Shown here: positions 1-64,000 of the stretch, piece by piece | How the letters are laid out: every line of letters starts with the position of its first letter | Position numbering within the stretch: the stretch's first letter is position 1 | Source: Candidatus Omnitrophota bacterium | Lineage (GTDB): Bacteria; Omnitrophota; Gorgyraeia; Zapsychrales; JANLHA01 | Direction of reading: 5' to 3' | Length of the DNA: 64,000 nt | Assembly: GCA_963662715.1 (NCBI GenBank) | Contig: OY759724.1 | Span: 986,662 to 1,050,661 of the forward strand | Program-made: the position numbers and the translations under genes | The notes under the pieces: model-generated | Seen by the model: only the letters and a program-made list of their open reading frames with translations | What the model was told of the DNA's origin: nothing | Database searches by the model: none

Positions 1-1214
1 GGATGGCCGGTAAATTTATGCTGCATGACGGTATAGGCTAACCGGGGAACGACTTTATCAAGCCCGGCCCCTTTCTCCGGAGGCTGAAGAGCCGTCAGCC
101 CGAACCACTCCGGGTTCGTAAATCCGTCCGGGCCGGTATAGAATCCCACGGTATAATTGGTATCATGTTCAGCGGCCGTTGCCGACCATTCCCCCTTATA
201 CTGCCACCAGCTGTCTGTGAAAGGGGAAACAATCCCCCCGATAGCCGGTCCGCCGTAACCGCCCGTATTCTTTAACAAAGTGTCCCATTCCTCGGCGATA
301 AATGACGCCTGCAGGTCCTGCCGCTCCACACCCTTGTGAGGTTTCTGACCGTCTAAAACAAACCAGGCGTCCGAGCCGAACTCGGAGATCAAAAGCGGCT
401 TGGATGAACGGTTGCCGTATAATTCGAAAAAATTACTGAAATTGGGCCCCCGGTAAACATTGCAGCCGTGAATATCGATATAATTCAATTTTTCATCAGA
501 AGCGATCTGTCCGATATCCCCCAAATCGGAAGATATCATCATCACCGGATGATGGGATTCCCCCTCGATCATCTTGACCTGACGGGCCAGATGGTTGATG
601 AAAGCATAATAGGCTTTAGCCTGTTCCACGCGGTCGCACTTGTGCCCTCCCTGGAAATGACAGAGATCCGTTTCATTCTGATAGCCAATGACCCACATGA
701 GCAGCGCCGGATGGTCTTTATAATCCTGAACATACTGCAGAAAATCCTTTTCAACGCCTTTCAAATCGTCTTTGACAAAATCAATGTTATGCTCAAGCCA
801 GTAGCCGGCGATGACCTTAAGCCCGAAATCCTGCGCTTTATCCATGAGCTGCGGGGTGACTTTCCCCCAGGTACGGACCGTATTGGCATTCATCGCTTTG
901 ATATACGGGAAGTCCCGGTCCAGGATGGCCGTGTCTTCGTATTCTTTAATTCCCGGACATTCAAACTGCGGTTTTTCCCCCTCCATGCCTGTATACCGGC
1001 AGATCCCGTATTCGCTGGGGAAAGCCCCGGTAGGGATAGCGTTATACCCCACGCCCTTGACCAAGAAAGGAGTGTATGTCCCGTCCTGATCAAAATCCGT
1101 CATAAGCTGCTGCCCCTGGACTTTAACGGTCTGATAAGCCTGGGATAGACCGGAACACATCAGGATGCCCAAAGTGCAGACAACAGATACCGTCCGTCTG
1201 ATGCTGTGGCTCAT
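1..1214 (-). CDS. Secreted glycoside hydrolase, clan GH-A (GH5/GH72-like TIM barrel). N-terminus present; C-terminus runs off the window start (partial).
   Basis: Reverse-strand ATG at 1214 is preceded by GAGGAGAAAAT. Predicted signal peptide MSHSIRRTVSVVCTLGILMCSG. The reading frame is open to position 1. Motifs are NTVRTW, GYQNE (candidate acid/base Glu) and LISEFG (candidate nucleophile Glu) about 100 aa apart. These are shared with the C-terminal domain of the 21909..24410 protein. The ORF is absent from the supplied track because its stop is outside the window; the plus-strand ORFs at 468..1148 and 811..1089 are antisense artefacts. Confidence 0.7.
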   Translation of the reverse strand, partial: MSHSIRRTVSVVCTLGILMCSGLSQAYQTVKVQGQQLMTDFDQDGTYTPFLVKGVGYNAIPTGAFPSEYGICRYTGMEGEKPQFECPGIKEYEDTAILDRDFPYIKAMNANTVRTWGKVTPQLMDKAQDFGLKVIAGYWLEHNIDFVKDDLKGVEKDFLQYVQDYKDHPALLMWVIGYQNETDLCHFQGGHKCDRVEQAKAYYAFINHLARQVKMIEGESHHPVMMISSDLGDIGQIASDEKLNYIDIHGCNVYRGPNFSNFFELYGNRSSKPLLISEFGSDAWFVLDGQKPHKGVERQDLQASFIAEEWDTLLKNTGGYGGPAIGGIVSPFTDSWWQYKGEWSATAAEHDTNYTVGFYTGPDGFTNPEWFGLTALQPPEKGAGLDKVVPRLAYTVMQHKFTGH

Positions 1215-1262
1215 ATTTTCTCCTCTCATATATTTCAGGAAGAAGGATCTTTTTCCCTGAGG

Positions 1263-2966
1263 TTATTTCTTTCGCCCGTGAAATTCCGGCAAATAAAATC
1301 CTGAAAATTCCATATCACGCCGGAAGGCGCCTGCCTGCACGGCGTCCAGGCGGATCAGTTCCGCCTCTTTTAACCATGAGGCATTCAATTTCACATAAGA
1401 GTTCCCTCCGGCATCTACGGGTTTAAAATCATAACGCTTGACCTTAAAGACAAGCCGGCCGTGCGATACCGGCCAGCCGGCATCAATTCTGGAGGCCGTA
1501 TGCTCGCGCATGTCCAGGAGGAAAGCCTGTCTTTTCCGGGGATGGCTTAAGACATACGTTTGTGTGAAATCCGTATAAGAGTCTTCCCGGTCGAAGGGGG
1601 TTCCGGCCCTGCCGGACTTGGGAGCAAAAGCCATATTCGCCGTCTTCTCGCCGACAATGACTGTGACCCCGGACGGTTTCTCTATAATATCCAGAATCAT
1701 GACGTCGGTCTTGCCGCTTCTGGCGCTCCCCCCTCTCTTTAAAGGCATTTTCAGGCTTAAACGGTATTGATAAACATCAAAGGTCCCCCGCGCCCGGTAT
1801 GTCCCGCTGAGATTCTTATACTGCTCATAATCTGTTTCGGCTAAACGGAACATTTCATAACTGTTTTCCTGCTGCTCATAGGGATTCATAACGATATAAT
1901 CTTTTAACGCATACTGAATCGGGCTCTGCAGGTCCCGGCTGGCGATCGACACCCGCGGATGATTAAAGAACATCGTCGATTCCAGCCGAACATCCTGCCC
2001 GTACACAATATGCGCCTGGGCGGCATCCCGCAGGACGGCGAACTGCCCGAGGGGCAAACCCTGAACATTGATGTTGATGTTCACAATCCTTTCTCTGGAC
2101 AGACGGTTGTTATACTTCATATCCTCGGAAACAGAGACCCGGCTCTTTTCGACCCTAATGTTTGAAGGGCTTTCCCCGGGGATTTCTGAAGGAACCTTCC
2201 GGCCCGGGAAAGAATGTACGGCAACGGTCATCATCACAAGCCCCGCAAAAAGGCCCAGCACAGTCCTTTTTGTCCGGCGCGTTAAGTATTGATGAAGGAT
2301 AAGGATGATGCCGGCGGCGACAACCGAAATGTTCTGCGTGAGACCGGCTTGAGACAATGAAGGGAACAGGGAACGCCCCCAGACGAAATCCGGACGGCTT
2401 CCGGGGAAAAACATGCCGACCAGCAGGCCGGACAAAAAAGGCCAGGCAATAAACAGAGATAATAACAAAAGGATCGTCAGTAAAATAAATTTATGAAACC
2501 GCTCGGTCAAACAGGCTGCAAGAAAAACGGGAACGATAAGCAGACTCTTTTCCAGAAGGATTTCGGGAACAGCCAGCCACAACAAACGGGCAGGAATTCT
2601 GCTGACCGCCAGAACCACAAGCTCAACGGACAGAGGAATGCCGGCAAAAAAACCGAAGACAAGCATGGCTTTGGCAAAAAATAAAGACAGACGGGACACC
2701 GGACGCGTCATCCAGAAAGCGGTCGTGCCTACTGTCGGGTCGGCCTGAACGATCCTGGGGATATAGATAAACATCAAAAGCCCCTGCAGAAAGCACATCC
2801 CCTCCAATAGAAGCGGCAAATAGATGCGGTAGGTGATATGCTGCTTTAGAAGCGTAACACCGAGCAGAGTCAGGCCCTGCACCAGACAGACAACGAGAAC
2901 CCAGGACAAGATGAAAAAGCGGAAACGTTTTAAATCTTTTTTAAAGACGAGAAAAGGATGGGCCAT
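1263..2966 (-). CDS. ABC-2 type transporter permease with a large C-terminal extracytoplasmic domain
   Basis: The N-terminal 230 aa contain about 6 hydrophobic helices, followed by roughly 330 aa of soluble domain. It sits 9 nt downstream of the ABC ATPase gene on the same strand. Confidence 0.7.
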   Translation of the reverse strand: MAHPFLVFKKDLKRFRFFILSWVLVVCLVQGLTLLGVTLLKQHITYRIYLPLLLEGMCFLQGLLMFIYIPRIVQADPTVGTTAFWMTRPVSRLSLFFAKAMLVFGFFAGIPLSVELVVLAVSRIPARLLWLAVPEILLEKSLLIVPVFLAACLTERFHKFILLTILLLLSLFIAWPFLSGLLVGMFFPGSRPDFVWGRSLFPSLSQAGLTQNISVVAAGIILILHQYLTRRTKRTVLGLFAGLVMMTVAVHSFPGRKVPSEIPGESPSNIRVEKSRVSVSEDMKYNNRLSRERIVNININVQGLPLGQFAVLRDAAQAHIVYGQDVRLESTMFFNHPRVSIASRDLQSPIQYALKDYIVMNPYEQQENSYEMFRLAETDYEQYKNLSGTYRARGTFDVYQYRLSLKMPLKRGGSARSGKTDVMILDIIEKPSGVTVIVGEKTANMAFAPKSGRAGTPFDREDSYTDFTQTYVLSHPRKRQAFLLDMREHTASRIDAGWPVSHGRLVFKVKRYDFKPVDAGGNSYVKLNASWLKEAELIRLDAVQAGAFRRDMEFSGFYLPEFHGRKK

Positions 2967-2975
2967 AAGAATCTC

Positions 2976-3884
2976 CTAAATATTTAACATCTTCAATTGC
3001 CTGGCTTGTATAAGAAAAATCTCCTTCAGCGACATTCCCTGAACATCGATGTGGGAGACAGACATCAGCTGTTTTCTGTACTGTTTCAGACTTTGCTTTT
3101 CCTCAAAAGCCGTATCCACGAAGCAGATAAAACGTCCCTCCCGCTGCGGGAGAAGCCATTCATCCGGATAATAGACATCTCCGCTCGGGTCTTGTTTTAA
3201 CGTGACTGTTACGCGCTTGAAACGCTGCTGTAGAGATTCGGTCGTTTCGCTGAGCTTTAACTCTCCCTGATGAAGGAAACCGACCCAGTCGGCCAAACGC
3301 TCCACTTCCTCTATATCATGAGAGGAGATAAAAATGGTCCAGTCATCAGCCGCGGTCAGCTCCATGATCCCGTCCATAAGATCCTTGCGCGCGACCGGGT
3401 CCAGCCCGCTGAAAGGCTCATCAAGGATCAGTAATTTCGGCCGGTAGGCTAGGGAGGCAATCAGGGCCGCTTTCATTTTCATGCCCCGGGAAAGCGTGTC
3501 TATCCGGCCTTGCCGGGGAAGGTCAAATTGTTTCACCAGCCCCTGACAAAAAGCATGATCCCATTGCGGATACATCGACGAACAATAATTCATGAGTTCA
3601 TCAACCGTCATGTCCTCCGGCAAAGCCTGATTTTCCGACACATAGCCGATCTGCCGGAATTCTTTGGGGCCGAGAGACCTGGAATCAAGGTCCCAAATGC
3701 GCGCCTGGCCTTTCGTCGGCGGCAGGATATTGACAAGGGTTTTAATGGTTGTGGTTTTTCCGGCGCCGTTGGGCCCCAGGTAAGCATAAATACTGCCGGC
3801 CGGGACTTTTAAGTTGAGTTGATTTAAAGCCACTGTCCTTCCGAACTTTTTTGTTAAATCCCTGGTTTCAATGACGTATTTCAT
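2976..3884 (-). CDS. ABC transporter ATP-binding protein
   Basis: Walker A GPNGAGKTT, ABC signature LSRGMKMK and Walker B LILDEP. Start refined to ATG at 3884 (MKYVIETRDL), which forms an ATGA overlap with the GntR stop. The track ORF extends to 3920. Confidence 0.85.
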   Translation of the reverse strand: MKYVIETRDLTKKFGRTVALNQLNLKVPAGSIYAYLGPNGAGKTTTIKTLVNILPPTKGQARIWDLDSRSLGPKEFRQIGYVSENQALPEDMTVDELMNYCSSMYPQWDHAFCQGLVKQFDLPRQGRIDTLSRGMKMKAALIASLAYRPKLLILDEPFSGLDPVARKDLMDGIMELTAADDWTIFISSHDIEEVERLADWVGFLHQGELKLSETTESLQQRFKRVTVTLKQDPSGDVYYPDEWLLPQREGRFICFVDTAFEEKQSLKQYRKQLMSVSHIDVQGMSLKEIFLIQARQLKMLNI

Positions 3885-4282
3885 TTGTTTTCTTTCTTTT
3901 GATGGATATTCCATTGCCACTGGACCGCCTCCAGCAATTCTTTTTTGGATATTGAAAGACGTTTCGCTTCAATGACCAGACGTTCCACCTCATTGTGCAG
4001 CACCTCTTTGCGCTGTTCCTGATTGGCCAGGCTTAATTCCGAGACAACACTGCCGATGCCTGGTTTAATCTGCAGAAGCCGTTCGTTGACCAGATGCGTT
4101 ACGACTTTCTGGGCCGTATTGGGATTGATACGCAGTTCCCGGCTCATTTCCCGTACAGAAGGGAACCGGTCCCCGGCTCTCAAACGTCCGGAGACGATGG
4201 ATTTCTTTACGGCATAAATAACCTGTTCATAAATCGGAACACCGGCTTTGAATGTTACGTTAAAATTAATCATCGGGCCCAA
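3881..4282 (-). CDS. GntR-family transcriptional regulator, short YtrA-like subfamily
   Basis: The 133-aa product has an N-terminal winged-HTH (RFPSVREMSRELRINPNTAQKVVTHLVNERLL). It is translationally coupled to the ABC ATPase and permease, which is the typical YtrA arrangement. Confidence 0.8.
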   Translation of the reverse strand: MGPMINFNVTFKAGVPIYEQVIYAVKKSIVSGRLRAGDRFPSVREMSRELRINPNTAQKVVTHLVNERLLQIKPGIGSVVSELSLANQEQRKEVLHNEVERLVIEAKRLSISKKELLEAVQWQWNIHQKKENK

Positions 4283-4318
4283 ATCTATTTAAATGTTCAT
4301 CGGCTTAGTGATCTAACT

Positions 4319-4337
4319 GTATTATGCTACATAGTAC
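4319..4337. promoter_or_regulatory. Candidate GntR/YtrA operator (imperfect palindrome GTATTATGC-T-ACATAGTAC)
   Basis: A 19-bp inverted repeat lies 37-55 nt upstream of the GntR start codon, in the only intergenic gap of the operon. Confidence 0.25.
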
Positions 4338-4400
4338 ACCAAATGTCAAGGGCAAAGACTCTCTTTTTTTGATCGTGGGGAAAAAATGCCGGGAATATCA

Positions 4401-4450
4401 CAAAAAACAGGCTTTTCCGGGGGGATTGACCTGCCGGTTCCCCGGAAAAG
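4401..4450 (-). terminator. Rho-independent terminator downstream of leuS
   Basis: An 11-bp inverted repeat, CTTTTCCGGGG...CCCCGGAAAAG, is followed on the minus strand by a T-run (plus-strand AAAAAAC at 4402-4408). Confidence 0.5.
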
Positions 4451-4482
4451 GGAAGAGAAGAAGAGCTGCGGGGGAGAAAACC

Positions 4483-6963
4483 TTATACAACAATGTTAAT
4501 AAGCTTCTCGGGAACGACAATGAATTTTTTGACCGGCTTGCCCGCTAAATGACGCTGAATGGTTTCATCAGCCAGAACCATGTCTTTGAGTTCATCTTCC
4601 GGCATATCGGCCGGCACTTCAAACTTGGCGCGCAGCTTGCCGTTGATCTGCGCAACCATTAAAATAACATCCTTTATCAATGAGCCTTCTTCATAAGAGG
4701 GCCAAGGCACCCGGCTGACGCTTTCCTCCGCACCGTTCATCTTTTGCCACAATTCTTCACAGATATGCGGAGTGAGCGGGGCCAGCATTAAGACAGTTGT
4801 CTCAATGGCTTTATTCAAGACAGCCTGGCGTACCGGCTGATCCTCAACGGAAAATTTTTCCATCCGGTTCATAAGAATCATAATCTGACTGATCGCCGTA
4901 TTAAATTTAAAACCCTGACTGATGTCCTCGGAGATCTTCTTAATGGAAAAGTTCCTTTCCTGCTCCAGCTCTTTCGCGTCTCCCGGAAGAGCGGCAAAAG
5001 AATACTGTTCATCGACAGGGTGATGCTTATTATGCACGATATTCCACACCCGGCTCAAGAACTTCCACGACCCGTCAATAGCATGGTCGTTCCATTCCAG
5101 CTGGTCTTCCGGGGGGGCGGCGAAAAGGATGAACAGCCGGAGGGTGTCCGCGCCGTACTTGGCGATAACGGCATCCGGATCCACGGTGTTCCCCCTGGAT
5201 TTAGACATAACCTCCCCGTCTTTCAAAACCATGCCCTGCGTTAATAAACGGTCAAAAGGCTCATCAAAAGAAATCCACCCCAAATCCTTCAGAAACTTGG
5301 TAAAAAAACGCGAATACAATAAATGCAGGATGGCATGCTCAATGCCCCCGATATACTGATCCACCGGCATCCAGTAGGCGGCGTCTTCTTTATCAAAGAC
5401 CCGGCCGGTGTCCCGGGGAGAGATATAGCGCAAATAATACCATGATGAATCAAAAAAGGTGGCCATCGTATCCGTTTCCCTCCGGGCATCCTGACCGCAC
5501 TGAGGACAGGAAACGCGCACAAACCCCGCGCTCTGGCTTAAAGGACTCCCCCCCTCCCCGGTAAACTGCACATCCTCTGGGAGTTCCACCGGAAGCTGGT
5601 CTTCCGGAACCGGGACGATCCCGCAGGACGGGCAATAGATAACGGGAATCGGGGTCCCCCAATACCGCTGGCGGGAAATCAGCCAGTCGCGCAGACGCCA
5701 ATAGACCGTGATCCGCCCCATCCCTTCCTTTTCCATCCACTGGGCGATCTTGGATTTTCCCTCCTCATTCGTCATCCCGTCGAACTGGGCTGAATGAACC
5801 TGCACGCCCTCCTCCTCATACGCTTCTGTCATATCTTCGACCCGCAGGTCCGGTCTTTCGGGATCCTGAATAACGATCCTCATCGGTAAAGCATGTTCTC
5901 TGGCAAATAAAAAGTCTCTTTGATCATGAGTCGGGACCGCCATAATCGCGCCTGTCCCGTAGTCCATCAGGACATAGTCAGCAACCCAGACCGGGATCTT
6001 TTCCTGGTTCACCGGGTTCACGGCATACTGGCCGGTAAAAACACCTTCTTTCCTTAAATCCCCTGACATGCGCATGCTCTTGCTCATCTGTCCGGCTTTC
6101 TCGACAAATTCCAGGATATCCTTCTCCCTGTCCGTACCGGCCACCAGGGACTTCACGAGCGGATGTTCCGGGGCCAGGACGACATAAGTCGCCCCGAAAA
6201 TCGTATCCGGCCGTGTGGTGAAAACAGGCAGCCGTTCCCCGGTCTTCACCATTTGGAAATAAATCTCAACACCGTAACTTTTTCCTATCCAGTTCTCCTG
6301 CATAGCCAAAACCCTGGAAGGCCACTGGTTGAGCTTCTGCAAGTCTTCCAGCAGGGCCTCAGAGTAATGGGTGATCTTTAAATACCATTGTTCCAGATCT
6401 TTTTGTATAACATTATTCTTGCACCGCCAGCACTGGCCTTGAATAACTTCTTCGTTCGCCAGCGTCGTTTCACAGCTGGGGCACCAGTTCACGGAAGATG
6501 CTTTCTTGTAAGCCAGGCCCTTCTCCAGCATTTTCAAAAAAATCCATTGGTTCCACCGGTAATATTCTTTATCGCATGTGGCCAATTCCCGGTCCCAATC
6601 ATAGGAGAACCCCATCCTTTTTAAATTGGTCCTCATCTGGTCTATACACCGGTACGTCCATTCCGCCGGATGGCTTTTGTGTTTAATCGCGGCATTTTCC
6701 GCCGGCTGGCCAAAAGCATCATAGCCCATGGGATGAAGCACATTATATCCCTGCATCAGCTTAAACCGGGCGATCACGTCAGCGATCGTATAATTGCGGA
6801 CATGTCCCATGTGAATTTTTCCGGACGGATAAGGGAACATTTCCAGGCAATAGAATTTGGGGCGGTCCTTCTCCTCCCCTGTTTTAAAGACCTGCTTCTG
6901 CTCCCAGGCCTTCTGCCATTTCTTTTCGATACGCTCTATTTCTTTAGTGTTATACGGATTCAT
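4483..6963 (-). CDS. leuS: Leucine--tRNA ligase
   Basis: Class I HIGH motif (HMGHVRNY) and a KMSKS-like motif VMSKS, with full-length bacterial LeuRS architecture. Start refined to MNPYNTKEIE at 6963 with RBS GGGAGAGG. The track ORF starts at 7014. Confidence 0.95.
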   Translation of the reverse strand: MNPYNTKEIERIEKKWQKAWEQKQVFKTGEEKDRPKFYCLEMFPYPSGKIHMGHVRNYTIADVIARFKLMQGYNVLHPMGYDAFGQPAENAAIKHKSHPAEWTYRCIDQMRTNLKRMGFSYDWDRELATCDKEYYRWNQWIFLKMLEKGLAYKKASSVNWCPSCETTLANEEVIQGQCWRCKNNVIQKDLEQWYLKITHYSEALLEDLQKLNQWPSRVLAMQENWIGKSYGVEIYFQMVKTGERLPVFTTRPDTIFGATYVVLAPEHPLVKSLVAGTDREKDILEFVEKAGQMSKSMRMSGDLRKEGVFTGQYAVNPVNQEKIPVWVADYVLMDYGTGAIMAVPTHDQRDFLFAREHALPMRIVIQDPERPDLRVEDMTEAYEEEGVQVHSAQFDGMTNEEGKSKIAQWMEKEGMGRITVYWRLRDWLISRQRYWGTPIPVIYCPSCGIVPVPEDQLPVELPEDVQFTGEGGSPLSQSAGFVRVSCPQCGQDARRETDTMATFFDSSWYYLRYISPRDTGRVFDKEDAAYWMPVDQYIGGIEHAILHLLYSRFFTKFLKDLGWISFDEPFDRLLTQGMVLKDGEVMSKSRGNTVDPDAVIAKYGADTLRLFILFAAPPEDQLEWNDHAIDGSWKFLSRVWNIVHNKHHPVDEQYSFAALPGDAKELEQERNFSIKKISEDISQGFKFNTAISQIMILMNRMEKFSVEDQPVRQAVLNKAIETTVLMLAPLTPHICEELWQKMNGAEESVSRVPWPSYEEGSLIKDVILMVAQINGKLRAKFEVPADMPEDELKDMVLADETIQRHLAGKPVKKFIVVPEKLINIVV

Positions 6964-7050
6964 CAGTTTAACCTCTCCCAATAAAAATGAGGGAATCTCC
7001 TTAAGCCTGGCCATTCCCCCTCGATTACCTTCTGCTGTTTTCTTTAAAAA

Positions 7051-7473
7051 CTATTTATGATAATCTACACCCCTGTGAATGTATTGCTTATCCATGCGGC
7101 GGGGTGAAAAAAATTCCCGGCAAAAATTCTCGGCACATTCAACATCAAACTTTTTACAGCAGTAAATATCAACGGAAATAAAATTCTTTTTGGACAACGT
7201 GTGAATAACAATCGAACTCTCAATCAACGGAACCCATCCTGACAACCCGGCTTTATCCGGGAACCGCGTCGCATCACTTCTGAAAAGATTCGGAGGCGCC
7301 TGCTTTTCCATGCCCAAGGCGTCAACCAGTTCATCCAAAAAGCGGTAGTTCAGGGACAGGTCATCACAGGTTTCAGCCCGGCAATCATAAAGGTCTAAAA
7401 GCAATTGATAACCAAAGGCTCCGGGGGAAACGTCAAGAACTTCTGGCTGCTTCTTTAAATCAACTTGGTTCAT
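7051..7473 (-). CDS. speH: S-adenosylmethionine decarboxylase proenzyme (class 1b, SpeH/SpeD-like)
   Basis: The 140-aa product has GYQLLLDLYDC and LIESSIVIHT (pyruvoyl-forming Ser) motifs. Confidence 0.85.
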   Translation of the reverse strand: MNQVDLKKQPEVLDVSPGAFGYQLLLDLYDCRAETCDDLSLNYRFLDELVDALGMEKQAPPNLFRSDATRFPDKAGLSGWVPLIESSIVIHTLSKKNFISVDIYCCKKFDVECAENFCREFFSPRRMDKQYIHRGVDYHK

Positions 7474-7557
7474 TCTCTCTCCCTGAATAAGCCGAACATC
7501 ACTCTTTTTACCATAAAATATATAAAATTCCTACTAATTTATCCTGCCACCTCCAGC

Positions 7558-7758
7558 TTAACGTCCCCAAAGCAGGGTGATCAGCAAAAAGGCCGAAATA
7601 ACGATTGTAATAATAACGGCCCTGGCGGACCATCGGTATTTCATCTTCCCGAAGATTCCGTCCCCCGCCCGGTGTAAACTTTCTCCACAAAAATGACACA
7701 ACAGGGCATCGTCATCATAAATGGGGTTATGGCAATGAGGACAAATATAATCGGGCAT
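7558..7758 (-). CDS. Small zinc-ribbon membrane protein (C-x2-C ... C-x2-C plus one TM helix)
   Basis: The 66-aa product contains CPHCHNP and CHFCGES motifs followed by a hydrophobic helix. It lies upstream of speH on the same strand. Confidence 0.45.
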   Translation of the reverse strand: MPDYICPHCHNPIYDDDALLCHFCGESLHRAGDGIFGKMKYRWSARAVIITIVISAFLLITLLWGR

Positions 7759-8013
7759 ACCTTAAAATTCTTACCGACCCTGACCACTTCACCGCTCGAT
7801 CCAGCGTCTTGAGCACGAATAAATTATCCGAAGAATAACAACTTTTTTAGAATTATCTCACTACTTATTCATGAAGTCAAAAATTAATACATATTTTTCT
7901 AATAACTTTTTTTTCAAATAATAAAGAGTAAGTAATACTAAAATTAATAAAAATTTAAATATTAAACAAATTCCCGGCTTTTCTGATTTCCTGCTGCCGT
8001 TCTTTTTATCTAT

Positions 8014-8042
8014 TTGCAAATTTAGAAAAAGTATTCTAAAAT
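8014..8042 (+). promoter_or_regulatory. Sigma70-like promoter for the thi operon (TTGCAA-17-TAAAAT)
   Basis: The -35 TTGCAA sits at 8014-8019 and the -10 TAAAAT at 8037-8042, separated by a 17-nt spacer. Only about 30 nt separate the predicted TSS from the thiS start. Confidence 0.35.
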
Positions 8043-8077
8043 GACTCGTCACGGAAAATAAAAAAAGGAATAAAGAA

Positions 8078-8278
8078 TTGAAAATAGCCATTAACGGAAA
8101 GACACATGAATTCCCGGGACCGTTAAAGCTGCAGGCCCTCATCCAGCAGGTCTGCCAAGGACAACGGCATGTCATTGCCGAATTAAATGAAAAGATCGTT
8201 AAACAGGAGCAGTGGGACACTGTCAACGTATGCGAAGGAGACCGGATCGAACTGGTCAGTTTTGTGGGTGGAGGATAA
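8078..8278 (+). CDS. thiS: Sulfur carrier protein ThiS
   Basis: The 66-aa product ends in GG. It has a TTG start with upstream AAAGGAATAAAG and sits immediately before thiG. Confidence 0.8.
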   Translation: MKIAINGKTHEFPGPLKLQALIQQVCQGQRHVIAELNEKIVKQEQWDTVNVCEGDRIELVSFVGGG

Positions 8279-8287
8279 CATCATTTC

Positions 8288-9112
8288 ATGACAGATATGA
8301 AAACCGAAAAAATTCCAAATTCAGCCGAACCGGGAAAGAATGCTGATCCTTTTCTGATCGCCGGCCAAGAATTCACCAACCGTTTCTTGCTCGGCACAGG
8401 GAAGTTCAAGAACAAAACGGATGTCAGCGAAAGCATCGCCGCTTCCGGGACGCAAATTGTCACCGTCGCCTTAAGGCGCATTGATCTGCAACGGCATGAA
8501 GACAACATTCTGGAATACATCCCCTCAAACGTCACCCTGCTCACAAACACCTCCGGGGCCAGGAATGCCCAGGAGGCGGTCCGTATTGCCCGGCTGGCAC
8601 GCGAGGCCGGGTATGGGAATTGGATAAAGATCGAAGTCATCAATGACAGCAAATACCTTTTGCCCGACAATGCGGAAACTGTCAAAGCCACCGAAATCCT
8701 GGCGCAGGAAGGATTCGTCGTCCTGCCGTATATCCTGCCTGATCTGAATATCGCCCGGGCCTTACAGAAAGCCGGAGCAGCCACGGTGATGCCGTTAGGG
8801 TCCCTCATCGGCAGCAATCAAGGAATCCGAGTTAAAGACCTAGTCCGGATCCTTATTGAAGAGATGGATATCCCGGTCATCGTTGACGCCGGCATCGGGG
8901 CGCCGTCACAGGCCTGCGAAGCCATGGAAATGGGAGCCGCCGCCGTACTGGTCAATACGGCCGTAGCCACCGCCGGGAATCCTGCCCGTTTAGCTAAAGC
9001 TTTTTCTTTAGCCGTTAAGGCGGGCCGCCGGGCTTATTTGAGTCAGCCGCCGGCTCCGAGAGGTTTAGCCGAAGCGTCCTCTCCCCTGACAGGCTTTCTC
9101 TATGATGCCTGA
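8288..9112 (+). CDS. thiG: Thiazole synthase
   Basis: ThiG TIM-barrel motifs are present (FLLGTGKF, IKIEVI, PLGSLIGS). Confidence 0.95.
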   Translation: MTDMKTEKIPNSAEPGKNADPFLIAGQEFTNRFLLGTGKFKNKTDVSESIAASGTQIVTVALRRIDLQRHEDNILEYIPSNVTLLTNTSGARNAQEAVRIARLAREAGYGNWIKIEVINDSKYLLPDNAETVKATEILAQEGFVVLPYILPDLNIARALQKAGAATVMPLGSLIGSNQGIRVKDLVRILIEEMDIPVIVDAGIGAPSQACEAMEMGAAAVLVNTAVATAGNPARLAKAFSLAVKAGRRAYLSQPPAPRGLAEASSPLTGFLYDA

Positions 9113-9162
9113 GACGGCTGTCCTCAGACAAAAATATCCGCCAACGATCATGGATTAAAACT

Positions 9163-10188
9163 GTGAAAGATCATATTTCTTTAAAACACATACAAGCCCT
9201 TCTGGAGAACCGGGACCCGCTGACGACAGAAAAACTGGCGCGCCAGGCCGCGGTTTTGACACAACAGTATTTCGGACGGACAGTTTCCCTGTACGCTCCC
9301 TTATACCTGTCCAACTACTGCAGCAGTTATTGCACGTACTGCGGATTTAACAGCCGCCAACGCATCCGACGGATAAAGTTAACCCCCGGCGAAATCCAGA
9401 GTGAGATGCAAAAAGTGGCGGACACCGGGATAGAAAACATCCTGCTTTTAACCGGGGAGTCTTATCAAGCGACCCCTCTTTCATACCTGCTCCGGGCTGT
9501 CGAAATCGCCGGACAGCATTTCACCGGCATCTGTCTGGAAGTGCATCCTATGGACACAGAGGATTATCACACCCTCTATCTCCATGGTGTGGACGCCATC
9601 ACACTTTATCAGGAAACCTACGACCGGAAACGCTACCAATCGGTCCACCTGTCCGGGAAAAAAAAGGATTATGATTACCGGTATACGGCTATTGAAAGAA
9701 TTGCCCAAGCCGGCATGCGTTATATATCCATGGGAATCCTGCTGGGACTCGGAGATGTGGCGGAAGATTTATATTCGCTTTTCCGGCATCTGAGATGGAT
9801 GGAGAAAGCATACCCGGCGGTGGAATACAGTCTTTCCTTCCCCCGCTTAAGGCAAATCAGGGGCCAGGAGTTCTGCTCCGGCACCGTTGATGACATCACC
9901 TTCACAAAGATCATCTGCTTGACGAGGCTCCTTTTCCCCCGCGTGGGGATAAACCTATCAACCCGCGAATCCCCGCGTCTCCGCGATCACCTGATTGAAT
10001 GCGGGGTCACGCGGTTATCCGCCGGCTCGAACACGGCTGTCGGAGGATACTCCGTTTTTGAACAGCCTTCGCAAGACCCGCAGTTTGACATACAAGACAA
10101 ACGGGCGGTCCAGGAAATCGTCCGCACCCTTAAAAGCAAAAACTTTGATCCGGTCTTCACGGACTGGCGCCCCATAAAAAACACCTGA
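9163..10188 (+). CDS. thiH: 2-iminoacetate synthase (tyrosine lyase), radical SAM
   Basis: It has a CSSYCTYCGF radical-SAM cysteine triad and is the ThiH size (341 aa), following thiG. Confidence 0.9.
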   Translation: MKDHISLKHIQALLENRDPLTTEKLARQAAVLTQQYFGRTVSLYAPLYLSNYCSSYCTYCGFNSRQRIRRIKLTPGEIQSEMQKVADTGIENILLLTGESYQATPLSYLLRAVEIAGQHFTGICLEVHPMDTEDYHTLYLHGVDAITLYQETYDRKRYQSVHLSGKKKDYDYRYTAIERIAQAGMRYISMGILLGLGDVAEDLYSLFRHLRWMEKAYPAVEYSLSFPRLRQIRGQEFCSGTVDDITFTKIICLTRLLFPRVGINLSTRESPRLRDHLIECGVTRLSAGSNTAVGGYSVFEQPSQDPQFDIQDKRAVQEIVRTLKSKNFDPVFTDWRPIKNT

Positions 10189-10366
10189 AGTCCGCCGGCA
10201 GAAAACCTTATAAAGTCCGGGCGCGGCTGATGGCTCTCCGGATGTTTTTTATCATAAAATATGTTATACTTTCACAAAAGTCTATATAATATAAGCTGTT
10301 AGATCAAAATATTCACCAATGCCGCCGGCTCTTACAATGCGGTGAAAATCCATGAAGGAGTGAATC

Positions 10367-10609
10367 ATGCGAGCAGAAAATTCACATGCTTTAGAAAGAT
10401 TAAGCATCTTTTGCCATTTTACCGGAATTTTCTCTGTATTCATCGGCCTGTCATTGACTTTTTTTGATGCTTTAAACCGGGATATGGGCCACATTCAAAT
10501 CAGTCTCTACGTCGTTATTACCGGATACTCCTTTGTCAAGATCGCCAAACGCATATCACAAATATTGATGATCGAAAACCACCCCTCCAGCAACAAGGTA
10601 AGACTTTAA
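10367..10609 (+). CDS. Hypothetical small membrane protein (80 aa, 2 predicted TM) between thiH and thiF
   Basis: A strong RBS, GAAGGAG, lies 6 nt before the ATG at 10367. There are two hydrophobic segments and no recognisable family. Confidence 0.45.
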   Translation: MRAENSHALERLSIFCHFTGIFSVFIGLSLTFFDALNRDMGHIQISLYVVITGYSFVKIAKRISQILMIENHPSSNKVRL

Positions 10610-10676
10610 CAAGTCCCCTGATTGTGCTATCATTTCTATACTTCAGATACTGCGGAAAAACTTTCGTTTAATTTCT

Positions 10677-11309
10677 ATGAACCCATTTGAAAACAATCTT
10701 TTAAAATATTTCAAGCCCGAACAGCTGCAAAAAATTCAGTCCAAAAAAATTGGTATCGGAGGCGCCGGAGGTCTGGGATCGAATGTGGCGGTCATTTTGG
10801 CGCGTTGCGGATTCAGAAATTTCGAGATACTGGATGATGACACCGTTGATCATTCCAATCTGAACCGTCAATTCTATTTTCTGGATGAGGTGGGAAAAAG
10901 CAAGGTGACCACTTTGCGCAACCGCCTTTTAAAAATCAACCCTGATTGCGCCGTTCATATTTTTCCTGTTCATTGGTCGGAGGAAACCGGAGACCAATTC
11001 TTTCACGCGTGTGATTTCATTGTTGAAGCCTTTGATGAAGCCGAAACGAAACATAAATTCGTGTCGTTTTACCAGCCCCGGGCCCCTCATATCATCAGCG
11101 GGACAGGAATGGCAGGACTTATGCAGAAAAAGCCTTTAACTCATAAAAAACTTGCTAATATTCACCTGGTCGGGGATTTCACAACAGACACCGCTGAAGG
11201 CCACCCGCCGCTGGCCCCCCGGGTCACGGCCTGTGCTGCGATGATGGCCGAAATCATCCTGGACCTGACCTGCGGCGTCCCTCCCTTATACCCCCAGAAG
11301 CGCTCTTAA
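10677..11309 (+). CDS. thiF: ThiF/MoeB-family adenylyltransferase (ThiS-activating E1-like)
   Basis: The Rossmann motif GIGGAGGLGSNVAVILARCG and its position in the thi cluster support the call. Confidence 0.85.
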   Translation: MNPFENNLLKYFKPEQLQKIQSKKIGIGGAGGLGSNVAVILARCGFRNFEILDDDTVDHSNLNRQFYFLDEVGKSKVTTLRNRLLKINPDCAVHIFPVHWSEETGDQFFHACDFIVEAFDEAETKHKFVSFYQPRAPHIISGTGMAGLMQKKPLTHKKLANIHLVGDFTTDTAEGHPPLAPRVTACAAMMAEIILDLTCGVPPLYPQKRS

Positions 11310-12218
11310 GGTCGTCCTGGCTGTTTCCATAATCCCTTTGGATTTCGTGCGGAGGTTGTCATATTCGTTGCTGAACACAATATATTGTTCTTCGAACTTT
11401 TTATTGCTGACGCTGTCTTTCTTTTTCGGTTCTTTGATCTCCCGCCATAATAACGAAAGCATGCGTTCAATTCTTTCTATCTGGTCAATACATCCTCTGT
11501 AATGCCTGAATGACTTATCGTCGGACAAACTTCCCAGAGCAGAGACGGATATATTGTATTTCCATTTTCCTTCATTAAAATCCCAGCATTTGACGAGAAA
11601 ATTGAGTGTTTGTTCATAGGCAAAGTTGCGGTTTTTTAATAAGAGCTCCCGAAGGACAGAGGCCTTGAAATTAAGAAATTCTGACCTCGGCCGATGCAGG
11701 GGCAACAGCTTTACGCTTTGTGAAATCTCAGGCAGCCAGTTGGCCAAAAGAGGATAGGTCCCGTACGTATCCACCAGACTTTTGGCGCTGAATTTGTCTC
11801 CCGTGCCAAAGTCCCCGATGGCAATATCAACACTGTTGGTCTCAATAAATTTTCCGAGATTGTCATAGAATTCGACATCCTCGTTAACATAATCAAGATC
11901 CCCGGGCAATTGAATAATGCGCTCGGTTTCCGGATAATGATCCAGCACATACCCCCAGCCCGCAAGCCAGGTCTGGCAGGTGTCAACGGACCAGGTTTCA
12001 ATCACCTCAAGGGTGTCGTAGCGCGCATCCTTCAAAAAGGAAGCCGCATCGCCCTTGAGGACGGTTGTCCTGGGCAGCATAACGATCGGCTTAGGATCAA
12101 TCTGCTTGCACCTGTCCACCGTCCACCAAAAGTACCACTGGCACTGCTCGTTGTGCTCATACCCCAGGTAAGGAAATATAATAACTGGTTTGGAACGAAT
12201 ATATTTATCTTTGATCAT
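11286..12218 (-). CDS. Hypothetical protein (310 aa), possibly a GT-A-like nucleotide-sugar dependent enzyme; function unknown
   Basis: It is a long clean ORF with Trp-rich motifs (WYFWWT, WLAGWGY) and acidic D-x-D-like segments. I recognise no confident family. It has its own promoter region downstream of the GPH transporter. Confidence 0.55.
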   Translation of the reverse strand: MIKDKYIRSKPVIIFPYLGYEHNEQCQWYFWWTVDRCKQIDPKPIVMLPRTTVLKGDAASFLKDARYDTLEVIETWSVDTCQTWLAGWGYVLDHYPETERIIQLPGDLDYVNEDVEFYDNLGKFIETNSVDIAIGDFGTGDKFSAKSLVDTYGTYPLLANWLPEISQSVKLLPLHRPRSEFLNFKASVLRELLLKNRNFAYEQTLNFLVKCWDFNEGKWKYNISVSALGSLSDDKSFRHYRGCIDQIERIERMLSLLWREIKEPKKKDSVSNKKFEEQYIVFSNEYDNLRTKSKGIMETARTTLRALLGV

Positions 12219-12384
12219 CTCTTTTTCTATGGCTCCTTAGCGTTATTTTGTGTTAAAGGGACACAATTATGCCTTGTGTCCCCTCATATTTAAGCACACG
12301 CAAAGATTAATTTCAATTTATTTAAAAATATTATAAGCTGTTTCTTTGACGGACTTATTGCTTTTTTGTGAATTATCTGTGAAT

Positions 12385-12427
12385 TATAAAAAACACCCGA
12401 GCATCTATCCACTCGGGTGTTTTTTAT
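12385..12427. terminator. Bidirectional Rho-independent terminator
   Basis: A 9-bp stem (ACACCCGAG / CTCGGGTGT) is flanked by an A-run upstream and a T-run downstream. It lies just 3-prime of the minus-strand MFS gene. Confidence 0.55.
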
Positions 12428-12446
12428 AATGAGCGAACTTTTATTG

Positions 12447-14204
12447 TTATACTTTACCTCTTCGTGCTTCCAATTTAATGCGAACATCATGGGCATCCTG
12501 CTCGGTAAACTTAATAGAAGCAATAACCACGATGGCAATGACAGAGGCTACAATTGGAATGGAAACATCAAATATTCTCATCCACAGTAACGTATCCAAG
12601 GATTGGCCGATGCCTTTTCCTTGATCAAACCCTGTCCAAGCGAGCATGGCCCCACCGAGAAGCCCTGCAAGGGCCAGCCCCATCTTGACCATCCACCAAT
12701 AGACCGCGGTGAACATTCCTTCACGGCGTTCGCCGGTTTCAAGTTCATCAATGTCACAGATATCCGCGAGCATCGAAAGAAAGATGGTGAAAATTGATCC
12801 CAGTCCGAAGACAATGAACGGTGCGCATAGTAAAAGCAAATAGTGGGATTTCGCCAGGAACCAGCAAACCTTTACAAAGCTAATAAAACCAACCCCGCTG
12901 AGCATCTGCCACAACTCACTGTCTGCCGGATGAACTTGCAGGTACGCGGGCCATTTCATAGCAAAACCGATGATAGAGAGAGGGATGGCAATAAAAAAGG
13001 CATTCCGTTTTCCCAGCTTTTTGCTGAGCCATACAATTCTTGGGATGATAATCGTTGTACAGATGGCGCTAAAGGTCCCATAGACACCCAGCAATTTCCC
13101 GCCCGCGGAATATGCCAGGCCCGTATCCGGAGCATTCTTGAAAACATGAAAGAAAATAACCCAAAGAATAAAAGTGGAACTGAGCATAAAACCGTTAAAA
13201 ATCAAGAATGTGCCCGTACAAATTTTAACAAACAGCTTAATCTTGAATGTAAGGGCGATGTTATCAAATAATTTTTTCAATACCGGGTGGGCATAAAGTA
13301 ACATGTAAACACCTGCGAACACTCCCCCGCCTAAGAGAATAGCTGCAATTCTTACAGGTAAGGTAAACCAAGGATATTTTTCCGGACTAACATAAAAGGA
13401 GAAGAAAAAGGCAAGGACACCACAAATACCATAGAGCTTCGAAAGGAACTTCGCGCTATTGTGAGATTTTAAATTTTTAACATAATCCCCGGTTATTTTT
13501 TGCGGTTTGGGGAGGTTGGCGAAATGTTCCTTATTAAAAATAGCCGGAAGGATACCGCCGGCTATGATGATAAGCCCGATAATGATAGAAACGATTCGTG
13601 CTCCCAGAACGGGGTCGGCCTCTCCCGTTTCAGGATTTGGAAACCAATTTTTGTTATACAGTATCGCCCAGCACCAGGGAGAAATGAGCCAAGGGATTTG
13701 GGCCATAACCCTGCTCCACCCTTGCAAGGCTGTCCGTTCATGATAATCCGGGGTCAATTCATAACCCAAGGCGAGCCAAGGGATGGAAAAGCAGGTAAAC
13801 GCACCGAAAAAGACAACTTGTAAAATCAGAAAATACCAGCCATTGAATGTTTTGCTGTTTTCCGGGTAAAGCTGGAACATGAGGAAGTAGCAGATCCCTG
13901 CGCAGATGGCGCCCCAAAAGATAAAAGGTTTGCGGCGCCCGTATTTTGTGCGTGCATTATCCGAGCTAAAACCGATAATAGGATCTAAAATGCCGTCAAA
14001 AACACGGGGGACAAATCCGATTAAACCGACTATCGCGGGATTTAAACCTAAGCCGAGAATTAAAATCGCGACCATTTGGCCGATCCATGCCGCCTGACTG
14101 TCATTGGCCATTGATCCCATGCTGTATGCAAATTTTTGCAATAAAGGAATACGATCTTCCTTTGCTGTTACATGGTGGGTTGTCTTGTTTGCTGCAGATG
14201 CCAT
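12447..14204 (-). CDS. MFS transporter, glycoside-pentoside-hexuronide (GPH)/MelB-like cation symporter
   Basis: The 585-aa product has 12 or more TM helices. The GPH-like N-terminal motif DRIPLLQKFAYSMGSMAND is present. Confidence 0.8.
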   Translation of the reverse strand: MASAANKTTHHVTAKEDRIPLLQKFAYSMGSMANDSQAAWIGQMVAILILGLGLNPAIVGLIGFVPRVFDGILDPIIGFSSDNARTKYGRRKPFIFWGAICAGICYFLMFQLYPENSKTFNGWYFLILQVVFFGAFTCFSIPWLALGYELTPDYHERTALQGWSRVMAQIPWLISPWCWAILYNKNWFPNPETGEADPVLGARIVSIIIGLIIIAGGILPAIFNKEHFANLPKPQKITGDYVKNLKSHNSAKFLSKLYGICGVLAFFFSFYVSPEKYPWFTLPVRIAAILLGGGVFAGVYMLLYAHPVLKKLFDNIALTFKIKLFVKICTGTFLIFNGFMLSSTFILWVIFFHVFKNAPDTGLAYSAGGKLLGVYGTFSAICTTIIIPRIVWLSKKLGKRNAFFIAIPLSIIGFAMKWPAYLQVHPADSELWQMLSGVGFISFVKVCWFLAKSHYLLLLCAPFIVFGLGSIFTIFLSMLADICDIDELETGERREGMFTAVYWWMVKMGLALAGLLGGAMLAWTGFDQGKGIGQSLDTLLWMRIFDVSIPIVASVIAIVVIASIKFTEQDAHDVRIKLEARRGKV

Positions 14205-14555
14205 GAATGACCTCCCTGTGAATTTTAAGCTGCAAAGGGGTTAAATTTTTTATTGTAAATCTATAAATAATAGAATATTAAAGAGTAAATGACTGGAAAG
14301 TCTGTATTATAACAAACGAAGTCAATGTGCACAATATTATTTTTGGGATTTAAGTTAATCTGGAACAATAAGTTATATGCGATTCCCCGACAAGAAGCGA
14401 TCTCACCCATAATTCACAATAATGACAGGGGAAGGGAATGCCGGAGGGGCAGAATTTCAGCAGCCATAGGGCCGCGGATGGACGGGCAAAGCTGCGTTTC
14501 TCGGAGGCTGCCGCTTACTATAACGGTGTGCGGCAAGGAATCTCGGATCTTCCGG

Positions 14556-15257
14556 TTAGTTATGAGGAGGCAGCCGGGATTTCCTGTAGAGATAGATCAT
14601 AAAGAAAGCGCCGATCACATAAACCATGACAAAAGCAAATATCGACGGGTTTTCCTGCAGGTATAAAGAAAGCTTGGCAGGATTGAGAATCGTATCCATG
14701 CCCAAGGCAATAAAGAATTGAATGACGAATATTCTTAAAGGCGATCCAATAGCCGCAATTGTTAAATATCTTCTTAATGAAATCCTGGTTAGTCCGAAGC
14801 CGAGATCCTGAAATCGAAAAGGGACAATCGGAAAAAAACGCAAAAAGAATATGCTCCAGAAACTTCTCTCGGCGATCGCACGATCGATCTGTTGCATTTT
14901 ATGCGGCAGCTTGGCCGCGATAAAATCCCGGCCGAAGTGACGACTGAGAGAAAACATCACGCAGGCATTCCCCATCTCACCAAACCAAACAATAACGGTG
15001 CTGAGATACGGGCCGTAAAGAAACGCCGCGACAACCCGCAAGACGTCCTTCGGTCCGAACCAGACCAGAAAGGTCAATCCGACATACAATAGGACAAAAA
15101 TAACGGCGGAAACAAGTAAGGGGAAACCCTTCAGATAGTTCAGAAAAGTCTCTTGTTCAAAGTGAAAGTAGCGGCTAAGAATGACGAAACAGAAAACAAG
15201 GACGAGATAGAGAATGAAGCGGAAGTCATGTTTCTTCCCAGACACGTGGTTATTCAT
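14556..15257 (-). CDS. TVP38/TMEM64 (DedA/SNARE-associated, VTT domain) family membrane protein
   Basis: The VTT-like motif FFLRFFPIVPFRFQDLGFGLT is present. It is an integral membrane protein immediately downstream of mnmG. Confidence 0.8.
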   Translation of the reverse strand: MNNHVSGKKHDFRFILYLVLVFCFVILSRYFHFEQETFLNYLKGFPLLVSAVIFVLLYVGLTFLVWFGPKDVLRVVAAFLYGPYLSTVIVWFGEMGNACVMFSLSRHFGRDFIAAKLPHKMQQIDRAIAERSFWSIFFLRFFPIVPFRFQDLGFGLTRISLRRYLTIAAIGSPLRIFVIQFFIALGMDTILNPAKLSLYLQENPSIFAFVMVYVIGAFFMIYLYRKSRLPPHN

Positions 15258-15265
15258 AAGGCCGT

Positions 15266-17152
15266 CTAGTCTCGGGTACGTTCCAGACTTGATTTTCTTA
15301 AATAGATCATCAGTATGGAAATTGCCGCAGGAGTAACACCGGAAATACGATGGGCCTGGCCCAGCGTCAACGGCTGAAAGGCCTTAAGTTTCTGCTGTAT
15401 CTCTATGGAAAGGCCCGGGATCCGGCTGTAATCGATATCCTCCGGGATTTTAATATTCTCAATATGGCGGAACTTTTCGACATCTTTTAACTGCCGTTTA
15501 ATAAATCCTTCGTATTTTATCTCGTATTCAACCTGTTCAATGATGGAAGCCGCGTGATTCTTTAAATTACCGTCAAACGGAGCAATCATCGGGTACGATA
15601 TCTCCGGACGTTTCAACAACAGGCTTAAAGCCGTCGGCTGCCGCAAAGGGCTGCTGTTATGTCTTTTTAAAACCTCATCAATGTCCGTGCCCGGACTAAC
15701 AACCGTTGCGTTCAAGTGGGATATTTCTTTTTCGATCAATTCATATTTCCTGAGCATGGCCTGGTAAAGCTCCTCGGGAATAAGCCCAAGGTCAAAGCCG
15801 TATTTCATGAGACGCTTATCCGCATTATCCTCCCTGATAATAAGGCGGTATTCCACCCGGGAGGTAAACATCCGATACGGCTCTTCCGTCCCTTTTGTCG
15901 TTAAATCATCAATCAGCACCCCGATATACGATTCATCCCGGCCAAGAATGAGCGGCTGTTTATCCTTGATGAAACAAGCCGCGTTGATGCCGGCAAGAAT
16001 CCCTTGCGCGGCCGCTTCTTCATATCCGGTCGTACCGTTGATCTGACCGGTTAAATAAAGGCCCTGAATCTTTTTTGTTTCTAAACTGGGCTTCAATTCT
16101 GTCGGATGAATAACGCCGTGCTCAATAGAATAACCGTAACGGTTAATCTTAACTTTCTCCAGACCCGGGATAGAATGAACAAAGGCCTCCTGCACCTCCG
16201 CCGGAAGCCCGGTAGAAATGCCGTTCGGATAGTATTCATCCGTATCCAGGCCTTCCGGCTCTAGGAAGACATGATGAGAAGATTTGTCGCCGAATTTTTT
16301 CAGTTTGTCTTCAATGGAAGGGCAGTAACGGACTCCGGTTGAGTGGATTTGCCCGGAATACATGGGCGATAAATGCATATTTTTCCGGATAATATCATGG
16401 GTCTTCTCCAGCGTACGGGTGATATAGCACGGGAGCAGTTTCTGGCTGTCAGGGATGCACGCTGTACGGAAAGAAAACGGCAGGGGCGGATTGTCGGAAT
16501 GCTGGATCTCCAGCCGGGAGAAATCAATGGTCTTGCCGTCTAATCTGGGCGGCGTTCCGGTCTTGAACGACAGGATCTCAAATCCCAATTCAGACAAGCT
16601 TGCGGCCAGCCGGATAGAAGCAGGCTCGTCAATGCGTCCTCCGGGAACGATCTCGGGCCCGATATGAATCCTGCCGTTCAAAAATGTGCCGCTGGCAATA
16701 ATAAGCGTCCGGGTCCCGATCGTCAACCCTTTTTGTGTCCTGAGGCCGATAACCTTGTTTCCCTTAACCACGATCTCACAGGCCTCATCCTCCAGGACCG
16801 CGCATCTTTCCTGCGCCTGAACCACCCGCTGCATATATTCCCGATATCTCTTCCGGTCACTTTGGCAGCGGCTCGAACGCACCGCCTGGCCTTTGGAAGC
16901 ATTCAACCGCCTGAACTGAATACCGGTGCTGTCCGCCGCTAACCCCATTTCTCCCCCAAGGCAATCGATTTCCTTGACAAGCTGGCCTTTCCCCACCCCG
17001 CCGATAGCCGGGTTACAGCTCATCTGGCCGACCGAAAAGAACGACATCGTCACCAAAAGCGTCTCGCACCCCATGCGGCTCGCGGCCAAGGCAGCCTCTA
17101 CCCCGGCATGACCGCCGCCGATGACAATACATTGAAATTCCTGATCAAACAC
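15266..17152 (-). CDS. mnmG: tRNA uridine 5-carboxymethylaminomethyl modification enzyme MnmG (GidA)
   Basis: The FAD-binding motif IVIGGGHAGVEAA is present, with full-length GidA (628 aa). Confidence 0.95.
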   Translation of the reverse strand: MFDQEFQCIVIGGGHAGVEAALAASRMGCETLLVTMSFFSVGQMSCNPAIGGVGKGQLVKEIDCLGGEMGLAADSTGIQFRRLNASKGQAVRSSRCQSDRKRYREYMQRVVQAQERCAVLEDEACEIVVKGNKVIGLRTQKGLTIGTRTLIIASGTFLNGRIHIGPEIVPGGRIDEPASIRLAASLSELGFEILSFKTGTPPRLDGKTIDFSRLEIQHSDNPPLPFSFRTACIPDSQKLLPCYITRTLEKTHDIIRKNMHLSPMYSGQIHSTGVRYCPSIEDKLKKFGDKSSHHVFLEPEGLDTDEYYPNGISTGLPAEVQEAFVHSIPGLEKVKINRYGYSIEHGVIHPTELKPSLETKKIQGLYLTGQINGTTGYEEAAAQGILAGINAACFIKDKQPLILGRDESYIGVLIDDLTTKGTEEPYRMFTSRVEYRLIIREDNADKRLMKYGFDLGLIPEELYQAMLRKYELIEKEISHLNATVVSPGTDIDEVLKRHNSSPLRQPTALSLLLKRPEISYPMIAPFDGNLKNHAASIIEQVEYEIKYEGFIKRQLKDVEKFRHIENIKIPEDIDYSRIPGLSIEIQQKLKAFQPLTLGQAHRISGVTPAAISILMIYLRKSSLERTRD

Positions 17153-17172
17153 CCTTTACCTCTTTCGCCACA

Positions 17173-17346
17173 TTATGACTTTTTCATCGTCAACGCCAAA
17201 ACAGAATTAATGACCGCAAAAACAAAAGAGACAATTGCGATCATATTCAAATCTTCATATTGGAAATCCTTAACAGTCGTGGCAATAACAGCTAAAATCG
17301 TCACGGTCCACAAAAAGTACATAAATAACGTTATGACTCTTTGCAT
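17173..17346 (-). CDS. Candidate 57-aa membrane protein (not in ORF track)
   Basis: A reverse-strand ATG at 17346 is preceded by GAGGAAAAACT. The product MQRVITLFMYFLWTVTILAVIATTV... has two hydrophobic helices and lies 20 nt upstream of mnmG. Confidence 0.3.
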   Translation of the reverse strand: MQRVITLFMYFLWTVTILAVIATTVKDFQYEDLNMIAIVSFVFAVINSVLALTMKKS

Positions 17347-17478
17347 AGTTTTTCCTCTTTTTTCATTAAAGTATAGACTATTAAACTAACCCTAAATCAT
17401 TGATTTGTCAATATTTTCATGTCCCGGACATTCCCCAGCGTTGCCAGAGGGCGGGCAATATTGTGATTTTAAGTGGTG

Positions 17479-18483
17479 TTATTTTAATACTTTGCAGGAA
17501 TCGCGGACAACAAGCTGGGGCGTTAAGACCATTTGAACAGCGGATTTCTTTTTACCGGTCATAATATTATGTAAATATTTTACTGCATATTCGGCCATTT
17601 GAAATAAAGACTGCCGGATCGTTGTTAAGGCCACCGGACCATAAAGACTGGACGGATTATCGTCAAACCCGATCACGGATATATCCTGGGGCACTTTCAG
17701 GCCCCGCTCTTGAATAACATTAATCGCCTCCAGGGCCATATCATCGCTGGCGGCAAAGATAGCGGTCGGGGGTTGCGGCAGGGACAGAAAGGTTTCCGTC
17801 GCATTCCGCGCACTTCGGCGGGAATAATCCCCTTCGATGACATATTCTTCTTTCAAATCAACATTCTCTTTTTCCAGGCCCTGCTTAAAACCTTCAAATC
17901 GCTGGGCTCCGGCCTGGGTTTGAAGATTACCGGTCACTGTTGCAATGTGATGATGTCCAAGGCTGATTAAATAATCGGCTGCTATGCGTCCGCCGGCCAC
18001 GTTATCGATGCCGATATAATTGACATCCAGGTCATCAACAATATTGTTGATCACAAGACTTGGGATATTGGCCGCCAAAGCTTCTTCAATCTGCTTTCGG
18101 TTTTCAATAATATCAGCAAAAATAACACCGCCGACACTGTTGGTGTTGATAGGATTAAAACCATTGGTTATGTGGAAGACCAGGTCCAGACGCAATGTTT
18201 CACAGGCATGCCCCACCCCGCGAATGATCTCTATCGCGTAAAAAGAATAAAAAATGCCAGGGTATCCTGGCATAACTAATCCGATAGCATTGTTCGTCCC
18301 GCTGGCCAAACGCTGGGCGCTGACGTCCGGTTTGTATTTCAAAGCCGCAATCGCTTCTTCGACCTTCGCACGATTCTGAGGGCTTACAGTAGGGACATTA
18401 TTAATAACACGCGAGACCGTTGTGATGGACACTCTGGCTCGTCGGGCTACATCATCTATACTAACTTTACGTTTCCGGCTCAC
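17479..18483 (-). CDS. LacI-family transcriptional regulator
   Basis: An N-terminal HTH (VSIDDVARRARVSITTVSRVINN) is followed by a periplasmic-binding-protein-like sugar-binding core. Confidence 0.9.
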   Translation of the reverse strand: MSRKRKVSIDDVARRARVSITTVSRVINNVPTVSPQNRAKVEEAIAALKYKPDVSAQRLASGTNNAIGLVMPGYPGIFYSFYAIEIIRGVGHACETLRLDLVFHITNGFNPINTNSVGGVIFADIIENRKQIEEALAANIPSLVINNIVDDLDVNYIGIDNVAGGRIAADYLISLGHHHIATVTGNLQTQAGAQRFEGFKQGLEKENVDLKEEYVIEGDYSRRSARNATETFLSLPQPPTAIFAASDDMALEAINVIQERGLKVPQDISVIGFDDNPSSLYGPVALTTIRQSLFQMAEYAVKYLHNIMTGKKKSAVQMVLTPQLVVRDSCKVLK

Positions 18484-18494
18484 GTTATCCTATT

Positions 18495-19820
18495 CTACCG
18501 CACCGTATCTCCGACTTGAATAGTCGTAACCTTGTTTTTTATATCCGCCGCGGCGATATCGCTTCTGACCTGAATAACCTCTAAGGCAGCCACATACTCA
18601 GCGCCTCTATAAACGCTCATGTTATCTCCGAGCTTCAGGCCGTCACTCTCCCCCAAATCGACAATAACAAAATTGTTTTCGTCATTCACAGAAACAACAT
18701 TCCCGTCAAACCCGGGAGATACTGCGACAGCGACCTCATCTTCCAGGACAGAATGATTAGAGGAGGACACAACGATGGGTGGCAGTTCCACTTCACCGGA
18801 CGCCTGGCTGTCCGTCGATTTAAAATTCTTTTCCAGGCTGTCTTTAATGTCCCAGATTTCATCTATCCGGTTTTGAATAATGTTTTCTGTCTCAAGCAGT
18901 TTACGTTCGATGGTCTTTTTTTCGTCCTGCAGACGGACAATGCTCTTTTCCAGAGCAATCTTCGTGGAAGTCAATCCCTTGATCTGATTCCTTAAATTCG
19001 TATTTTCGTCATTCATTTTGCCAAGCCTGCCGTTGAGGAACTTCTTGTCATTTTCGGAACGGGCCAGCTCCAGGGAAAGATTGTCCGCCAGGTCATTCCC
19101 GTGCTTGATCTTCCGCTCGATAGACTCTTTTTCATTGTTCAATTCCGACAAGCCCAGCTCCAGGTCGGAATTCCTCTTCTTCATTTCTTCCAGCTCAAGC
19201 ATGCTCTTTTCAAGCCTGCCCTGCAAATCTTCCGTTTCCAATTCAAGCGCGGTTTTTTCTTTAATGACCTGCGCCCAATAATTTTCATTATCAGATGATA
19301 TTTCCAGAGACGGAGGACTCACCGGTTTTTCCTGCACGGCCTGTTTCTCCGGGACTTTTTTATCCGCCAAAGGTCTCTGCAACTGGTCTTGCGGAACAGG
19401 GGCTCCGGTATCCCGGTCGACATACTTGTAAACCACCTGCGGCTCCGCCTTTTCCTTAAGCTGAGCCAACAACTTTTCCCGCTCGCCCTCCAGTTTCTTA
19501 ACCTTTTCCTGCAACCCCTCCCGCTCCTGCGACAACTCCTTCAGCTTCAAATCAAGATCTTCCATATTGCCGTCAAAAGAACTTAATTTCTCCTGCAATT
19601 CTGTCTTGATTTTCTCCGCCACCTTCAGCTTTTCCTGAAGGTCCTTGTTCTCCAGAATATATTTTTTCTCCCGGCCCTGGAATTCATCAATTTGCTTTTC
19701 CAAAGAAATCTTCGCCTTATCCACTTCCTGCTTCTGTAAAGCGACATAAGTTAACAATCCGACGGAGACAAAAAGCAATAAGAGCAAAAAAACTAATATG
19801 GACTTTGCAGCTCTCGACAT
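18495..19820 (-). CDS. Membrane-anchored long coiled-coil protein with a C-terminal beta-rich domain (paralog of 39999..40541)
   Basis: An N-terminal TM segment is followed by about 300 aa of heptad-rich E/K/L sequence. The C-terminal domain, NFVIVDLGESDGLKLGDNMSVYRGAEYV, is shared with 39999..40541. An 11-nt gap separates it from the LacI gene. Confidence 0.7.
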   Translation of the reverse strand: MSRAAKSILVFLLLLLFVSVGLLTYVALQKQEVDKAKISLEKQIDEFQGREKKYILENKDLQEKLKVAEKIKTELQEKLSSFDGNMEDLDLKLKELSQEREGLQEKVKKLEGEREKLLAQLKEKAEPQVVYKYVDRDTGAPVPQDQLQRPLADKKVPEKQAVQEKPVSPPSLEISSDNENYWAQVIKEKTALELETEDLQGRLEKSMLELEEMKKRNSDLELGLSELNNEKESIERKIKHGNDLADNLSLELARSENDKKFLNGRLGKMNDENTNLRNQIKGLTSTKIALEKSIVRLQDEKKTIERKLLETENIIQNRIDEIWDIKDSLEKNFKSTDSQASGEVELPPIVVSSSNHSVLEDEVAVAVSPGFDGNVVSVNDENNFVIVDLGESDGLKLGDNMSVYRGAEYVAALEVIQVRSDIAAADIKNKVTTIQVGDTVR

Positions 19821-19981
19821 ATTATCTCCTTATGATAATAGTATTTATAAGTATGTTATGAATATAACAAAGGATATCTTTTAACACAAGAAAAAAAGCA
19901 ATAAATTATTACACGGCAATAGTTTTTCTACACCTCATCATATATATTTCCCCGAAATAGCCCGCCAAGACGAGCGCGCAC

Positions 19982-20010
19982 AAAAAAAAGGGCAGCCGGT
20001 CTGGCTGCCC
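19982..20010 (-). terminator. Rho-independent terminator downstream of lipoprotein gene
   Basis: The stem GGGCAGCC(GGTCT)GGCTGCCC is followed on the minus strand by a T-run (plus-strand AAAAAAAA at 19982-19989). Confidence 0.55.
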
Positions 20011-20032
20011 TTTCCCATAAAAAATATTCCTA

Positions 20033-20671
20033 CTACTCATACTGAATATTATCTAAATAAAATGTACAAGACTCCGGATTCACATCAACATTTGTTGACC
20101 ACGAAAAGCCGCCGCTGACATAAGATAAATCCCGGCCTCTTAAATCAATGGTATACTTCCTCCACTCATTCGTCAGGATCACAGGTCCGATGATGGCCAT
20201 ATCCGAATCCGGGTAATCTCCGGTAATGCCTCCCATCTTAAACTCTTCAATACGTTCTCCGCCTTTCTCACCCTTGGCCCAAAAACTTAATTCCCGCGCG
20301 CCTTCCAAATTAAAACCGCCTTTCTGGTTCCCCCAGTTATTCGCCGGATTAAGCCAATAAATACCCGCCCATTTTTGATCTTCCTGGGAACATTCAATTT
20401 CATATTCCACGCGCATACAGGTTTTTCCATCATAACAGTCTTGCTGCCAGGCATCATTAAAATTAAGACATTTTCCGTTGGGCATAAAGCCAGAGGGAAC
20501 AAAATGGTTATCTCTTGAGCCTTTATCTTTATACACGATAAAGGGCTTGAACGTACTTTCCGTTTGCTCATAATTATTACTCTGCCCCGTCGAACTTACG
20601 CTGGTCCGGTTACACCCCCACACGACGAACACACACAGGGCCAATAGAAAAAAATTTTTTTTAATGGCCAT
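20033..20671 (-). CDS. Lipoprotein with putative carbohydrate-binding (CBM-like beta-sandwich) domain
   Basis: A signal peptide with a lipobox (VVWGC) is followed by an aromatic-rich beta-type sequence ending in FYLDNIQYE, which is typical of CBM C-termini. Confidence 0.65.
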   Translation of the reverse strand: MAIKKNFFLLALCVFVVWGCNRTSVSSTGQSNNYEQTESTFKPFIVYKDKGSRDNHFVPSGFMPNGKCLNFNDAWQQDCYDGKTCMRVEYEIECSQEDQKWAGIYWLNPANNWGNQKGGFNLEGARELSFWAKGEKGGERIEEFKMGGITGDYPDSDMAIIGPVILTNEWRKYTIDLRGRDLSYVSGGFSWSTNVDVNPESCTFYLDNIQYE

Positions 20672-20740
20672 CAGAAACCCTTTCTTAGATTTGAATGATC
20701 TTTGATTTTTCTGCTTACTTGTCTATAAAACAAACAGGAT

Positions 20741-20787
20741 CCCCAAGTTGAGGAAAGAACCTTAAGGATCCTGTTTCAGAATGAGGA
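20741..20787 (-). terminator. Hairpin terminator downstream of 20818..21696
   Basis: Inverted repeat AACAGGATCC ... GGATCCTGTT with a T-rich tail on the minus strand. A second short hairpin (CAATGAC...GTCATTG) follows right after the stop. Confidence 0.35.
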
Positions 20788-20817
20788 TCAATGACATGTC
20801 ACTGTCATTGTCTTTTA

Positions 20818-21696
20818 TTAATCTTCCAAAGCCTCCAACTTTTGCTGTGCTGCTTCTGCCGGTTTCCAGAACCAACCCTTGGGATCCCAGCACTGAGAAA
20901 AATAATAATCGTCGACTAATTTCTTAAACGCTTCTTTAGCTTCGCTATTTTTACCGGCGTTCATATAGGCTTCGCCTCTGATAAAAAGACAGGTGCCGAT
21001 ATCATTCAATGCCCAGTAAGAAAAAATCTTGTCCTTGGATTCCCAGGGATATTCCGTGAGCGACTCCTGCATTTCCTTGGCCTTTTCTTCATACAGCTCC
21101 AGGCATTTATTTGTATAAGCCAACACGGAATCAAGATCTTTTTCGGCTAAGGCTTCCCAAGCTTTAACCGCGAGAGTGCTGGATGTGTAATCCCCGAAAT
21201 CCAAATCTGACCCGGACTCAATCATGGCGATTTTTTCTTTTGCCGCTTCGGCCGGCTTCCAGAACCATCCCTTGGTATCCCAGCATTGCCCGTATGAATA
21301 CTCATCAATAAGCTTCTGATAGGCTTTAACAGCTTCGTCATTCATTTTAGCCTTGCGATAAGCTTCTCCTTGAATGAATAAACCGGTAGCGATATCATTG
21401 AGCGCCCAATAGGAAAAAATTTCATCATTGGTTCCTGTCGGATACTCTGTTAAACTCGCCTGCATTTTTTGCCCTTGCTCGGCATAAAGTTCGATACACT
21501 TATTTGTGTATGCCAATACAGCTTCCAAATCGTTCTCTGCTAAAGATCCCCATGCTTTGGTGATCAATGTCACGGAACGATAATCCCCGAAGTTATAAGC
21601 GAATGCCTTTCCTGGAATGGCCAACGATAAACCCAATACCAAAGCCATCATGACAAAGAAAATCTTTTTTAACATCTCTACCATCCTCCAATTCAT
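20818..21696 (-). CDS. Secreted protein composed of two tandem copies of an uncharacterised ~130-aa TPR-like domain (signature WDPKGWFWKPAEAA)
   Basis: It has a signal peptide. Repeat 1 (aa about 33-160) and repeat 2 (aa about 165-292) are about 60% identical. They share the motifs VLAYTNKC-ELY, SLTEYP, IFSYWALNDI, LFI-GEAY and QCWD-KGWFWKPAEAA. Confidence 0.75.
   Translation of the reverse strand: MNWRMVEMLKKIFFVMMALVLGLSLAIPGKAFAYNFGDYRSVTLITKAWGSLAENDLEAVLAYTNKCIELYAEQGQKMQASLTEYPTGTNDEIFSYWALNDIATGLFIQGEAYRKAKMNDEAVKAYQKLIDEYSYGQCWDTKGWFWKPAEAAKEKIAMIESGSDLDFGDYTSSTLAVKAWEALAEKDLDSVLAYTNKCLELYEEKAKEMQESLTEYPWESKDKIFSYWALNDIGTCLFIRGEAYMNAGKNSEAKEAFKKLVDDYYFSQCWDPKGWFWKPAEAAQQKLEALED
20820..21600. 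repeat. Intragenic tandem duplication (two ~390-bp units, about 75% nt identity)
   Basis: For example, CCGGCTTCCAGAACCATCCCTTGG (about 21247) matches CCGGTTTCCAGAACCAACCCTTGG (about 20862). The units correspond to the two protein repeats. Confidence 0.6.
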
Positions 21697-21908
21697 TTTA
21701 CTTAAAAATTCTTTAATTTTGATTTATGTGAATTCCTTAAAAAGTAATTTTAAGGATATCTAACCAAGCGGTCAGATAAAACAATTTTGATTATACTACC
21801 TGCCAACACCCCCTCTCTTATTAAGATATAGATGAAAATAACTCAGTAATTATAACATTTTTTACTATTATATAGCAAATTTTATTAACAACCCCCACGG
21901 GGACGATC

Positions 21909-24410
21909 TCAGGGGAGCTCATTCCAGGCTTCCTTATAAAATTCATAAGTCTTTCGCAGACGGCGCATAAAAGGGCTGTCTGTCCCGTTGCCCTGGGATG
22001 TAATGCCAAACCATTCTTCATAATAATATCCGCCCGGGAAAGGCCCGATGGCATCCGATTTACGGTCGTGATAAAAAGGCTCATAATTCTTCCACCATTC
22101 ATCCGTCCATTCGAAAACAACGGCTCCCAGGGCATTGCCCTCACCCTCCGCACGGCCAGCCATATTGGCTTCAACATCATACCAGTTGCCCCGGTGATAA
22201 TTCGCCTGGGCTTCCTCCCCTTCTTCCTGCGTTAAATGTTTCGCATAAGCCGGGCAACCGTATTCGGTAATAAAAGCAGGCTTGTCCGTAGCTTCCTTGA
22301 TCTGTTGCCAATACGCGCCAAAACCATAATCCCCCCGATAAGCATTCGCGGCAAACATATCAATATCAGGGGCATGCTTCGCAAAAATATCCAGATATAG
22401 AGTGTCCCCGTTACATAAAGCTACCGGGTGCTCCGGATCTAATGATTTAATCATCTTGGCCACTTCGTTCGCAAACTTGTAATATGCCTCTGGCTTTGTA
22501 TCAGCATTTGAAGCGACCCCGTAGTTATTTTCATTCCCCAACAGCCAAAACAATAAATAAGGTTCGTCTTTATGCTCCAGCACCATCTGACGAACCGACT
22601 CCATCATGTTCTTTTGGTGTTCAGGATTTTCATAATCCGTCCCTTCAAACCAGGATGCTCCTGAACCTAAAGTGTATTTTCCCAAGAAATCTCCCAGAAT
22701 CACCCGGATGCCGAATTCATCATATAACTTACGAAAAACTTCCTTATTGGGCTTAAACGGTTGATGATACTCACGTATTGTATTGGCGCCCATTTCCGCC
22801 ATCAGCTGAAAATCACCGACAACCGGTTCATCGTCATCCCGTTGGTTATTTTCGTTAGCATCCACCCAGACATCATAAGGACCGTCCGGAAGACCGTTTT
22901 TGTTCGTGTCTTCATACATCCAGGAAACGAGGGTCCCTTTATCCGGACTTTGCCCGATCTTTGTCGGGGCATAAGTAACACCTTTGATGATATAGGGTTT
23001 CCCTTCGACTAATAACTGCCAATGACCGTTCTCGTACTGCACCAGCGAGACTTTCCCCTCTCCCAACCTTCTTTTAATTTTCCGCAGAGGGACGGTCTTT
23101 TTATCAAGATTCATCTTATCCTTAACTTTATCAAGAAACCCTTTCTCCTCTATCACGCCGGGATAGGTGATAACGGCATCATTGCTCACATCATTATCAA
23201 ATCCGTTGATAACAGTCATCTTCATCCATTTCACTTTTAAATTCAACTCGGGATGAGAACGGACAAGATGAATGATCTTCGCGACAGCGGCCTGGGCCGG
23301 ATACCAAGGCGTCTGCCAATATGTCCAGCCGATTGTTTTAGGAAAATGCACAACAAGCGCGTGGTAAGCTTTAATCGCCTCATAATACATCTGCGCTTTC
23401 TCTAAAATCATGGCCATATAAAACAGTTTGATCCCTCCCGGCTCAGGTGCGGTAGCCCATTTAAAAAAGGCTGCCTCCAAATCATCACTGTACACAAAAT
23501 CCCAATGGCTACCGTCCAGGCGTCCTTCTTTTTTCGCTTGTTTATATTTGGGATTCTTCAGGATATCGCTGTTATTCGGATAAATGCCTTCTCCCACGGC
23601 TTCTTTGAGGCCTTTGAAATCATTGATTTTATAACGATAATCTTTTGTGCCCACCTCAACAAACTCGCCATACTTCTGATAATCGATGACTTTTTCTGTC
23701 CCCGGCCTGGCTAAAGAAGGCAGTGTCCGCAGACGAGTCGGAGGCACCTCCTCCTCCTCTTCAACTTTGCCGGTCATCACATCAATACTGTCCTGACTTT
23801 TCTCCGCGACGGACCACAACGATCCTCGGGAGGGATCCCAGGCTTGAGCCCAGCCATACTCGTCGATAATGGATTGAAATACCCGGATCGACTGCTCGGT
23901 CTTGCCGTAATTCATGTAAGCTTCGGCCTGAATAAAAAGGACGGTGGCAAGATCATTTAATTCCTGACATTCCTTTTCCTTGCCCTTTGACGGGAATTCC
24001 GTCAACCCGGCCTGCTGTTCCTTGGCCTTCTCTTTATAGACAGATAAAACCGCTTCAACCAGTTTATCCAGTTGCTCTAAATTCCCCTGGTGGGACAGCT
24101 CCCAGCATTTCCGGACCACGTCTTCCGGCGTTGCATCCTGATTAAGAGCAAAATCCTCAAAGGGGATATTTAGTTTCACGGATTGATCAGCGGCTGATTC
24201 ATCAATCGACTCAGCCGGGACATCAGCTTCGGCTGCGTCCTGAGTTTCAACATCCGGCATATTTCCTTGATCTTCTTTCGTGATAGCTTCCGCTGTTGCC
24301 TTCTGACTTTCCGTTTCTGAACTTTTTTCTTCCTGGGCACCGGCTAAAGAAGACATAAAAATCAAGCCGGCCATAAGCGTTGTATAAACTATTTTTTTCA
24401 CTATAAACAC
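21909..24410 (-). CDS. Secreted multidomain protein: acidic low-complexity linker, two divergent copies of the WDP/WYPAQAA TPR-like domain, and a C-terminal clan GH-A glycoside hydrolase domain
   Basis: It has a signal peptide and an E/D/Q-rich region. The repeat LNDLATVLFIQAEAYMNYGK...AWDPSRGSLWSVAEKS is homologous to the repeats of 20818..21696. The GH domain carries ANTIREY, LLGNENNYG (acid/base) and FITEYGC (nucleophile), and is homologous to the 1..1214 protein. Confidence 0.8.
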   Translation of the reverse strand: MFIVKKIVYTTLMAGLIFMSSLAGAQEEKSSETESQKATAEAITKEDQGNMPDVETQDAAEADVPAESIDESAADQSVKLNIPFEDFALNQDATPEDVVRKCWELSHQGNLEQLDKLVEAVLSVYKEKAKEQQAGLTEFPSKGKEKECQELNDLATVLFIQAEAYMNYGKTEQSIRVFQSIIDEYGWAQAWDPSRGSLWSVAEKSQDSIDVMTGKVEEEEEVPPTRLRTLPSLARPGTEKVIDYQKYGEFVEVGTKDYRYKINDFKGLKEAVGEGIYPNNSDILKNPKYKQAKKEGRLDGSHWDFVYSDDLEAAFFKWATAPEPGGIKLFYMAMILEKAQMYYEAIKAYHALVVHFPKTIGWTYWQTPWYPAQAAVAKIIHLVRSHPELNLKVKWMKMTVINGFDNDVSNDAVITYPGVIEEKGFLDKVKDKMNLDKKTVPLRKIKRRLGEGKVSLVQYENGHWQLLVEGKPYIIKGVTYAPTKIGQSPDKGTLVSWMYEDTNKNGLPDGPYDVWVDANENNQRDDDEPVVGDFQLMAEMGANTIREYHQPFKPNKEVFRKLYDEFGIRVILGDFLGKYTLGSGASWFEGTDYENPEHQKNMMESVRQMVLEHKDEPYLLFWLLGNENNYGVASNADTKPEAYYKFANEVAKMIKSLDPEHPVALCNGDTLYLDIFAKHAPDIDMFAANAYRGDYGFGAYWQQIKEATDKPAFITEYGCPAYAKHLTQEEGEEAQANYHRGNWYDVEANMAGRAEGEGNALGAVVFEWTDEWWKNYEPFYHDRKSDAIGPFPGGYYYEEWFGITSQGNGTDSPFMRRLRKTYEFYKEAWNELP

Positions 24411-24425
24411 CCCTTCCGATTCTTG

Positions 24426-25298
24426 TTATCCGAAAACTGCGCCAGATAATAATCCTTTTATGATATGTTTCTGCATAAGAAGATACACAATAATGATCGG
24501 GATAGCTGCGATACTTAATCCGGCCATGAGAAGCGGATAATCCACACTATGAGCACCCTGAAAAACCATTAATCCCCGCTGAAGCGGCATGATGGTAGGC
24601 TTATTAGGAATGTCATTCAACAATAACATCGCTAAAATATACTCATTCCAAACATTTAAAGCGTTGAAGATAACGATAACCGCGATAGCCGGCCTTGCCA
24701 GAGGCAGGGCCACATGGCGCCATATCCCCAATTTTGTACAGCCGTCGATCCGCGCGGCATCTTCCAGATCAGGCGGCATTTTATCAAAAAATGTTTTCAA
24801 TAGCAAAATACTTAAAGACAGCCCGACATTAATCATACAAAGGATATAACCTAATTGCCTGACATAGGTGTAAGGAGAGTTGATAAATCCAAGCTTTGTC
24901 ATAAGAACGGTTAACGGGACGAAACTTCCCGGCAGGGGGATCATCATGGCAGCCACGAACATATAAAAGAAAAAATTCTTTCCTGGGAAATGAAGACGGG
25001 AAAAAGCATATGCCGCCAAAGAAGCGATGAGCACAATACCCGCCACAACGCAAAAAGTGTAAATCACGCTGTTTAAAGAATACATGCCGAATTGGCCTTC
25101 GGTCCAGGCTTTGATAAAGTTGTCAAAATATATCTCCGATGGGATCAAAGACTTGTCTGTAAAGACCGTTGCGTTGGTCATCAGGGCGGAACGCAGCATC
25201 CAAAACAGCGGGAAGAGACAGGTTATGGCTATGGCAAGAAGAAAAATGTGAACGGAAACGGCTTTTGTCGCCCGAATCACCCGGTATTTATTAACCAT
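24426..25298 (-). CDS. Carbohydrate ABC transporter permease (MalG/UgpE-like, CUT1)
   Basis: It has 6 TM helices and the EAA-loop region DLEDAARIDGCTKLGIWRHVALPLARP. Confidence 0.9.
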   Translation of the reverse strand: MVNKYRVIRATKAVSVHIFLLAIAITCLFPLFWMLRSALMTNATVFTDKSLIPSEIYFDNFIKAWTEGQFGMYSLNSVIYTFCVVAGIVLIASLAAYAFSRLHFPGKNFFFYMFVAAMMIPLPGSFVPLTVLMTKLGFINSPYTYVRQLGYILCMINVGLSLSILLLKTFFDKMPPDLEDAARIDGCTKLGIWRHVALPLARPAIAVIVIFNALNVWNEYILAMLLLNDIPNKPTIMPLQRGLMVFQGAHSVDYPLLMAGLSIAAIPIIIVYLLMQKHIIKGLLSGAVFG

Positions 25299-25344
25299 AA
25301 TTTATCCTCATTTAAACATCCCCCCTCTGCCCGACAATAGGGAA

Positions 25345-26274
25345 TCAGGCCTGTTTCATGTGAGCGGAAAGTTTTTTCAAACAAAAAGACACGGCAATCA
25401 AGATCATGCCGAAATTAACACCCATGGCACAGGCATACCCGTAACGATTCTGCCTTGTCATGGCTTCTAAAATTTTTGTAACAGGAACAGATGTATAGTC
25501 CACTAATCCAGAAGGACCGACTAAAGATAAAATCAAAACAAAAGCCTGCATCGCCCCGAGAATTGTTAAAATCATGACAACAACAATAACCGGAAGCATC
25601 ATCGGGACTGTGACATTCTTAAACACACTGAATGAGCCTGCCCCGTCAACTCGTGCCGCTTCATATAATTGCCGGTCAATGGTCTGAAGGCCGGCTAAAA
25701 ACATAACGAAGCCCCATCCGAATCCTTTCCAGGAGTGAACGACAGCCACACAGGTTAAAACCGTCTTAGGATCGGATAACCAATTATTAACGAGATGAGA
25801 AAAACCAATTTTATGCAGAAAATAATTCAGCAAGCCGATATGCTGCCCGTCTTGTAAGCCGGGATAAAGGATCCAGCTCCAAATGAGGCCAACAACAACC
25901 TCGGAGAGAACCGGCGGGATGAAAAAGATCACCCGGTAAAACCCTTTCAGAAAAATCTCCCGGTCGCACGCCAAAGCCAAGGCAAAAGCCAAAGCATTCT
26001 GAAAAGTCAAAGCAATAAGCGTGATATAAGCGGCGTTCCACATGGAGACCCACCAGCTCTTATCACTCATCAGTTCTTTAAAATTCTCAAAACCGACATA
26101 TATACGTGTCGGGCTAATGCCGTTCCATTCCTGCAGGGAAAGATTAAAAATTTCCAGAAAAGGAGCGATGTAAAAGGTTAAGAAAATAAAGACCGCAGGT
26201 AAAACAAACGCAAAACTTCCCAGCTGGTCACGAATACGGGGAAGCGACATGCTCCTTTTTTGGGGTAAAGCCAT
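25345..26274 (-). CDS. Carbohydrate ABC transporter permease (MalF/UgpA-like, CUT1)
   Basis: It has 6 TM helices and the EAA motif YEAARVDGAGSFSVFKNVTVPMMLPV. Confidence 0.9.
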   Translation of the reverse strand: MALPQKRSMSLPRIRDQLGSFAFVLPAVFIFLTFYIAPFLEIFNLSLQEWNGISPTRIYVGFENFKELMSDKSWWVSMWNAAYITLIALTFQNALAFALALACDREIFLKGFYRVIFFIPPVLSEVVVGLIWSWILYPGLQDGQHIGLLNYFLHKIGFSHLVNNWLSDPKTVLTCVAVVHSWKGFGWGFVMFLAGLQTIDRQLYEAARVDGAGSFSVFKNVTVPMMLPVIVVVMILTILGAMQAFVLILSLVGPSGLVDYTSVPVTKILEAMTRQNRYGYACAMGVNFGMILIAVSFCLKKLSAHMKQA

Positions 26275-26297
26275 ATTTTAAAGGTTTAACCTTAAAT

Positions 26298-27611
26298 TTA
26301 TTCGCGCTTCTTCTTTTTCGCCATCTGGCGTTCTTTGACTTTCTGCACTTCTTCTGCCACCTGTTGAGGCGTTTTTTCACCGATAATAATCGACTGAATG
26401 CCTTTATCAAATGCCTCAACGACCAAAGGATGTTCATCCAGCGGCCAGATCGTTGGATGTGTTGTCGCGTCCATGGCTCTGGCAAATTCCGAAAGCACAT
26501 CCGGGATATCGGTCAAAGCATAGCGATTCGCCGGTAAATTTAAAGTCTCCTTTGATAAATAAGCTTGCTGTTCTTTCGCCGAAAGCCACTTTAAAAACGC
26601 AATCGCCTTATCCTTTTTATCGCTTGAATTATTAACGACAAACGATGATCCTGCCCCGCCCCATATGCGCATCGGGATATTCTTGCTGTATTTCGGTGGC
26701 AGCATAACGCCATAATCAAGATGAGGATTCATCTTATGATAAACATTGACGCACCAGGAGCCGTTAAAAGCAAATGCGTTACGGTTCAAGGCGAAATCCT
26801 GCTCAGCATATTTATTGGCTTTTGTCACGACCCCTTCGGCTAAGGCCCCTTTATCGCGTAAAGTTGCAAAAACCTGAAGAACCTCGATCCATTCGGGATC
26901 TGTATACGGGACTTTGCCGCGGTACGTGGCCATAACTTTATCTTCACCTAAAATATTGAAAGCATAATTGGAGGCAAAACAATTCACCAGCCATAATTCC
27001 CCCCACCCGGAAACAAGCCCGGATACCCCAACGCGTTTTAAAGCTTCAATGGCTTCCAGAAACTCATCAAAAGTTTGAGGCACTTTACTGATTCCGGCCT
27101 TTTCCAGCAAGGCTTTATTATAAAGCATCTGAACATTCGTGACATCGATGGGAACACCGTAGATTCCGGGTTCAATGCCATAGCTATTTCCTTCATCAAA
27201 ACGGTTTGCGGCAAGGGCCTTCGGGAAAAGGCTTTTCTCCCAGGCTGAATTATCTTTGACAAATTCTTCAGACAGATCCGCAACATATCCGCTTTCAATA
27301 AAGGTAGCAAAAACGGATTTCTTATCCAGGATTCCAAAGATATCAGGAAGGATTTTGGCTTGGGCTGCGGCAATGATTTTTTGGGAGTAAACATCAGAAG
27401 GGGCGTAAAGTTCAAAGATGACTTCAACTCCGGTCTCTTCTTGATATTTTTTCGCTAACTCCTTTAAAACTTCATGCCGGTCAGTTATCCAGTGCCAAAC
27501 CGTAATGATATTCTTATTCGGCGGAACGGCTGGGCCACCACAGCTTTGACAACTCCAGATAACGGCTATGGCCAAACATATGCCTGCCAGAAATTTCCCT
27601 TTCATGGTCAA
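26298..27611 (-). CDS. Extracellular solute-binding protein (family 1) of sugar ABC transporter, lipoprotein
   Basis: It has a signal peptide with Cys and the architecture of a CUT1 oligosaccharide-binding protein. No ATPase gene is adjacent, as is common for CUT1 systems using a shared MsiK. Confidence 0.9.
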   Translation of the reverse strand: MTMKGKFLAGICLAIAVIWSCQSCGGPAVPPNKNIITVWHWITDRHEVLKELAKKYQEETGVEVIFELYAPSDVYSQKIIAAAQAKILPDIFGILDKKSVFATFIESGYVADLSEEFVKDNSAWEKSLFPKALAANRFDEGNSYGIEPGIYGVPIDVTNVQMLYNKALLEKAGISKVPQTFDEFLEAIEALKRVGVSGLVSGWGELWLVNCFASNYAFNILGEDKVMATYRGKVPYTDPEWIEVLQVFATLRDKGALAEGVVTKANKYAEQDFALNRNAFAFNGSWCVNVYHKMNPHLDYGVMLPPKYSKNIPMRIWGGAGSSFVVNNSSDKKDKAIAFLKWLSAKEQQAYLSKETLNLPANRYALTDIPDVLSEFARAMDATTHPTIWPLDEHPLVVEAFDKGIQSIIIGEKTPQQVAEEVQKVKERQMAKKKKRE

Positions 27612-27789
27612 TCCTTTAATATAGTAGCCCCAAGGTGTGAAGGTCCGCGAATAAAATATCTCTGGGGTTGAGCTTTAACTTATTGGGATTATTAAGTTAA
27701 ATACGGATTGTATTCAAATGTAAAAATAATGATCGAGTATTCTATCACGCACATTTTATTTTGTCAAAAAAAGCATTCCGGTATCGAAT

Positions 27790-27816
27790 CTTAGAGAAAA
27801 AGGGAATCTGTCCCTT
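27790..27816 (-). terminator. Rho-independent terminator immediately after the GH94 stop
   Basis: On the minus strand, AAGGGA-CAGAT-TCCCTT is followed by TTTCTCT. Confidence 0.5.
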
Positions 27817-30233
27817 TATTCTATCACAACTTTAACCTTATGAACCTGGGCATCTTTAAAAGGAACAATGATATCCCCTTCTATGACCTGCCCATCCACC
27901 GTGATCGTTTTCCGGCCTTTTTCCTTGCCTTGAGGGTTAAAAATCTCTATTTCATAAACATCCCCCCGGAAGGGCCGGCGGATAAAACATTTTTTCCACT
28001 GAGGAGGAAGACACGGATCAATCCTCAATCCCTCATAATCTCTCCGCACCCCCAGAATCCATTCCGTAGCCAACATAAAATTCCATCCCGACGTTCCGGT
28101 AATCCAGGTAAAAGCCCCCTCCCCGTAACGGTAGGGGTTGCCAGGCCCGACTAAATATTCGGCAAAAACATACGGTTCCGTCTTATACAGCTCCATATTC
28201 TTTTGTTTGTTGGGCATGATCTTACACACAGCCTCATAAGCTTTGGCCCCGTAGCCGGCCATGGCATACCCGACCGCCATAAAAGTGGCGGCGTGGCAGA
28301 AAACAGCGGCATTCTCTTTTGTCCCTTCAGAAAACATGCTGATGCGTCCCAGCCTCTGAACCCAGTCAGAATAGGCAGGAGCAAAAAGAGCCAGCCCATG
28401 GGGACCGTTAAGATATTTATCCGTGGCCTGCAGGATTTTTTTCAAGCGATCACCCCGGGCCACTTCTGAAAGCACTGCCCAGGCCTGCGCATTTAAAAAG
28501 ATTTTGCCTTCCTTGTCTTTCTTGCTTCCGTAGACCTGCCCCTGGTCATCAAATCCGCGGGCGTACCATTCTCCGTCCCAGCCCGCGGTATTTATCCGCT
28601 CATCCATCGTCTTGGCCATCTGCAAATATTCCGCTTTTTTCTGTTCTTCATTGACCAGCTGACAAAGTTCGGCTAAAACTTTAAGCGACCGGACCAAAGC
28701 TTCTGCCAACCAGACGCTTTCCCCTTTATGCTGAATACCGGCAGCGTCAATAGCATCATTCCAGTCAGCATGGCCGATTCTGGGGAACCCTTTTTCTCCG
28801 ACATCGTTAAAGCAATAACGCAGATTCTTTTCTAAGTGCTCGAAAAGGGTGCCTTCCCCATCGGTCTGAGCCCCTCCTTTGTGCTGCGGATCCACCTCCC
28901 AGCCGTTGATCCACTTGTCTTTTAAATAAGGGACGTACTCAAAGAGAATATCCTTGTCTCCGGTTTCCTTAATATAAGAACTCACTGTCGCCGTCAGCCA
29001 GATGGGGTGGTCTTTATTGGGAAGAAATTTATGCGGGCCTACGGTGTCCGACCACCCGGGAGCCGATGTCCCGTCCCTGCGGATCAAAGAGGCCAGTTTT
29101 AAAATTTTTTGACGCGTTAGGGCCGCATTGATAGAAACAGCCGCCTCAGAATCCTGGGCGGAATCCCGGTAGCCCCGGCCGCCGGATCCCTCGTGGTAAA
29201 AACTCGGGGACCGTGACCAGAGATTACATATATACAGCTGGTATTTCACCCAAATGTTGAAAAGGGTGTCGAAATCTTTATCCGGGGTTTTACAGACAAT
29301 ATTATCCACGACACGCTTCTTCCAGATATCCTGTGTCCGGATCAGCTCCTGCCTGGCTAATTTGGGTTGACGATACTTAGCAACGGTCTTCCCGATACCT
29401 GAGATATCATGGCTCTGTCCTAAAACGACCGTGAATTCTTTAGACTGCCCCGGGCCTAATGTCAGCGTATGCTTATAGGCTCCTATGCTGTCTTCCCCGG
29501 AACAGAGATAAAAATTCTTGAAATGACCGTCAATCACCGCCTCCGGCTTTTCCTCGGTGTTATAACGGCCCAGGAACGCATCTTTCTGAGTGCAACAGCC
29601 CTTGACGGGCAAGGAAGAAGCAAAGTATATCAGGGAATCAAACGGCTGGATATTCATCCCCTGCCATTGAGCGGTCTTCTTGGCATACACAACTTTCTGT
29701 TTTTTATCAAACCATACCCGGTTGTATAAGTTCATAATGTTCCGGTATCTCAAATCCTCATGATAATCTCCTATGAGAAATTCCACATAAGGGTAAACTT
29801 CCAGTTTTTTTTCCTTTTTCGACGGATTCGTGATGTTCACCAGCCAAACTTCACAGGATTCATCCTCCGGCACAAAAAAAGTTACTTCCGAGCGGACACC
29901 ATTATTCAAGGCGGAAATCGTCGTATACCCCAGGCCATGCCGGCATTCATACTGCTGAGGCGTCACCCGAAGAGGCTGGTATGTCAAAGACCAGGCTTTC
30001 TTACCTTCTCGCATAAAGATGTATTTCCCCGGCCGGTCAAAATGCCAGTTTTCCGGGGCCCAGCGCGTAATACGGTTGCTTCGGCAGTCCTTATAAAAAC
30101 TGTATCCCCCGGCACACTGTGAGAGGATACAACAGTAATTTTCATTTGTAAGATAATTGATCCAGGGGCGGGGCGTGAGCGGAGTTGTAATAACATATTC
30201 TAAGCCTGATTTTGAAAAATATCCGTACTTCAT
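27816..30233 (-). CDS. GH94 family disaccharide phosphorylase (cellobiose/laminaribiose/chitobiose phosphorylase-like)
   Basis: The N-terminus MKYGYFSKSGLEYVITTPLTPRPWINYL is typical of GH94, and the protein is about 805 aa with (alpha/alpha)6 catalytic region motifs. Start refined to the ATG at 30233, 9 nt after AAAGAGG. The track ORF starts at 30389. Confidence 0.9.
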   Translation of the reverse strand: MKYGYFSKSGLEYVITTPLTPRPWINYLTNENYCCILSQCAGGYSFYKDCRSNRITRWAPENWHFDRPGKYIFMREGKKAWSLTYQPLRVTPQQYECRHGLGYTTISALNNGVRSEVTFFVPEDESCEVWLVNITNPSKKEKKLEVYPYVEFLIGDYHEDLRYRNIMNLYNRVWFDKKQKVVYAKKTAQWQGMNIQPFDSLIYFASSLPVKGCCTQKDAFLGRYNTEEKPEAVIDGHFKNFYLCSGEDSIGAYKHTLTLGPGQSKEFTVVLGQSHDISGIGKTVAKYRQPKLARQELIRTQDIWKKRVVDNIVCKTPDKDFDTLFNIWVKYQLYICNLWSRSPSFYHEGSGGRGYRDSAQDSEAAVSINAALTRQKILKLASLIRRDGTSAPGWSDTVGPHKFLPNKDHPIWLTATVSSYIKETGDKDILFEYVPYLKDKWINGWEVDPQHKGGAQTDGEGTLFEHLEKNLRYCFNDVGEKGFPRIGHADWNDAIDAAGIQHKGESVWLAEALVRSLKVLAELCQLVNEEQKKAEYLQMAKTMDERINTAGWDGEWYARGFDDQGQVYGSKKDKEGKIFLNAQAWAVLSEVARGDRLKKILQATDKYLNGPHGLALFAPAYSDWVQRLGRISMFSEGTKENAAVFCHAATFMAVGYAMAGYGAKAYEAVCKIMPNKQKNMELYKTEPYVFAEYLVGPGNPYRYGEGAFTWITGTSGWNFMLATEWILGVRRDYEGLRIDPCLPPQWKKCFIRRPFRGDVYEIEIFNPQGKEKGRKTITVDGQVIEGDIIVPFKDAQVHKVKVVIE

Positions 30234-30449
30234 ATGGTCCATCCTCTTTCTGATAATGTTATTATTTTGAAAAATATAGTAAAGAATACGTGGGATATTA
30301 TCATAGAGAAAAATTGCGGTCAAGATTTTTCCCAGATTAATCGCGATAAACAGGCGGGATACTGGCCTTGATCGTGTTTCAGATACCACGCGGGGATTCT
30401 GCTCTCTAAACAGGCAAAGTCGGTGGCCTACCCCCCGACTCCGCTCATT

Positions 30450-31010
30450 CTACTGGGCGCCGACCTTGTCTTTAAAATAGTCTACGGCGACCTGCATGCT
30501 TTCCTCCAAAAGCTTCGGAGTATTCACAAGATGTTTTTGGCCGGTTGGGCTGGAATAAAAGTCGATCAGATCCTGAAGTTCTTCCGCTGTGTAATATTTA
30601 GAGTAGACAGGGATCAGCTGTTCAATAACATCATCCGGGATCAAAACCCTTCTTAAATTCTCCCGTGTTTCTTCCGGGGCCTGTTCGATAATCTGGTTGA
30701 ATATTATCTGCATGTTACTGCGGGCCTTATTCGCCTTGAGCAGTTCAAAGATCAATTCCCTTTTCTCGGCCGCATCCTTTCTTTTCTCCCGCCGTTCTTT
30801 GGAAATATCTTCATCCCGGATAACTTTCTCAACCTCTTCATAATAAATTGTCTGCAGAACCTCACCGACTAAAACCTTCATGGAATACTTGCTCTCCTTC
30901 ACAATCTTACCGGAAATCTCACGGCCCCCCTTTAAATAAATAACGTCGGCAAAGACGCGGGCAGGGAAAAGCATTGCTACCATTAACAGCGCTAAAATTT
31001 TATTTTTCAT
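30450..31010 (-). CDS. Periplasmic hypothetical protein (DUF2059-like)
   Basis: A signal peptide (MKNKILALLMVAMLFPARVFA) is followed by a helical K/E-rich domain. Start refined to 31010 with RBS AAGGAGAT. Confidence 0.55.
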   Translation of the reverse strand: MKNKILALLMVAMLFPARVFADVIYLKGGREISGKIVKESKYSMKVLVGEVLQTIYYEEVEKVIRDEDISKERREKRKDAAEKRELIFELLKANKARSNMQIIFNQIIEQAPEETRENLRRVLIPDDVIEQLIPVYSKYYTAEELQDLIDFYSSPTGQKHLVNTPKLLEESMQVAVDYFKDKVGAQ

Positions 31011-31139
31011 AATGATCTCCTTATTCCTTAAATAACAATCTTTGATTCTTTGAAATACCCGACACCTCAACAGCATGCATCGCAATTCAGCCCCCGGACT
31101 TTATCAAAAGCGTTTCGGCTTAACCCGCAAGAATAGAAG

Positions 31140-32258
31140 TTGCGACCCAAAATTAAATATGTTACGATAATGCCCATGTTAACACAAATGAGAAAAAAAA
31201 TCGACCAAAGTTTAGAAGCCTTCCTGAACAAGGCTTATAAAGAATATAACCTTCAGCAGATTGACCCCATCCTCTTTCACAGCATCAGAGATTTCGTACT
31301 GCGCCCCGGGAAGCGCATCCGCCCTCTTCTCTTAATTTGCAGTTATAAAGGATACTGCCGCAAAAGCATCCGGATGACGCCTTCCATTTACTATGTCTCC
31401 TCCTGCATCGAATTACTGCACAATTTCATGCTGATTCACGATGATATTATCGACCGTTCGGACTTGCGCAGGGGAAAGCCGACGATGCACAAAATGCTTG
31501 AAAAAGCCGCTAAAACACCGGATCCGGCCCGTTTGGGCACAGACTTGAGCATTATTGCCGGAGATATCGTCTATGCCTTAGCTATCGACGCTTTTCTATC
31601 GATCAACGAAGACAAGAAACGGAAAGAAAAAGCTTTGAAGTATTTTATTCAGACAGCGGTTTTTACGGCCATGGGGGAATTTATTGATACCTTGCACGGG
31701 AACAGGAAGATCCCCCAGGTCACAGAAAAAGATGTCTTTCTGAACTATTCTCTTAAAACAGCCCGCTACACCTTTGACTGTCCGCTAGTCGTCGGCGCCA
31801 TTTTAGCCGGAGCCAATGAGCAGGACACGCGCCTTTTATCAGAACTCGGACTCCTGATCGGACAGGCCTTCCAAATACAAGACGACATCATCGGGGTGTT
31901 TGATACACAAAAAAACATCGGCAAGTCCATATTAAGCGACATCGCCGAATCAAAAAAAACCCTGCTGGTCTGCCATGCCTACCGGCACCTCAAAGGGAAA
32001 CAGCGCTCCCAATTCCTCTATTATTTCACCAAACCCCACACAACCTATAAGGATCTCACGGCGCTGCGGAAAATTTTTATCCAGACAGGCAGCCTGGCCT
32101 ACAGCCTGGATCAGATCCAGACCCGGTTAAAGCGTTCCGAAAAAATCCTGAAAAAGCTGAAGATAAAAAAACAACACCTCCATTATATAGAGAAGCTTCT
32201 TTTGGAATTATTCCACCACAGCCGGCGTATCGCTCAACATAACCACATTTCCTTTTAA
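31140..32258 (+). CDS. Polyprenyl diphosphate synthase (trans-isoprenyl diphosphate synthase family)
   Basis: The first aspartate-rich motif, LIHDDIIDRSD, and the second, QIQDDIIG, are present. The start codon is uncertain: TTG at 31140 or ATG a few codons downstream. Confidence 0.85.
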   Translation: MRPKIKYVTIMPMLTQMRKKIDQSLEAFLNKAYKEYNLQQIDPILFHSIRDFVLRPGKRIRPLLLICSYKGYCRKSIRMTPSIYYVSSCIELLHNFMLIHDDIIDRSDLRRGKPTMHKMLEKAAKTPDPARLGTDLSIIAGDIVYALAIDAFLSINEDKKRKEKALKYFIQTAVFTAMGEFIDTLHGNRKIPQVTEKDVFLNYSLKTARYTFDCPLVVGAILAGANEQDTRLLSELGLLIGQAFQIQDDIIGVFDTQKNIGKSILSDIAESKKTLLVCHAYRHLKGKQRSQFLYYFTKPHTTYKDLTALRKIFIQTGSLAYSLDQIQTRLKRSEKILKKLKIKKQHLHYIEKLLLELFHHSRRIAQHNHISF

Positions 32259-32415
32259 TTGTTCTCTTGCATTGAAACGTGCCACAAAGCGAACTTTTTT
32301 CAATTCCTTATCCGGGATACTTTACAATAAATTTTGCGGTCAGGGATTATAAGAAGAAAGGATTCGGAATCGCGCGATATCGGGCACGCGGTATTTCCTC
32401 GCGCTAAAATATATA

Positions 32416-33519
32416 TTACATAAGATACGGCATCATATTATCGAGGATAAGTCGGCCTTGCCCTGTGGCTCTTAACACCGTCTGTTCTTGCTGCAGCCAC
32501 CCTTCCTTTATAAAAGTGTTAATTTGCATTCTTACTTCATCAGGCAGCCTTATTTGATATTTTTCTTCCAATTGGCTGATATCAACACCGCGGTCCATCC
32601 TTAATCCAAAAGCCAGGCTTTCCTTCAAACGCTGAAGAGGTGACAAGACTTCATGCCCGGCCTCCGGGCTTTGGTGTTGTTCCACCCGGGACATATAATC
32701 ATTCAGCTTCTCTAAATTCCAACTCCTTCGCCCCTGATTGTGGGAATGGGCCCCCACGCCCAAACCGATGTAATCCCCACCCTGCCAATAATTGACATTA
32801 TGAACAGATTCGTATCCCGGCCTGGCAAAATTGCTGACTTCATACGGCTGATACCCATTGCTGGCAAGCCGTTCGTATGTCCGCCGATACATTTCTGCTT
32901 CCTGCGACCGGGGCAGAGGCTGAACGCTCCGGACGTAAAAACGGCTTCTTTGTTCAACCGTCAATGCATACAAAGACACATGTTCGCAACGGAGATCGAA
33001 AACACAACTTAAATCATATTCGATCTCATCCCAACTTTCCTGCGGAAAAGAATACATCAAGTCAAGATTAACATTACTGAAACCGCGCGTCCGCAACATC
33101 GCAAAAGCCTTATAAGCAGCGGCCGCCTGATGATTACGGCCTAAAAAACTCAAATATTTATCATGAAACGTCTGCGCTCCCAGACTGACCCGGTTAACCC
33201 CCAGGCCATACAAAACGTCCGCTTTCTCCTCATCCATCGTTTCAGGATTCGTCTCTATCGTCACCTCTTGAATGCCGTCGCAACGGAACACCCGAAAAAT
33301 ATATTGCAGGAGTTCTTGCAGCTGCCGGGTTTTTAGCAGAGTGGGGGTTCCCCCTCCGATATAGACAGAACGAAGACTCTGCCCCTGATGCTGCTGAGCC
33401 TCGCGCATAAGACAATGAACATATCGGTCCATATGCTGCTCTTTTGACACAGCAACAACGAACGAACAATAAAAACATTTTTTAACACAAAAAGGAATAT
33501 GAATATACAATGCGCGCAT
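32416..33519 (-). CDS. hemW: Radical SAM heme chaperone HemW (coproporphyrinogen III oxidase-like)
   Basis: It has a C-x3-C-x2-C motif (CVKKCFYC) at the N-terminus and HemN-like length and C-terminal domain. Confidence 0.9.
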   Translation of the reverse strand: MRALYIHIPFCVKKCFYCSFVVAVSKEQHMDRYVHCLMREAQQHQGQSLRSVYIGGGTPTLLKTRQLQELLQYIFRVFRCDGIQEVTIETNPETMDEEKADVLYGLGVNRVSLGAQTFHDKYLSFLGRNHQAAAAYKAFAMLRTRGFSNVNLDLMYSFPQESWDEIEYDLSCVFDLRCEHVSLYALTVEQRSRFYVRSVQPLPRSQEAEMYRRTYERLASNGYQPYEVSNFARPGYESVHNVNYWQGGDYIGLGVGAHSHNQGRRSWNLEKLNDYMSRVEQHQSPEAGHEVLSPLQRLKESLAFGLRMDRGVDISQLEEKYQIRLPDEVRMQINTFIKEGWLQQEQTVLRATGQGRLILDNMMPYLM

Positions 33520-33709
33520 ATTTTTTTATTTCTTTTTTTATCATCAACAGGCCATTTAACTCTTGTGATCCCGCGCTATGATCGCGCCATAGTAATTATA
33601 TTTTTTTCTCGACGGGAATTTTCACATTATTTTATCATTCTTCAAATAAAACGGACAACATTTTTTAACAACGAAAACATTTATTATTAAAAAAAACTTA
33701 AATTATTTT

Positions 33710-33737
33710 TTGCATTGAACTATGTGTGTGTTATCAT
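33710..33737 (+). promoter_or_regulatory. Sigma70-like promoter with extended -10 (TTGCAT-16-TGtTATCAT)
   Basis: The -35 TTGCAT sits at 33710-33715 and TGTTATCAT ends at 33737. The ATG at 33786 is about 40 nt downstream. Confidence 0.35.
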
Positions 33738-33785
33738 TTAATTAATAATATTAAAAATACTTCTTTCAAGAAAGGAGAAAGGAAC

Positions 33786-33929
33786 ATGCCAGTAAAAAAG
33801 AAAGCAGCTAAGAAAAAAGTTGCCAAGAAAAAAGTCGTAAAGAAGAAAGTCGCAAAGAAGAAAGTTGCCAAGAAGAAAGTCGCAAAGAAGAAAGTTGCTA
33901 AGAAAAAAGTCGCTGCTAAGAGAAAATAA
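33786..33929 (+). CDS. Small lysine/alanine-rich basic protein with KKKVA hexapeptide repeats (histone H1/Hc1-like nucleoid protein candidate)
   Basis: RBS AAAGGAGAAAGG lies about 6 nt before the ATG. The product is MPVKKKAAKKKVAKKKVVKKKVAKKKVAKKKVAKKKVAKKKVAAKRK. It is followed by a strong terminator. The track ORF begins upstream at 33726. Confidence 0.6.
   Translation: MPVKKKAAKKKVAKKKVVKKKVAKKKVAKKKVAKKKVAKKKVAAKRK
33805..33920 (+). repeat. Six to seven tandem 18-nt coding repeats (AAGAAGAAAGTCGCAAAG variants)
   Basis: Direct reading shows the repeats encode the KKKVAK units. This is not a CRISPR array: there are no spacers and the region is coding. Confidence 0.6.
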
Positions 33930-33945
33930 TTTTTCTGTACTCTTT

Positions 33946-33979
33946 AAAAACCCCCTGACATCTTCAGGGGGTTTTTTTA
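33946..33979 (+). terminator. Rho-independent terminator
   Basis: CCCCCTGA-CATCT-TCAGGGGG is followed by TTTTTTT. Confidence 0.7.
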
Positions 33980-34042
33980 TCCCTTTGATTATTCAACTGT
34001 CTGCTTGATTGATACCGGCAACATTATTATACTATAGAAACC

Positions 34043-36400
34043 ATGACGCACTTGCTGAAAAAAAGAGCTCTCCTGATCCCCTGCTTTTTGAGCTTGCTGC
34101 TTATCATCGCATTTTATGACGTTGTCTTTCTTAATAAAACCTTTAAAGTCACCACCGCTAATTCCCAGGCCCTGCCCACAGGCGCTTACGGGCAAGAAAA
34201 CAATAAACCCAAATTTATCCCCGTCAACGGGACAGATTCCCCGGTCCTCGAAGAACCCGCATATGCTTTTATCAAAAAAAATCTGAAAAAAGGGATACTT
34301 CCTCTCTGGAACCCCCACCAGGCCTGCGGATATCCTTTCATCGCCATGATGCAAATAGGCATCTTCTATCCCCTGAATTTCATTCTTTATATCTTTCCGG
34401 ACTACTATGCCTGGGATCTGCTCATACTGGCGCGTCTCTTATTAGCCGGATGCCTGACATTCTGGTTCATGAGAACCCTCGGCTTCAAAACGGCCCCCGC
34501 GCTCTGTTCCGCGGTTGCTTTTATGTTAAGCGGTCCGCTCCTCCTGCTGCAATACTGGACCGCCAATGTCGACATCACAACCCCCTTGATCCTTTTGGCG
34601 GCAGAAAGACTTGTCAGATACCACAAAATGAAAGACGCGGCTTTCCTGAGTCTCGCGGCGGCCTTTTCCATATTGGGAGGACATCCGGAAAACGTGTTTC
34701 TGGGGAATTTTTATAGCTTTTGTTTTTTTGTCTTCCGGCTATGGGCACACCGAAAAACCGTCCCGGTCCGGAGAACGGTCCTGCTATATGTCATGGCCTA
34801 CTTTTGGGCTCTGGGGCTTACGGCGTTTGACACTTTCCCCTTCTTTAAAAATCTTCTTTTTGAATTCTGGAGCGCACACCCTGAAGGGGTCGGCCTTTTG
34901 CTGGAGGAGCACCGCTCCCGCGCCTTAACTCTCGCCCTGCCCTATTTCTTCCAGGACGTCCCGCTCACTTATAAATGGGTTTTCTCCGGCTGGTGGGGAG
35001 GGTATATCGGGACACTGCCTTTTGCCCTGGCTTTCATCAGCCTTTACAACAAACAAAAAAAGGGTGCAAATTATTTCTTTGCCGTCATCGCCTTTCTTAT
35101 CATCAGCAAACAATATGCCCTGCCTTTTATTAATTGGATCGGATATCTGCCCTTGTTCAGCTCCTGCCGTTTTGCCAGCCACACCCCTTCCTTGGCGGCT
35201 TTTTCCCTGGCCGTATTAACGGGGATGGGGGTCAGAAGTATTGTCCTCAGCCGAAATTTATTCTTAAAAGGAATTCCCTTCAGCCTCTTTCTCATAATCA
35301 CCATAACGCTCCATCTCGTTTTTCATAATGATCCGGAGACACTGCCGCAAGCCTTCAAATCAAGCTTCCTGGCCTTTACTTTGCTTGTCATTTTGCAGGG
35401 CATTCTCTTCTGTAGAGATAAGGCCATTATCACAAAACGTATCACGGGATTATTATTGCTAACGGTTATCTTCGGAGAGTTATTTACGTATATTCACCGG
35501 GAAAGACCCTTTCGCTTTCATTCTTTCGGGGATGTTCCTTATATCGAATTCCTAAAATCCCAGCCTGAGCGTTCAAGGAGTTATGGGAATTTCTGGGCCT
35601 TCTACCCGAATACCGCCACCGGATTCGAAGTTGATGATCTGGGATATTTTTTCGGATTGGTTCCCAAACGGTTTGTCCGTCTCGTGAACACACTTTTTGT
35701 GCCCCGTCATTTCCGGGACGACCTGCGCCCTCCGGCTCTAAGAGCGATTCCTCTCCCCTATAGTGAAGACATCCTTAACCTGCTGAACGTACGTTTTATC
35801 ATAAAACCGGCTGACGAAACATTCGAAAAAAAATTCGCGCACTTCCGCGATGCTGCCCGGGACAGCAGACTCGTATACCGGGAAAAAGTCAAAATTCACG
35901 AAAGACCTCATGCCTATCCCCGGGCCTTTATTGTCCACAAAGCTATTTTCGAAACAGATGAACAGAAATCCCTGCAAATGTTAAAACACCTCAAAGAAAA
36001 AAGCCGCCATATCGCCATTCTGAATCATCCGCCCCTGCCCGCCATTCTTAACCTGCTGAAAAAAGCCCCGCTGCAGGACAACTCTTCGGTCAAGATCAGC
36101 CACTACTCAGCCAATCAGGTCGGACTGGGCGTGAACATGCAATCTCCCGGGTTTCTTGTTTTGGCAGACGCTTATCATCCGGACTGGAAGGTGTTTGTCA
36201 ACGGCCAGGAATCCAAAGTCCTGCAAACGGATTATTTTATCCGTTCGGTTTTCCTGCCCGCCGGACGCCACAAAGTTATATTCGTTTTTGCCCCGGCTTC
36301 TTTCACCATAGGGTGCTGGGTGAGTGTGCTGTCTCTGGCAGGACTTTTATTCATATATGCAAAACGATTCTGGGAATTCCGCCAACTTTCATTATCCTGA
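34043..36400 (+). CDS. YfhO-family polytopic membrane protein (polyprenol-phosphate-sugar dependent glycosyltransferase family)
   Basis: The 785-aa protein has an N-terminal multi-TM domain with LPLWNPHQACGYPFIAMMQIGIFYPLNF and a C-terminal beta domain, VLADAYHPDWKVFVNGQESKVLQTDYFIRSVFLPAGRHKVIF, typical of YfhO. Confidence 0.75.
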   Translation: MTHLLKKRALLIPCFLSLLLIIAFYDVVFLNKTFKVTTANSQALPTGAYGQENNKPKFIPVNGTDSPVLEEPAYAFIKKNLKKGILPLWNPHQACGYPFIAMMQIGIFYPLNFILYIFPDYYAWDLLILARLLLAGCLTFWFMRTLGFKTAPALCSAVAFMLSGPLLLLQYWTANVDITTPLILLAAERLVRYHKMKDAAFLSLAAAFSILGGHPENVFLGNFYSFCFFVFRLWAHRKTVPVRRTVLLYVMAYFWALGLTAFDTFPFFKNLLFEFWSAHPEGVGLLLEEHRSRALTLALPYFFQDVPLTYKWVFSGWWGGYIGTLPFALAFISLYNKQKKGANYFFAVIAFLIISKQYALPFINWIGYLPLFSSCRFASHTPSLAAFSLAVLTGMGVRSIVLSRNLFLKGIPFSLFLIITITLHLVFHNDPETLPQAFKSSFLAFTLLVILQGILFCRDKAIITKRITGLLLLTVIFGELFTYIHRERPFRFHSFGDVPYIEFLKSQPERSRSYGNFWAFYPNTATGFEVDDLGYFFGLVPKRFVRLVNTLFVPRHFRDDLRPPALRAIPLPYSEDILNLLNVRFIIKPADETFEKKFAHFRDAARDSRLVYREKVKIHERPHAYPRAFIVHKAIFETDEQKSLQMLKHLKEKSRHIAILNHPPLPAILNLLKKAPLQDNSSVKISHYSANQVGLGVNMQSPGFLVLADAYHPDWKVFVNGQESKVLQTDYFIRSVFLPAGRHKVIFVFAPASFTIGCWVSVLSLAGLLFIYAKRFWEFRQLSLS

Positions 36401-36545
36401 TTATCACCCGACACAAAAAAATTTTTACGGAATTTATATTCGGACAGGATGGATATCAACATCCCGGGCGGAGGGAAAAGGCAACACAAAAGGACAGACG
36501 TGATGTCTGCCCTTTGTGTTCAAAAGCAATAATGGAGGAATTTTT

Positions 36546-36845
36546 CTATTTTGCTTTTGCGGTCTTTCGTACCGTTTTTTTCTTAACTTTCACTGTTCTG
36601 GTTTTAACAGATTTTCTTTTGGCGATTTTCTCAGCCTCTTTTTTCTTTTTGATCTGCAAGGCTTGATACTTCTCCGGCATATGATACTTCATCCAGCCTT
36701 CGGCATAAAGCCGCAACCATTCATCCGTAGCTCTCTCGATACCTATACTATAACCTGCCTTTTGGCTTTCAATCCATAAATGGCGATTAATCTCTTCAAT
36801 GACTTGCTTATTCTTCAACAGTTCACGAACGTCGGAAATCTTCAT
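36546..36845 (-). CDS. Hypothetical protein with a 60-aa N-terminal domain and lysine-rich C-terminal tail
   Basis: The 99-aa product carries the tail IKKKKEAEKIAKRKSVKTRTVKVKKKTVRKTAKAK. I recognise no family. Confidence 0.5.
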   Translation of the reverse strand: MKISDVRELLKNKQVIEEINRHLWIESQKAGYSIGIERATDEWLRLYAEGWMKYHMPEKYQALQIKKKKEAEKIAKRKSVKTRTVKVKKKTVRKTAKAK

Positions 36846-37126
36846 AGGGCCTCCTTCGTGTATAGAGAACTTAAGGATAATAAATATTTATTTTGTTTGC
36901 TCGTGACCCCAGTTTAAAAGTCCGGGGCAATTATATATCTTAAATATACAAATTACAAAATATTTTTTGATTTTTATCTTAATGCCCTGACAGCATTTAA
37001 ACCGTCTATTGACCGAAGACGGGGAGCAGATCGTTCCCCGGGCTTAAAAAGTTTGCGGGCGCTGAAAGGGCGAACGCCCCGGGACGGGAACGGCCCGCCG
37101 CATGAAGGAATCAACTTGGCAAAACA

Positions 37127-39268
37127 CTAAGCCAAAGCACTTTCATGTTTTGAATCACGAAGAAAAAGCACTGGGGTTCTTACGGATTCCGAAACCATCC
37201 GAATAAAATTGAGATTGGGTTCATCCGGCATTCCGAAAATATTCATGTCGGCAGCAGGACTGTTATTAATTTTCTCTCTGAAAGCCCCGACCAACACCTT
37301 CATCTCTATTTCCAGAGGAAGTCGCATCAGTTTCTTTAATTTATAAAGATATTCGTATCCTTCCTGCACGTCTTTTTCTTCAGAGACAACCTGAAGGACC
37401 CGGACCTGAGCATCCCAATTATCTCTGAGCTTTAAAGCAATGAGAATGGAAAGGTCAATATTCGGGGTATGTTGCCTGATCCAAAGATTAATGATCTTCT
37501 CCCTCTGCGGAAATATCGACGGGTATGGCTTGAGGATGATAACCCCCAGCCCGGCTTCAACCGCTTTCCGCTGAATCTGCAAAAGATCACCGTCCGCAGA
37601 TGAGTCGTCCGGCAACAAAGAAAACAGCGTATTCGGCGGGAACAACATGTCTTTCACTAACTGTATCGCGACACAACTCGCGGCAGAAAAACTTTCCGAT
37701 TCTATGACGCTGCCTTCCACAAAGAATCCTTCCTCTTTTATATGCTGAAGTCCCTCCATAAACGGCTGTTTCTGAGCGTCCAGCTCCTCTTTCCTCTTTT
37801 CCGGCGCGCCGGTTTCCGTCGCCAAGAAACCCCTGACCTGAACAAACATCAGCCGGCCGGACGGAAAGGCAATGGCCTTAATAAGAGGCTGAACAGCGTA
37901 ATATGTCTCCCAGCGGTCCATAAGAACCAGAAGATTCGGTTTCCAAATTTTGGGATGGTAGGGCAAACGTTCCGCGGCTTTGGCAAACTGCTCCGACAGG
38001 AAGACGAGAAGACCGCTGCGGACATCCGGGGAATGGACGTGGATTTCCCTGCGGATAAGAAGGAAATAAATCACGCCGATGACAGCGAAGGCCATAAGAC
38101 TGAATTTAAAGTCAATCAACATCATAACGATCAGACATCCCATGCCGCCCAAGAACGGGACAAAACGGGGGATCCGGAATGTCGGACGAAAACTGGCAAT
38201 ACCGATACTCTGTTCGATCAGGACGGAAAAATTGATCATACAGTAGGTGATGAGGAAAAACATCGTCAGGAGTCTGGCCAGGGCATCAAGGCTTCCCATC
38301 AAGATCGTAATAAACGATATAACCGCCGTTAACAGGATGGCATTGGACGGTTCTCCTTTTTTGTTGACTTCTGAAAATAAATTTGAAAAAGGAATGATGG
38401 AATGTTTTCCGAGAGCCAATAATGTCCGCGGACTTCCGACAAACATGCTTAAAGCCGAAGATATCGTCGCGCCCATGATTCCGGCGATAACGAGCCATCG
38501 CCACCGGCTTAACTGCATGACAATGGACGTATTTTGGACCAGTTCAGCCGCAGAAACACGCGAAGCAAGAAAGACAGCCAAGCCCAGGTAAATAACAAAA
38601 CTCAGGCCTACGGCGGCCAGCGTCCCCCGGGGGATACTGCTGCGCGGATCTTTAAGCTCGCCTGACATGGAAGCTCCCGCCAGAACCCCGGTAACCGCCG
38701 GAAAAAAAATCGCAAAGACTTTCCAGAAACCTTCGCTGCTCATGCCGTTAAAAATCGCCAGGGAATCAGGGGGAGACATCTTACTGAAAAAAATTGAAAA
38801 CAAAGAAAGGCCGATAAAGGCCATAATAATATACTGCAGCCGAAAGGCCAGACTTGCGCTGATATACGTGATGATCATCAACAGCAGCCAGATAATTAAT
38901 GAAACTAAAAGGAAAGAATGCTCCGGAAAGACGGAGATCCAGCATTCCGTAAAACCGGCGATATAAAAAGCCACGGAAAGAGCCTGGGACACGTACAAGG
39001 GAATGCCTATAGAGCCGCCGGCTTCAATGCCTAATGATTTCGCTATGATGGAATAGGCCCCTCCCGTCCCTATGCGGATATTGGTCACAATGCTGGACAT
39101 GGAAAGAGCGGTGGCAAGGGTAATGATATTCGACAACACGATGATCATAACGGTCTGGACAAGCCCCACCTGGCCGACGACCCATCCCAGACGCAGATAC
39201 ATGATGACCCCGAGAATACTCAGCAAAGTCGGAGTGAACACCCCTTCAAATGTGCTGAAACGTTTCAT
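37127..39268 (-). CDS. Cation-chloride cotransporter-like (SLC12/CCC, APC superfamily) permease with C-terminal cytoplasmic domain
   Basis: The N-terminal transmembrane portion carries the APC-fold signature GGAYSIIAKSLGIEAGGSIGIPLY, which is SLC12-like. A soluble domain of about 250 aa forms the C-terminus. Confidence 0.75.
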   Translation of the reverse strand: MKRFSTFEGVFTPTLLSILGVIMYLRLGWVVGQVGLVQTVMIIVLSNIITLATALSMSSIVTNIRIGTGGAYSIIAKSLGIEAGGSIGIPLYVSQALSVAFYIAGFTECWISVFPEHSFLLVSLIIWLLLMIITYISASLAFRLQYIIMAFIGLSLFSIFFSKMSPPDSLAIFNGMSSEGFWKVFAIFFPAVTGVLAGASMSGELKDPRSSIPRGTLAAVGLSFVIYLGLAVFLASRVSAAELVQNTSIVMQLSRWRWLVIAGIMGATISSALSMFVGSPRTLLALGKHSIIPFSNLFSEVNKKGEPSNAILLTAVISFITILMGSLDALARLLTMFFLITYCMINFSVLIEQSIGIASFRPTFRIPRFVPFLGGMGCLIVMMLIDFKFSLMAFAVIGVIYFLLIRREIHVHSPDVRSGLLVFLSEQFAKAAERLPYHPKIWKPNLLVLMDRWETYYAVQPLIKAIAFPSGRLMFVQVRGFLATETGAPEKRKEELDAQKQPFMEGLQHIKEEGFFVEGSVIESESFSAASCVAIQLVKDMLFPPNTLFSLLPDDSSADGDLLQIQRKAVEAGLGVIILKPYPSIFPQREKIINLWIRQHTPNIDLSILIALKLRDNWDAQVRVLQVVSEEKDVQEGYEYLYKLKKLMRLPLEIEMKVLVGAFREKINNSPAADMNIFGMPDEPNLNFIRMVSESVRTPVLFLRDSKHESALA

Positions 39269-39505
39269 ATAATCTCACTTGGTTCTGCCGGATCCCCGGG
39301 GACCTGACGCCTGCCAGCATTCCAGATTTGACAGAGCACAGGGATTTCGGTTTGCAGAATTCATATTGTTGAGGCAGGGCCTTCTTTTTTCCCAAGAACA
39401 GTCACGATACCGGAGAAAATTCCCGGCTTCTTCGGGGACGAACACCGAAAGAGACCTCTTCCGAAAGCCGGGCAATACGTCTCCCCAAAATCCTCCAAAA
39501 GAGTC

Positions 39506-39991
39506 CTATCCTGCGGTATCCAATCCGAACTCTTTTTTAATCTTCAACTTAGCTTCAATGAAATCTTTGTGATCGACCCCGCATAAACCGGAAATTTTAC
39601 GGATAATTTCATGTTCTTCATGTGCAAGCTCACCATCAGCACAAGCCACACGGAACAGACATTCGATAATATCCTTCTTAACAGAATACGGAAGATCCTG
39701 CTTCACTTCGCTGGTAAAGGTAAACAAATCGATTCTTTCCCGGGCAGCGATTTCTATGGAGTGCATAATATACGACATGTCCTGAGGGGAGATGCCCCCC
39801 CTTTCCTGCAATATCTTCCGAACCTGCTCCCGCTCCTCCGTCAGGAATCTCTTATCGGCTTCCGCAACAACCCACAATAAAACACCCAAGGCAATTTTAT
39901 CATCGATGTTGACAGAAGATTCCCGGGCCGGCTGGTCCTTCCAAACGGAATGAAAAACAGATTGTCTAAACTTGTCAAGAAATCCGGCCAT
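39506..39991 (-). CDS. TerB-family (tellurite resistance TerB-like) protein
   Basis: The 161-aa product has TerB-like helical repeats (LWVVAEADKRFLTEEREQVRKIL ... CLFRVACADGELAHEEHEIIRKI). Confidence 0.75.
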   Translation of the reverse strand: MAGFLDKFRQSVFHSVWKDQPARESSVNIDDKIALGVLLWVVAEADKRFLTEEREQVRKILQERGGISPQDMSYIMHSIEIAARERIDLFTFTSEVKQDLPYSVKKDIIECLFRVACADGELAHEEHEIIRKISGLCGVDHKDFIEAKLKIKKEFGLDTAG

Positions 39992-39998
39992 AACGGTT

Positions 39999-40541
39999 TT
40001 ATTCTATTGCGACACGAAAATAGTCAAATTCATACTGGTTCTTTAAATTATCCGTAGGGATGACATAAGATATGACATCCATGGGAGTGGACACCTGCAC
40101 CGTATCGACTCTCTCTGCTCCCTTGTAGACGGCAAGCCGGCTGCCCTGAACGAGGCCGTTGAGCGCCCCCAAAGTTACGACCCAGGTTTTTGAAGACCGG
40201 TCCACCCAAAGATAGCCTTCCCGGGCCGACTTCACGTCTTTATCATATATCGTTTCCGCTTGTTGAATAATGCGTTCCAAAGAAATTTCCCGGCCGATGG
40301 CGTTGACTAACACCTGCTGGGTCTGTTCCATCTCAATTCTTTCTTCCTCTATCAAATCTGTCTGCTCTTGCAGGGTGGCGAGTTCTTCGTTCTGGTCTCT
40401 TATCTGGCCGTACAGCAAATAAAAAACCACGCCAATCCCCAGGAAAGATATCACAATAAAAAAAATCCCCAAACGCAGCTTCATCCGCATTGAATCGCTT
40501 TTTGAAGATGAGGAACGCTCTTTTTTCTTTTCTTTTGCCAT
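39999..40541 (-). CDS. Membrane-anchored coiled-coil protein with C-terminal beta-rich domain (paralog of 18495..19820 C-terminus)
   Basis: A basic N-terminus, a TM helix and a coiled coil are followed by TWVVTLGALNGLVQGSRLAVYKGAERVDTVQV. This is homologous to NFVIVDLGESDGLKLGDNMSVYRGAEYVAALEV of the other protein. An 8-nt gap separates it from the TerB gene. Confidence 0.7.
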   Translation of the reverse strand: MAKEKKKERSSSSKSDSMRMKLRLGIFFIVISFLGIGVVFYLLYGQIRDQNEELATLQEQTDLIEEERIEMEQTQQVLVNAIGREISLERIIQQAETIYDKDVKSAREGYLWVDRSSKTWVVTLGALNGLVQGSRLAVYKGAERVDTVQVSTPMDVISYVIPTDNLKNQYEFDYFRVAIE

Positions 40542-40796
40542 AGAATCCGTGGCCTCATACCATAAATAAGCCGGCTACAACAATTTTATCTTAAGGCAAG
40601 CCTTGTTTGAATGCAATACCCATTCCAGATTTTTGTGAAGAAACCCCCGGCCGGTCATGGATCATGACAAACCCTTGGGGCGCCTTCAAAACCAGAAAAT
40701 TCCGACATTATAAAACACGAATACTTACAATCATTTAGACGTTATTGGACCGGTGATGCCCTTTATGAACTAAATTCAACAATTTTAAAATTAGAC

Positions 40797-40825
40797 TTGA
40801 AAAATCCGGAAAAATAATACATAAT
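40797..40825 (+). promoter_or_regulatory. Orphan sigma70-like promoter (TTGAAA-17-CATAAT) in intergenic region
   Basis: The -35 sits at 40797-40802 and the -10 at 40820-40825 with a 17-nt spacer. No plus-strand protein gene follows. Confidence 0.3.
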
Positions 40826-40831
40826 TTTAGA

Positions 40832-40916
40832 GTAAATGGAGGTAGGATGATAGCGAAAGCATCAGAAGGCCTATCACCTTATAAGGACGATCCAGCTAGA
40901 TCGTCCTTATTTTTTA
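40832..40916 (+). ncRNA. Candidate small RNA (~85 nt) defined by promoter at 40797-40825 and intrinsic terminator at 40883-40916
   Basis: The promoter and terminator are spaced appropriately. The only ORFs are a 4-codon ATG-GAG-GTA-GGA-TGA and a 41-codon frame that reads through the terminator, so a non-coding or leader-peptide RNA is more likely. Confidence 0.3.
40883..40916 (+). terminator. Strong Rho-independent terminator on plus strand
   Basis: A 10-bp perfect stem, AAGGACGATC / GATCGTCCTT, with a 6-nt loop is followed by ATTTTTT. Confidence 0.65.
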
Positions 40917-40932
40917 ACCTTTTAATATTCAA

Positions 40933-42207
40933 TCACTTACGGCCAAGAAGGGCAAACATCTTCGTTTTATAGGCCTCGACACCCGGCTGATTAAACGGAT
41001 TCACATCCAACAGATAGCCGGTAATAGCCACTGATTTCTCAAAGAAGTAATACAGCTCTCCCAAAGACACGGCATCAAACCAGGGAACAGTTATTGTCAT
41101 GTTAGGAACACCGCCCTCGTAATGGGCCATAGCCGTTGCCTTATAGGCCTGTTTATTAACATAATCCAGATCTTTACCGGCCACACAATTAAAATTATCA
41201 AGATCATCGTCATCCTGCGGGATAATAAGCTGGTGTCCCGAATTCTCCGAGAGAAGAAAAGTCTCAAACATATTCCTTTCGCCTTCCTGCAACAGCTGTC
41301 CCATGGAATGGAGATCCGTTGTGAAACTCAAAGACGCAGGGAAAATGCCCTTGCCGTCTTTTCCTTCACTCTCTCCAAAAAGCTGTTTCCACCATTCCTC
41401 TACAAAAGACAGCCTTTGATAAAAAGTCGACAACACTTCAATCACTTTACCACGCTGATAGAGCAGATACCGGGCCGCGGCATATTTATAGGCCATATTG
41501 GCCTCCATATCCAAAACAACGCAGTCCTTCATGGCCTGCCGTGCCCCGGCAATTAAGCTTTTAATATCAATACCCGCGATGGCCAGAGGAACAAGGCCGA
41601 CAGGCGTTAATACGGAGAAACGTCCCCCCACGTCATTATTGATAGCAAAAGACCGGTAACCTTCCTGGTCTGTGATGGACCGCAGCGCGCCCTTTTGAGC
41701 GTCTGTAATCGTAATAATGCGTTTCTTGATCTCCTCGGGGGAGTATTTTTCTTCCATGAATTTCTTGATAATCCGAAAAGCCAAAGCCGGCTCCGTGGTC
41801 GTCCCGGACTTAGAAATCACAATAACGGAGACTCTTTTGTCCTTCAACTTTTCCAGCAAGTGATACAGATGCCCGGAGCTCAAATTCTGCCCGGCAAAAT
41901 AAACAGGCATCTTCTGCTCTGCGATTAGGAACTCCAACGAGGCCCTGATGCCGATATAGGAACCGCCGATCCCGATACAGATCAGACAATCCGAATGACC
42001 ACGAACCTCCCGGGCGATATCCAGGATATTGTCTATAAAAGAATCTGTGATCTTTTCAGGAAGATCCAGCCAGCCTGTATAGTCGCTTCCTTTGCCGGTT
42101 CTTTTTAATAAGTGATTATGCGCCTGCTCGACCTTCGACTGAATCTGGTCGAAATCCTCCCCGGACAAAAAGCCCTCAAGATATTGTTGATCAAGCTTGA
42201 TGTTCAT
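40933..42207 (-). CDS. pgi: Glucose-6-phosphate isomerase
   Basis: It has PGI/SIS-domain motifs (CIGIGGSYIG and the SKSGTTTE region) and is 424 aa. Confidence 0.9.
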   Translation of the reverse strand: MNIKLDQQYLEGFLSGEDFDQIQSKVEQAHNHLLKRTGKGSDYTGWLDLPEKITDSFIDNILDIAREVRGHSDCLICIGIGGSYIGIRASLEFLIAEQKMPVYFAGQNLSSGHLYHLLEKLKDKRVSVIVISKSGTTTEPALAFRIIKKFMEEKYSPEEIKKRIITITDAQKGALRSITDQEGYRSFAINNDVGGRFSVLTPVGLVPLAIAGIDIKSLIAGARQAMKDCVVLDMEANMAYKYAAARYLLYQRGKVIEVLSTFYQRLSFVEEWWKQLFGESEGKDGKGIFPASLSFTTDLHSMGQLLQEGERNMFETFLLSENSGHQLIIPQDDDDLDNFNCVAGKDLDYVNKQAYKATAMAHYEGGVPNMTITVPWFDAVSLGELYYFFEKSVAITGYLLDVNPFNQPGVEAYKTKMFALLGRK

Positions 42208-42263
42208 CCTCTTTCCTTTCTGAAAATGATGTTAGACATGTCTCTCATTACTAAAAAATAAAC

Positions 42264-43364
42264 TCATGACAAATCCCGTACCGCCGCATCAATAAGGCCC
42301 CCTCCGATAACGGTCTGCCCCTGATAAAAAACAGCTGACTGCCCCGGGGTCACGGATTTCTGCGGCTCGGAGAAATCAAAACGGACCTTATCTTTTCCTA
42401 AAAAGGTTAAAGCCCCTTCAACTTCAGGAGCATTATAACGAATTCGGACCTTCCCCTCAACAGTCTGTTCCGGAATGTGCGGCAAGAGGCAATTCACCCG
42501 GCTGGCGTAAAGCCCCTTCGCAAAAAGATGTTCTTCCGTGCCGACATAAACGATATTATCTTCGGGGTCAATCTCATAAACATAAACAGGAAACCCCAGA
42601 GCCAGCCCCAGCTTATCTCTCTGGCCGATGGTATAGCGGGCTACGCCCTGATGCCGGCCGACAATGTCTCCCTGAGAATTCTTAAACGGGCCGGGCTTGA
42701 AATAAACGTCACCCACGCGGTCCTGAATAAACTGTTTATAGCCCTCTTCCGGGACAAAACAAATATCCTGACTCTCGGCTTTCTCGGATGTAGGCAAGGC
42801 ATACTTCCTGGCCAATCCGCGGACGTCCTGTTTCCGCAAATCCCCCAAAGGAAACAGAATGTGCGGCAGATATTCTTTTTTTATGCCATACAAAAAATAG
42901 GACTGTTCTTTCTGTTCATCCCGTCCTTTTTTTAAAACATACGTGCCGTTTTGCGGCTCAAAATCGATACGCGCATAATGCCCCGTCGCCAAATAATCCA
43001 TGCCCAAGCGTCTGGCCAGATCGAAAAGGGTTCCGAACTTCAAATATTGATTACAGCGGACACAGGGATTCGGTGTCCGTCCGTGACAATACTCGGCAAT
43101 AAAATCCTGAATGATAAATTTTTCAATATCTTCGGCAAAATCCAAAACATGATGCGGGATGTCCAGGGCTTTCGCGACCGCCCGGGCATCCTGAATGCCG
43201 TCCACCCCGCAGCAAGACGGTTTCCGGCCGGAACCATGAGGGATGTTAAAACACATCGTCACGCCTTCCACCGTATAGCCCGCGTCCTTCAGCAAGGCGG
43301 CTGCGACAGACGAATCAACCCCGCCGCTCATAGCGACCATAACTTTTTTAGCAGATTTCTTCAT
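42264..43364 (-). CDS. mnmA: tRNA-specific 2-thiouridylase MnmA
   Basis: The PP-loop motif VMVAMSGGVDSSVAA is present, with MnmA length and C-terminal barrel motifs. Confidence 0.95.
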   Translation of the reverse strand: MKKSAKKVMVAMSGGVDSSVAAALLKDAGYTVEGVTMCFNIPHGSGRKPSCCGVDGIQDARAVAKALDIPHHVLDFAEDIEKFIIQDFIAEYCHGRTPNPCVRCNQYLKFGTLFDLARRLGMDYLATGHYARIDFEPQNGTYVLKKGRDEQKEQSYFLYGIKKEYLPHILFPLGDLRKQDVRGLARKYALPTSEKAESQDICFVPEEGYKQFIQDRVGDVYFKPGPFKNSQGDIVGRHQGVARYTIGQRDKLGLALGFPVYVYEIDPEDNIVYVGTEEHLFAKGLYASRVNCLLPHIPEQTVEGKVRIRYNAPEVEGALTFLGKDKVRFDFSEPQKSVTPGQSAVFYQGQTVIGGGLIDAAVRDLS

Positions 43365-43467
43365 GTTGAATTTCCGGTTTTTCAGATATCTTCACAGCCC
43401 CGGGGTTTATCTGCCCCGGCGGCTGGCCGGGAGCCGTTACATAAATACGGCGCCTTGTGCCCCGTCA

Positions 43468-45714
43468 TTATCTGCGCCGCGGAGACGGTCTCCTGCCGGT
43501 AACTCTGACAATGGCCTCATACGTCACCTCGAGGATACGGTCCATTTCACTCCGGGAGATAGACAAAGGCGGCATAAGGACGATCACATGTCCCAGAGGG
43601 CGTAAAATCACGCCCTGCGTACGGGCCCATTGACAGACTCGGATACCGACCTTTTCTTTCCAGTCATAAGCTTTCTTCGATCTCTTGTCCCTAACCAGCT
43701 CGATACCGGCCATAAAGCCCTTCTGCCGGACATCCCCGACATGCAGCAAATCGGAAAATTTCTGCAAAGCCTTCTCCAGATATTTAATCTTGGGCTGCAG
43801 CTTCTGCAGCGTCTGCTCCTGCTCAAATACGCTTAAATTGGCCAATGCCGCAGCGCAGCACAAGGGATTCCCGGTGTAGGTATGACCATGAAAAAACGTC
43901 TTCTGATCGGCATAGTCAAAACAAAAACCGTCAAAGATTTTTTGCGAGGTCAACGTGGCCGCCAAAGGCAGATACCCGCCGGTCAATCCTTTCGCCAGAC
44001 AAAGGAAATCCGGACTTACCCCTTCGTGTTCGCAGGCAAACATTTTTCCCGTCCGCCCGAACCCCGTTGCCACTTCGTCGGCAATCAAAAGGATTCTGGA
44101 TCTGTAACACAGCTCCCTGATCCTTTTTAAAACTCCTTCCGGCCACACGATCATACCGCCCGCGCCCTGCACAAGCGGTTCAATCACCAGGGCGGCGATT
44201 TCATGACGACGGCGTTTCAGGATCGACTCCATGCGCGTGAGGCATTCCTCAGTATAATCAGGGTACTGCTTCCCTTCCGGAGCACGATAAAAATCCGGGA
44301 ATTCGATTTCCAGGGTTTGAAAAACCAGCTTTTGATAGACTTTGTGAAATAAGTCGATGCCTCCTATACTGACGCTCCCGCAGGTGTCTCCGTGATAAGA
44401 ATGAGACAAATGGGCCATAAGGGTCTTTTTCGTTTGGCCTTTATTCTGCCAGTATTGGTACGCCATTTTCACGGCAATCTCTACGGCCGTTGACCCGTTA
44501 TCAGAGAAAAAAACCTTATCTAAGCCGGCAGACGATATTTCCACCAGCTTTTTCGCCAAAGAGATCGACGGTTTATGAGATAACCCCAGCAGCGTGGAAT
44601 GGCTTAACTGATTGATCTGCGTCTTAATAGCCTGATCGATCAGGGGATGCCCGTGTCCGTGGACATTCACCCACAGGCTTGAAACACCGTCAAGGTATTT
44701 CTGTCCCGAGACGTCTTCCAGGTAGGCCCCCCGGGCTTTCTGGATCACCAAAGGCTCTTCCTGCTTCCAGTCTTTCATCTGCGTAAAAGGATGCCAGATA
44801 TACTTTTTATCCCAGTTCTCCCAGGGACCTTTCTGCCCTTCCGGCTGGGCCCCCCAAACGCATCGCAGATTAATGACCCGGCGGCATTTGTCCACAACCT
44901 GCTCCTTGATATCCTTCAGCGGCTCCGGGCCGAGATAAGGGATGATGCCCAGAACAGGCACATGAGCGATCCGGCTGATCGTCGGGGGATTCGTCTTCTC
45001 CGGCAAACCCCGCGGATGCGGCGCAGATTCGCTGAAAATGATGCCCTTCACCCTAAGGCCTTTTTCTTCAGCCTGACGAATGGTCAGGAGGGTGTGATTA
45101 ATCGTGCCCAGTCCCAAACGGGCCACAACAATGACTTCGATATCCAATGCCCGGATCAAATCAGCCATAAGGTACTTTTCTTCAATGGGGACCAAAAGGC
45201 CGCCGGCTCCCTCCACCAGCGTCATATCATGTTTCTGCTTCAAAGTGTGATACTTCTCCAGAACATCCTTCGGTTGAAAACGGATTCTTTCCCGGCGGAA
45301 TGCGACATGCGGAGAAAGGGCGGATTTGGCTTGAAACGGGCGGATATCCGCCAACTCGTCTTTTATGTCCAAAAGCTGCTGCAGCATTTCAGCATCGTCT
45401 CCGCCGCACTGCACGGGTTTCATAATTCCGACATCTATCCCCTTTTTCTGCAACAACAGACCCAGAACGCCCGCAACGATAGTCTTCCCGACGCCCGTAT
45501 CCGTCCCTGTAATGAATACGGCCCGCCCGTGTCTGGGCTTGGGCTCTGCGCCTTGCGGCCGAGGGTTCTCTTTCCCCCCGTGTTGCTGCGCCTGTTTTGA
45601 TTTCCTGCCCGCCCGTCTTTTGGCCGATAACTCCTCCGCCATCATGTCAAGAATATCCAGTGGATTGACAACATCATTGTCTTTATTTTTCTTGCCTCTT
45701 TTATCCTGCTTCAT
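43468..45714 (-). CDS. bioDA: Bifunctional dethiobiotin synthetase / adenosylmethionine-8-amino-7-oxononanoate aminotransferase (BioD-BioA fusion) with basic N-terminal extension
   Basis: The N-terminal BioD P-loop is FITGTDTGVGKT. The C-terminal class-III PLP aminotransferase carries the BioA motifs. About 65 basic/disordered residues precede BioD. The start at 45714 forms an ATGA overlap with the bioC stop. Confidence 0.85.
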   Translation of the reverse strand: MKQDKRGKKNKDNDVVNPLDILDMMAEELSAKRRAGRKSKQAQQHGGKENPRPQGAEPKPRHGRAVFITGTDTGVGKTIVAGVLGLLLQKKGIDVGIMKPVQCGGDDAEMLQQLLDIKDELADIRPFQAKSALSPHVAFRRERIRFQPKDVLEKYHTLKQKHDMTLVEGAGGLLVPIEEKYLMADLIRALDIEVIVVARLGLGTINHTLLTIRQAEEKGLRVKGIIFSESAPHPRGLPEKTNPPTISRIAHVPVLGIIPYLGPEPLKDIKEQVVDKCRRVINLRCVWGAQPEGQKGPWENWDKKYIWHPFTQMKDWKQEEPLVIQKARGAYLEDVSGQKYLDGVSSLWVNVHGHGHPLIDQAIKTQINQLSHSTLLGLSHKPSISLAKKLVEISSAGLDKVFFSDNGSTAVEIAVKMAYQYWQNKGQTKKTLMAHLSHSYHGDTCGSVSIGGIDLFHKVYQKLVFQTLEIEFPDFYRAPEGKQYPDYTEECLTRMESILKRRRHEIAALVIEPLVQGAGGMIVWPEGVLKRIRELCYRSRILLIADEVATGFGRTGKMFACEHEGVSPDFLCLAKGLTGGYLPLAATLTSQKIFDGFCFDYADQKTFFHGHTYTGNPLCCAAALANLSVFEQEQTLQKLQPKIKYLEKALQKFSDLLHVGDVRQKGFMAGIELVRDKRSKKAYDWKEKVGIRVCQWARTQGVILRPLGHVIVLMPPLSISRSEMDRILEVTYEAIVRVTGRRPSPRRR

Positions 45715-46502
45715 AATAATTCCCTCTTTCGAGCAACAATTTTGATAACTTCAAAAGTCGCCTGTATTCCCTGCTGTGATTTAAATTGAGATTTATAGTA
45801 CTGATCCGCCGCCGCTAAACCTTCCCTGCCTATAAAAAACGTCCCGTTCATCGTGTTGGCGCCGATAGCTTTAAGCCAGCGCAGCAAATCCAGCAAATCC
45901 GTAAAAGGTCTCCGGCTGTTTTGTCTCTGCTGCCTGATGATCTGAAACCCCTGCCCTTGCAGGGCCGAAAGGACAGACTCCCCCTCCGGCAGGCGGGATG
46001 TCAACGGGACACTCCGGCCCGGTATAGACGGAAAGGCGTTTTGAAATGACTCGTACATTTCCCAAAGGGTTTCCCGGGTAAACAATGTGACATACAACTC
46101 CCCGTCCTTTCCCAGGACCCGGTAAATCTGGCGGAAAGACGCCGAAAGGTCCTCAACCCATTGATAGGCCAGGTTAGAGACAACCAGATGAAAAACATTA
46201 TCTTTAAACGGAAGGTGCGCGGCATCCGCCTGTACCGCCTGAATGCCCACCCGGTTTTTTCTGACGAAATGAGCCATGCCAAAAGCCAGGTCCATGCCCA
46301 CCACTCCGGCGCCGGGGAAAGCCCTCTGCAGTTCCTGGGTCATCCACCCGGTGCCCATTCCGACATCCAGCAGGAACATGCTGTCCCGCCGAGACGGGAT
46401 GTCCGCCAAAAGGTCCCTGCCGATGTCCTGCTGAAGAGCCGTATGCTGATCATAACGATGCGCTGAGCCGGAAAAAGCTTTTTGAATATGTTGTTTGTTC
46501 AT
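45711..46502 (-). CDS. bioC: Malonyl-[ACP] O-methyltransferase BioC
   Basis: It has the SAM-binding motif LDVGMGTGWMT, is 263 aa, and sits inside the bio operon. Confidence 0.85.
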   Translation of the reverse strand: MNKQHIQKAFSGSAHRYDQHTALQQDIGRDLLADIPSRRDSMFLLDVGMGTGWMTQELQRAFPGAGVVGMDLAFGMAHFVRKNRVGIQAVQADAAHLPFKDNVFHLVVSNLAYQWVEDLSASFRQIYRVLGKDGELYVTLFTRETLWEMYESFQNAFPSIPGRSVPLTSRLPEGESVLSALQGQGFQIIRQQRQNSRRPFTDLLDLLRWLKAIGANTMNGTFFIGREGLAAADQYYKSQFKSQQGIQATFEVIKIVARKRELL

Positions 46503-46520
46503 GACCCTTCTCTCTTTAAT

Positions 46521-47387
46521 TCATGCCGTTATCCCGTCAACCGCGATATAAGCCGTTAAAAATCTTTCGAGCGTATCATTAAATTCATAAGGCTTTGTTA
46601 AAAAGGGGAAATGACCGCATTCGCCGAGCCAATCCAGCCGCACTTGCGGATTCTCCTTTTTAATATTCTGCAGAAGAGGACGCGGGCAGATGTAATCTTC
46701 TGTTCCGTTAATCATCTGCACGGGGATAGGGCATTGGGACAGAACGGGGCGTAAATCCGCCGTAGCGATAATATCAAGAAAAGATATGAGAGCTTCGCGC
46801 TGCGGGGCTGTCTCCTGCCGACGGAAAGTCTGAATCCATTTATACCGGCGGCCTTCACGTTCCGTTTGCGTAAATAATGAACGGAAAAAAACCCTCACAA
46901 TGGAAGGGTAAGCTGTCTGGATTTGCCCTTTCAGCTTCAGCACCCGCGCCAGGGTCAGACCGCATAAAAAATCTTCACTCTGCACAAATTTCGGCAATGC
47001 CCCGACAAAAGCCAAGGCTTTAATTCCCGCCGCTTCCTGCTCGGCCAGGCTTAACGCCACCAGCCCTCCGAAAGAGCTCGCGACAACCCCCCATCTGCCA
47101 CCGTCTTTCTGAATGAACAGTTCGAGAATATCCCGGGCGATATCCGGCAGGGATACCGGCTGCCATTCCGTCTGACCGTGCCCCGGCAAATCAAGGGAAA
47201 TAACCCGGTATTTCCGGGAAAAATACTTGTGCTGCTGCCGCCAAATCCGGCCGTCAACACCCCAGCCGTGCAGAAATAATAAGGCCGGGCCGTGCCCCTC
47301 CTCTTCATAATGCCATCGCATACCGCGGGAAGATGTTAAATAAGACATAAGTCCCTGCCTATCTTTTGCATTTTCTGAATGAGACAT
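46521..47387 (-). CDS. bioH: Pimeloyl-[ACP] methyl ester esterase BioH-like alpha/beta hydrolase
   Basis: It has LLFLHGWG and the nucleophile elbow VASSFGG. The start is ambiguous. The ATG at 47387 has RBS AAGAGGA but overlaps bioF by 52 nt. The alternative ATG at 47321 (MRWHYEEEGHG) aligns with the E. coli BioH N-terminus. Confidence 0.75.
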   Translation of the reverse strand: MSHSENAKDRQGLMSYLTSSRGMRWHYEEEGHGPALLFLHGWGVDGRIWRQQHKYFSRKYRVISLDLPGHGQTEWQPVSLPDIARDILELFIQKDGGRWGVVASSFGGLVALSLAEQEAAGIKALAFVGALPKFVQSEDFLCGLTLARVLKLKGQIQTAYPSIVRVFFRSLFTQTEREGRRYKWIQTFRRQETAPQREALISFLDIIATADLRPVLSQCPIPVQMINGTEDYICPRPLLQNIKKENPQVRLDWLGECGHFPFLTKPYEFNDTLERFLTAYIAVDGITA

Positions 47388-48508
47388 TCACAATCCTCTT
47401 GTGAATGTCTGGCCGTGACCGTCAGGCGCAACCGGGCGGTCCTGGCCGGAACCGTCGGAGGGCGGATAGCCGAGACAAGAATACCTTGCTCGAACAACCG
47501 GCGGGAAAACGTCAATGCGCGTTCCTCCTCCTTGATCAAGACGGGGATGATCGGGGTGCGGGAATGCATCGTATCAAAGCCCAAATTTTGCAAAGACTCT
47601 AATACAAAACGGGTGTTTTTCCACAAAGTTTTCCGCCGCTCCGGTTCTGTTTCCAGGATGTCCAGAGCTTTTAACGAGGCCGCCGCCACCGCCGGGGGCA
47701 ACGCCGTGGTATAGACAAAGCTCCTCGCTTTGTTTATCAGGAAGTCCATCAAACATTTGGACCCGCAGCAATACGCCCCAAAAGAGCCCAAAGCCTTTGA
47801 GAGGGTTCCCATCTGAATATCGACGTCTTGCGAGCAGTTGAAATGCTCTGCCGCCCCTTTTCCTTTTTCCCCTAAAACCCCGGTGCCGTGCGCGTCATCA
47901 ACCATCACCACCACCCCGTATTCCCGGGCCAAACGGATGATCTCATCTAAAGGAGCGACATCCCCGTCCATGCTGAAGACAGATTCGGTTATAATGACCT
48001 TCTTTTTACAGCCCCCGGAACGCTGCAGCAAACGCTCCAGGGCCTGCATGTCCCGGTGCGGATACCTGCGAAAAGAGGCCCGGCTTAAAACAATCCCGTC
48101 CAGAATAGAAGCATGGTTTAACCGGTCACAAAGGATAAGGTCTCCCCGGCCGAATAAAGACGATATGATACCAACATTCGCCATATATCCGCAATTAAAA
48201 ATTAAACAACTTTCCGTTCCCTTAAAAGCCGCCAGCCGCTCTTCCAGTTCCCGGTGCTCCGACAATGTCCCGCAGACCAGACGGGACGCCCCGGAGCCAA
48301 AACCCGACCGGGTTAAAGCGCTTACGGCCGCCTCTTTCAGACGGGGATCGGCGGCCAGGCCGAGGTAATTGTTGGAGCAGAAATTCAGGTAAGCTTTCCC
48401 TCCCATCACAATGGTCCGGTCCTGCGCGCCGTCCACGCATCGCAAGGAACGGCGCAGATTCTTCCTGTCCAAATCGGCCAGTTGTTCTTTTAAGAACGCA
48501 TCAAGCAT
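47336..48508 (-). CDS. bioF: 8-amino-7-oxononanoate synthase BioF
   Basis: It is a class-II PLP aminotransferase of 390 aa with BioF motifs, including the PLP lysine region GTLSKALGSFG. Confidence 0.9.
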   Translation of the reverse strand: MLDAFLKEQLADLDRKNLRRSLRCVDGAQDRTIVMGGKAYLNFCSNNYLGLAADPRLKEAAVSALTRSGFGSGASRLVCGTLSEHRELEERLAAFKGTESCLIFNCGYMANVGIISSLFGRGDLILCDRLNHASILDGIVLSRASFRRYPHRDMQALERLLQRSGGCKKKVIITESVFSMDGDVAPLDEIIRLAREYGVVVMVDDAHGTGVLGEKGKGAAEHFNCSQDVDIQMGTLSKALGSFGAYCCGSKCLMDFLINKARSFVYTTALPPAVAAASLKALDILETEPERRKTLWKNTRFVLESLQNLGFDTMHSRTPIIPVLIKEEERALTFSRRLFEQGILVSAIRPPTVPARTARLRLTVTARHSQEDCECLIQKMQKIGRDLCLI

Positions 48509-48564
48509 AGCCTCTCCCTGATGTCATGCCGCAACCCGCATGCGCGTCAGGCTGCGGCCCTCCG

Positions 48565-49521
48565 TTATATCAACTCAACATCCCCTGTCATTCGGGTAAT
48601 AAGATCACCGTCTTCATTCAGGATCACCAACCCGCCTTCTGCAGACAAATCAACGGCCTTCCCCTCAATAATCCGATGATGTTCAGAGAGGCGGATCCGC
48701 CGTCCGATCGTTATGGATAACGCCTTCCACCGCTCGATCACAGGGGAGAAGTCACGGGCCTGCAAGCAACCGTACCAGTATTCTGTCTTCTGCAGGACAT
48801 TCTGCAGAAGACAAATTCTTGACACTTTATTTCCCGATTCCATTTTCAGGGATGTGCCCCGGGGAGGAAGATGAACTTTATCGGCATTGACATTCATGCC
48901 GAGCCCGACAATAACAAATTTCACCCGGTCTGTTTCGGCATTCATTTCCGTTAAAATTCCCGCGACTTTTCTCCCTCCGATCAGCACGTCATTAGGCCAT
49001 TTAATCGCGGCCTTAAGCCCGGTTGCTTCCCGGACCGTCTCGCAGACGGCTATCGCCGCCACAAAAGTGATCCACCCCACTTCCAGCGGTGATAAATCAG
49101 GCCTTAATATCAGGGAAGTGTAAAGCCCTTTTCCTTTAGGGGAAATCCAGGTCCGGCCCAGCCGTCCACGCCCCCGGGTTTGGGATTCTGCGCAGACCAG
49201 CGTCCCTTCGGGACTTCCCTGAGCAGCCAGGCGGAACGCCTCATCCATCGTGGAAGAGATCGTTTCATAATAATAAACTGTCCGGCCCAGCCGTTCTGTG
49301 GCCAGGCCCGCGAAGATTTCTTCCGGCAATAATTTATCAGGACAGGATTTCAGGTAATATCCCCGGTGAGGAACCGCCTCAATTTTATAGCCCGCCAAAC
49401 GCAGGTCCCGGACATGCTTCCAGACCGCCGCCCGGCTTATCTTCAAGTGCCGGCTTAATTTCTGCCCGGAAACAAATGTCTTGTTGGACTTGAGATACTG
49501 TATGATCCTTTCCTGAACCAT
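48565..49521 (-). CDS. birA: Bifunctional biotin--[acetyl-CoA-carboxylase] ligase and bio-operon repressor BirA
   Basis: It has an N-terminal winged HTH, a central biotin ligase domain (GRGRLGRTW) and a C-terminal SH3-like domain. Confidence 0.9.
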   Translation of the reverse strand: MVQERIIQYLKSNKTFVSGQKLSRHLKISRAAVWKHVRDLRLAGYKIEAVPHRGYYLKSCPDKLLPEEIFAGLATERLGRTVYYYETISSTMDEAFRLAAQGSPEGTLVCAESQTRGRGRLGRTWISPKGKGLYTSLILRPDLSPLEVGWITFVAAIAVCETVREATGLKAAIKWPNDVLIGGRKVAGILTEMNAETDRVKFVIVGLGMNVNADKVHLPPRGTSLKMESGNKVSRICLLQNVLQKTEYWYGCLQARDFSPVIERWKALSITIGRRIRLSEHHRIIEGKAVDLSAEGGLVILNEDGDLITRMTGDVELI

Positions 49522-49579
49522 GAGCCTACCCCTTGTGATTTTTTAAAACCACACCAATATTATCTTTCTTCCGCCAAAA

Positions 49580-49610
49580 TGTCAACCAAATCTACAAATT
49601 AAGTTTACAA
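49580..49610. promoter_or_regulatory. Putative BirA operator (bioO): TGTCAACC-N15-GTTTACA, whose reverse complement TTGTAAAC...GATTTGGTTGACA closely resembles the E. coli bioO
   Basis: The site lies about 60-90 nt upstream of the birA start codon. The half-site and spacer geometry match bioO as I recall it (TTGTAAACC-N16-GGTTTACAA). Confidence 0.45.
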
Positions 49611-49670
49611 TAACCCGCGGAGGGGGCCGGCGCCCCGCGGGGCGTCCCAGACAGGATTCTCAACAGCTCA

Positions 49671-49699
49671 TTGACAAAAATAAAAGCCGATGCTATAGT
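49671..49699 (+). promoter_or_regulatory. Near-consensus sigma70 promoter (TTGACA-17-TATAGT) driving tRNA-Ala
   Basis: The -35 sits at 49671-49676 and the -10 at 49694-49699. The tRNA begins about 15 nt later. Confidence 0.45.
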
Positions 49700-49714
49700 G
49701 ACAAAAAATTTACC

Positions 49715-49790
<76 letters not shown>

Positions 49791-49810
49791 CTTTCAAACC
49801 TTTCCAATCA

Positions 49811-50206
49811 TTGAAGACTTTTCGGATCATATTATTTATAGGAATCATTGAAATCCTCATCGGCGGGATAACGCTTTTGGGGACAGGGGGAGCTTTATTG
49901 CTTTCGTCCAATACAAAACCCCCGAACGTCCTGTTTTTTGTTGTTGGGGCCGCCAGCATATCCTTATCTATCGGCGTAGGAATTCTAAAATTCAAAAAGC
50001 TCGCCTACCAGGCTCTGCTTTATTTTGCTTCCGTGGTCCTCTTAAGCAAAATTTTGATCTTTTTGGGGATCATTCATTTGAACGGGGCCTTGGAAACAAC
50101 GCTCCCCCCCTCCATGAAAAACGGCATCTCGATCATCTATCATGCCTTTGTCATCTATTATTTAAGTCAGAAAGACATAAAAAAAATTTTCCATGTCTGG
50201 CCCTGA
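49811..50206 (+). CDS. Possible small hydrophobic protein (TTG start) downstream of tRNA-Ala; doubtful
   Basis: The track ORF 49742..50206 begins inside the tRNA. The first plausible start after the tRNA is TTG at 49811 with no clear RBS, and the product is strongly hydrophobic. It could be spurious. Confidence 0.2.
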   Translation: MKTFRIILFIGIIEILIGGITLLGTGGALLLSSNTKPPNVLFFVVGAASISLSIGVGILKFKKLAYQALLYFASVVLLSKILIFLGIIHLNGALETTLPPSMKNGISIIYHAFVIYYLSQKDIKKIFHVWP

Positions 50207-50380
50207 GGATCATCGTCAGAATGAACGGACCGGAACGGGTTTCCGCTCAAATGGGATAAAACCGGTCAGATATTGATTTTCACAACAGATTGTTGTATAT
50301 TAATGAATCTAAAAATCATAAAGAAAAGCCTGTTATGATTCGGCCGGTCATGATTTTCTGACATACGGTCATAGATTCCT

Positions 50381-50464
50381 GCTGGAGTGGCGGAATTGGT
50401 ATACGCGCTGGTCTCAAAAACCAGTGAGGGAAACCTCATGAGGGTTCGACTCCCTCCTCCAGCA
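50381..50464 (+). tRNA. tRNA-Leu (anticodon CAA), long variable arm, no encoded CCA
   Basis: The acceptor GCTGGAG/CTCCAGC is perfect. The anticodon stem CTGGT/ACCAG carries loop CTCAAAA. The long variable arm is TGAGGGAAACCTCA and the T-arm is GAGGGTTCGACTCCCTC. Confidence 0.9.
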
Positions 50465-50525
50465 CTTTTTATTATACTGCCCGAACAACAAAGAGTTTAG
50501 AGAAACCCTTTCCGGGACTCTTCCT

Positions 50526-52034
50526 TTGACCGTTATGCGTCATTTCAAATCTTTCCTAACCCTCTCAAGTCTGTTTATCATCAACGTCCTCCTGAGGTTC
50601 CGTTTCATCAGTCAAGGGCCATATCATATTGACTGCGTGACCATGGCCCGGCAGGCCCAGTTAACCCTGCAGACCGGACACCTGCATTATCTGCACAGCC
50701 ACGGTTTTCCCTTAAGTGCGATGATCGCGGCCGCAAACGTCTGTCTGGCCCGGCTCTGGGGCACAGCCGATCCTGTCGATGCGGTCAATATCATGAGCGT
50801 CTTTTTCAGCGCACTAAGCGTCCCTCTCTTTTACCTGGTTGTCCGCAAACTGACAGAGCCATTAACCGCCCTGATCAGCGCCGTCCTGTTTTCGGTCAGC
50901 CCGATATTCTTAAGCCTGTCTGTTTTCGGGAACACCAATGTTTTAAGCCTCTTTTTCTGTCTCTTATGTTTCTACCGGATCATCGATCACAAAGACAACC
51001 CTTCTCCGGGCAAGACAATCGCCAACGGGTTATGCCTGGGGTTATGGGGCGCGGTCCGCATTCAGGATTTCTTAAGTTTGCTGCCGGTGCTTCTTATTTA
51101 CAGCGTCCTGTTCCATCCTCCGAAAAAGACAAAAACGTCCCATATGAAAGCCTTCGGCTTTTCTGTGCTTATTGCCTTTATTGTGACAGGGCTCTTTTAT
51201 GTCCCGTTTTTAACCCGGCATCTTGAACCTTCCGCGACACAATCATTAGGACATTTTTGGGAATTCGAGGTCGGCAGCCGGCTTTTCATCCTATCAGCAA
51301 GGTTTCTGTTCCTGTCTCTGATCTACTGGGCCGACAATTTTCTGCTGCTGGGAATCCTTCTCGCCGGATTAGGGCATCTGGTCCTGTGGCAGAGCAACAG
51401 GAAATTACTGTTTTTTCTGCTGAGCTGGTGTTTGATCCCGCTTCTTTTGTTCAGCCGCCTGGATATTGTCATGCCCCGGTTCTTTTTATGCGCGGTCCTG
51501 CCCCTCTATGTGATGCAGGGCGCTGTCCTGGCTTTTCTTTGGAGACGGAGAGCGCTTTTTAAAATCATCGCCATCTTTGTCATTATCCTGTCCGTCTGGC
51601 TGAATTTATACCGCATCGTGCCGGTGATCCAATACCGGCACGATCATGCCGTCGTGCCTGATTATGTCCTCTGGCTCAAAGAAAAAACAGAATCAAACGC
51701 CTGCATGATTCCCGGAGATGAAGGAGATTTCCTCCGGTATTATCACGGACCGGATTTGTTGGAACTTCGCTTGAAGATCCGCACCCCTTATTCCGGGGAA
51801 GAACTAAGAAAGATGAAACGCCAAATCGACCAGGAATTAGGCCGGGGACACCCGGTATATATCAATTACATTACGATGAATTCGCATAATCCGAAAAAAC
51901 AATTTTCAAATCTCCTCTCCCGACATTATACTTTAATATGTATAGGTGAAAAACTCTATGAAGACTGGCACCGGGGCGCCATGTATCAATTCATTTACCC
52001 TGTTGCCGTTTATAAAATAATACGAGAAAAATGA
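50526..52034 (+). CDS. Polytopic membrane protein, paralog A (suspected GT-C-like polyprenol-phosphate-sugar dependent glycosyltransferase; family unknown)
   Basis: The 502-aa product has about 11 predicted TM helices. A conserved first-loop motif, GPYHIDCVTMA, and a C-terminal soluble domain of about 130 aa are present. It is 30-35% identical to the next gene over its full length. Confidence 0.7.
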   Translation: MTVMRHFKSFLTLSSLFIINVLLRFRFISQGPYHIDCVTMARQAQLTLQTGHLHYLHSHGFPLSAMIAAANVCLARLWGTADPVDAVNIMSVFFSALSVPLFYLVVRKLTEPLTALISAVLFSVSPIFLSLSVFGNTNVLSLFFCLLCFYRIIDHKDNPSPGKTIANGLCLGLWGAVRIQDFLSLLPVLLIYSVLFHPPKKTKTSHMKAFGFSVLIAFIVTGLFYVPFLTRHLEPSATQSLGHFWEFEVGSRLFILSARFLFLSLIYWADNFLLLGILLAGLGHLVLWQSNRKLLFFLLSWCLIPLLLFSRLDIVMPRFFLCAVLPLYVMQGAVLAFLWRRRALFKIIAIFVIILSVWLNLYRIVPVIQYRHDHAVVPDYVLWLKEKTESNACMIPGDEGDFLRYYHGPDLLELRLKIRTPYSGEELRKMKRQIDQELGRGHPVYINYITMNSHNPKKQFSNLLSRHYTLICIGEKLYEDWHRGAMYQFIYPVAVYKIIREK

Positions 52035-53563
52035 AAAAAGAACATCCTCCGGCATGGCTCATAGCCGTCATCCTCGGCAGCCTCAGTCTCGTCATGCGGC
52101 TGGCGGTTATCAGCCTCGGCCCTTTTCATGTGGACTGCCTGAATCTTGCGGTTAAAGCCCAGAACACATTACACCATCATCAGCTTCATTTCCTGAACGG
52201 AACGGGCTACCCGTTAACGGTTTTATTAGGATCGCTTTTCGTGGCCTTGACAGGATTTGCCGGTAATAAAGACCCTGTCTTTGCCGTGAATTTCATGAGC
52301 GTTGTCTTAAGCTCTTTAGCGATTGCCTTTCACTTCCTGTTCGTAAAGGATTTCCTGACCCGGAAAACAGCCATTTTCAGCGCCATTGTCTTTTCGGTTT
52401 TTCCTGCGTATTTAGGGCTGTCCACTTACGGAAAAAGTCATATCCCCAGCATTTTCTTCCTGTGTTTGGGGCTGTTGATCCTTCAACAATATCTGCAGAC
52501 GGGTAAACGTTCTTTATTCTTCTTCAGCATAGGATGCTTCGGATGCATGGGGGCTTCCCGGGTGCAGGAATATGTGTTTTTAATCATCCCTGTCACCGTT
52601 TTCGTCTGGATCATGTTTAAACAAAAAAAGGGCCACCCGTCATTGCGGCAGAAGAGCCAGCTCTTCTGGCGGGACAGCCTTGGGCTATGGACCGGATCGA
52701 CCGTCTTCGCTTTTCTCTTTTATGTCCCGCTGCTGATCGACGCTCCCCGGACAGGGTATTTCATCCAGCTGAAAGGATACTGGGATGTCAGCACCTCTCC
52801 GAACTTTTTGGGACTCCTTTCCCCGTCGCTTGCTGAAAGTTTCCGCATTATCTTTTTCGGCCTCACACCCATCGGATCGATCACGGCCCTGCTGGGATTC
52901 CTTCTCATTCTGAAAAAGGATAAATACAAGGCGCTTTTTCTGGCCGTGTGGTTACTCCTGCCCTTGCTCTTTCTGGGAAATCTTTCCATGACAACGACAC
53001 GCTTTATCATGATCTGTATAATCCCGCTCTTTATCTGCGCGGGTTATTTCTTCGCCCATCTCTACTCCTTCCCGAACTCTTATTTCCGGCTCCTGTCTTT
53101 TTTTGTTTTCTCTCTTATTACGGTCACAATGTTTGTCAATATTTATCCGGTGCTCCTTTTCCGCCATCAGCATGCTCTCCTGCCTGATTTCGCCCGCTTT
53201 GTCCAGCGCGTCACCGAACCTTCGGCAAAGATCATCGCCGGGGACGAAACACCTTTTATCATATATTACGGTAAAAGAGAGATCGGCTTTCGTCCCTTCG
53301 AGGCCGCCAAAATTCCGCAATCCCAACTCAGGGATTTCCAGCGGCGGCTTGACGCCTTGCTGGCACAAGACACACCCGTTTACATTACATCCTCCGGACT
53401 TCTAAGTTATGATCCCGAAAAAAAGTTCTCCTCATTTGTACAAAATCATTATCAGCTCGATTATGTCGGAGAAACTCTTTCGGAAGGATGGCATCAAGGA
53501 GTGACACGGTTACGCATTGGCGTGGAGAAACTCTATAGAATCCGGCCCAGACAGACGGAATAA
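52031..53563 (+). CDS. Polytopic membrane protein, paralog B (tandem duplicate of 50526..52034)
   Basis: The 510-aa product carries GPFHVDCLNLA in the equivalent loop. Its start codon overlaps the upstream stop (ATGA coupling), and the architecture is the same as paralog A. Confidence 0.7.
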   Translation: MKKEHPPAWLIAVILGSLSLVMRLAVISLGPFHVDCLNLAVKAQNTLHHHQLHFLNGTGYPLTVLLGSLFVALTGFAGNKDPVFAVNFMSVVLSSLAIAFHFLFVKDFLTRKTAIFSAIVFSVFPAYLGLSTYGKSHIPSIFFLCLGLLILQQYLQTGKRSLFFFSIGCFGCMGASRVQEYVFLIIPVTVFVWIMFKQKKGHPSLRQKSQLFWRDSLGLWTGSTVFAFLFYVPLLIDAPRTGYFIQLKGYWDVSTSPNFLGLLSPSLAESFRIIFFGLTPIGSITALLGFLLILKKDKYKALFLAVWLLLPLLFLGNLSMTTTRFIMICIIPLFICAGYFFAHLYSFPNSYFRLLSFFVFSLITVTMFVNIYPVLLFRHQHALLPDFARFVQRVTEPSAKIIAGDETPFIIYYGKREIGFRPFEAAKIPQSQLRDFQRRLDALLAQDTPVYITSSGLLSYDPEKKFSSFVQNHYQLDYVGETLSEGWHQGVTRLRIGVEKLYRIRPRQTE

Positions 53564-53769
53564 TCCAGAATCAACAATGGTCTTTCCTGAAACCCGCCAC
53601 AGACGGCTCAAAGGGAAAGACGGACTTGTTCTTGCCCCCACATTCCGGATTTTGGTTAAGTTAAGATCGTGAATCTTTTCCGGTTGTCCCCCTGGGGACA
53701 CTTCTGCCATAACTTACTGTGTTCCAAATAGTCAGAGGGACCCGGTCCCTCTTCCCCTTGCCTCTTTAA

Positions 53770-54363
53770 ATGATCAATGTTAAACTATATCTAATGAAAA
53801 TATTAAGATTATATACTTCATTCCTCCTGATGGTCTGGCTCCTTCCCTCTCTGCCTTCGCAGGCGCAAGAGGACCCTGCGACGGCCAAAATTCCAGTGCA
53901 GATTATCAGCCTGAAAGACGGCTCCCTAATCAGGGGACGGTTGATCGGAGTTGAAAACGGAAGTTATATCATTCAAACCGAACATCTGGGAGAAATCAAA
54001 CTTAATCCTGATGATATCAACAACCTGGCCACAAACGCCCCAAGCAGTCCAGCCGCTCAAATCAAAACACTTCAGAGTTCAACGGGAGAGCTCGTTGTCC
54101 CGCAGTCAGGATCAACAGACGCACTGAAAGCCGTACAAGAGACCCTGCTGACTGATCCGAAACTCTTTTCTCTTTTGCAGGAATTAATGATGGACCCGGA
54201 AGTCGTTCAAATCATTCAAAACAGCTCTTTGCAGCAGGATCTTATGACCATGGATGCGGAAAAGATTCAAAATAATGCCGATTTCCAAAAACTGCTCCAA
54301 CACCCCAAGATTCAAAAAATCATCAGAACATTTGAATCCGAACACCTTTCTCCGAGTCAGTGA
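53770..54363 (+). CDS. Secreted hypothetical protein with S/T/P-rich segment
   Basis: It has an N-terminal signal peptide (probable start MKILRLYTSF at 53797), followed by NAPSSPAAQIKTLQSSTGELVVPQSGSTD and a Q-rich C-terminus. Confidence 0.55.
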   Translation: MINVKLYLMKILRLYTSFLLMVWLLPSLPSQAQEDPATAKIPVQIISLKDGSLIRGRLIGVENGSYIIQTEHLGEIKLNPDDINNLATNAPSSPAAQIKTLQSSTGELVVPQSGSTDALKAVQETLLTDPKLFSLLQELMMDPEVVQIIQNSSLQQDLMTMDAEKIQNNADFQKLLQHPKIQKIIRTFESEHLSPSQ

Positions 54364-54420
54364 CCGCTGACGGTTCCTTTCCTCCGCAACAGACGCCTTA
54401 AACAAATTTCCCCCCGGCGG

Positions 54421-55122
54421 TCATGACTTTTCCTCCCGGCGGAACCACAGTTTCACAGTGCTGAGAAGCACTCCCGGGCCGTGACGCAGGATGGAAAACG
54501 TTCCCCCGCCTTTATCAAGATAACGCCCAGGGATTTCCCGGAAAGGACATCCTTGCCTTTGTATCTGCATGATTAGTTCAATGTGGATATCAAACCCCCG
54601 GGCCTGCAGAGAAATTTTATCTAAAGCTCTCTGCGATATAGCGACTGTTCCGGAGCCGATATCGCAAATGGGGACATGAAACAATATCCGACAAAATCCG
54701 TAATAAAGGCGGCTGGCCAGCTTTCTTAGCCAGGGGACCCCGGCCCCCCGTCGGGATAAGTAGCGCGAGACAACAACAAGATCATGGGTTTTATTGAGGG
54801 ATATTACTTCCGGGAGAACTTCAACGCCAAACGGCAGGTCGATATCACAGTAAACAACGGTTGCCCCTTGTGCTTGCTGAAAAAGACGCCTGAGAGTTAC
54901 CCCCAAACCAAGGTTTGCGTGATTGGCGCTATACGTCAGTTGAGGATATTCTTCTGCAAGCCGGCGGATGGTCTCTAAACTGTCATCGGCGCTGCCGTCG
55001 TCTCTTAATAAAATTTCATACGTCCACGGCTGTTGCCCGCAAAATTGTATTAACCGGCGGATGGATGGCTCGATAAAATTTCCTGAATTATAAACGGGAA
55101 TGACAATCGATACATTAAGCAT
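54421..55122 (-). CDS. GT2-family polyprenol-phosphate glycosyltransferase (DPM1/GtrB-like)
   Basis: GT2 motifs are present: SIVIPVYNS, DDGSADDS, DxD (CDIDLP) and the LASRLYYG region. Start refined to ATG at 55122 (MLNVSIVIP). The track ORF start at 55383 overlaps the upstream gene. Confidence 0.8.
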   Translation of the reverse strand: MLNVSIVIPVYNSGNFIEPSIRRLIQFCGQQPWTYEILLRDDGSADDSLETIRRLAEEYPQLTYSANHANLGLGVTLRRLFQQAQGATVVYCDIDLPFGVEVLPEVISLNKTHDLVVVSRYLSRRGAGVPWLRKLASRLYYGFCRILFHVPICDIGSGTVAISQRALDKISLQARGFDIHIELIMQIQRQGCPFREIPGRYLDKGGGTFSILRHGPGVLLSTVKLWFRREEKS

Positions 55123-55204
55123 AGGGTTGACGTCTCCGACGAATACCTCTGAGGCATGGCTCTTTCGACGTGAACCGCGCCGCAGACCATGCTGTTTGTT
55201 ATAT

Positions 55205-57004
55205 TCAGGGACGGTCTTGCTGGCCCTGGAGAAAGGACTGCACCTGCAACAATAATTCCCCTGCTTCGACAATTCTGCCCTGTCTTTTAAAAAGCAAGAC
55301 AGCATGATTGAGCATCTCCCGGATATTCTCTTCCTCTCCCAAGTGGGCATAAACGCCCGCAAGATTAAAATAGGCCTCGGCAAATTCCGGGTTGAGTTCT
55401 ATCGCCCGCCGGTAAGCCTTGACGGATTCGTTTAAAAGCCCGGATTCAAAATAAACCGGCGCGATAGAAAAATAAAAATGGGCTTCTTCCGGGTTAAGCG
55501 AGATGGCTTTTTTAAACGCGTCTAAAGCCTGTTCCCACTGCCCCTCTTCAGCATAAACAATACCAAGATTATTGTGCATAAACGCACTCTGCGGATTATC
55601 GCGGACAACAGTCTCATATAATGTGGGATTATCACGCCAGTCCTTATTTCTGATCCATGTTCTGGCGGCGTAGAATATAAGAATGACCGCCATGCCTCCG
55701 GAAACGGTTCTCCGGAGCCAAAGGCGGTCGGAAGACAACGCCTTGTCTGATAATTTTACGAAAGCATATCCCAACAGCAGGCAAAATGCCCATGAACCGG
55801 GGTATAAATATCTTTCCGCGAAATAAACAGAACTGGGCACGATGTTGGCGCCCGGCAAAAGCGACAGGAACAGCCACCCGGCACAAAAACCAACGAGAGG
55901 TCGTTTCCTGCCCGCAAAAAATGCTGAGAGAAGAACGATCACGATAACCGCCAGCGCCCGCAGGACATAAGGGTCCGCGACCGACTGGGACAAAACAGCC
56001 GTCGCGTCAAAATCATCCTGGTCAAAAGCGAAAATCCCCGGGGAGAGCACGGGGTTGTGCGTGAGCTGCCAGGGGAAAATCAGGACAGAGACATATCTTG
56101 CCCAAGCCTTGACAATGACCCAGAAGGTTAAAAGATAGCTTCCCATGAGATACCCGCCGCGGGTTATCGTCCCCAGGACCTGCCATTTACAGAAAACATA
56201 AACCAACACTAAAAGGAAATATGGAAGCAGTTTAAGCAGGCTCTCCCTGAACGGTGGCCGGTTGCGGGTAAAAAACAATTCATAAAACGCGAACAATAAA
56301 GGAAGGGAAATCGCCAGTTCATGGGTAAACACGGCCAGAAATGCAAATCCGAAAGCCAGTCCTTTTTCTTTGCCCGCCTGCGGTTCTTCGTTTTTCAGAG
56401 ATCTTTTGTCCTGGATATTATTCCAAGACTTTCCTTCACCCCAAAAGACCGGATATAAACCCTGGTGCCGGTTTGCTGACAAGTAAAAATAAAAGCTCGC
56501 CAATAAGAAGACAATACCTAATGTATCCACACTGGCCGTCATAAACGTGACGGCCTCCACATGTACCGGATGCAGGGCGAACAGCAGCGCGGTCCAAAAC
56601 GCTGTCTCCCGGCGGTTCAGCAATTCATAAGTCAAAAGATAAACAAATAAAATACCGAGCGCGTGAATGCCCAAGGCCGCCAGATGATACCCGAATACGT
56701 TATATTGCCATAAATTAAAGTTGATGGCGTGCCAAAATGTCTTTAACGGCGAGTAAATACCCGGCTGTCCGTCCGGGGGGATATACCCGACAAAGAACCT
56801 CGGGAGGTTCCGCATATCCTGAATCAGCGGCCAGCGGACAATAAAATCAAAATCATCCAAAACAAATTGATTGCTGAAAATATTGCTAAAGACAAAAAGG
56901 GTGATGAGTAAAATAAAACTTACCGCCCAAGACGAATTCTGCAGCATTTTCGTCCAGAACCCTGCTGGTGTTGTCTTCGTTCTCTTCTGGGTCTTTTTTA
57001 CCAC
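55205..57004 (-). CDS. TMTC-like GT-C membrane glycosyltransferase fused to C-terminal TPR repeats
   Basis: The N-terminal domain of about 400 aa is polytopic and has an FVLDD motif in the first loop, which is the DD motif of GT-C O-mannosyltransferase-like enzymes. The C-terminus holds four or more TPR units (AFMHNNLGIVYAEEGQWEQALDAFKKAISLNP ...). Confidence 0.75.
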   Translation of the reverse strand: MVKKTQKRTKTTPAGFWTKMLQNSSWAVSFILLITLFVFSNIFSNQFVLDDFDFIVRWPLIQDMRNLPRFFVGYIPPDGQPGIYSPLKTFWHAINFNLWQYNVFGYHLAALGIHALGILFVYLLTYELLNRRETAFWTALLFALHPVHVEAVTFMTASVDTLGIVFLLASFYFYLSANRHQGLYPVFWGEGKSWNNIQDKRSLKNEEPQAGKEKGLAFGFAFLAVFTHELAISLPLLFAFYELFFTRNRPPFRESLLKLLPYFLLVLVYVFCKWQVLGTITRGGYLMGSYLLTFWVIVKAWARYVSVLIFPWQLTHNPVLSPGIFAFDQDDFDATAVLSQSVADPYVLRALAVIVIVLLSAFFAGRKRPLVGFCAGWLFLSLLPGANIVPSSVYFAERYLYPGSWAFCLLLGYAFVKLSDKALSSDRLWLRRTVSGGMAVILIFYAARTWIRNKDWRDNPTLYETVVRDNPQSAFMHNNLGIVYAEEGQWEQALDAFKKAISLNPEEAHFYFSIAPVYFESGLLNESVKAYRRAIELNPEFAEAYFNLAGVYAHLGEEENIREMLNHAVLLFKRQGRIVEAGELLLQVQSFLQGQQDRP

Positions 57005-57129
57005 TCGGCTATTCTTCTGCAGGTGACAGTTTAACGTTAAAAACGGCCCCGTGAACCACAGCGTTAAAATTATATCTCAACAATATTTGTTTCACAAGCA
57101 ACTCTCTTTGGGATAGCGCTTGCGCCCCC

Positions 57130-58182
57130 TTAAGCCTTCCCCCGGGTCCTTAGCTGCCCGCAGGCCCCGGAAATGTCCTTCCCGCGCGGCCTGCGAAGGG
57201 TCGCATGAATGCCGACGCGGTCAAGCCGCTCCTTAAAGGCAGATATTTCATGCCCGGACGGGGCTTGAAAATCAAATTCCCTGACGGGATTATAAGGGAT
57301 AAGATTCATCTTGCACAGGACGCCTTTAAAGGCTTTCCGCAGCGCCTGAACCGCTCTGTCCGTGCACGTCACATCCTTGATAAGGATATATTCAAAAGTA
57401 ATCTGCCGGTTCGTTTCTTTGCTGTATTCCCGGCACACTGTCATCAAATCATCAAACGGATATGTCCTGTTAACAGGCATCAGGGTATTCCGGGAGGCAT
57501 TATCATAACCGTGCAGAGAAATAGCCAGTTCAAGCTGAAGCCCCTCTTGGGCCAATTGTTTCATTCGGGGGATGACTCCGCAAGTCGAAACAGCAATTCG
57601 TCGGGCACCGATGTTCAAACCTCTTTTATCGTTAACGATCCGGATGGATTTCATAACGTTCTGAAAATTGTCAAGGGGTTCGCCGACCCCCATATAGACA
57701 ATATGCGAAAGCGGCTTTTTATGCTTTCGGGCCTCTTCTTTGACATGCAATATTTGCGTTATGATCTCTGCCGCGGAAAGATTTCTGGTCCATCCGCCGA
57801 TTCCGCTGGCACAAAAACGGCATCCGAATTTGCAGCCCGCCTGAGTTGACAGGCACACGGTTGTGCGAGTCTTGGAGGGAATTAAAACTGTCTCAATTCT
57901 CTGACGGTCGTCCAATTCGAGAAGGAACTTGGTTGTCCCGTCTTGAGACACCTGTTTGTCTGCGATTTTCAGCGGTTTTAAAATGAACTGGCCGGCAAGA
58001 TGATCCCGCAGGGCTTTCGGCAGGTTTTTCATGTCATCCGGGGACCAAACGCATTTGCGGTAAAGCCACTCGAATATTTGTGTGGCCCGGTAGGGCTTTT
58101 CTCCCCAGCTTTCCAAACACTGGACAAGGTCCTTGTAAGATAAATCCTGAAGCTCTTTTCTTTTTGGGGTCGTCTCGGTCAT
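57130..58182 (-). CDS. rlmN: Dual-specificity RNA methyltransferase RlmN (23S rRNA m2A2503 / tRNA m2A37), radical SAM
   Basis: It has a CKFGCRFC cluster and RlmN length. Start refined to ATG 58182 (MTETTPKRK) with RBS GGAAAGGG. The track ORF uses GTG at 58224. Confidence 0.9.
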   Translation of the reverse strand: MTETTPKRKELQDLSYKDLVQCLESWGEKPYRATQIFEWLYRKCVWSPDDMKNLPKALRDHLAGQFILKPLKIADKQVSQDGTTKFLLELDDRQRIETVLIPSKTRTTVCLSTQAGCKFGCRFCASGIGGWTRNLSAAEIITQILHVKEEARKHKKPLSHIVYMGVGEPLDNFQNVMKSIRIVNDKRGLNIGARRIAVSTCGVIPRMKQLAQEGLQLELAISLHGYDNASRNTLMPVNRTYPFDDLMTVCREYSKETNRQITFEYILIKDVTCTDRAVQALRKAFKGVLCKMNLIPYNPVREFDFQAPSGHEISAFKERLDRVGIHATLRRPRGKDISGACGQLRTRGKA

Positions 58183-58298
58183 ATCCCTTTCCCGAAAATA
58201 CGTCTGCAGCCTATGAAATCTCACTCACGTTTTTAATAAACATATTCTGGAATGGAGGGTGCGGGTAACGGGGAAATTCTGCTGAAAGGACATTTCCT

Positions 58299-59285
58299 TT
58301 ATCCGGACTCAGAGTTAGCCATATCAGCGGCACTGTTTTCAATAAATTCTCCTATACAACGGAATTTATCATAACGTTCCTGCATCAATTCATCCTGGGA
58401 CTTGGATGACAAATCTTTTATAGCCTTGAGTATGACCTTCTTCATATTTTTTGCCACAAAATGCGGATCATGATGAGCGCCGCCCGGGGGTTCGGGGATG
58501 ATATCGTCCACAATCCCGAATTTCTTTAAATGTTCTCCGGTTAGTTTCAAAGCATTGGCGGCATCAGGAGCTTTTACGCTGTTCCGCCAGAGAATCGAAG
58601 CGCATCCCTCCGGGGAAATCACGGAATAATAGGCATTCTGAAGAATATAAACCCGGTCCGCCACCCCGATCCCGATCGCACCGCCGCTCCCGCCTTCACC
58701 GATGATAACCGCAACGATCGGGGTCGAGACCAAAGCCATATCTCTTAAATTTGACGCAATCGCCTGGGCCTGGCCCCGCTCTTCCGCTCCGATGCCCGGA
58801 TAAGCTCCCGGCGTGTCAATGAACGCGACAATGGGCAAACGGAATTTCGCGGCAAACTGCATCAGCCGGATCGCCTTGCGGTACCCCTCTGGATGGGCAC
58901 AGCCGAAATTTCTCATAATATTCTCTTTAATGTCACGGCCTTTCTGATGGCCCATAATCACCACTTTATACTGGTCAATCTTGGCCAGACCGCCGATCAG
59001 GGCCCGGTCGTCAAAAAAAAGCCGGTCACCGTGCATTTCGATAAAATCAGAAGCCAGCATATGAATATAATCCAATGTGTAAGGACGGGCCGGATGCCGG
59101 GCAATTTGAACCCGCTGCCATTCGGACAAATGGCTGTAGATGTCCTGTTTCATTTTTTCCAGCTTTTGTTCGAGCTTCTTAATCTCCGGCTCAATATTGA
59201 TTTTCTTGTTTGTCCCAAAACTTTTTAGCTGTTCAATCTTCGCCTCAAGCTCAATAATAGGCTTCTCAAAATCTAACCCGTTCAT
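58299..59285 (-). CDS. accA: Acetyl-CoA carboxylase carboxyltransferase subunit alpha
   Basis: The N-terminus MNGLDFEKPIIELEAKIEQL is typical of AccA, with a crotonase-like CT domain. Confidence 0.95.
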   Translation of the reverse strand: MNGLDFEKPIIELEAKIEQLKSFGTNKKINIEPEIKKLEQKLEKMKQDIYSHLSEWQRVQIARHPARPYTLDYIHMLASDFIEMHGDRLFFDDRALIGGLAKIDQYKVVIMGHQKGRDIKENIMRNFGCAHPEGYRKAIRLMQFAAKFRLPIVAFIDTPGAYPGIGAEERGQAQAIASNLRDMALVSTPIVAVIIGEGGSGGAIGIGVADRVYILQNAYYSVISPEGCASILWRNSVKAPDAANALKLTGEHLKKFGIVDDIIPEPPGGAHHDPHFVAKNMKKVILKAIKDLSSKSQDELMQERYDKFRCIGEFIENSAADMANSESG

Positions 59286-59323
59286 ATGTGTTTACCACCT
59301 CTTAAATGTTAACGACACGTTCA

Positions 59324-60142
59324 CTAATCGACAATCACAACCTCTGTCCCCATAGGAATAAGGCTGTAAAGCTCCTCAACTTCCGAGTTTCTCATCCGGA
59401 CACATCCGGCGGTGACATGCTGGCCGATGGTTTCCGGCTCAACCGTCCCGTGAATGCCGTAGCCGGGGATATCAAAACCGAGCCAGCGCGTACCCAGAAC
59501 ATTCTCCGGACTCTCCGGCGGCACGATGACACCCCGGTTAAACCATACCGGATCGATGAGTTTTGACACAATCTTAAATGTCCCGACAGGCGTGCTCATA
59601 TTCTCTCCGGTGGAAACTAGATAAACTTTTACAATCTCGTTTCCATCTTTAAGGATCAGAACATTCTGCGACTTATCGACAAAAATATTAAACTGACCTG
59701 TCCATACATACAACTTCTGCCCGACTCTTATCACATCGCTTTTCAAATTATTCCTTTTTTTGATAAGCTCAACCGTTGTCCCGTAGCGTTTGGCAATCTC
59801 TCCCAGCGTATCTCCCGAGACAACCTTGTGCGTTACGGTCTTCCCCGGGACAGAGGTGGTCGAGAAAATAATATTCATGTTCAGCTCTTCCAAATCTTTC
59901 TGAACATTCATAATATTATCGTAGTCAGGGTATTGTTTGAGTATTTCCTGGTATAAAACTCTCGCCTTAACATAATCCCCGGTCTTTTGAAAATTGTTCG
60001 CCCTTTTATAAAGATCAGAAACATTAATTTGCTTAACGGGTGGCTGCGCGGCAGGAGAAGGGGTTTTAGCTCTGAATAACGTAATCCATAACACGACGAG
60101 GACAACAACGGTTCCGCCTATGATTACAAATCGATTATTCAC
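59324..60142 (-). CDS. L,D-transpeptidase (YkuD) with LysM domain and N-terminal membrane anchor
   Basis: It has a LysM motif (VVSGDTLGEIAKRYGTTVELIKKRNNL) and the catalytic motif YGIHGT...GCVRM. Confidence 0.85.
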   Translation of the reverse strand: MNNRFVIIGGTVVVLVVLWITLFRAKTPSPAAQPPVKQINVSDLYKRANNFQKTGDYVKARVLYQEILKQYPDYDNIMNVQKDLEELNMNIIFSTTSVPGKTVTHKVVSGDTLGEIAKRYGTTVELIKKRNNLKSDVIRVGQKLYVWTGQFNIFVDKSQNVLILKDGNEIVKVYLVSTGENMSTPVGTFKIVSKLIDPVWFNRGVIVPPESPENVLGTRWLGFDIPGYGIHGTVEPETIGQHVTAGCVRMRNSEVEELYSLIPMGTEVVIVD

Positions 60143-60194
60143 AATTCCGCTCCTTTTATTAACGGGTAATTCTTGATCTGTTTAAACGGGGGTA

Positions 60195-60704
60195 TTACCG
60201 GCCCCACATGTCATAAAAAATGATCGACATGAAGCAGCCGATGATGGAACCGATAACGACCTGGATGGGAGTATGACCGATGAGTTCTGCCAGACGGTTC
60301 GTTTCAATTTTCCCCTTCCAATAAATATCATCAAGGATTCTGTTTAATATCTCGGCCTGCTGTCCTGTTGCGCGACGGACGCCCTGGGCATCAAACATCG
60401 TCACCATGGCAAACACCGCAGACAAAGCAAAAATCACGGAATCAAATCCCCGCTCAAGACCGACGGCTGTTGCCAAGGCTGTTACTCCTGCCGCATGGCT
60501 TGACGGCATGCCGCCTGTTCCGATAAACCATCTGAAATTAAATTTTCTCTCTCGTATGACCCCAAGAAAGACTTTAATGCATTGGGCTAAAGCCCAGACA
60601 GTGAGAGTAATAACCAGGATTTTGTTACTGAAAATTTCTTTAAAAAGAACGATAAAGATTTCCATAATTAAATAGGATACGGGGCTTTGAGCTTTATGCC
60701 CCAT
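60195..60704 (-). CDS. Divergent PAP2-family membrane protein (DUF212-like)
   Basis: The GGMPSSHAAGVTALATA motif is present with 4 TM helices. The start is uncertain (60704 or 60665). Confidence 0.7.
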   Translation of the reverse strand: MGHKAQSPVSYLIMEIFIVLFKEIFSNKILVITLTVWALAQCIKVFLGVIRERKFNFRWFIGTGGMPSSHAAGVTALATAVGLERGFDSVIFALSAVFAMVTMFDAQGVRRATGQQAEILNRILDDIYWKGKIETNRLAELIGHTPIQVVIGSIIGCFMSIIFYDMWGR

Positions 60705-60906
60705 CAGTTTTCAAAAATTTACTCATAACAGGAATCCCCGGAACAGTATTCAACCCGCCGCGAATTGAGAAATGCCTGGTGGGATTATACTGCGCAAAGT
60801 CCGGGATATCCTGTTGAGTCAAAATTTGACATGTTTCTGGATTTATGTTAGTTTACATTATAATTTTGCTTAACCAAAAAAGCAAGGTCTTTAATATTCT
60901 TATTTC

Positions 60907-60930
60907 AATATTTCTATTTATAGAAATATT
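60907..60930. promoter_or_regulatory. Perfect 24-bp AT-rich palindrome (AATATTTCTAT-TT-ATAGAAATATT) between divergent genes
   Basis: Read directly from the sequence. It lies about 80 nt upstream of the comM/yifB start and about 200 nt upstream of the PAP2 gene. Confidence 0.3.
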
Positions 60931-61008
60931 TTTAGTAATCTTCCCCTGATTATAATCATTCCCCGCCAGCATACTTAACACTAAACTAATAACAGGCTAT
61001 CTCCCAAT

Positions 61009-62544
61009 ATGTTAGCAAAAGTGCGAAGCTGCGGCCTTTCCGGCCTGGACGCCTATATCATTACAATTGAAGTTGATGTGTCGCCAGGGTTACCGGCGTC
61101 TATCATTGTAGGACTGCCGGACAGCGCGGTTAAAGAAAGCAAAGAACGCGTCCGCGCTGCCATAAAAAACAGCGGTTTTACTTACAAGCCAAGAAGGATC
61201 ACTGTTAACCTGTCCCCCGGAGACGTTAAAAAAGAAGGGTCTGCCTTTGATTTGGCCATGGCTTTAGGGATACTGACCGCTACTGAACAGATATCAGCGG
61301 AAAACCTTCAGGATTTCATCGTTCTCGGAGAACTATCGCTGGACGGACAACTCCGCCCTATAACAGGAGCACTTCCCATAGCTCTTGCGGTTCCCCGGGA
61401 TGAATTTAAAGGAATGATTATTCCTTACGACAATGCCTGCCACGCGGCTCTCGCGCATAACATTCCGGTTTACCCGGCCCGCACATTATCAGAAGCGGTC
61501 CACATCCTTTCTCATCACAGCGAAAGGCATCCTTTTACCACAGACGATGAAACAGTCCTCGGTCATTCTGACGATGCCCCTTACGATTTTCTTGACGTCA
61601 AAGGACAAAGCCAGGCGAAAAGAGGCCTTGAGGTTGCTGCCGCCGGAGGACATAATTGTCTGATGCTCGGTCCTCCGGGCAGCGGGAAAACCATGCTGGC
61701 CAAACGTATTTCATCGATATTGCCGGAAATGACACGGCCGGAAAAATTGGAAGTGACAAAAATATATTCTATTATGGGGCTGCTCCCCCATCAATACGGA
61801 TACATGAGGCACCGGCCTTTTCGCGCACCGCATCACACCATCTCCGATGTGGCCTTAGTCGGTGGCGGATCAAATCCTAAGCCCGGGGAGATCACGCTGG
61901 CCCACAACGGTGTTCTCTTCCTGGATGAACTCCCGGAATTCAACCGCAAAGTTCTTGAGACGTTACGCCAACCTCTGGAAGACCATGCCGTGACAATCTC
62001 GCGGGCTTCCCGAACAGTTGTTTTCCCCGCCCAGTTCATGCTGGTGGCCAGCATGAACCCCTGCCCGTGCGGATACTATACGGACCGACATAAAGAATGC
62101 CGATGCGCCCCCCAGCAAATTCAAAAATATTTAAGTAAAATCTCCGGTCCGCTCTTAGACCGCATTGACATTCATTTAGACGTTCCGGCTTTAAGGCCGC
62201 AAGAACTGCTCGCCGCCCCTCCACCCTCTGATTCATCCTCAAATATCAAAGAGCGGGTCTCCCGGGCCAGAGGCATGCAACACGACCGCTTCCGCGGCCT
62301 TCCGTTCTCTACAAATGCTTCCATGAATCACAAACACATCAAAATATTCTGTCAAATCGCGAAAGAGAGCAGAGAATTATTAGGAAAAGCTATTGAAGAA
62401 TTGGGGTTATCCGTCAGGGCGCACGATAAAATCATCAAGGTTGCCAGAACCATCGCGGACATGGATGGGCAGGAAAAAATTCTCCCCCATCATATGGCCG
62501 AAGCGATCCATTACCGGAGCCTGGACCGGACTTGGTGGGTATAA
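61009..62544 (+). CDS. YifB/ComM-family Mg-chelatase-like AAA+ ATPase
   Basis: It has an N-terminal Lon-protease-like domain, a Walker A (GPPGSGKT) and a C-terminal ChlI-like domain, in 511 aa. Confidence 0.9.
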   Translation: MLAKVRSCGLSGLDAYIITIEVDVSPGLPASIIVGLPDSAVKESKERVRAAIKNSGFTYKPRRITVNLSPGDVKKEGSAFDLAMALGILTATEQISAENLQDFIVLGELSLDGQLRPITGALPIALAVPRDEFKGMIIPYDNACHAALAHNIPVYPARTLSEAVHILSHHSERHPFTTDDETVLGHSDDAPYDFLDVKGQSQAKRGLEVAAAGGHNCLMLGPPGSGKTMLAKRISSILPEMTRPEKLEVTKIYSIMGLLPHQYGYMRHRPFRAPHHTISDVALVGGGSNPKPGEITLAHNGVLFLDELPEFNRKVLETLRQPLEDHAVTISRASRTVVFPAQFMLVASMNPCPCGYYTDRHKECRCAPQQIQKYLSKISGPLLDRIDIHLDVPALRPQELLAAPPPSDSSSNIKERVSRARGMQHDRFRGLPFSTNASMNHKHIKIFCQIAKESRELLGKAIEELGLSVRAHDKIIKVARTIADMDGQEKILPHHMAEAIHYRSLDRTWWV

Positions 62545-62588
62545 AAAAGCAGGGACACTTCTGTCAAAAAACTCTGCAGCGCATAAGC

Positions 62589-63563
62589 TTACCGGGACCC
62601 GGTCCCAAGAATTTCTTCCGCAAGTTTTTGAGCGACGGCGGCTCTTCCGTTTTCATCCAAATGCTCATCTATCGCATGACAAGCCTTCTCCTGCCGCCAG
62701 CAAAAAAATCTTCCGTCCAGCATAAGGGAAAGATCGAGCACCTCGACTCCTTCCCGTTCGATAACCTTTGCCAGGAAAGAACTGTTGGCTCTGACCCTGT
62801 GCATAAAAGGTTCGCCGAGAAACTCTTGCCCCGCAGTCTGATCCAGCGGTGTAATATAAAACAATACGTTTATATCCATTGCCTTTAAAAACCTGATCAT
62901 TTTCTGTAGAGCAACAATATTTTTATTATCCTCCGTCAGATGATACATATAATTAGCTATAATAATTTTACGAAAATCTTCCGGGTGGCAGGTGTCCATG
63001 CCCATAAAATCCCGCATCTTCCCCATATAGCGGTCCCCGTCAAAAATTTTAATCTCAGCATATTCCTCCTGAGACGTTTCGGGGACAAAAGCCTTGAAGA
63101 CCGACAGGGGTTTAAGAAAAACTTCCAGCGGCCTGAAATCATAAGTATAAATAAATTTGTCTTTGGGATATTGATATTCCGGGCGGTATATCCAGACAGG
63201 AGAAAAGGACCTCAAGTTGATCGATACAATAAACAGGCGGGGACGGTGTCTCTTAAGGACAAACTTTATAATACTGAAAAACAAATCCATCTGCCCTGCG
63301 TCATAATACAAAGCCGACATTTTCCACCCATCGGGCAGAATGTCATGCAACATCTTCGGCAAGGACTCTTTATTAATATCCGACGGAGCCGTCCAGTGAA
63401 TGACGCTGTCTCCGAGAAACACAATGTCCGGACTCCGGGCTAACCGCTTCTCGAATGTCCTGATATTTTTTGGGACATCAGGAGGGTATACGGAGGATAT
63501 AAAGAACTGCAGGCTTATGATAATAAACAAAAAAACAAAAACTTTCTTAACAAATTTTTTCAT
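62589..63563 (-). CDS. SGNH/GDSL-type hydrolase, membrane-anchored
   Basis: The GDS motif (VFLGDSVIH) lies near the N-terminus and a DEHL (D-x-x-H) motif near the C-terminus. Start refined to 63563 (MKKFVKK) with RBS GGGGGAT. Confidence 0.65.
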   Translation of the reverse strand: MKKFVKKVFVFLFIIISLQFFISSVYPPDVPKNIRTFEKRLARSPDIVFLGDSVIHWTAPSDINKESLPKMLHDILPDGWKMSALYYDAGQMDLFFSIIKFVLKRHRPRLFIVSINLRSFSPVWIYRPEYQYPKDKFIYTYDFRPLEVFLKPLSVFKAFVPETSQEEYAEIKIFDGDRYMGKMRDFMGMDTCHPEDFRKIIIANYMYHLTEDNKNIVALQKMIRFLKAMDINVLFYITPLDQTAGQEFLGEPFMHRVRANSSFLAKVIEREGVEVLDLSLMLDGRFFCWRQEKACHAIDEHLDENGRAAVAQKLAEEILGTGSR

Positions 63564-63643
63564 TCTGTCGATATCCCCCATAACTGGACGGTGTTCGGCA
63601 AAGCCTATTCGCCAGGAAGATTGCTCCTCGAAAACAGATCATG

Positions 63644-64000
63644 TTATTGAGACGCTCCTTTCCCTGAAGACGGGAAAGCGTAAAGAAAAAGCACCGGCTC
63701 TCCGTGCTTGAGCTGAAAAAGCCGCTCCCCCGTTTTATCCAGGTAAGACGCCAGGAACTCGTTCACGGGAGGATGATAGTGCGACAGCAGGATCCATGTC
63801 CTGGGCAAAACAGGAAAAGTCTCTAAGTGATGTTTCTCCGGGGTTATGTTGCCGGGAGCCAATGTTCCATCGGCATATATTCTGCTGTCGAATTGACAGG
63901 GAGAATGATACACAAACAAAAACGGCCTGCCGTTTTCTTCCCTCAGATGATCAGAGGTCATGGCCATGACCTTTGCTGCGACAGGAAACCGCAGCTGATA
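63644..64000 (-). CDS. Hypothetical protein, partial (N-terminus beyond window end)
   Basis: The reverse-strand reading frame is open to position 64000 with no in-frame stop upstream of the Met at 63967. Function unknown. Confidence 0.45.
   Translation of the reverse strand, partial: YQLRFPVAAKVMAMTSDHLREENGRPFLFVYHSPCQFDSRIYADGTLAPGNITPEKHHLETFPVLPRTWILLSHYHPPVNEFLASYLDKTGERLFQLKHGEPVLFLYAFPSSGKGASQ

What the first reader, a model, noticed from the sequence alone, without database searches (positions are those of the whole stretch)
20818..24410. Uncharacterised tandemly duplicated ~130-aa domain (signature QCWDPKGWFWKPAEAA) in two adjacent secreted proteins
Protein 20818..21696 is essentially two copies of one domain, about 60% identical at protein level and about 75% at DNA level, which points to a recent duplication. 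A third and fourth, more diverged copy sit upstream of the GH domain of 21909..24410. The motifs are VLAYTNKC-ELY, SLTEYP, IFSYWALNDI, LFIQGEAY and the Trp-rich WDPKGWFWKPAEAA. I do not recognise this domain as a named family. Its TPR-like helical character and aromatic cluster suggest a glycan- or cell-surface-binding module that targets the hydrolase.
Basis: seen in the sequence. Interest (0 to 1): 0.6.

Follow-up and report, generated by a model that had tools for sequence, protein, structure and literature searches.

The report
TPR-derived accessory domain of glucanases
A real but unnamed ~125-residue helical (TPR-like) domain with a tryptophan-rich hairpin is repeated in two exported proteins of an Omnitrophota sugar-utilisation operon; it travels with one type of glycoside hydrolase across many uncultured bacteria, so it is probably a helper module for handling beta-glucan, though what it binds has not been shown.

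Summary
The repeat is real. Protein 20818..21696(-) holds two units that are 63% identical (E 2e-61). The neighbouring hydrolase 21909..24410(-) holds one full unit and a 52-residue C-terminal half unit, not two copies.

The duplication is old, not recent:
- Codon-aligned DNA identity is 64%.
- Synonymous sites are saturated.
- Each unit is closer to its counterpart in 86 other two-unit proteins (about 76%) than to its sister unit (51-66%).

Pfam recognises only one generic 28-residue TPR motif per unit. No solved structure resembles the whole unit. AlphaFold gives two helical hairpins, a Trp-rich beta-hairpin and a capping helix.

The family has at least 1138 clusters at 50% identity, nearly all with signal peptides, in 1 to 8 tandem copies, mostly in Omnitrophota. 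It is fused or adjacent to a GH158/GH2-like TIM-barrel hydrolase, to a PF11790 hydrolase, and to a BcsA-like GT2 synthase. It also co-occurs with a conserved 212-residue lipoprotein.

The operon (GH94 cellobiose-phosphorylase-like enzyme, sugar ABC importer, LacI) is conserved in about 24 Omnitrophota species.

Best reading (confidence about 0.45): a non-catalytic, extracytoplasmic glycan-handling module, comparable to a CBM or to the TPR domains of PgaA and BcsC. A protein-docking scaffold is the main rival. I class it as a new variant of a known kind, of moderate interest.

The parts
20818..21696 (-). pA: exported two-unit protein. The listed ORF is 292 aa. The likely real start is ATG 21675, giving 285 aa.
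   Evidence: P0001 100% identical, 285 aa; GGAGG 7 nt before ATG 21675
21598..21675 (-). pA Sec signal peptide MLKKIFFVMMALVLGLSLAIPGKAFA, with cleavage expected after AFA
   Evidence: Read from the sequence. AF2 gives helix 3-25 followed by a low-confidence stretch at 27-31. No signal-peptide predictor was available.
21217..21594 (-). Unit 1 of pA (aa 35-160)
   Evidence: AF2 helices 41-53, 57-80, 97-115, 119-132, beta-hairpin 138-146, helix 148-161
20824..21201 (-). Unit 2 of pA (aa 166-291), containing QCWDPKGWFWKPAEAA
   Evidence: AF2 helices 172-184, 188-211, 228-246, 250-263, hairpin, helix 279-291
21849..21878 (-). Promoter-like site (TTGCTA-18-TATAAT with TG) in the pB-pA spacer. pA may have its own promoter.
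   Evidence: a consensus match only
21909..24410 (-). pB: exported multidomain glycoside hydrolase (833 aa)
24156..24335 (-). pB acidic, disordered linker after the signal peptide (aa 26-85)
   Evidence: AF2 pLDDT below 50 for aa 23-85
23784..24137 (-). Unit 3: the complete but diverged unit in pB (aa 92-209)
   Evidence: family HMM E 5e-39; AF2 helices 95-108, 111-134, 145-167, 171-184, hairpin 189-200, helix 201-212
23451..23774 (-). pB aa 213-320: a confidently folded mixed alpha/beta region with no family match
   Evidence: pLDDT about 95-98; no Pfam hit
23274..23429 (-). Half unit in pB (aa 328-379): TPR helix pair, Trp loop (GWTYWQTPWYPAQAA) and cap only
   Evidence: 37% over 51 aa, E 3e-5; HMM positions 71-122, E 1.4e-5
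22971..23240 (-). pB beta-sandwich domain preceding the barrel (aa 391-480)
   Evidence: AF2 strands 391-480
21912..22853 (-). pB clan GH-A TIM barrel, GH158/GH2-like (aa about 520-833). Presumed acid/base E627 lies in GNENNY (22530..22532). Presumed nucleophile E716 lies in ITEYG (22263..22265).
   Evidence: Pfam PF02836 E 3e-16. GH158 chain 9oro_A E 1.3e-13 with NE and TE(F/Y)G aligned. Foldseek 9p26 E 5e-13, 6pal E 6e-11. E627 and E716 are invariant in 98 homologues.
20033..20671 (-). Conserved 212-aa lipoprotein (lipobox VWGC), partner of the unit proteins; fold unassigned
24426..27611 (-). Sugar ABC importer: binding lipoprotein 26298..27611, permeases 25345..26274 and 24426..25298
27816..30389 (-). 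GH94 disaccharide phosphorylase, cellobiose-phosphorylase-like. The real start is probably about 50 codons inside the listed ORF.
   Evidence: Pfam E 2e-103 and 7e-68. 3qde E 8e-143, with the alignment starting at query residue 53.
17479..18483 (-). LacI-family regulator at the end of the conserved cluster

Best explanation
The unit is a discrete, exported, ~125-residue TPR-derived domain. It consists of two helix-turn-helix pairs, a Trp-rich beta-hairpin (QCWDPxGWFW) that takes the place of the next helix, and a capping helix.

I propose it is a non-catalytic accessory module for beta-glucan handling outside the cytoplasm.
- In pB, one and a half units sit in front of a retaining GH158/GH2-like TIM-barrel glucanase.
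- In pA, two free units form a soluble bivalent partner.
- Together with the 212-aa lipoprotein, they would hold a beta-glucan chain or its fragments near the hydrolase.
- The oligosaccharides would then enter through the ABC importer and be split by the cytoplasmic GH94 phosphorylase, under LacI control.

Shown here: the domain, its fold class, its export signals, its age, its family size, the operon and the fusions.

Inferred: that the ligand is a glycan, that it is a beta-glucan, and that pA, pB and the lipoprotein act together.
For: 1. Gene fusion and adjacency tie the unit to carbohydrate-active enzymes.
- In about 24 of 33 Omnitrophota species loci, a pB-like unit+GH gene lies directly upstream of the pA-like gene.
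- In L039 a single-unit 168-aa protein overlaps the start of a separate GH gene that is homologous to the pB barrel (32% identity, E 2e-21).
- P0284 is two units plus a PF11790 hydrolase (E 5e-44).
- P0357 is two lipo212 domains, a pB-like barrel, three units, He_PIG and DUF4082.
- P0313 is an exported pB-like GH (E 2e-26), two units, TM helices and a BcsA-like GT2 (4hg6 E 2.6e-30).
- P0265 carries CHB_HEX_C/Fn3_assoc.
- L041 has a unit gene beside a GT2/epimerase/NTP-transferase cluster.

2. Nearly all members have signal peptides or lipoboxes.

3. Copy number varies from 1 to 8, and between 2 and 3 at the same locus. This is the pattern seen in multivalent binding modules.

4. Aromatic residues are conserved outside canonical TPR positions. 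Family columns 16, 106, 112 and 113 are at least 90% aromatic across 202 units whose median identity is 36%.

5. The operon is a sugar-uptake operon: GH94 with cellobiose phosphorylase as best match (E 8e-143), a binding protein, permeases and LacI.

6. There is a precedent for a TPR domain binding a polysaccharide and modulating its hydrolase: PgaA (PMC9384988, title and abstract).
Against: - No similarity to any CBM family or to SusD.
- TPR motifs usually bind peptides.
- The best-conserved polar residues (N67, D68, T71, and D107-P-x-G110) sit at a helix start and in a hairpin turn. They could be purely structural (an inference).
- The model coordinates could not be inspected, so no exposed aromatic platform was shown.
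- Some paralogues sit in unrelated contexts: between SecA and Lnt in L035, and next to GT4/acyltransferase/T4SS ATPase genes in L031.
- The locus already has another candidate binder, the 212-aa lipoprotein.
Confidence: 0.45

Rival explanations
1. Protein-protein scaffold. The units are TPR docking modules that assemble pB, pA, the lipoprotein and the coiled-coil protein into an envelope complex. They might bind an extended peptide such as the conserved DFGDY segment. They would not touch the glycan.
For: - The unit contains a bona fide TPR motif above Pfam thresholds.
- Its only structural neighbours are peptide-binding TPR proteins such as KLC, Hop, CpoB and BamD.
- pB is predicted as one compact body (pTM 0.83), so units can pack against other domains.
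- Four genes are kept together across species.
- Some paralogues sit in non-carbohydrate contexts.
Against: - In P0313 and P0357 everything is already one polypeptide, so docking would be redundant.
- Proteins made only of 3 to 8 units exist.
- No second, complementary module type was found.
Confidence: 0.3
2. Regulator or chaperone of the hydrolase. The unit binds the GH barrel, in cis in pB and in trans for pA. It would keep the barrel folded or inactive in the periplasm until export, or protect the cell's own glucan.
For: - The tightest and most widespread partner is one GH lineage, whether fused, overlapping or adjacent.
- The Planctomycete-like gene pair overlaps by 17 nt, which suggests coupled synthesis.
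- The PgaA TPR domain modulates PgaB activity (PMC9384988).
Against: - The unit also occurs with a different hydrolase family, PF11790, and in loci with no hydrolase at all.
- A tandem array of 8 units is hard to explain as an inhibitor.
- The weak Imm12 hit (E 0.0067, below cut-off) is not meaningful.
Confidence: 0.12
3. The unit is an inert spacer or structural stalk with no specific ligand. Its conservation reflects only folding constraints.
For: - Many of the conserved residues have structural explanations.
- pB has a long disordered linker, and the locus encodes a coiled-coil protein. Both suggest that spacing elements are used here.
Against: - Synonymous sites between the two pA units are saturated while the protein sequence is held at 63% identity, which indicates strong purifying selection.
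- Free-standing single-unit secreted proteins of 150-200 aa are common. A spacer with nothing to space is unlikely.
Confidence: 0.08

Closest known systems
Generic TPR motifs (Pfam TPR_6 PF13174, TPR_2 PF07719), as in the periplasmic proteins CpoB/YbgF and BamD
   Same: - One helix-turn-helix per unit matches above Pfam thresholds (42.8 and 36 bits).
- The proteins are exported to the envelope.
- The 'yP.s..a.eA'-like ending of TPR_6 motifs corresponds in position to the Trp loop plus PAEAA. This correspondence is my own reading of the consensus.
   Different: - Only about 28 of 126 residues match.
- NCBIfam YbgF and BamD score 17-19 bits against cut-offs of 81-90.
- The unit is a closed domain with a beta-hairpin and a capping helix, not an open superhelix.
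- The signature motifs YWALNDV.T and QCWDP.GWFWKPA are not TPR features.
TPR domains of synthase-dependent exopolysaccharide systems (PgaA, BcsC, PelB, AlgK)
   Same: - Periplasmic helical repeats that accompany a GT2-type synthase and a periplasmic hydrolase.
- The PgaA TPR domain binds PNAG and modulates PgaB (PMC9384988).
- P0313 combines a BcsA-like GT2, a periplasmic hydrolase and two units in one chain.
   Different: - No outer-membrane barrel is attached.
- No detectable sequence relationship beyond the TPR motif.
- In the window the units sit in a catabolic import operon, not a synthesis operon.
Carbohydrate-binding modules and surface glycan-binding proteins (including SusD, whose scaffold contains TPR units; own knowledge)
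   Same: - Non-catalytic and exported.
- Appended to or encoded beside glycoside hydrolases.
- Variable tandem copy number and an aromatic-rich signature.
   Different: - No Pfam CBM or SusD model matches.
- The fold is helical, whereas most CBM families are beta-sandwiches (own knowledge).
- Binding is untested.
GH158 endo-beta-1,3-glucanases (BuGH158, 6pal; GH158(Pro), 9oro), as the relative of the pB catalytic domain
   Same: - Clan GH-A TIM barrel.
- The NE and TE(F/Y)G catalytic motifs align.
- Best fold match: Foldseek E 5e-13, TM 0.55 on the target.
   Different: - Only about 21% identity over the barrel.
- The N-terminal TPR-derived units and the beta-sandwich have no counterpart in the matched GH158 chains, which are only 399-424 residues long.
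- The GH94 partner is closest to cellobiose phosphorylase, not laminaribiose phosphorylase (E 8e-143 against 2e-42), so the linkage specificity is open.

Membership tests
TPR (Pfam clan, TPR_6/TPR_2) | A 34-residue helix-turn-helix motif matching the family HMM above the gathering score | tested here: met
   pA scores TPR_6 42.8 bits (cut-off 26.3) and TPR_2 36 bits (cut-off 27), best stretches aa 106-133 (TPR_6) and aa 236-261 (TPR_2). pB scores TPR_6 32 bits.
TPR (Pfam clan, TPR_6/TPR_2) | A tandem array of canonical motifs forming an open right-handed superhelix | tested here: inconclusive
   Only one motif per 126-residue unit is recognised. AF2 shows two helical pairs, then a beta-hairpin and a cap. 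Foldseek TM scores to TPR proteins are 0.16-0.32. Coordinates could not be inspected.
SEL1-like repeats | A match to the Sel1 repeat model | tested here: not met
   No Sel1 family appears among the Pfam hits up to E = 1.
YbgF/CpoB and BamD | Whole-protein score above the NCBIfam equivalog or subfamily cut-off | tested here: not met
   TIGR02795 18.8 bits against 90.1; TIGR03302 17.3 bits against 81.4.
CAZy carbohydrate-binding modules | Sequence membership in an existing CBM family | tested here: not met
   No CBM model appears among the Pfam hits for pA or pB. PDB sequence and profile searches give only TPR proteins.
CAZy carbohydrate-binding modules | Demonstrated carbohydrate binding by the isolated module | not testable with these tools
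   Needs recombinant protein and binding assays.
SusD-like glycan-binding proteins | A match to the SusD/RagB models, and pairing with a SusC-type TonB-dependent transporter | tested here: not met
   No SusD model hit. The locus uses an ABC importer, and the window locus and the loci with called genes (L001-L004) show no TonB-dependent receptor.
GH158 (for the pB catalytic domain) | Significant sequence similarity of the catalytic domain to GH158 members, with conserved catalytic glutamates | tested here: inconclusive
   phmmer E 1.3e-13 over about 180 residues, with both catalytic motifs aligned. Foldseek E 5e-13 at 21% identity. GH2 enzymes score nearly as well, so assignment needs the CAZy models.
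GH94 (for 27816..30389) | The supersandwich domain plus the GH94 catalytic domain | tested here: met
   PF06165 E 6.7e-68 and PF17167 E 2e-103. 3qde E 8e-143 over the full length.

The most novel reading that the evidence does not exclude
The unit founds a new, all-helical family of carbohydrate-binding modules. A closed TPR-derived domain would use its Trp-rich beta-hairpin to grip beta-glucan chains. The module would be specific to Omnitrophota and a few related uncultured lineages. It would be used both by secreted glucanases and by a BcsA-like synthase, linking polymer synthesis, trimming and scavenging through one module.
Probability: 0.35. Interest if true: 0.65.

Novelty: new variant of a known kind. 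Interest (0 to 1): 0.42.

Why it matters
Omnitrophota are abundant, almost wholly uncultured bacteria whose way of life (free-living, predatory or parasitic) is debated. GH2-like hydrolases are the most frequent catalytic genes found next to their giant proteins (10.64898/2026.06.07.730766).

This work defines a large unnamed domain family of at least 1138 clusters that accompanies exactly that hydrolase lineage. It also defines a conserved nine-gene glucan-utilisation cluster. Together these give concrete, cheap targets for biochemistry: one 126-residue domain, one 285-residue protein and one hydrolase.

If the unit binds glycan, it would add a helical fold to the CBM repertoire. It would also improve annotation of well over a thousand proteins now labelled only 'tetratricopeptide repeat protein' (1432 database proteins matched pA at E <= 0.001). 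If it does not bind glycan, it is a further specialised TPR scaffold, of mainly local interest.

Tried and rejected
- **Conserved disulfide** between the Cys of NKC and the Cys of QCW. The two columns do not covary (Fisher p = 0.73 over 202 units). Rejected.
- **Recent duplication.** Rejected.
- **PDB relatives of the whole unit.** phmmer on pA, a 27-unit profile, and Foldseek on the AF2 model gave only generic TPR hits.
- **Genome scan with the diverse alignment A3.** The scan with A1 found only 33 close Omnitrophota loci, so it is not a full phylogenetic profile.
- **Taxon names for distant members.** Mostly absent. The Planctomycete assignment of L039 and L040 rests only on neighbouring PF07596/N_methyl and PF07586 genes. 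That these families are typical of Planctomycetes is my own knowledge.
- **GH148 as the family of pB.** Rejected. GH148 is GH42-like with an inserted module (PMC5725463).
- **The 212-aa lipoprotein as a known CBM.** No Pfam or PDB hit, even with a 16-sequence profile, and no hhalign similarity to the CIA30/SGBP-like neighbour in L041.
- **The 495-aa neighbour in L005 as a known hydrolase.** No hit.
- **Rfam.** Nothing in the region.
- **Imm12, Pox_F16 and prefoldin weak hits.** All below cut-offs; treated as noise.
- **Literature.** Searches found no paper describing this domain.


Full report
**What is in the sequence**

All genes of the region lie on the minus strand.
- ORF 20818..21696 (pA) encodes a signal peptide followed by two units, aa 35-160 and aa 166-291.
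- The two units share 80 of 126 residues without a gap (BLASTP E 2e-61).
- ORF 21909..24410 (pB, 833 aa) has one complete unit at aa 92-209. It is 33-35% identical to the pA units (E 1e-25 and 9e-21) and scores E 5e-39 against a family HMM.
- pB also has a 52-residue segment, aa 328-379, that matches only the last 52 positions of the unit (E 1.4e-5).
- The repeat is therefore far beyond chance, but pB holds one and a half units, not two.
- A GGAGG lies 7 nt before ATG 21675, and the database copy is 285 residues. The real start of pA is probably seven codons inside the listed ORF.

**Age of the duplication**

- Codon-aligned DNA identity of the two pA units is 64.0%: 71%, 81% and 40% at codon positions 1, 2 and 3.
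- At the 74 conserved residues that have a choice of codon, the same codon is used 32 times. Codon usage alone predicts 30.9. Synonymous sites are saturated.
- In 87 two-unit proteins (pA and 86 homologues), unit 1 and unit 2 are 51-66% identical within a protein. pA unit 1 is on average 76% identical to unit 1 of the other 86, and unit 2 is 75% identical to their unit 2.
- The duplication therefore predates the divergence of these two-unit proteins. The similarity is kept by selection on the protein.

**What kind of domain it is**

- Pfam finds only TPR_6/TPR_2 motifs of about 28 residues, one per unit. NCBIfam gives sub-threshold YbgF and BamD hits.
- An AlphaFold model of pA from 87 homologues has mean pLDDT 90.9.
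- Each unit in the model has helices at 41-53, 57-80, 97-115 and 119-132, then a short beta-hairpin exactly at QCWD..GWFW, then a capping helix at 148-161.
- Foldseek against the PDB returns only generic TPR proteins (best E 1.4e-3, TM 0.16-0.32).
- A profile of 27 diverse units finds only consensus TPRs, CpoB and kinesin light chain, all over a single motif.
- The unit is therefore a TPR-derived closed domain without a solved or named relative.

**Size and shape of the family**

- A profile of the three window units, run against 1.84 billion representatives, finds 1138 clusters at E <= 1e-3 and 114 at E <= 1e-30.
- Among the best 147, 84 have one unit, 42 have two, and the rest have three to six. 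One protein in locus L005 consists of eight units.
- Nearly all begin with a signal peptide or lipobox.
- Over 202 units with a median pairwise identity of 36%, the following are conserved: N67 (100%), A42, V69, A89, L66, W16, D68, T71, W113, D107 and G110. Columns 16, 38, 74, 93, 106, 112 and 113 are at least 90% aromatic, and columns 100 and 102 are 83% and 87%.
- A42 and A89 are ordinary TPR packing positions. N67, D68 and T71 lie at the start of a helix, and D-P-x-G forms the hairpin turn. Part of this signature may therefore be structural. That is my inference.
- Named homologues are almost all from Candidatus Omnitrophota, with one from 'Aureabacteria'.

**Surroundings**

The cluster reads as follows:
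- GH94 phosphorylase. Its best solved relative is cellobiose phosphorylase (E 8e-143). Laminaribiose phosphorylase scores only 2e-42.
- A sugar-binding lipoprotein and two permeases.
- pB, then pA.
- A 212-residue lipoprotein.
- A 441-residue membrane-anchored coiled-coil protein.
- A LacI regulator.

The same order recurs in loci L001-L004 and in most of 33 species-level Omnitrophota genomes. In about 24 of them a pB-like gene lies directly upstream of the pA-like gene.

The pB barrel is closest to GH158 endo-beta-1,3-glucanases (9oro_A E 1.3e-13; Foldseek 9p26 E 5e-13), followed by GH2 glucuronidases. The NE and TE(Y/F)G catalytic motifs align, and E627 and E716 are invariant in 98 homologues.

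The pB model has pTM 0.83, so its units, beta-sandwich and barrel are predicted as one compact body. They follow a disordered acidic linker at aa 23-85.

**Links between the unit and carbohydrate enzymes**

- In L039 a single-unit 168-residue protein overlaps the start of a separate gene for a pB-like barrel (32% identity, E 2e-21). The locus looks like a Planctomycete by its neighbouring gene families.
- P0284 is two units fused to a PF11790 hydrolase core (E 5e-44).
- P0357 (1939 aa) fuses two copies of the 212-residue lipoprotein domain, a pB-like barrel, three units, He_PIG and DUF4082. It lies next to a GH5/Laminin_G_3 gene.
- P0313 (1202 aa) has, in order: a signal anchor, a pB-like hydrolase (30% over 266 residues, E 2e-26, with GNENNY and SEIG motifs), two units, three hydrophobic helices, and a GT2 whose nearest solved relative is cellulose synthase BcsA (E 2.6e-30). 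By topology, the hydrolase and the units lie on the side of the membrane opposite the synthase active site.
- In L041 a single-unit gene sits beside a GT2, epimerase and nucleotidyl-transferase cluster.
- In L005 a three-unit and an eight-unit protein sit between LacI genes and four paralogues of the 212-residue lipoprotein.
- Exceptions exist. L035 has a four-unit protein between SecA and Lnt, and L031 has neighbours of other kinds.

**Interpretation**

The unit, the pB-type barrel and the 212-residue lipoprotein behave as a functional set. They are found as neighbours, as overlapping genes and as fusions.

The set is exported. It occurs both in an uptake operon and fused to a cellulose-synthase-like enzyme. 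This points to a polymer outside the cytoplasm, most simply a beta-glucan, as the common object.

I therefore favour a non-catalytic glycan-handling role for the unit (0.45). That role is analogous to a CBM, or to the TPR domain of PgaA, which binds PNAG and modulates PgaB (PMC9384988).

The main rival (0.30) is that the units are ordinary TPR docking surfaces that assemble these proteins. It is weakened by the all-in-one fusions and by proteins made only of units. A chaperone or regulator of the barrel (0.12) and an inert spacer (0.08) are less likely.

None of these could be separated decisively here.

**Novelty**

Literature searches found no description of the domain. Current annotations read 'tetratricopeptide repeat protein' or 'hypothetical protein'.

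It belongs to the TPR superfamily by one motif, so it is not categorically new. Its closed architecture, its Trp hairpin, its signature motifs and its consistent partnership with one hydrolase lineage make it a new variant of a known kind.

Interest is moderate. The family is large and is tied to enzymes that matter for the debated lifestyle of Omnitrophota, but the function remains an inference.

Noticed in passing
window 20033..20671 (-): A 212-aa lipoprotein conserved directly after the pA-like gene in about 25 Omnitrophota loci. It has no Pfam or PDB match, even with a 16-sequence profile. Two copies are fused with a pB-like hydrolase and three units in P0357, and four paralogues surround the unit proteins in L005. 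Its sequence (WAGIYW, LSFWAKG, FYLDNIQYE) looks like a beta-sandwich binding module to me, but that is untested.
   Followed up: partly
L043 1930..5538 (protein P0313): A single 1202-aa protein combining an exported pB-like hydrolase, two units, transmembrane helices and a BcsA-like GT2 synthase. In effect it is a one-chain version of a synthase, hydrolase and TPR exopolysaccharide system.
   Followed up: partly
L005 12652..15990: A 1112-aa protein made of eight tandem units and nothing else, in a genome labelled Candidatus Aureabacteria. It is flanked by LacI genes and by triplets of lipo212-like, ~497-aa unknown and lipo212-like genes. The ~497-aa proteins have no Pfam hit, and the one searched against the PDB (L005 6751..8238) has no match.
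   Followed up: partly
window 18495..19820 (-): A 441-aa protein with an N-terminal membrane anchor, a long coiled coil and a small C-terminal domain (weak FlgT_C hit, E 3e-4). It is conserved between the lipoprotein and LacI in most related loci, and its role is unknown.
   Followed up: no
window 21675..21696 and 30240..30389: The listed ORF starts are probably too far upstream. pA most likely starts at ATG 21675 (GGAGG 7 nt before it). The GH94 alignment to cellobiose phosphorylase begins at residue 53 of the listed ORF.
   Followed up: partly
window 24156..24335 (-): pB carries a 60-residue acidic, Glu/Asp/Ala-rich segment after its signal peptide, predicted to be disordered (pLDDT below 50). 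It could be a tether or spacer.
   Followed up: no
L041 7145..8053: The gene overlapping the start of a single-unit gene has sub-threshold hits to CIA30 (E 2e-4) and to the SGBP-B xyloglucan-binding domain (E 4e-4). This may be another beta-sandwich binder paired with a unit protein.
   Followed up: partly
window 49715..49787 and 50381..50464 (+): Two tRNA genes are the only Rfam matches in the window.
   Followed up: no
window 31140..32258 (+): A polyprenyl diphosphate synthase whose best NCBIfam hit is a family 2 encapsulin cargo polyprenyl transferase (E 2e-50, far below the cut-off). It is unrelated to the finding.
   Followed up: no

Follow-up and report, generated by a model that had tools for sequence, protein, structure and literature searches.

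A conserved gene cluster of Omnitrophota pairing a polyprenyl-phosphate-sugar synthase-type GT2 with predicted periplasmic GT-C glycosyltransferases

Introduction

Which process is served by a run of polytopic membrane proteins and a glycosyltransferase encoded beside a tRNA-Leu gene in Omnitrophota? The question was raised by a 64,000-nt stretch of DNA from Candidatus Omnitrophota bacterium (GCA_963662715.1 OY759724.1:986662-1050661; hereafter, the window), for which a sequence-only reading had proposed a lipid-linked glycosylation module. The general kind of system is already well known. Three-component systems (GtrA/GtrB/GtrC, ArnC/ArnT, and CsbB/GtcA/YfhO) have a GT2 synthase gene adjoining that of an extracytoplasmic GT-C (PMC11127046). 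The eukaryotic protein O-mannosyltransferases TMTC1-4 belong to the GT-C/PMT clan and are marked by DD and H/K-x-Y-R-P motifs in EL1 and an AER motif in EL5, with roles assigned to lipid-phosphate Arg residues in TMTC, ArnT, and OST (PMC7801869). Furthermore, TfpW, the pilin D-arabinofuranosyl transferase of Pseudomonas aeruginosa, is a bacterial GT-C that glycosylates a protein (bioRxiv 10.1101/2020.04.19.049825). Here, we describe a gene cluster that is conserved across the uncultured phylum Omnitrophota and whose most likely function is to produce a lipid-linked sugar and transfer it to targets beyond the cytoplasmic membrane.

Results

The five genes in question are indeed consecutive (Table 1), and the tRNA-Leu(CAA) gene adjoins them as described, with the first gene, PAR1, starting 60 nt downstream of it. 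However, they do not constitute the single unit that had been suggested: PAR1, PAR2, and the gene for the small secreted protein S lie on the plus strand, with the PAR2 start and the PAR1 stop overlapping by 4 nt, whereas GT2 and GT-C/TPR lie on the minus strand, and the two units converge, their stop codons being separated by 58 nt. In its listed form, the GT2 ORF runs into the upstream GT-C/TPR gene; its corrected form begins at a conserved ATG. Nor is the system unannotatable, since PAR1 and PAR2 exceed the gathering score of Pfam PMT_2 and further families are matched, which allows annotation at the family level.

Table 1. Features of the locus, with positions counted from the first nucleotide of the window.
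Feature	Position	Strand	Description
YfhO-family ORF	34043-36400		Pfam YfhO (PF09586)
tRNA-Ala(GGC)	49715-49790		
Small membrane protein ORF	49811..50206	+	~131 aa; hydropathy; between tRNA-Ala and tRNA-Leu
tRNA-Leu(CAA)	50381..50465	+	ARAGORN
PAR1 ORF	50526..52034	+	502 aa; GT-C glycosyltransferase, PMT_2/STT3-like
PAR2 ORF	52031..53563	+	510 aa; PAR1 paralog, same architecture
S, small secreted protein	53770-54363 (ORF, 197 aa); 53794..54363 from likely start Met9	+	
GT2	54421-55383 (ORF as listed); 54421..55122 (corrected)	-	233 aa; conserved start ATG at 55122
GT-C/TPR	55205..57004	-	599 aa; TMTC-like; database version from Met20, 56947

PAR1 and PAR2 are tandem paralogs of about 500 aa (31% identity over 488 aa, E 3e-68) with about 11 TM helices each, as previously noted. 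In PAR1, the 11 helices are followed by a C-terminal periplasmic alpha/beta domain of ~130 aa with the conserved motif E479-x-W481-H482. The first-loop H-x-D-C motif is likewise present in both proteins, once as HIDC and once as HVDC, and among the 23 family members covering this site, Asp is found in 23, His in 18, and Cys in 17. Asp36 of PAR1, within a G-P-Y-H-I-D-C motif, is a candidate catalytic residue. The residues listed as invariant in the PAR family alignment include Arg178 in EL3 and Arg318 in EL5, the latter being the equivalent of the lipid-phosphate Arg and present in 24 of 24 PAR members.

Both paralogs match PMT_2 (PF13231; GT39/GT83-like; 39.2 bits for PAR1 and 32.8 bits for PAR2, gathering threshold 26.1), and additional scores above the cut-off were obtained with Pfam STT3 for PAR1 (30.4 bits vs. 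24.5) and with Pfam TMEM260-like for PAR2 (24.8 bits). A Foldseek comparison of the AF2 model of PAR1 (pLDDT 86.7) with the PDB returned PglB (1.2e-9) and STT3 as the best fold matches (E ~1e-9, TM-score 0.56-0.63), together with ArnT (5f15, 3.5e-8), ALG12, and PMT. Nearly all of the 36 matches at E<=1e-3 were GT-C enzymes, the remainder was the C-mannosyltransferase DPY19, and no transporter was among them, so that the fold of the paralogs is that of GT-C enzymes rather than of a transporter family. The best PDB sequence-profile match was AglB (E 0.003). PAR1 therefore resembles STT3/AglB/PglB (GT66) in its best folds, in its match to the STT3 N-terminal domain, and in carrying a domain after the last TM helix; however, this domain comprises only ~130 aa with E-x-W-H conserved and the WWDYG motif absent, and PAR1 scores 21 bits against NCBIfam archaeo_STT3, for which the cut-off is 450. 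Moreover, the adjacency of GT2 favors a monosaccharide-phosphate donor over the diphosphate-oligosaccharide used by GT66. An identical 502-aa PAR1 protein is present in NCBI/ENA (P0001). PAR homologs that occur as single copies in other loci share 35-43% identity with PAR2 compared to 31-34% with PAR1, and, by this measure, PAR2 is a member of the subfamily that most single-copy relatives resemble.

The PAR and GT-C/TPR families are homologous (hhalign probability 97.4%), and GT-C folds were modelled with high confidence for the membrane proteins of both. In the AF2 model, GT-C/TPR has 11 TM helices, a cytoplasmic N-terminus, and ~3.5 periplasmic TPRs at residues 459-596, and the predicted N-in, TPR-out topology agrees with a K+R count of 15 inside vs. 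4 outside. The positive-inside rule, by which the first loops were assigned to the periplasmic side, places both the DD loop and the TPR domain there, and acidic residues are conserved in the first periplasmic loops of PAR and GT-C/TPR alike. FVLDD occupies residues 47-51 of the 599-aa protein in this loop; among 82 relatives, D51 does not vary and the conservation of D50 is at least 90%, while both are invariant in 26 closer ones. YSPLK(88)T (YRP in distant relatives) is, like FVLDD and FAERYLY, invariant or nearly so, and further features are LLFALHPVHVE, D160, E229, and R398, which is conserved within AER as the equivalent of the lipid-phosphate Arg.

The comparison with TMTCs was in part favorable. 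TMTCs share with GT-C/TPR the 11 TM helices, the cytoplasmic N-terminus, the non-cytoplasmic C-terminal TPRs, and ArnT, STT3, and PMT as nearest solved folds. The DD motif lies just past TM1 in both (D50/D51 in GT-C/TPR, D52/D53 in TMTC1). Both also carry Y-[SR]-P-L-K within EL1, a motif of the form LLFA-x-HP-[VI]-H (LLFAVHPIHT in TMTC3, LLFALHPVHVE here), and AER ahead of TM10 (AERV in TMTC1, FAERYLY here). [quoted passage not shown] Furthermore, the EL4 DW pair is replaced by a conserved D331-F332, there are only ~3.5 TPRs, TMTCs reside in the eukaryotic ER and not in a bacterial periplasm, and the donor is presumably an undecaprenyl-type phosphate sugar made by the product of the adjacent gene. 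Of the earlier description as a TMTC-like GT-C fused to TPRs, FVLDD and the TPRs stand. The topology and the DD, HP(V/I)H, and AER motifs are shared with TMTCs, and "TMTC-like" is a fair term for a functional analogy, but these features fall short of establishing TMTC family membership. GT-C/TPR itself does not match Pfam PMT_2, which is matched by 9 of the 82 relatives, and some relatives of 42-45% identity bear the JGI label "protein O-mannosyl-transferase".

GT2 was expected to be DPM1/GtrB-like, and its nearest solved relatives are indeed dolichyl-P-mannose synthase (5mlz, 3.3e-14), GtrB (5ekp, 1.2e-10), and ArnC (1.5e-9). With 68.3 bits against Pfam Glycos_transf_2 and a conserved DXD motif reading C-D-I-D-L, it appears to be a soluble GT-A glycosyltransferase of the polyprenyl-phosphate-sugar synthase type, for which sugar and lipid acceptor are predicted only. 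The best NCBIfam matches were ArnC (51.7 bits vs. a cut-off of 529) and PgfS (2.3e-13), and no equivalog cut-off (ArnC, PgfS, PpgS, AglJ, and others) was reached, indicating similarity at the class level only. C-terminal TM helices are present in GtrB, ArnC, and archaeal DPMS but not in human DPM1, mycobacterial Ppm1, and PpgS. Hydropathy revealed no hydrophobic segment in the 233-aa GT2, which has a conserved amphipathic helix at its C-terminus and resembles the TM-less subtype. Its orthologs comprise 229-248 aa (274 aa in one case) and are encoded directly downstream of GT-C/TPR.

A flippase of the GtrA, SMR, or MATE families was not found in the ORFs scanned. The small membrane ORF, which likely starts at TTG 49811 because the ORF listed from 49742 overlaps tRNA-Ala, shows 3 hydropathy segments (4 peaks, with 4 TM as an estimate) and is kept between both tRNAs in 10 loci. 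It has a weak DUF4293 match only and no GtrA or SMR match, and is a candidate lipid-sugar flippase by position only. The YfhO-family gene reported elsewhere in the window exceeds the Pfam threshold (34.8 vs. 28.5 bits), with only the C-terminal ~80 residues aligning.

In S, a signal peptide (MKILRLYTSFLLMVWLLPSLPSQA|QE) is followed by a beta-rich domain that is conserved among homologs, a linker of 30 aa that varies, and a helical domain that is STI1/DP-like. Its designation as S/T/P-rich did not hold, as S+T+P amounts to 20.8% of the 197 residues and enrichment (~40%) is restricted to the linker. S scores 17.4 bits (E 0.0043) against STI1/HOP DP (PF17830), below the gathering threshold of 29.1 bits; however, Pfam STI1-HOP_DP was matched by 7 of 7 homologs (best 9.6e-7) and UBQLN1 by 6 of 7. 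The top PDB profile match is Sti1 DP2 (2llw, E 0.015), and the family comprises 1019 clusters (50% identity) at E<=1e-3.

Conservation was assessed across 27 informative Omnitrophota loci. GT2 adjoins or overlaps GT-C/TPR on one strand in 22 of these, in line with the expected co-occurrence in relatives, while S is found in 20 and PAR in 15. The enzymes are kept without S in L012, L021, L026, L033, and the PAR-only L004. tRNA-Leu lies beside PAR or S in 14 of the 15 relatives that were scanned; it delimits the module as a conserved border without belonging to it functionally. The surrounding block, DUF212-YkuD-AccA-RlmN-[module]-tRNA-Leu-tRNA-Ala-BirA-BioF, is itself syntenic across the phylum. 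Inherited gene order, and not functional coupling, therefore accounts for part of the co-occurrence, and this weakens the argument from co-occurrence for a joint function. The module nevertheless remains together without the RlmN flank in six loci (L010, L018, L029, L030, L031, and L046), and in L003 it occurs without GT2 in an unrelated context. Second GT-C/TPR paralogs are encoded elsewhere in the same genomes (L024, L028) without GT2, S, or PAR. The interval from RlmN to tRNA-Leu varies in GT-C copy number and has gained a YfhO-like gene and a methyltransferase-GT2 fusion.

Discussion

Of the periplasmic glycosylation pathway proposed by the sequence-only reading, the core was borne out, with a polyprenyl-phosphate-sugar synthase beside GT-Cs acting on the periplasmic side, while the protein acceptor is a part that we infer, as are the identity of the donor, its flipping, and the role of S; what the data show directly are the folds, the motifs, the topology, and the linkage of the genes. 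On balance, we consider it somewhat more probable than not that the cluster is a polyprenyl-phosphate-sugar-dependent periplasmic glycosylation module with GT2 supplying the donor, Ser/Thr-containing protein acceptors recruited by the TPR domain, and S as an accessory. Like DPM1, GtrB, and ArnC, GT2 would take a monosaccharide from a nucleotide sugar and load it onto polyprenyl phosphate, and the lipid-linked sugar would be flipped by a flippase and used in the periplasm by the co-transcribed GT-C/TPR. In this enzyme, Asp50/Asp51 would form the catalytic and metal-binding site and Arg398 would bind the lipid phosphate, and the sugar would be passed to Ser/Thr of envelope or secreted proteins recruited by the periplasmic TPR domain, in parallel to TMTCs and TfpW. 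The convergent unit would add one or two further GT-Cs (PAR1, PAR2), each with its own periplasmic C-terminal domain and probably supplied from the same pool of donors, in order to modify other acceptors or add further sugars. S may act as an adaptor or holdase for acceptors, or as a privileged acceptor via its linker, rather than as a mere S/T/P-rich substrate.

Streptococcus mutans has a comparable Pgf machinery, in which the GT2 PgfS and the membrane GT-C-like proteins PgfM1 and PgfM2 modify secreted proteins; it is Gram-positive, includes an epimerase, and lacks a TPR fusion and an STI1-like partner. The likeness lies in the gene make-up, namely a GT2 (matching PgfS below the cut-off) with two polytopic GT-like proteins. 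TfpW is an earlier bacterial example of a TPR-bearing 11-TM GT-C that acts on a protein and, by description, shares with GT-C/TPR the cytoplasmic N-terminus, the number of predicted TM helices, a DDX motif located in one of the periplasmic loops, the large periplasmic TPR domain, and ArnT as the best template. However, the tfpW gene directly follows pilA, which encodes its substrate, whereas no pilin gene was found near the module or the GT-C/TPR paralog, and its donor pathway leads from PRPP to decaprenyl-P-Araf. With three-component systems, the module shares the pairing of a GT2 of the polyprenyl-phosphate-sugar synthase type with an extracytoplasmic GT-C. Compared to these systems, however, it has no recognizable GtrA, SMR, or MATE flippase, its GT2 is devoid of the C-terminal TM helices found in GtrB and ArnC, it contains two or three GT-Cs of two families, one of them TPR-fused, and it includes a conserved secreted STI1/DP-like protein.

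The most serious alternative, which we regard as rather unlikely, is that the module modifies not proteins but a glycolipid or glycan of the envelope, for which lipid A, LPS core, O-antigen, and other polysaccharides are candidates, with the PMT_2-type GT-Cs passing the sugar from GT2-made polyprenyl-P-sugar to lipid A phosphates or a glycan, as in ArnC/ArnT or Gtr O-antigen glucosylation, and the TPR domain docking to envelope machinery. PMT_2 includes ArnT, itself a structural match of PAR1, and ArnC is the top NCBIfam match of GT2; pairs of GT2 and PMT_2-type GT-Cs are equally typical of lipid A/LPS modification, and glycans are the targets of widespread three-component systems (PMC11127046). 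Between RlmN and tRNA-Leu, the locus also varies and acquires genes in the manner of surface-glycan loci, and a PAR2-type homolog is divergently adjacent to the lipid A deacylase PagL in L004/L005, although this is one observation. However, the GT-C coupled to GT2 is the TPR-fused one bearing TMTC motifs and not PAR, the characterized 11-TM GT-C enzymes with TPRs that were found (TMTCs, TfpW) act on proteins, oligosaccharyltransferases rank ahead of ArnT among the sequence and fold matches of PAR, and no LPS or lipid A biosynthesis genes were found near the module within the window.

S was first suggested as a candidate substrate; that it is the dedicated one, with the neighboring GT-Cs glycosylating its S/T/P-rich region, seems improbable. 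S carries a signal peptide and is linked to the enzymes in most loci, and in L003 even without GT2; moreover, the linker, 15-44 aa in homologs, contains some Ser/Thr in each of them, with a mean S+T+P of 30% compared to 16% in the folded parts. However, the overall S+T+P content is low, the linker sequence is unconserved with S+T down to 8-11% in some homologs, S is absent from 7 of the 27 loci that keep enzymes, and devoting two or three large GT-Cs to a single small substrate would be uneconomical. The parts under selection are the beta domain and the STI1/DP-like domain, which suggests an activity or binding role, and a conserved two-domain secreted protein with such a C-terminus more probably acts as a partner than as a passive substrate.

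Finally, unrelated housekeeping genes (rlmN, accA, birA, bioF, and two tRNAs) hold their positions around the module across the phylum, so that positional conservation is not specific to functional linkage, but it is very improbable that the genes are adjacent by inherited order only, with each GT-C using lipid-linked donors made elsewhere, given the operon-like arrangement of GT-C/TPR and GT2 in the same orientation in 22 loci, the persistence of the set with changed flanks in seven loci, the GT-C/TPR paralogs that stand elsewhere without the partner genes, and the complementary biochemistry of a donor synthase and donor users.

Within the preferred reading, in which GT2 supplies a lipid-linked sugar for protein glycosylation in the periplasm, a more speculative role for S, to which we attach a slim chance, would be to act together with the TPR domain of the TMTC-like enzyme as an extracytoplasmic counterpart of Hop/Sti1 (TPR plus DP) that is divided over two proteins. 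As a secreted STI1/DP-type holdase, S would bind unfolded or hydrophobic segments of envelope proteins in the periplasm and pass them to the TPR-bearing GT-C for O-glycosylation. If so, S would found a class of bacterial STI1-domain chaperones that work in the periplasm independently of ATP, and it would be dedicated to a glycosylation machine, and the module would represent a tractable bacterial model of TMTC-type O-glycosylation.

Gene content and layout of the module

All five ORFs of the glycosylation system proposed by the sequence-only reading were found where it had placed them (see table). However, they do not form a single unit: a forward-strand trio, comprising the GT-C paralogs PAR1 and PAR2 and the small secreted protein S, converges with a reverse-strand pair, the glycosyltransferase GT2 and the TPR-fused membrane enzyme GT-C/TPR. 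The listed ORF of GT2 extends into the upstream gene; its conserved start is an ATG further in. We observed folds, catalytic-type motifs, a predicted topology and genomic linkage, and a polyprenyl-phosphate-sugar pathway is the best-supported reading of the module; the sugar, its flipping, its acceptor and the role of S are what we infer beyond this.

Features of the module and of other regions of the window
Feature	Position	Strand	Remark
ORF without Pfam match	1263-2966
ORF without Pfam match	18495-19820
GH2-like protein with TPR	21909-24410		upstream of module
Sugar ABC transporter	24426-27611		upstream of module
GH94 phosphorylase	27816-30389		upstream of module
Polyprenyl synthetase	31140-32258		upstream of module
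ORF with YfhO match	34043-36400		785 aa
Promoter, sigma-70-like	49671-49699		near-consensus (11/12 matches, with TG), immediately 5' of tRNA-Ala
tRNA-Ala(GGC)	49715-49790
Listed ORF	from 49742		runs into tRNA-Ala; first 16 codons are the translated tRNA T-arm
Small membrane-protein gene	49811-50206		about 131 aa, likely TTG start; between the two tRNAs
tRNA-Leu(CAA)	50381-50465
PAR1	50526-52034	+	ORF
PAR2	52031-53563	+	ORF
S	53770-54363	+	ORF; likely start Met9
GT2	54421-55383 (listed)	−	ATG at 55122, giving 233 aa
GT-C/TPR	55205-57004	−	ORF, converges on PAR1-PAR2-S
ORF without Pfam match	62589-63581

The three window ORFs without a Pfam match are all sizeable. The YfhO-family gene that had been noted elsewhere in the window does match the Pfam model (34.8 bits), but only over its last ~80 residues (profile 753-835 of 835), with the remainder of the ORF lying outside the match.

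Conservation of the module in Omnitrophota

The source is a Candidatus Omnitrophota bacterium: identical proteins are recorded in NCBI/ENA, and relatives carry the name Omnitrophota. A genome scan was anchored on GT-C/TPR, using a profile from 26 closer sequences, and 46 loci were annotated with local HMMs. In 22 of the 27 informative Omnitrophota loci, GT-C/TPR is followed directly by GT2, in many cases with an overlap, so that the co-occurrence of both genes in relatives, on which the sequence-only reading had made its proposal depend, is confirmed. S was found in 20/27 and PAR in 15/27 of these loci, with copy numbers per locus of 0-2 for PAR, 0-2 for S and 1-3 for GT-C/TPR. Neither S nor PAR was found in the loci of GT-C/TPR relatives from other phyla (L034-L044), among which a downstream GT2 was detected only in L040, and weakly, while the L037 copy has a divergent neighbour ORF containing GT2. 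Second GT-C/TPR paralogs of the same genomes (L024, L028) are without any partner.

Across Omnitrophota, gene order is conserved throughout the block DUF212-YkuD-AccA-RlmN-[module]-tRNA-Leu-(small ORF)-tRNA-Ala-BirA-BioF, and the position of the module by itself is therefore weak evidence. However, the module is retained in six loci in which the RlmN flank is missing (L010, L018, L029, L030, L031, L046), and in L003 PAR, S and GT-C/TPR occur together in an unrelated genomic context; both observations count against pure synteny. An insertion of the module as a genomic island at tRNA-Leu is unsupported, as the tRNA-Ala/tRNA-Leu pair and the module keep their position phylum-wide; no integrase was found at the module, and its GC content is just slightly lower.

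The tRNA-ORF-tRNA layout with the small membrane-protein ORF was seen again in about 10 Omnitrophota loci, while in three loci the two tRNAs lie side by side and this ORF is missing. Across window positions 44000-62000 and L001-L035, the stretch between the flanks (to one side DUF212-YkuD/LysM-AccA-RlmN, to the other tRNA-Leu, tRNA-Ala, BirA, BioF and a BioH-like gene) differs in glycosyltransferase content. This variable region has also acquired other genes: those at 10672-14554 of L009 code for a 778-aa protein resembling YfhO and for a fusion of a methyltransferase with GT2, and B12-binding radical SAM enzymes adjoin GT2 or GT-C/TPR in L016, L020, L029 and L031. The 56%-identical relative L001 carries, between tRNA-Leu and PAR1 (3572-9793), a 2073-aa protein with GDE/glycoside-hydrolase-type domains that is absent in the window.

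PAR1 and PAR2 are GT-C-type proteins distant in sequence from solved structures

PAR1 and PAR2 had been regarded as unannotatable, but both pass the gathering score of the Pfam PMT_2 model; PAR1 also passes the STT3 N-terminal model and PAR2 the TMEM260-like model. The AlphaFold model of PAR1 (pLDDT 86.7) matched PglB, STT3, ArnT, ALG12, AftD and PMTs in the PDB, and of its 36 fold matches at E≤1e-3 almost every one is a GT-C enzyme, apart from matches to the C-mannosyltransferase DPY19. With no transporter among them, a transporter or non-GT identity of the paralogs is rejected. At the sequence level, the PAR family is distant from all solved structures: phmmer found no match of PAR1 among PDB sequences, and the best PDB profile match of the family is AglB (E 0.003).

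The H-x-D-C motif described for the first loop holds for its Asp (D36 in PAR1), which is present in all 23 members covering the site in the 24-member family alignment (G-P-[YF]-[HN]-x-D-[C]), while the His (18/23) and the Cys (17/23) are less constant. R178 in the third periplasmic loop is kept in 23/24 members and R318 in the fifth loop in 24/24. Furthermore, the C-terminal domain of ~130 aa has invariant residues of its own (D398, Y406, V444, Y445, E479, W481, H482). Model helices and charge distribution fit 11 TM helices, as originally counted, with the N-terminus inside and the C-terminal domain outside.

PAR1 and PAR2 are 31% identical across 488 residues (E 3e-68). A recent tandem duplication was rejected, the two types being old, differently retained subfamilies: L003 and L006 retain the PAR1 type alone, a PAR2-like copy is found in most other loci, and single copies are mostly nearer to PAR2 than to PAR1. 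A lone PAR2-type homolog, P0008 (L004 5990-8275; L005 3532-5817; 42% identical to PAR2), is divergently neighboured by a gene of the PagL family (lipid A deacylase) or of outer-membrane beta-barrel type, an adjacency hinting that some PAR family members may act on lipid A.

GT-C/TPR resembles TMTCs and is paired with a TM-less GT2

Pfam matches in GT-C/TPR are confined to its TPRs. Its model is very confident (pLDDT 94.7), and profile-profile comparison connects its membrane part with the PAR family (97.4% probability, E 9e-12); PMT_2 is matched directly by 9 of 82 relatives. The short loops contain 15 K+R inside versus 4 outside, by which the N-terminus is predicted to be cytoplasmic and the FVLDD loop, as the sequence-only reading would require, as well as the TPRs to be periplasmic.

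For comparison with TMTCs, the motif set of PMC7801869 was used. The DD in loop EL1 corresponds to D50/D51, with D51 invariant and D50 kept in ≥90% of the 82 relatives and both invariant in the 26 closer ones; SHKSYRP in EL1 corresponds to YSPLK88T (YRP in distant relatives), LLFAVHPIHT of TMTC3 to LLFALHPVHVE, and AERV in EL5 to FAERYLY. However, the DW in EL4 reads D-F, and the TMTC feature DUF1736 (Pfam) has no match in GT-C/TPR. The DD, EL1, HP-H and AER motifs thus justify the term TMTC-like, while the DW and DUF1736 results lead us to withhold a claim of membership; GT-C/TPR may work like a TMTC, by likeness rather than as an established member of that family. Its closest characterised bacterial analogue is TfpW of P. 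aeruginosa, a pilin-glycosylating protein with 11 TM helices and a DDX motif whose TPR domain lies in the periplasm. At L028 6172-7818, a B12-binding radical SAM enzyme lies next to the second GT-C/TPR paralog, and an APH-family kinase is a further neighbour; no pilin or other obvious substrate was found in this gene context.

The assignment of GT2 as DPM1/GtrB-like is borne out at class level by its best solved relatives, Pyrococcus dolichyl-P-mannose synthase (3.3e-14), GtrB (1.2e-10) and ArnC (1.5e-9). It has a Pfam GT2 domain (68 bits), and its top NCBIfam matches are ArnC and PgfS, all far under the equivalog cut-off. No TM segment was found in GT2, which we take to resemble the DPM1/Ppm1/PpgS subtype. 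A DXD motif is common to its orthologs (229-248 aa, one of 274 aa), and so is an amphipathic helix at the C-terminus.

S belongs to a large family of STI1/DP-like secreted proteins

S bears a signal peptide but is not the S/T/P-rich protein it had been described as, with S+T+P amounting to 20.8% over its whole length. Its β-rich domain is conserved (I-x-L-K-D-G-S-x-I-x-G…Y-x-I-x-T…L-G) and leads into a linker, 15-44 aa long and unconserved in sequence (S+T+P 30% on average in the family, 43% in the window copy), after which comes a conserved helical C-terminal part. Pfam STI1-HOP_DP is matched by 7/7 close homologs (best 9.6e-7) and the ubiquilin STI1 model by 6/7, and the top PDB profile match is the Sti1 DP2 domain. 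A family profile searched against 1.84 billion representatives yielded 1019 members at E≤1e-3, of which 498 reach E≤1e-10; the best 150 listed are almost all 160-215 aa long, with alignments spanning most of the protein. S is therefore one member of a large family that has no name, with selection on folded domains. We consider an accessory role more likely than the passive-substrate role proposed earlier, although the linker may be glycosylated.

Binding of an EEVD-like tail on S by a TPR carboxylate clamp was rejected, since the C-termini of S are neither conserved nor acidic. A metagenome scan anchored on S, with over-specific patterns, returned two close relatives, and literature searches on bacterial STI1 domains and on GT105 in bacteria yielded nothing usable. 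P0265, a 1429-aa match of the S profile, contains 18 matches to the DP-like segment (profile positions 140-176) and seems to carry an extended tandem array of such repeats.

Proposed pathway, acceptor and significance

GT2 would load a sugar onto a lipid carrier at the cytoplasmic side, a flippase, none of which is recognisable in the gene cluster, would export the lipid-linked sugar, and GT-C/TPR and the PAR enzymes would pass the sugar on in the periplasm. By analogy to TMTCs and TfpW, we favour a protein acceptor for the TPR-fused enzyme. The main rival is that lipid A, LPS or another glycan is the target, which is the usual job of PMT_2/ArnT-type enzymes when they occur with an ArnC-like GT2 and is also favoured by the PAR homolog adjoining PagL; with lipid A or LPS as the acceptor, the module would amount to envelope modification of the common ArnC/ArnT-like sort, its TPR-fused enzyme being the unusual part.

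While lipid-linked periplasmic glycosylation by a GT2 and a GT-C enzyme is of a well-known kind (PMC11127046) and prokaryotic TMTC homologues have been acknowledged (PMC7801869), several aspects are new: the module composition conserved in Omnitrophota, a TMTC-like enzyme paired with its own TM-less donor synthase, extra STT3/PMT-like GT-Cs carrying a distinct periplasmic domain, and a conserved secreted STI1/DP-like protein in a module without a recognisable flippase. If true, this would be a compact bacterial counterpart of TMTC-type glycosylation, donor synthase included. As the transferase activity of animal TMTCs has been inferred and not reconstituted (PMC7801869), a bacterial version would offer one that is expressible and open to structural study. 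Moreover, it would provide context for the large unnamed family of small secreted STI1/DP-like proteins, which comprises about 1000 clusters at 50% identity. The module would also define a surface or envelope glycosylation in Omnitrophota, a phylum that is uncultured and widespread, with very small and possibly host-dependent cells.
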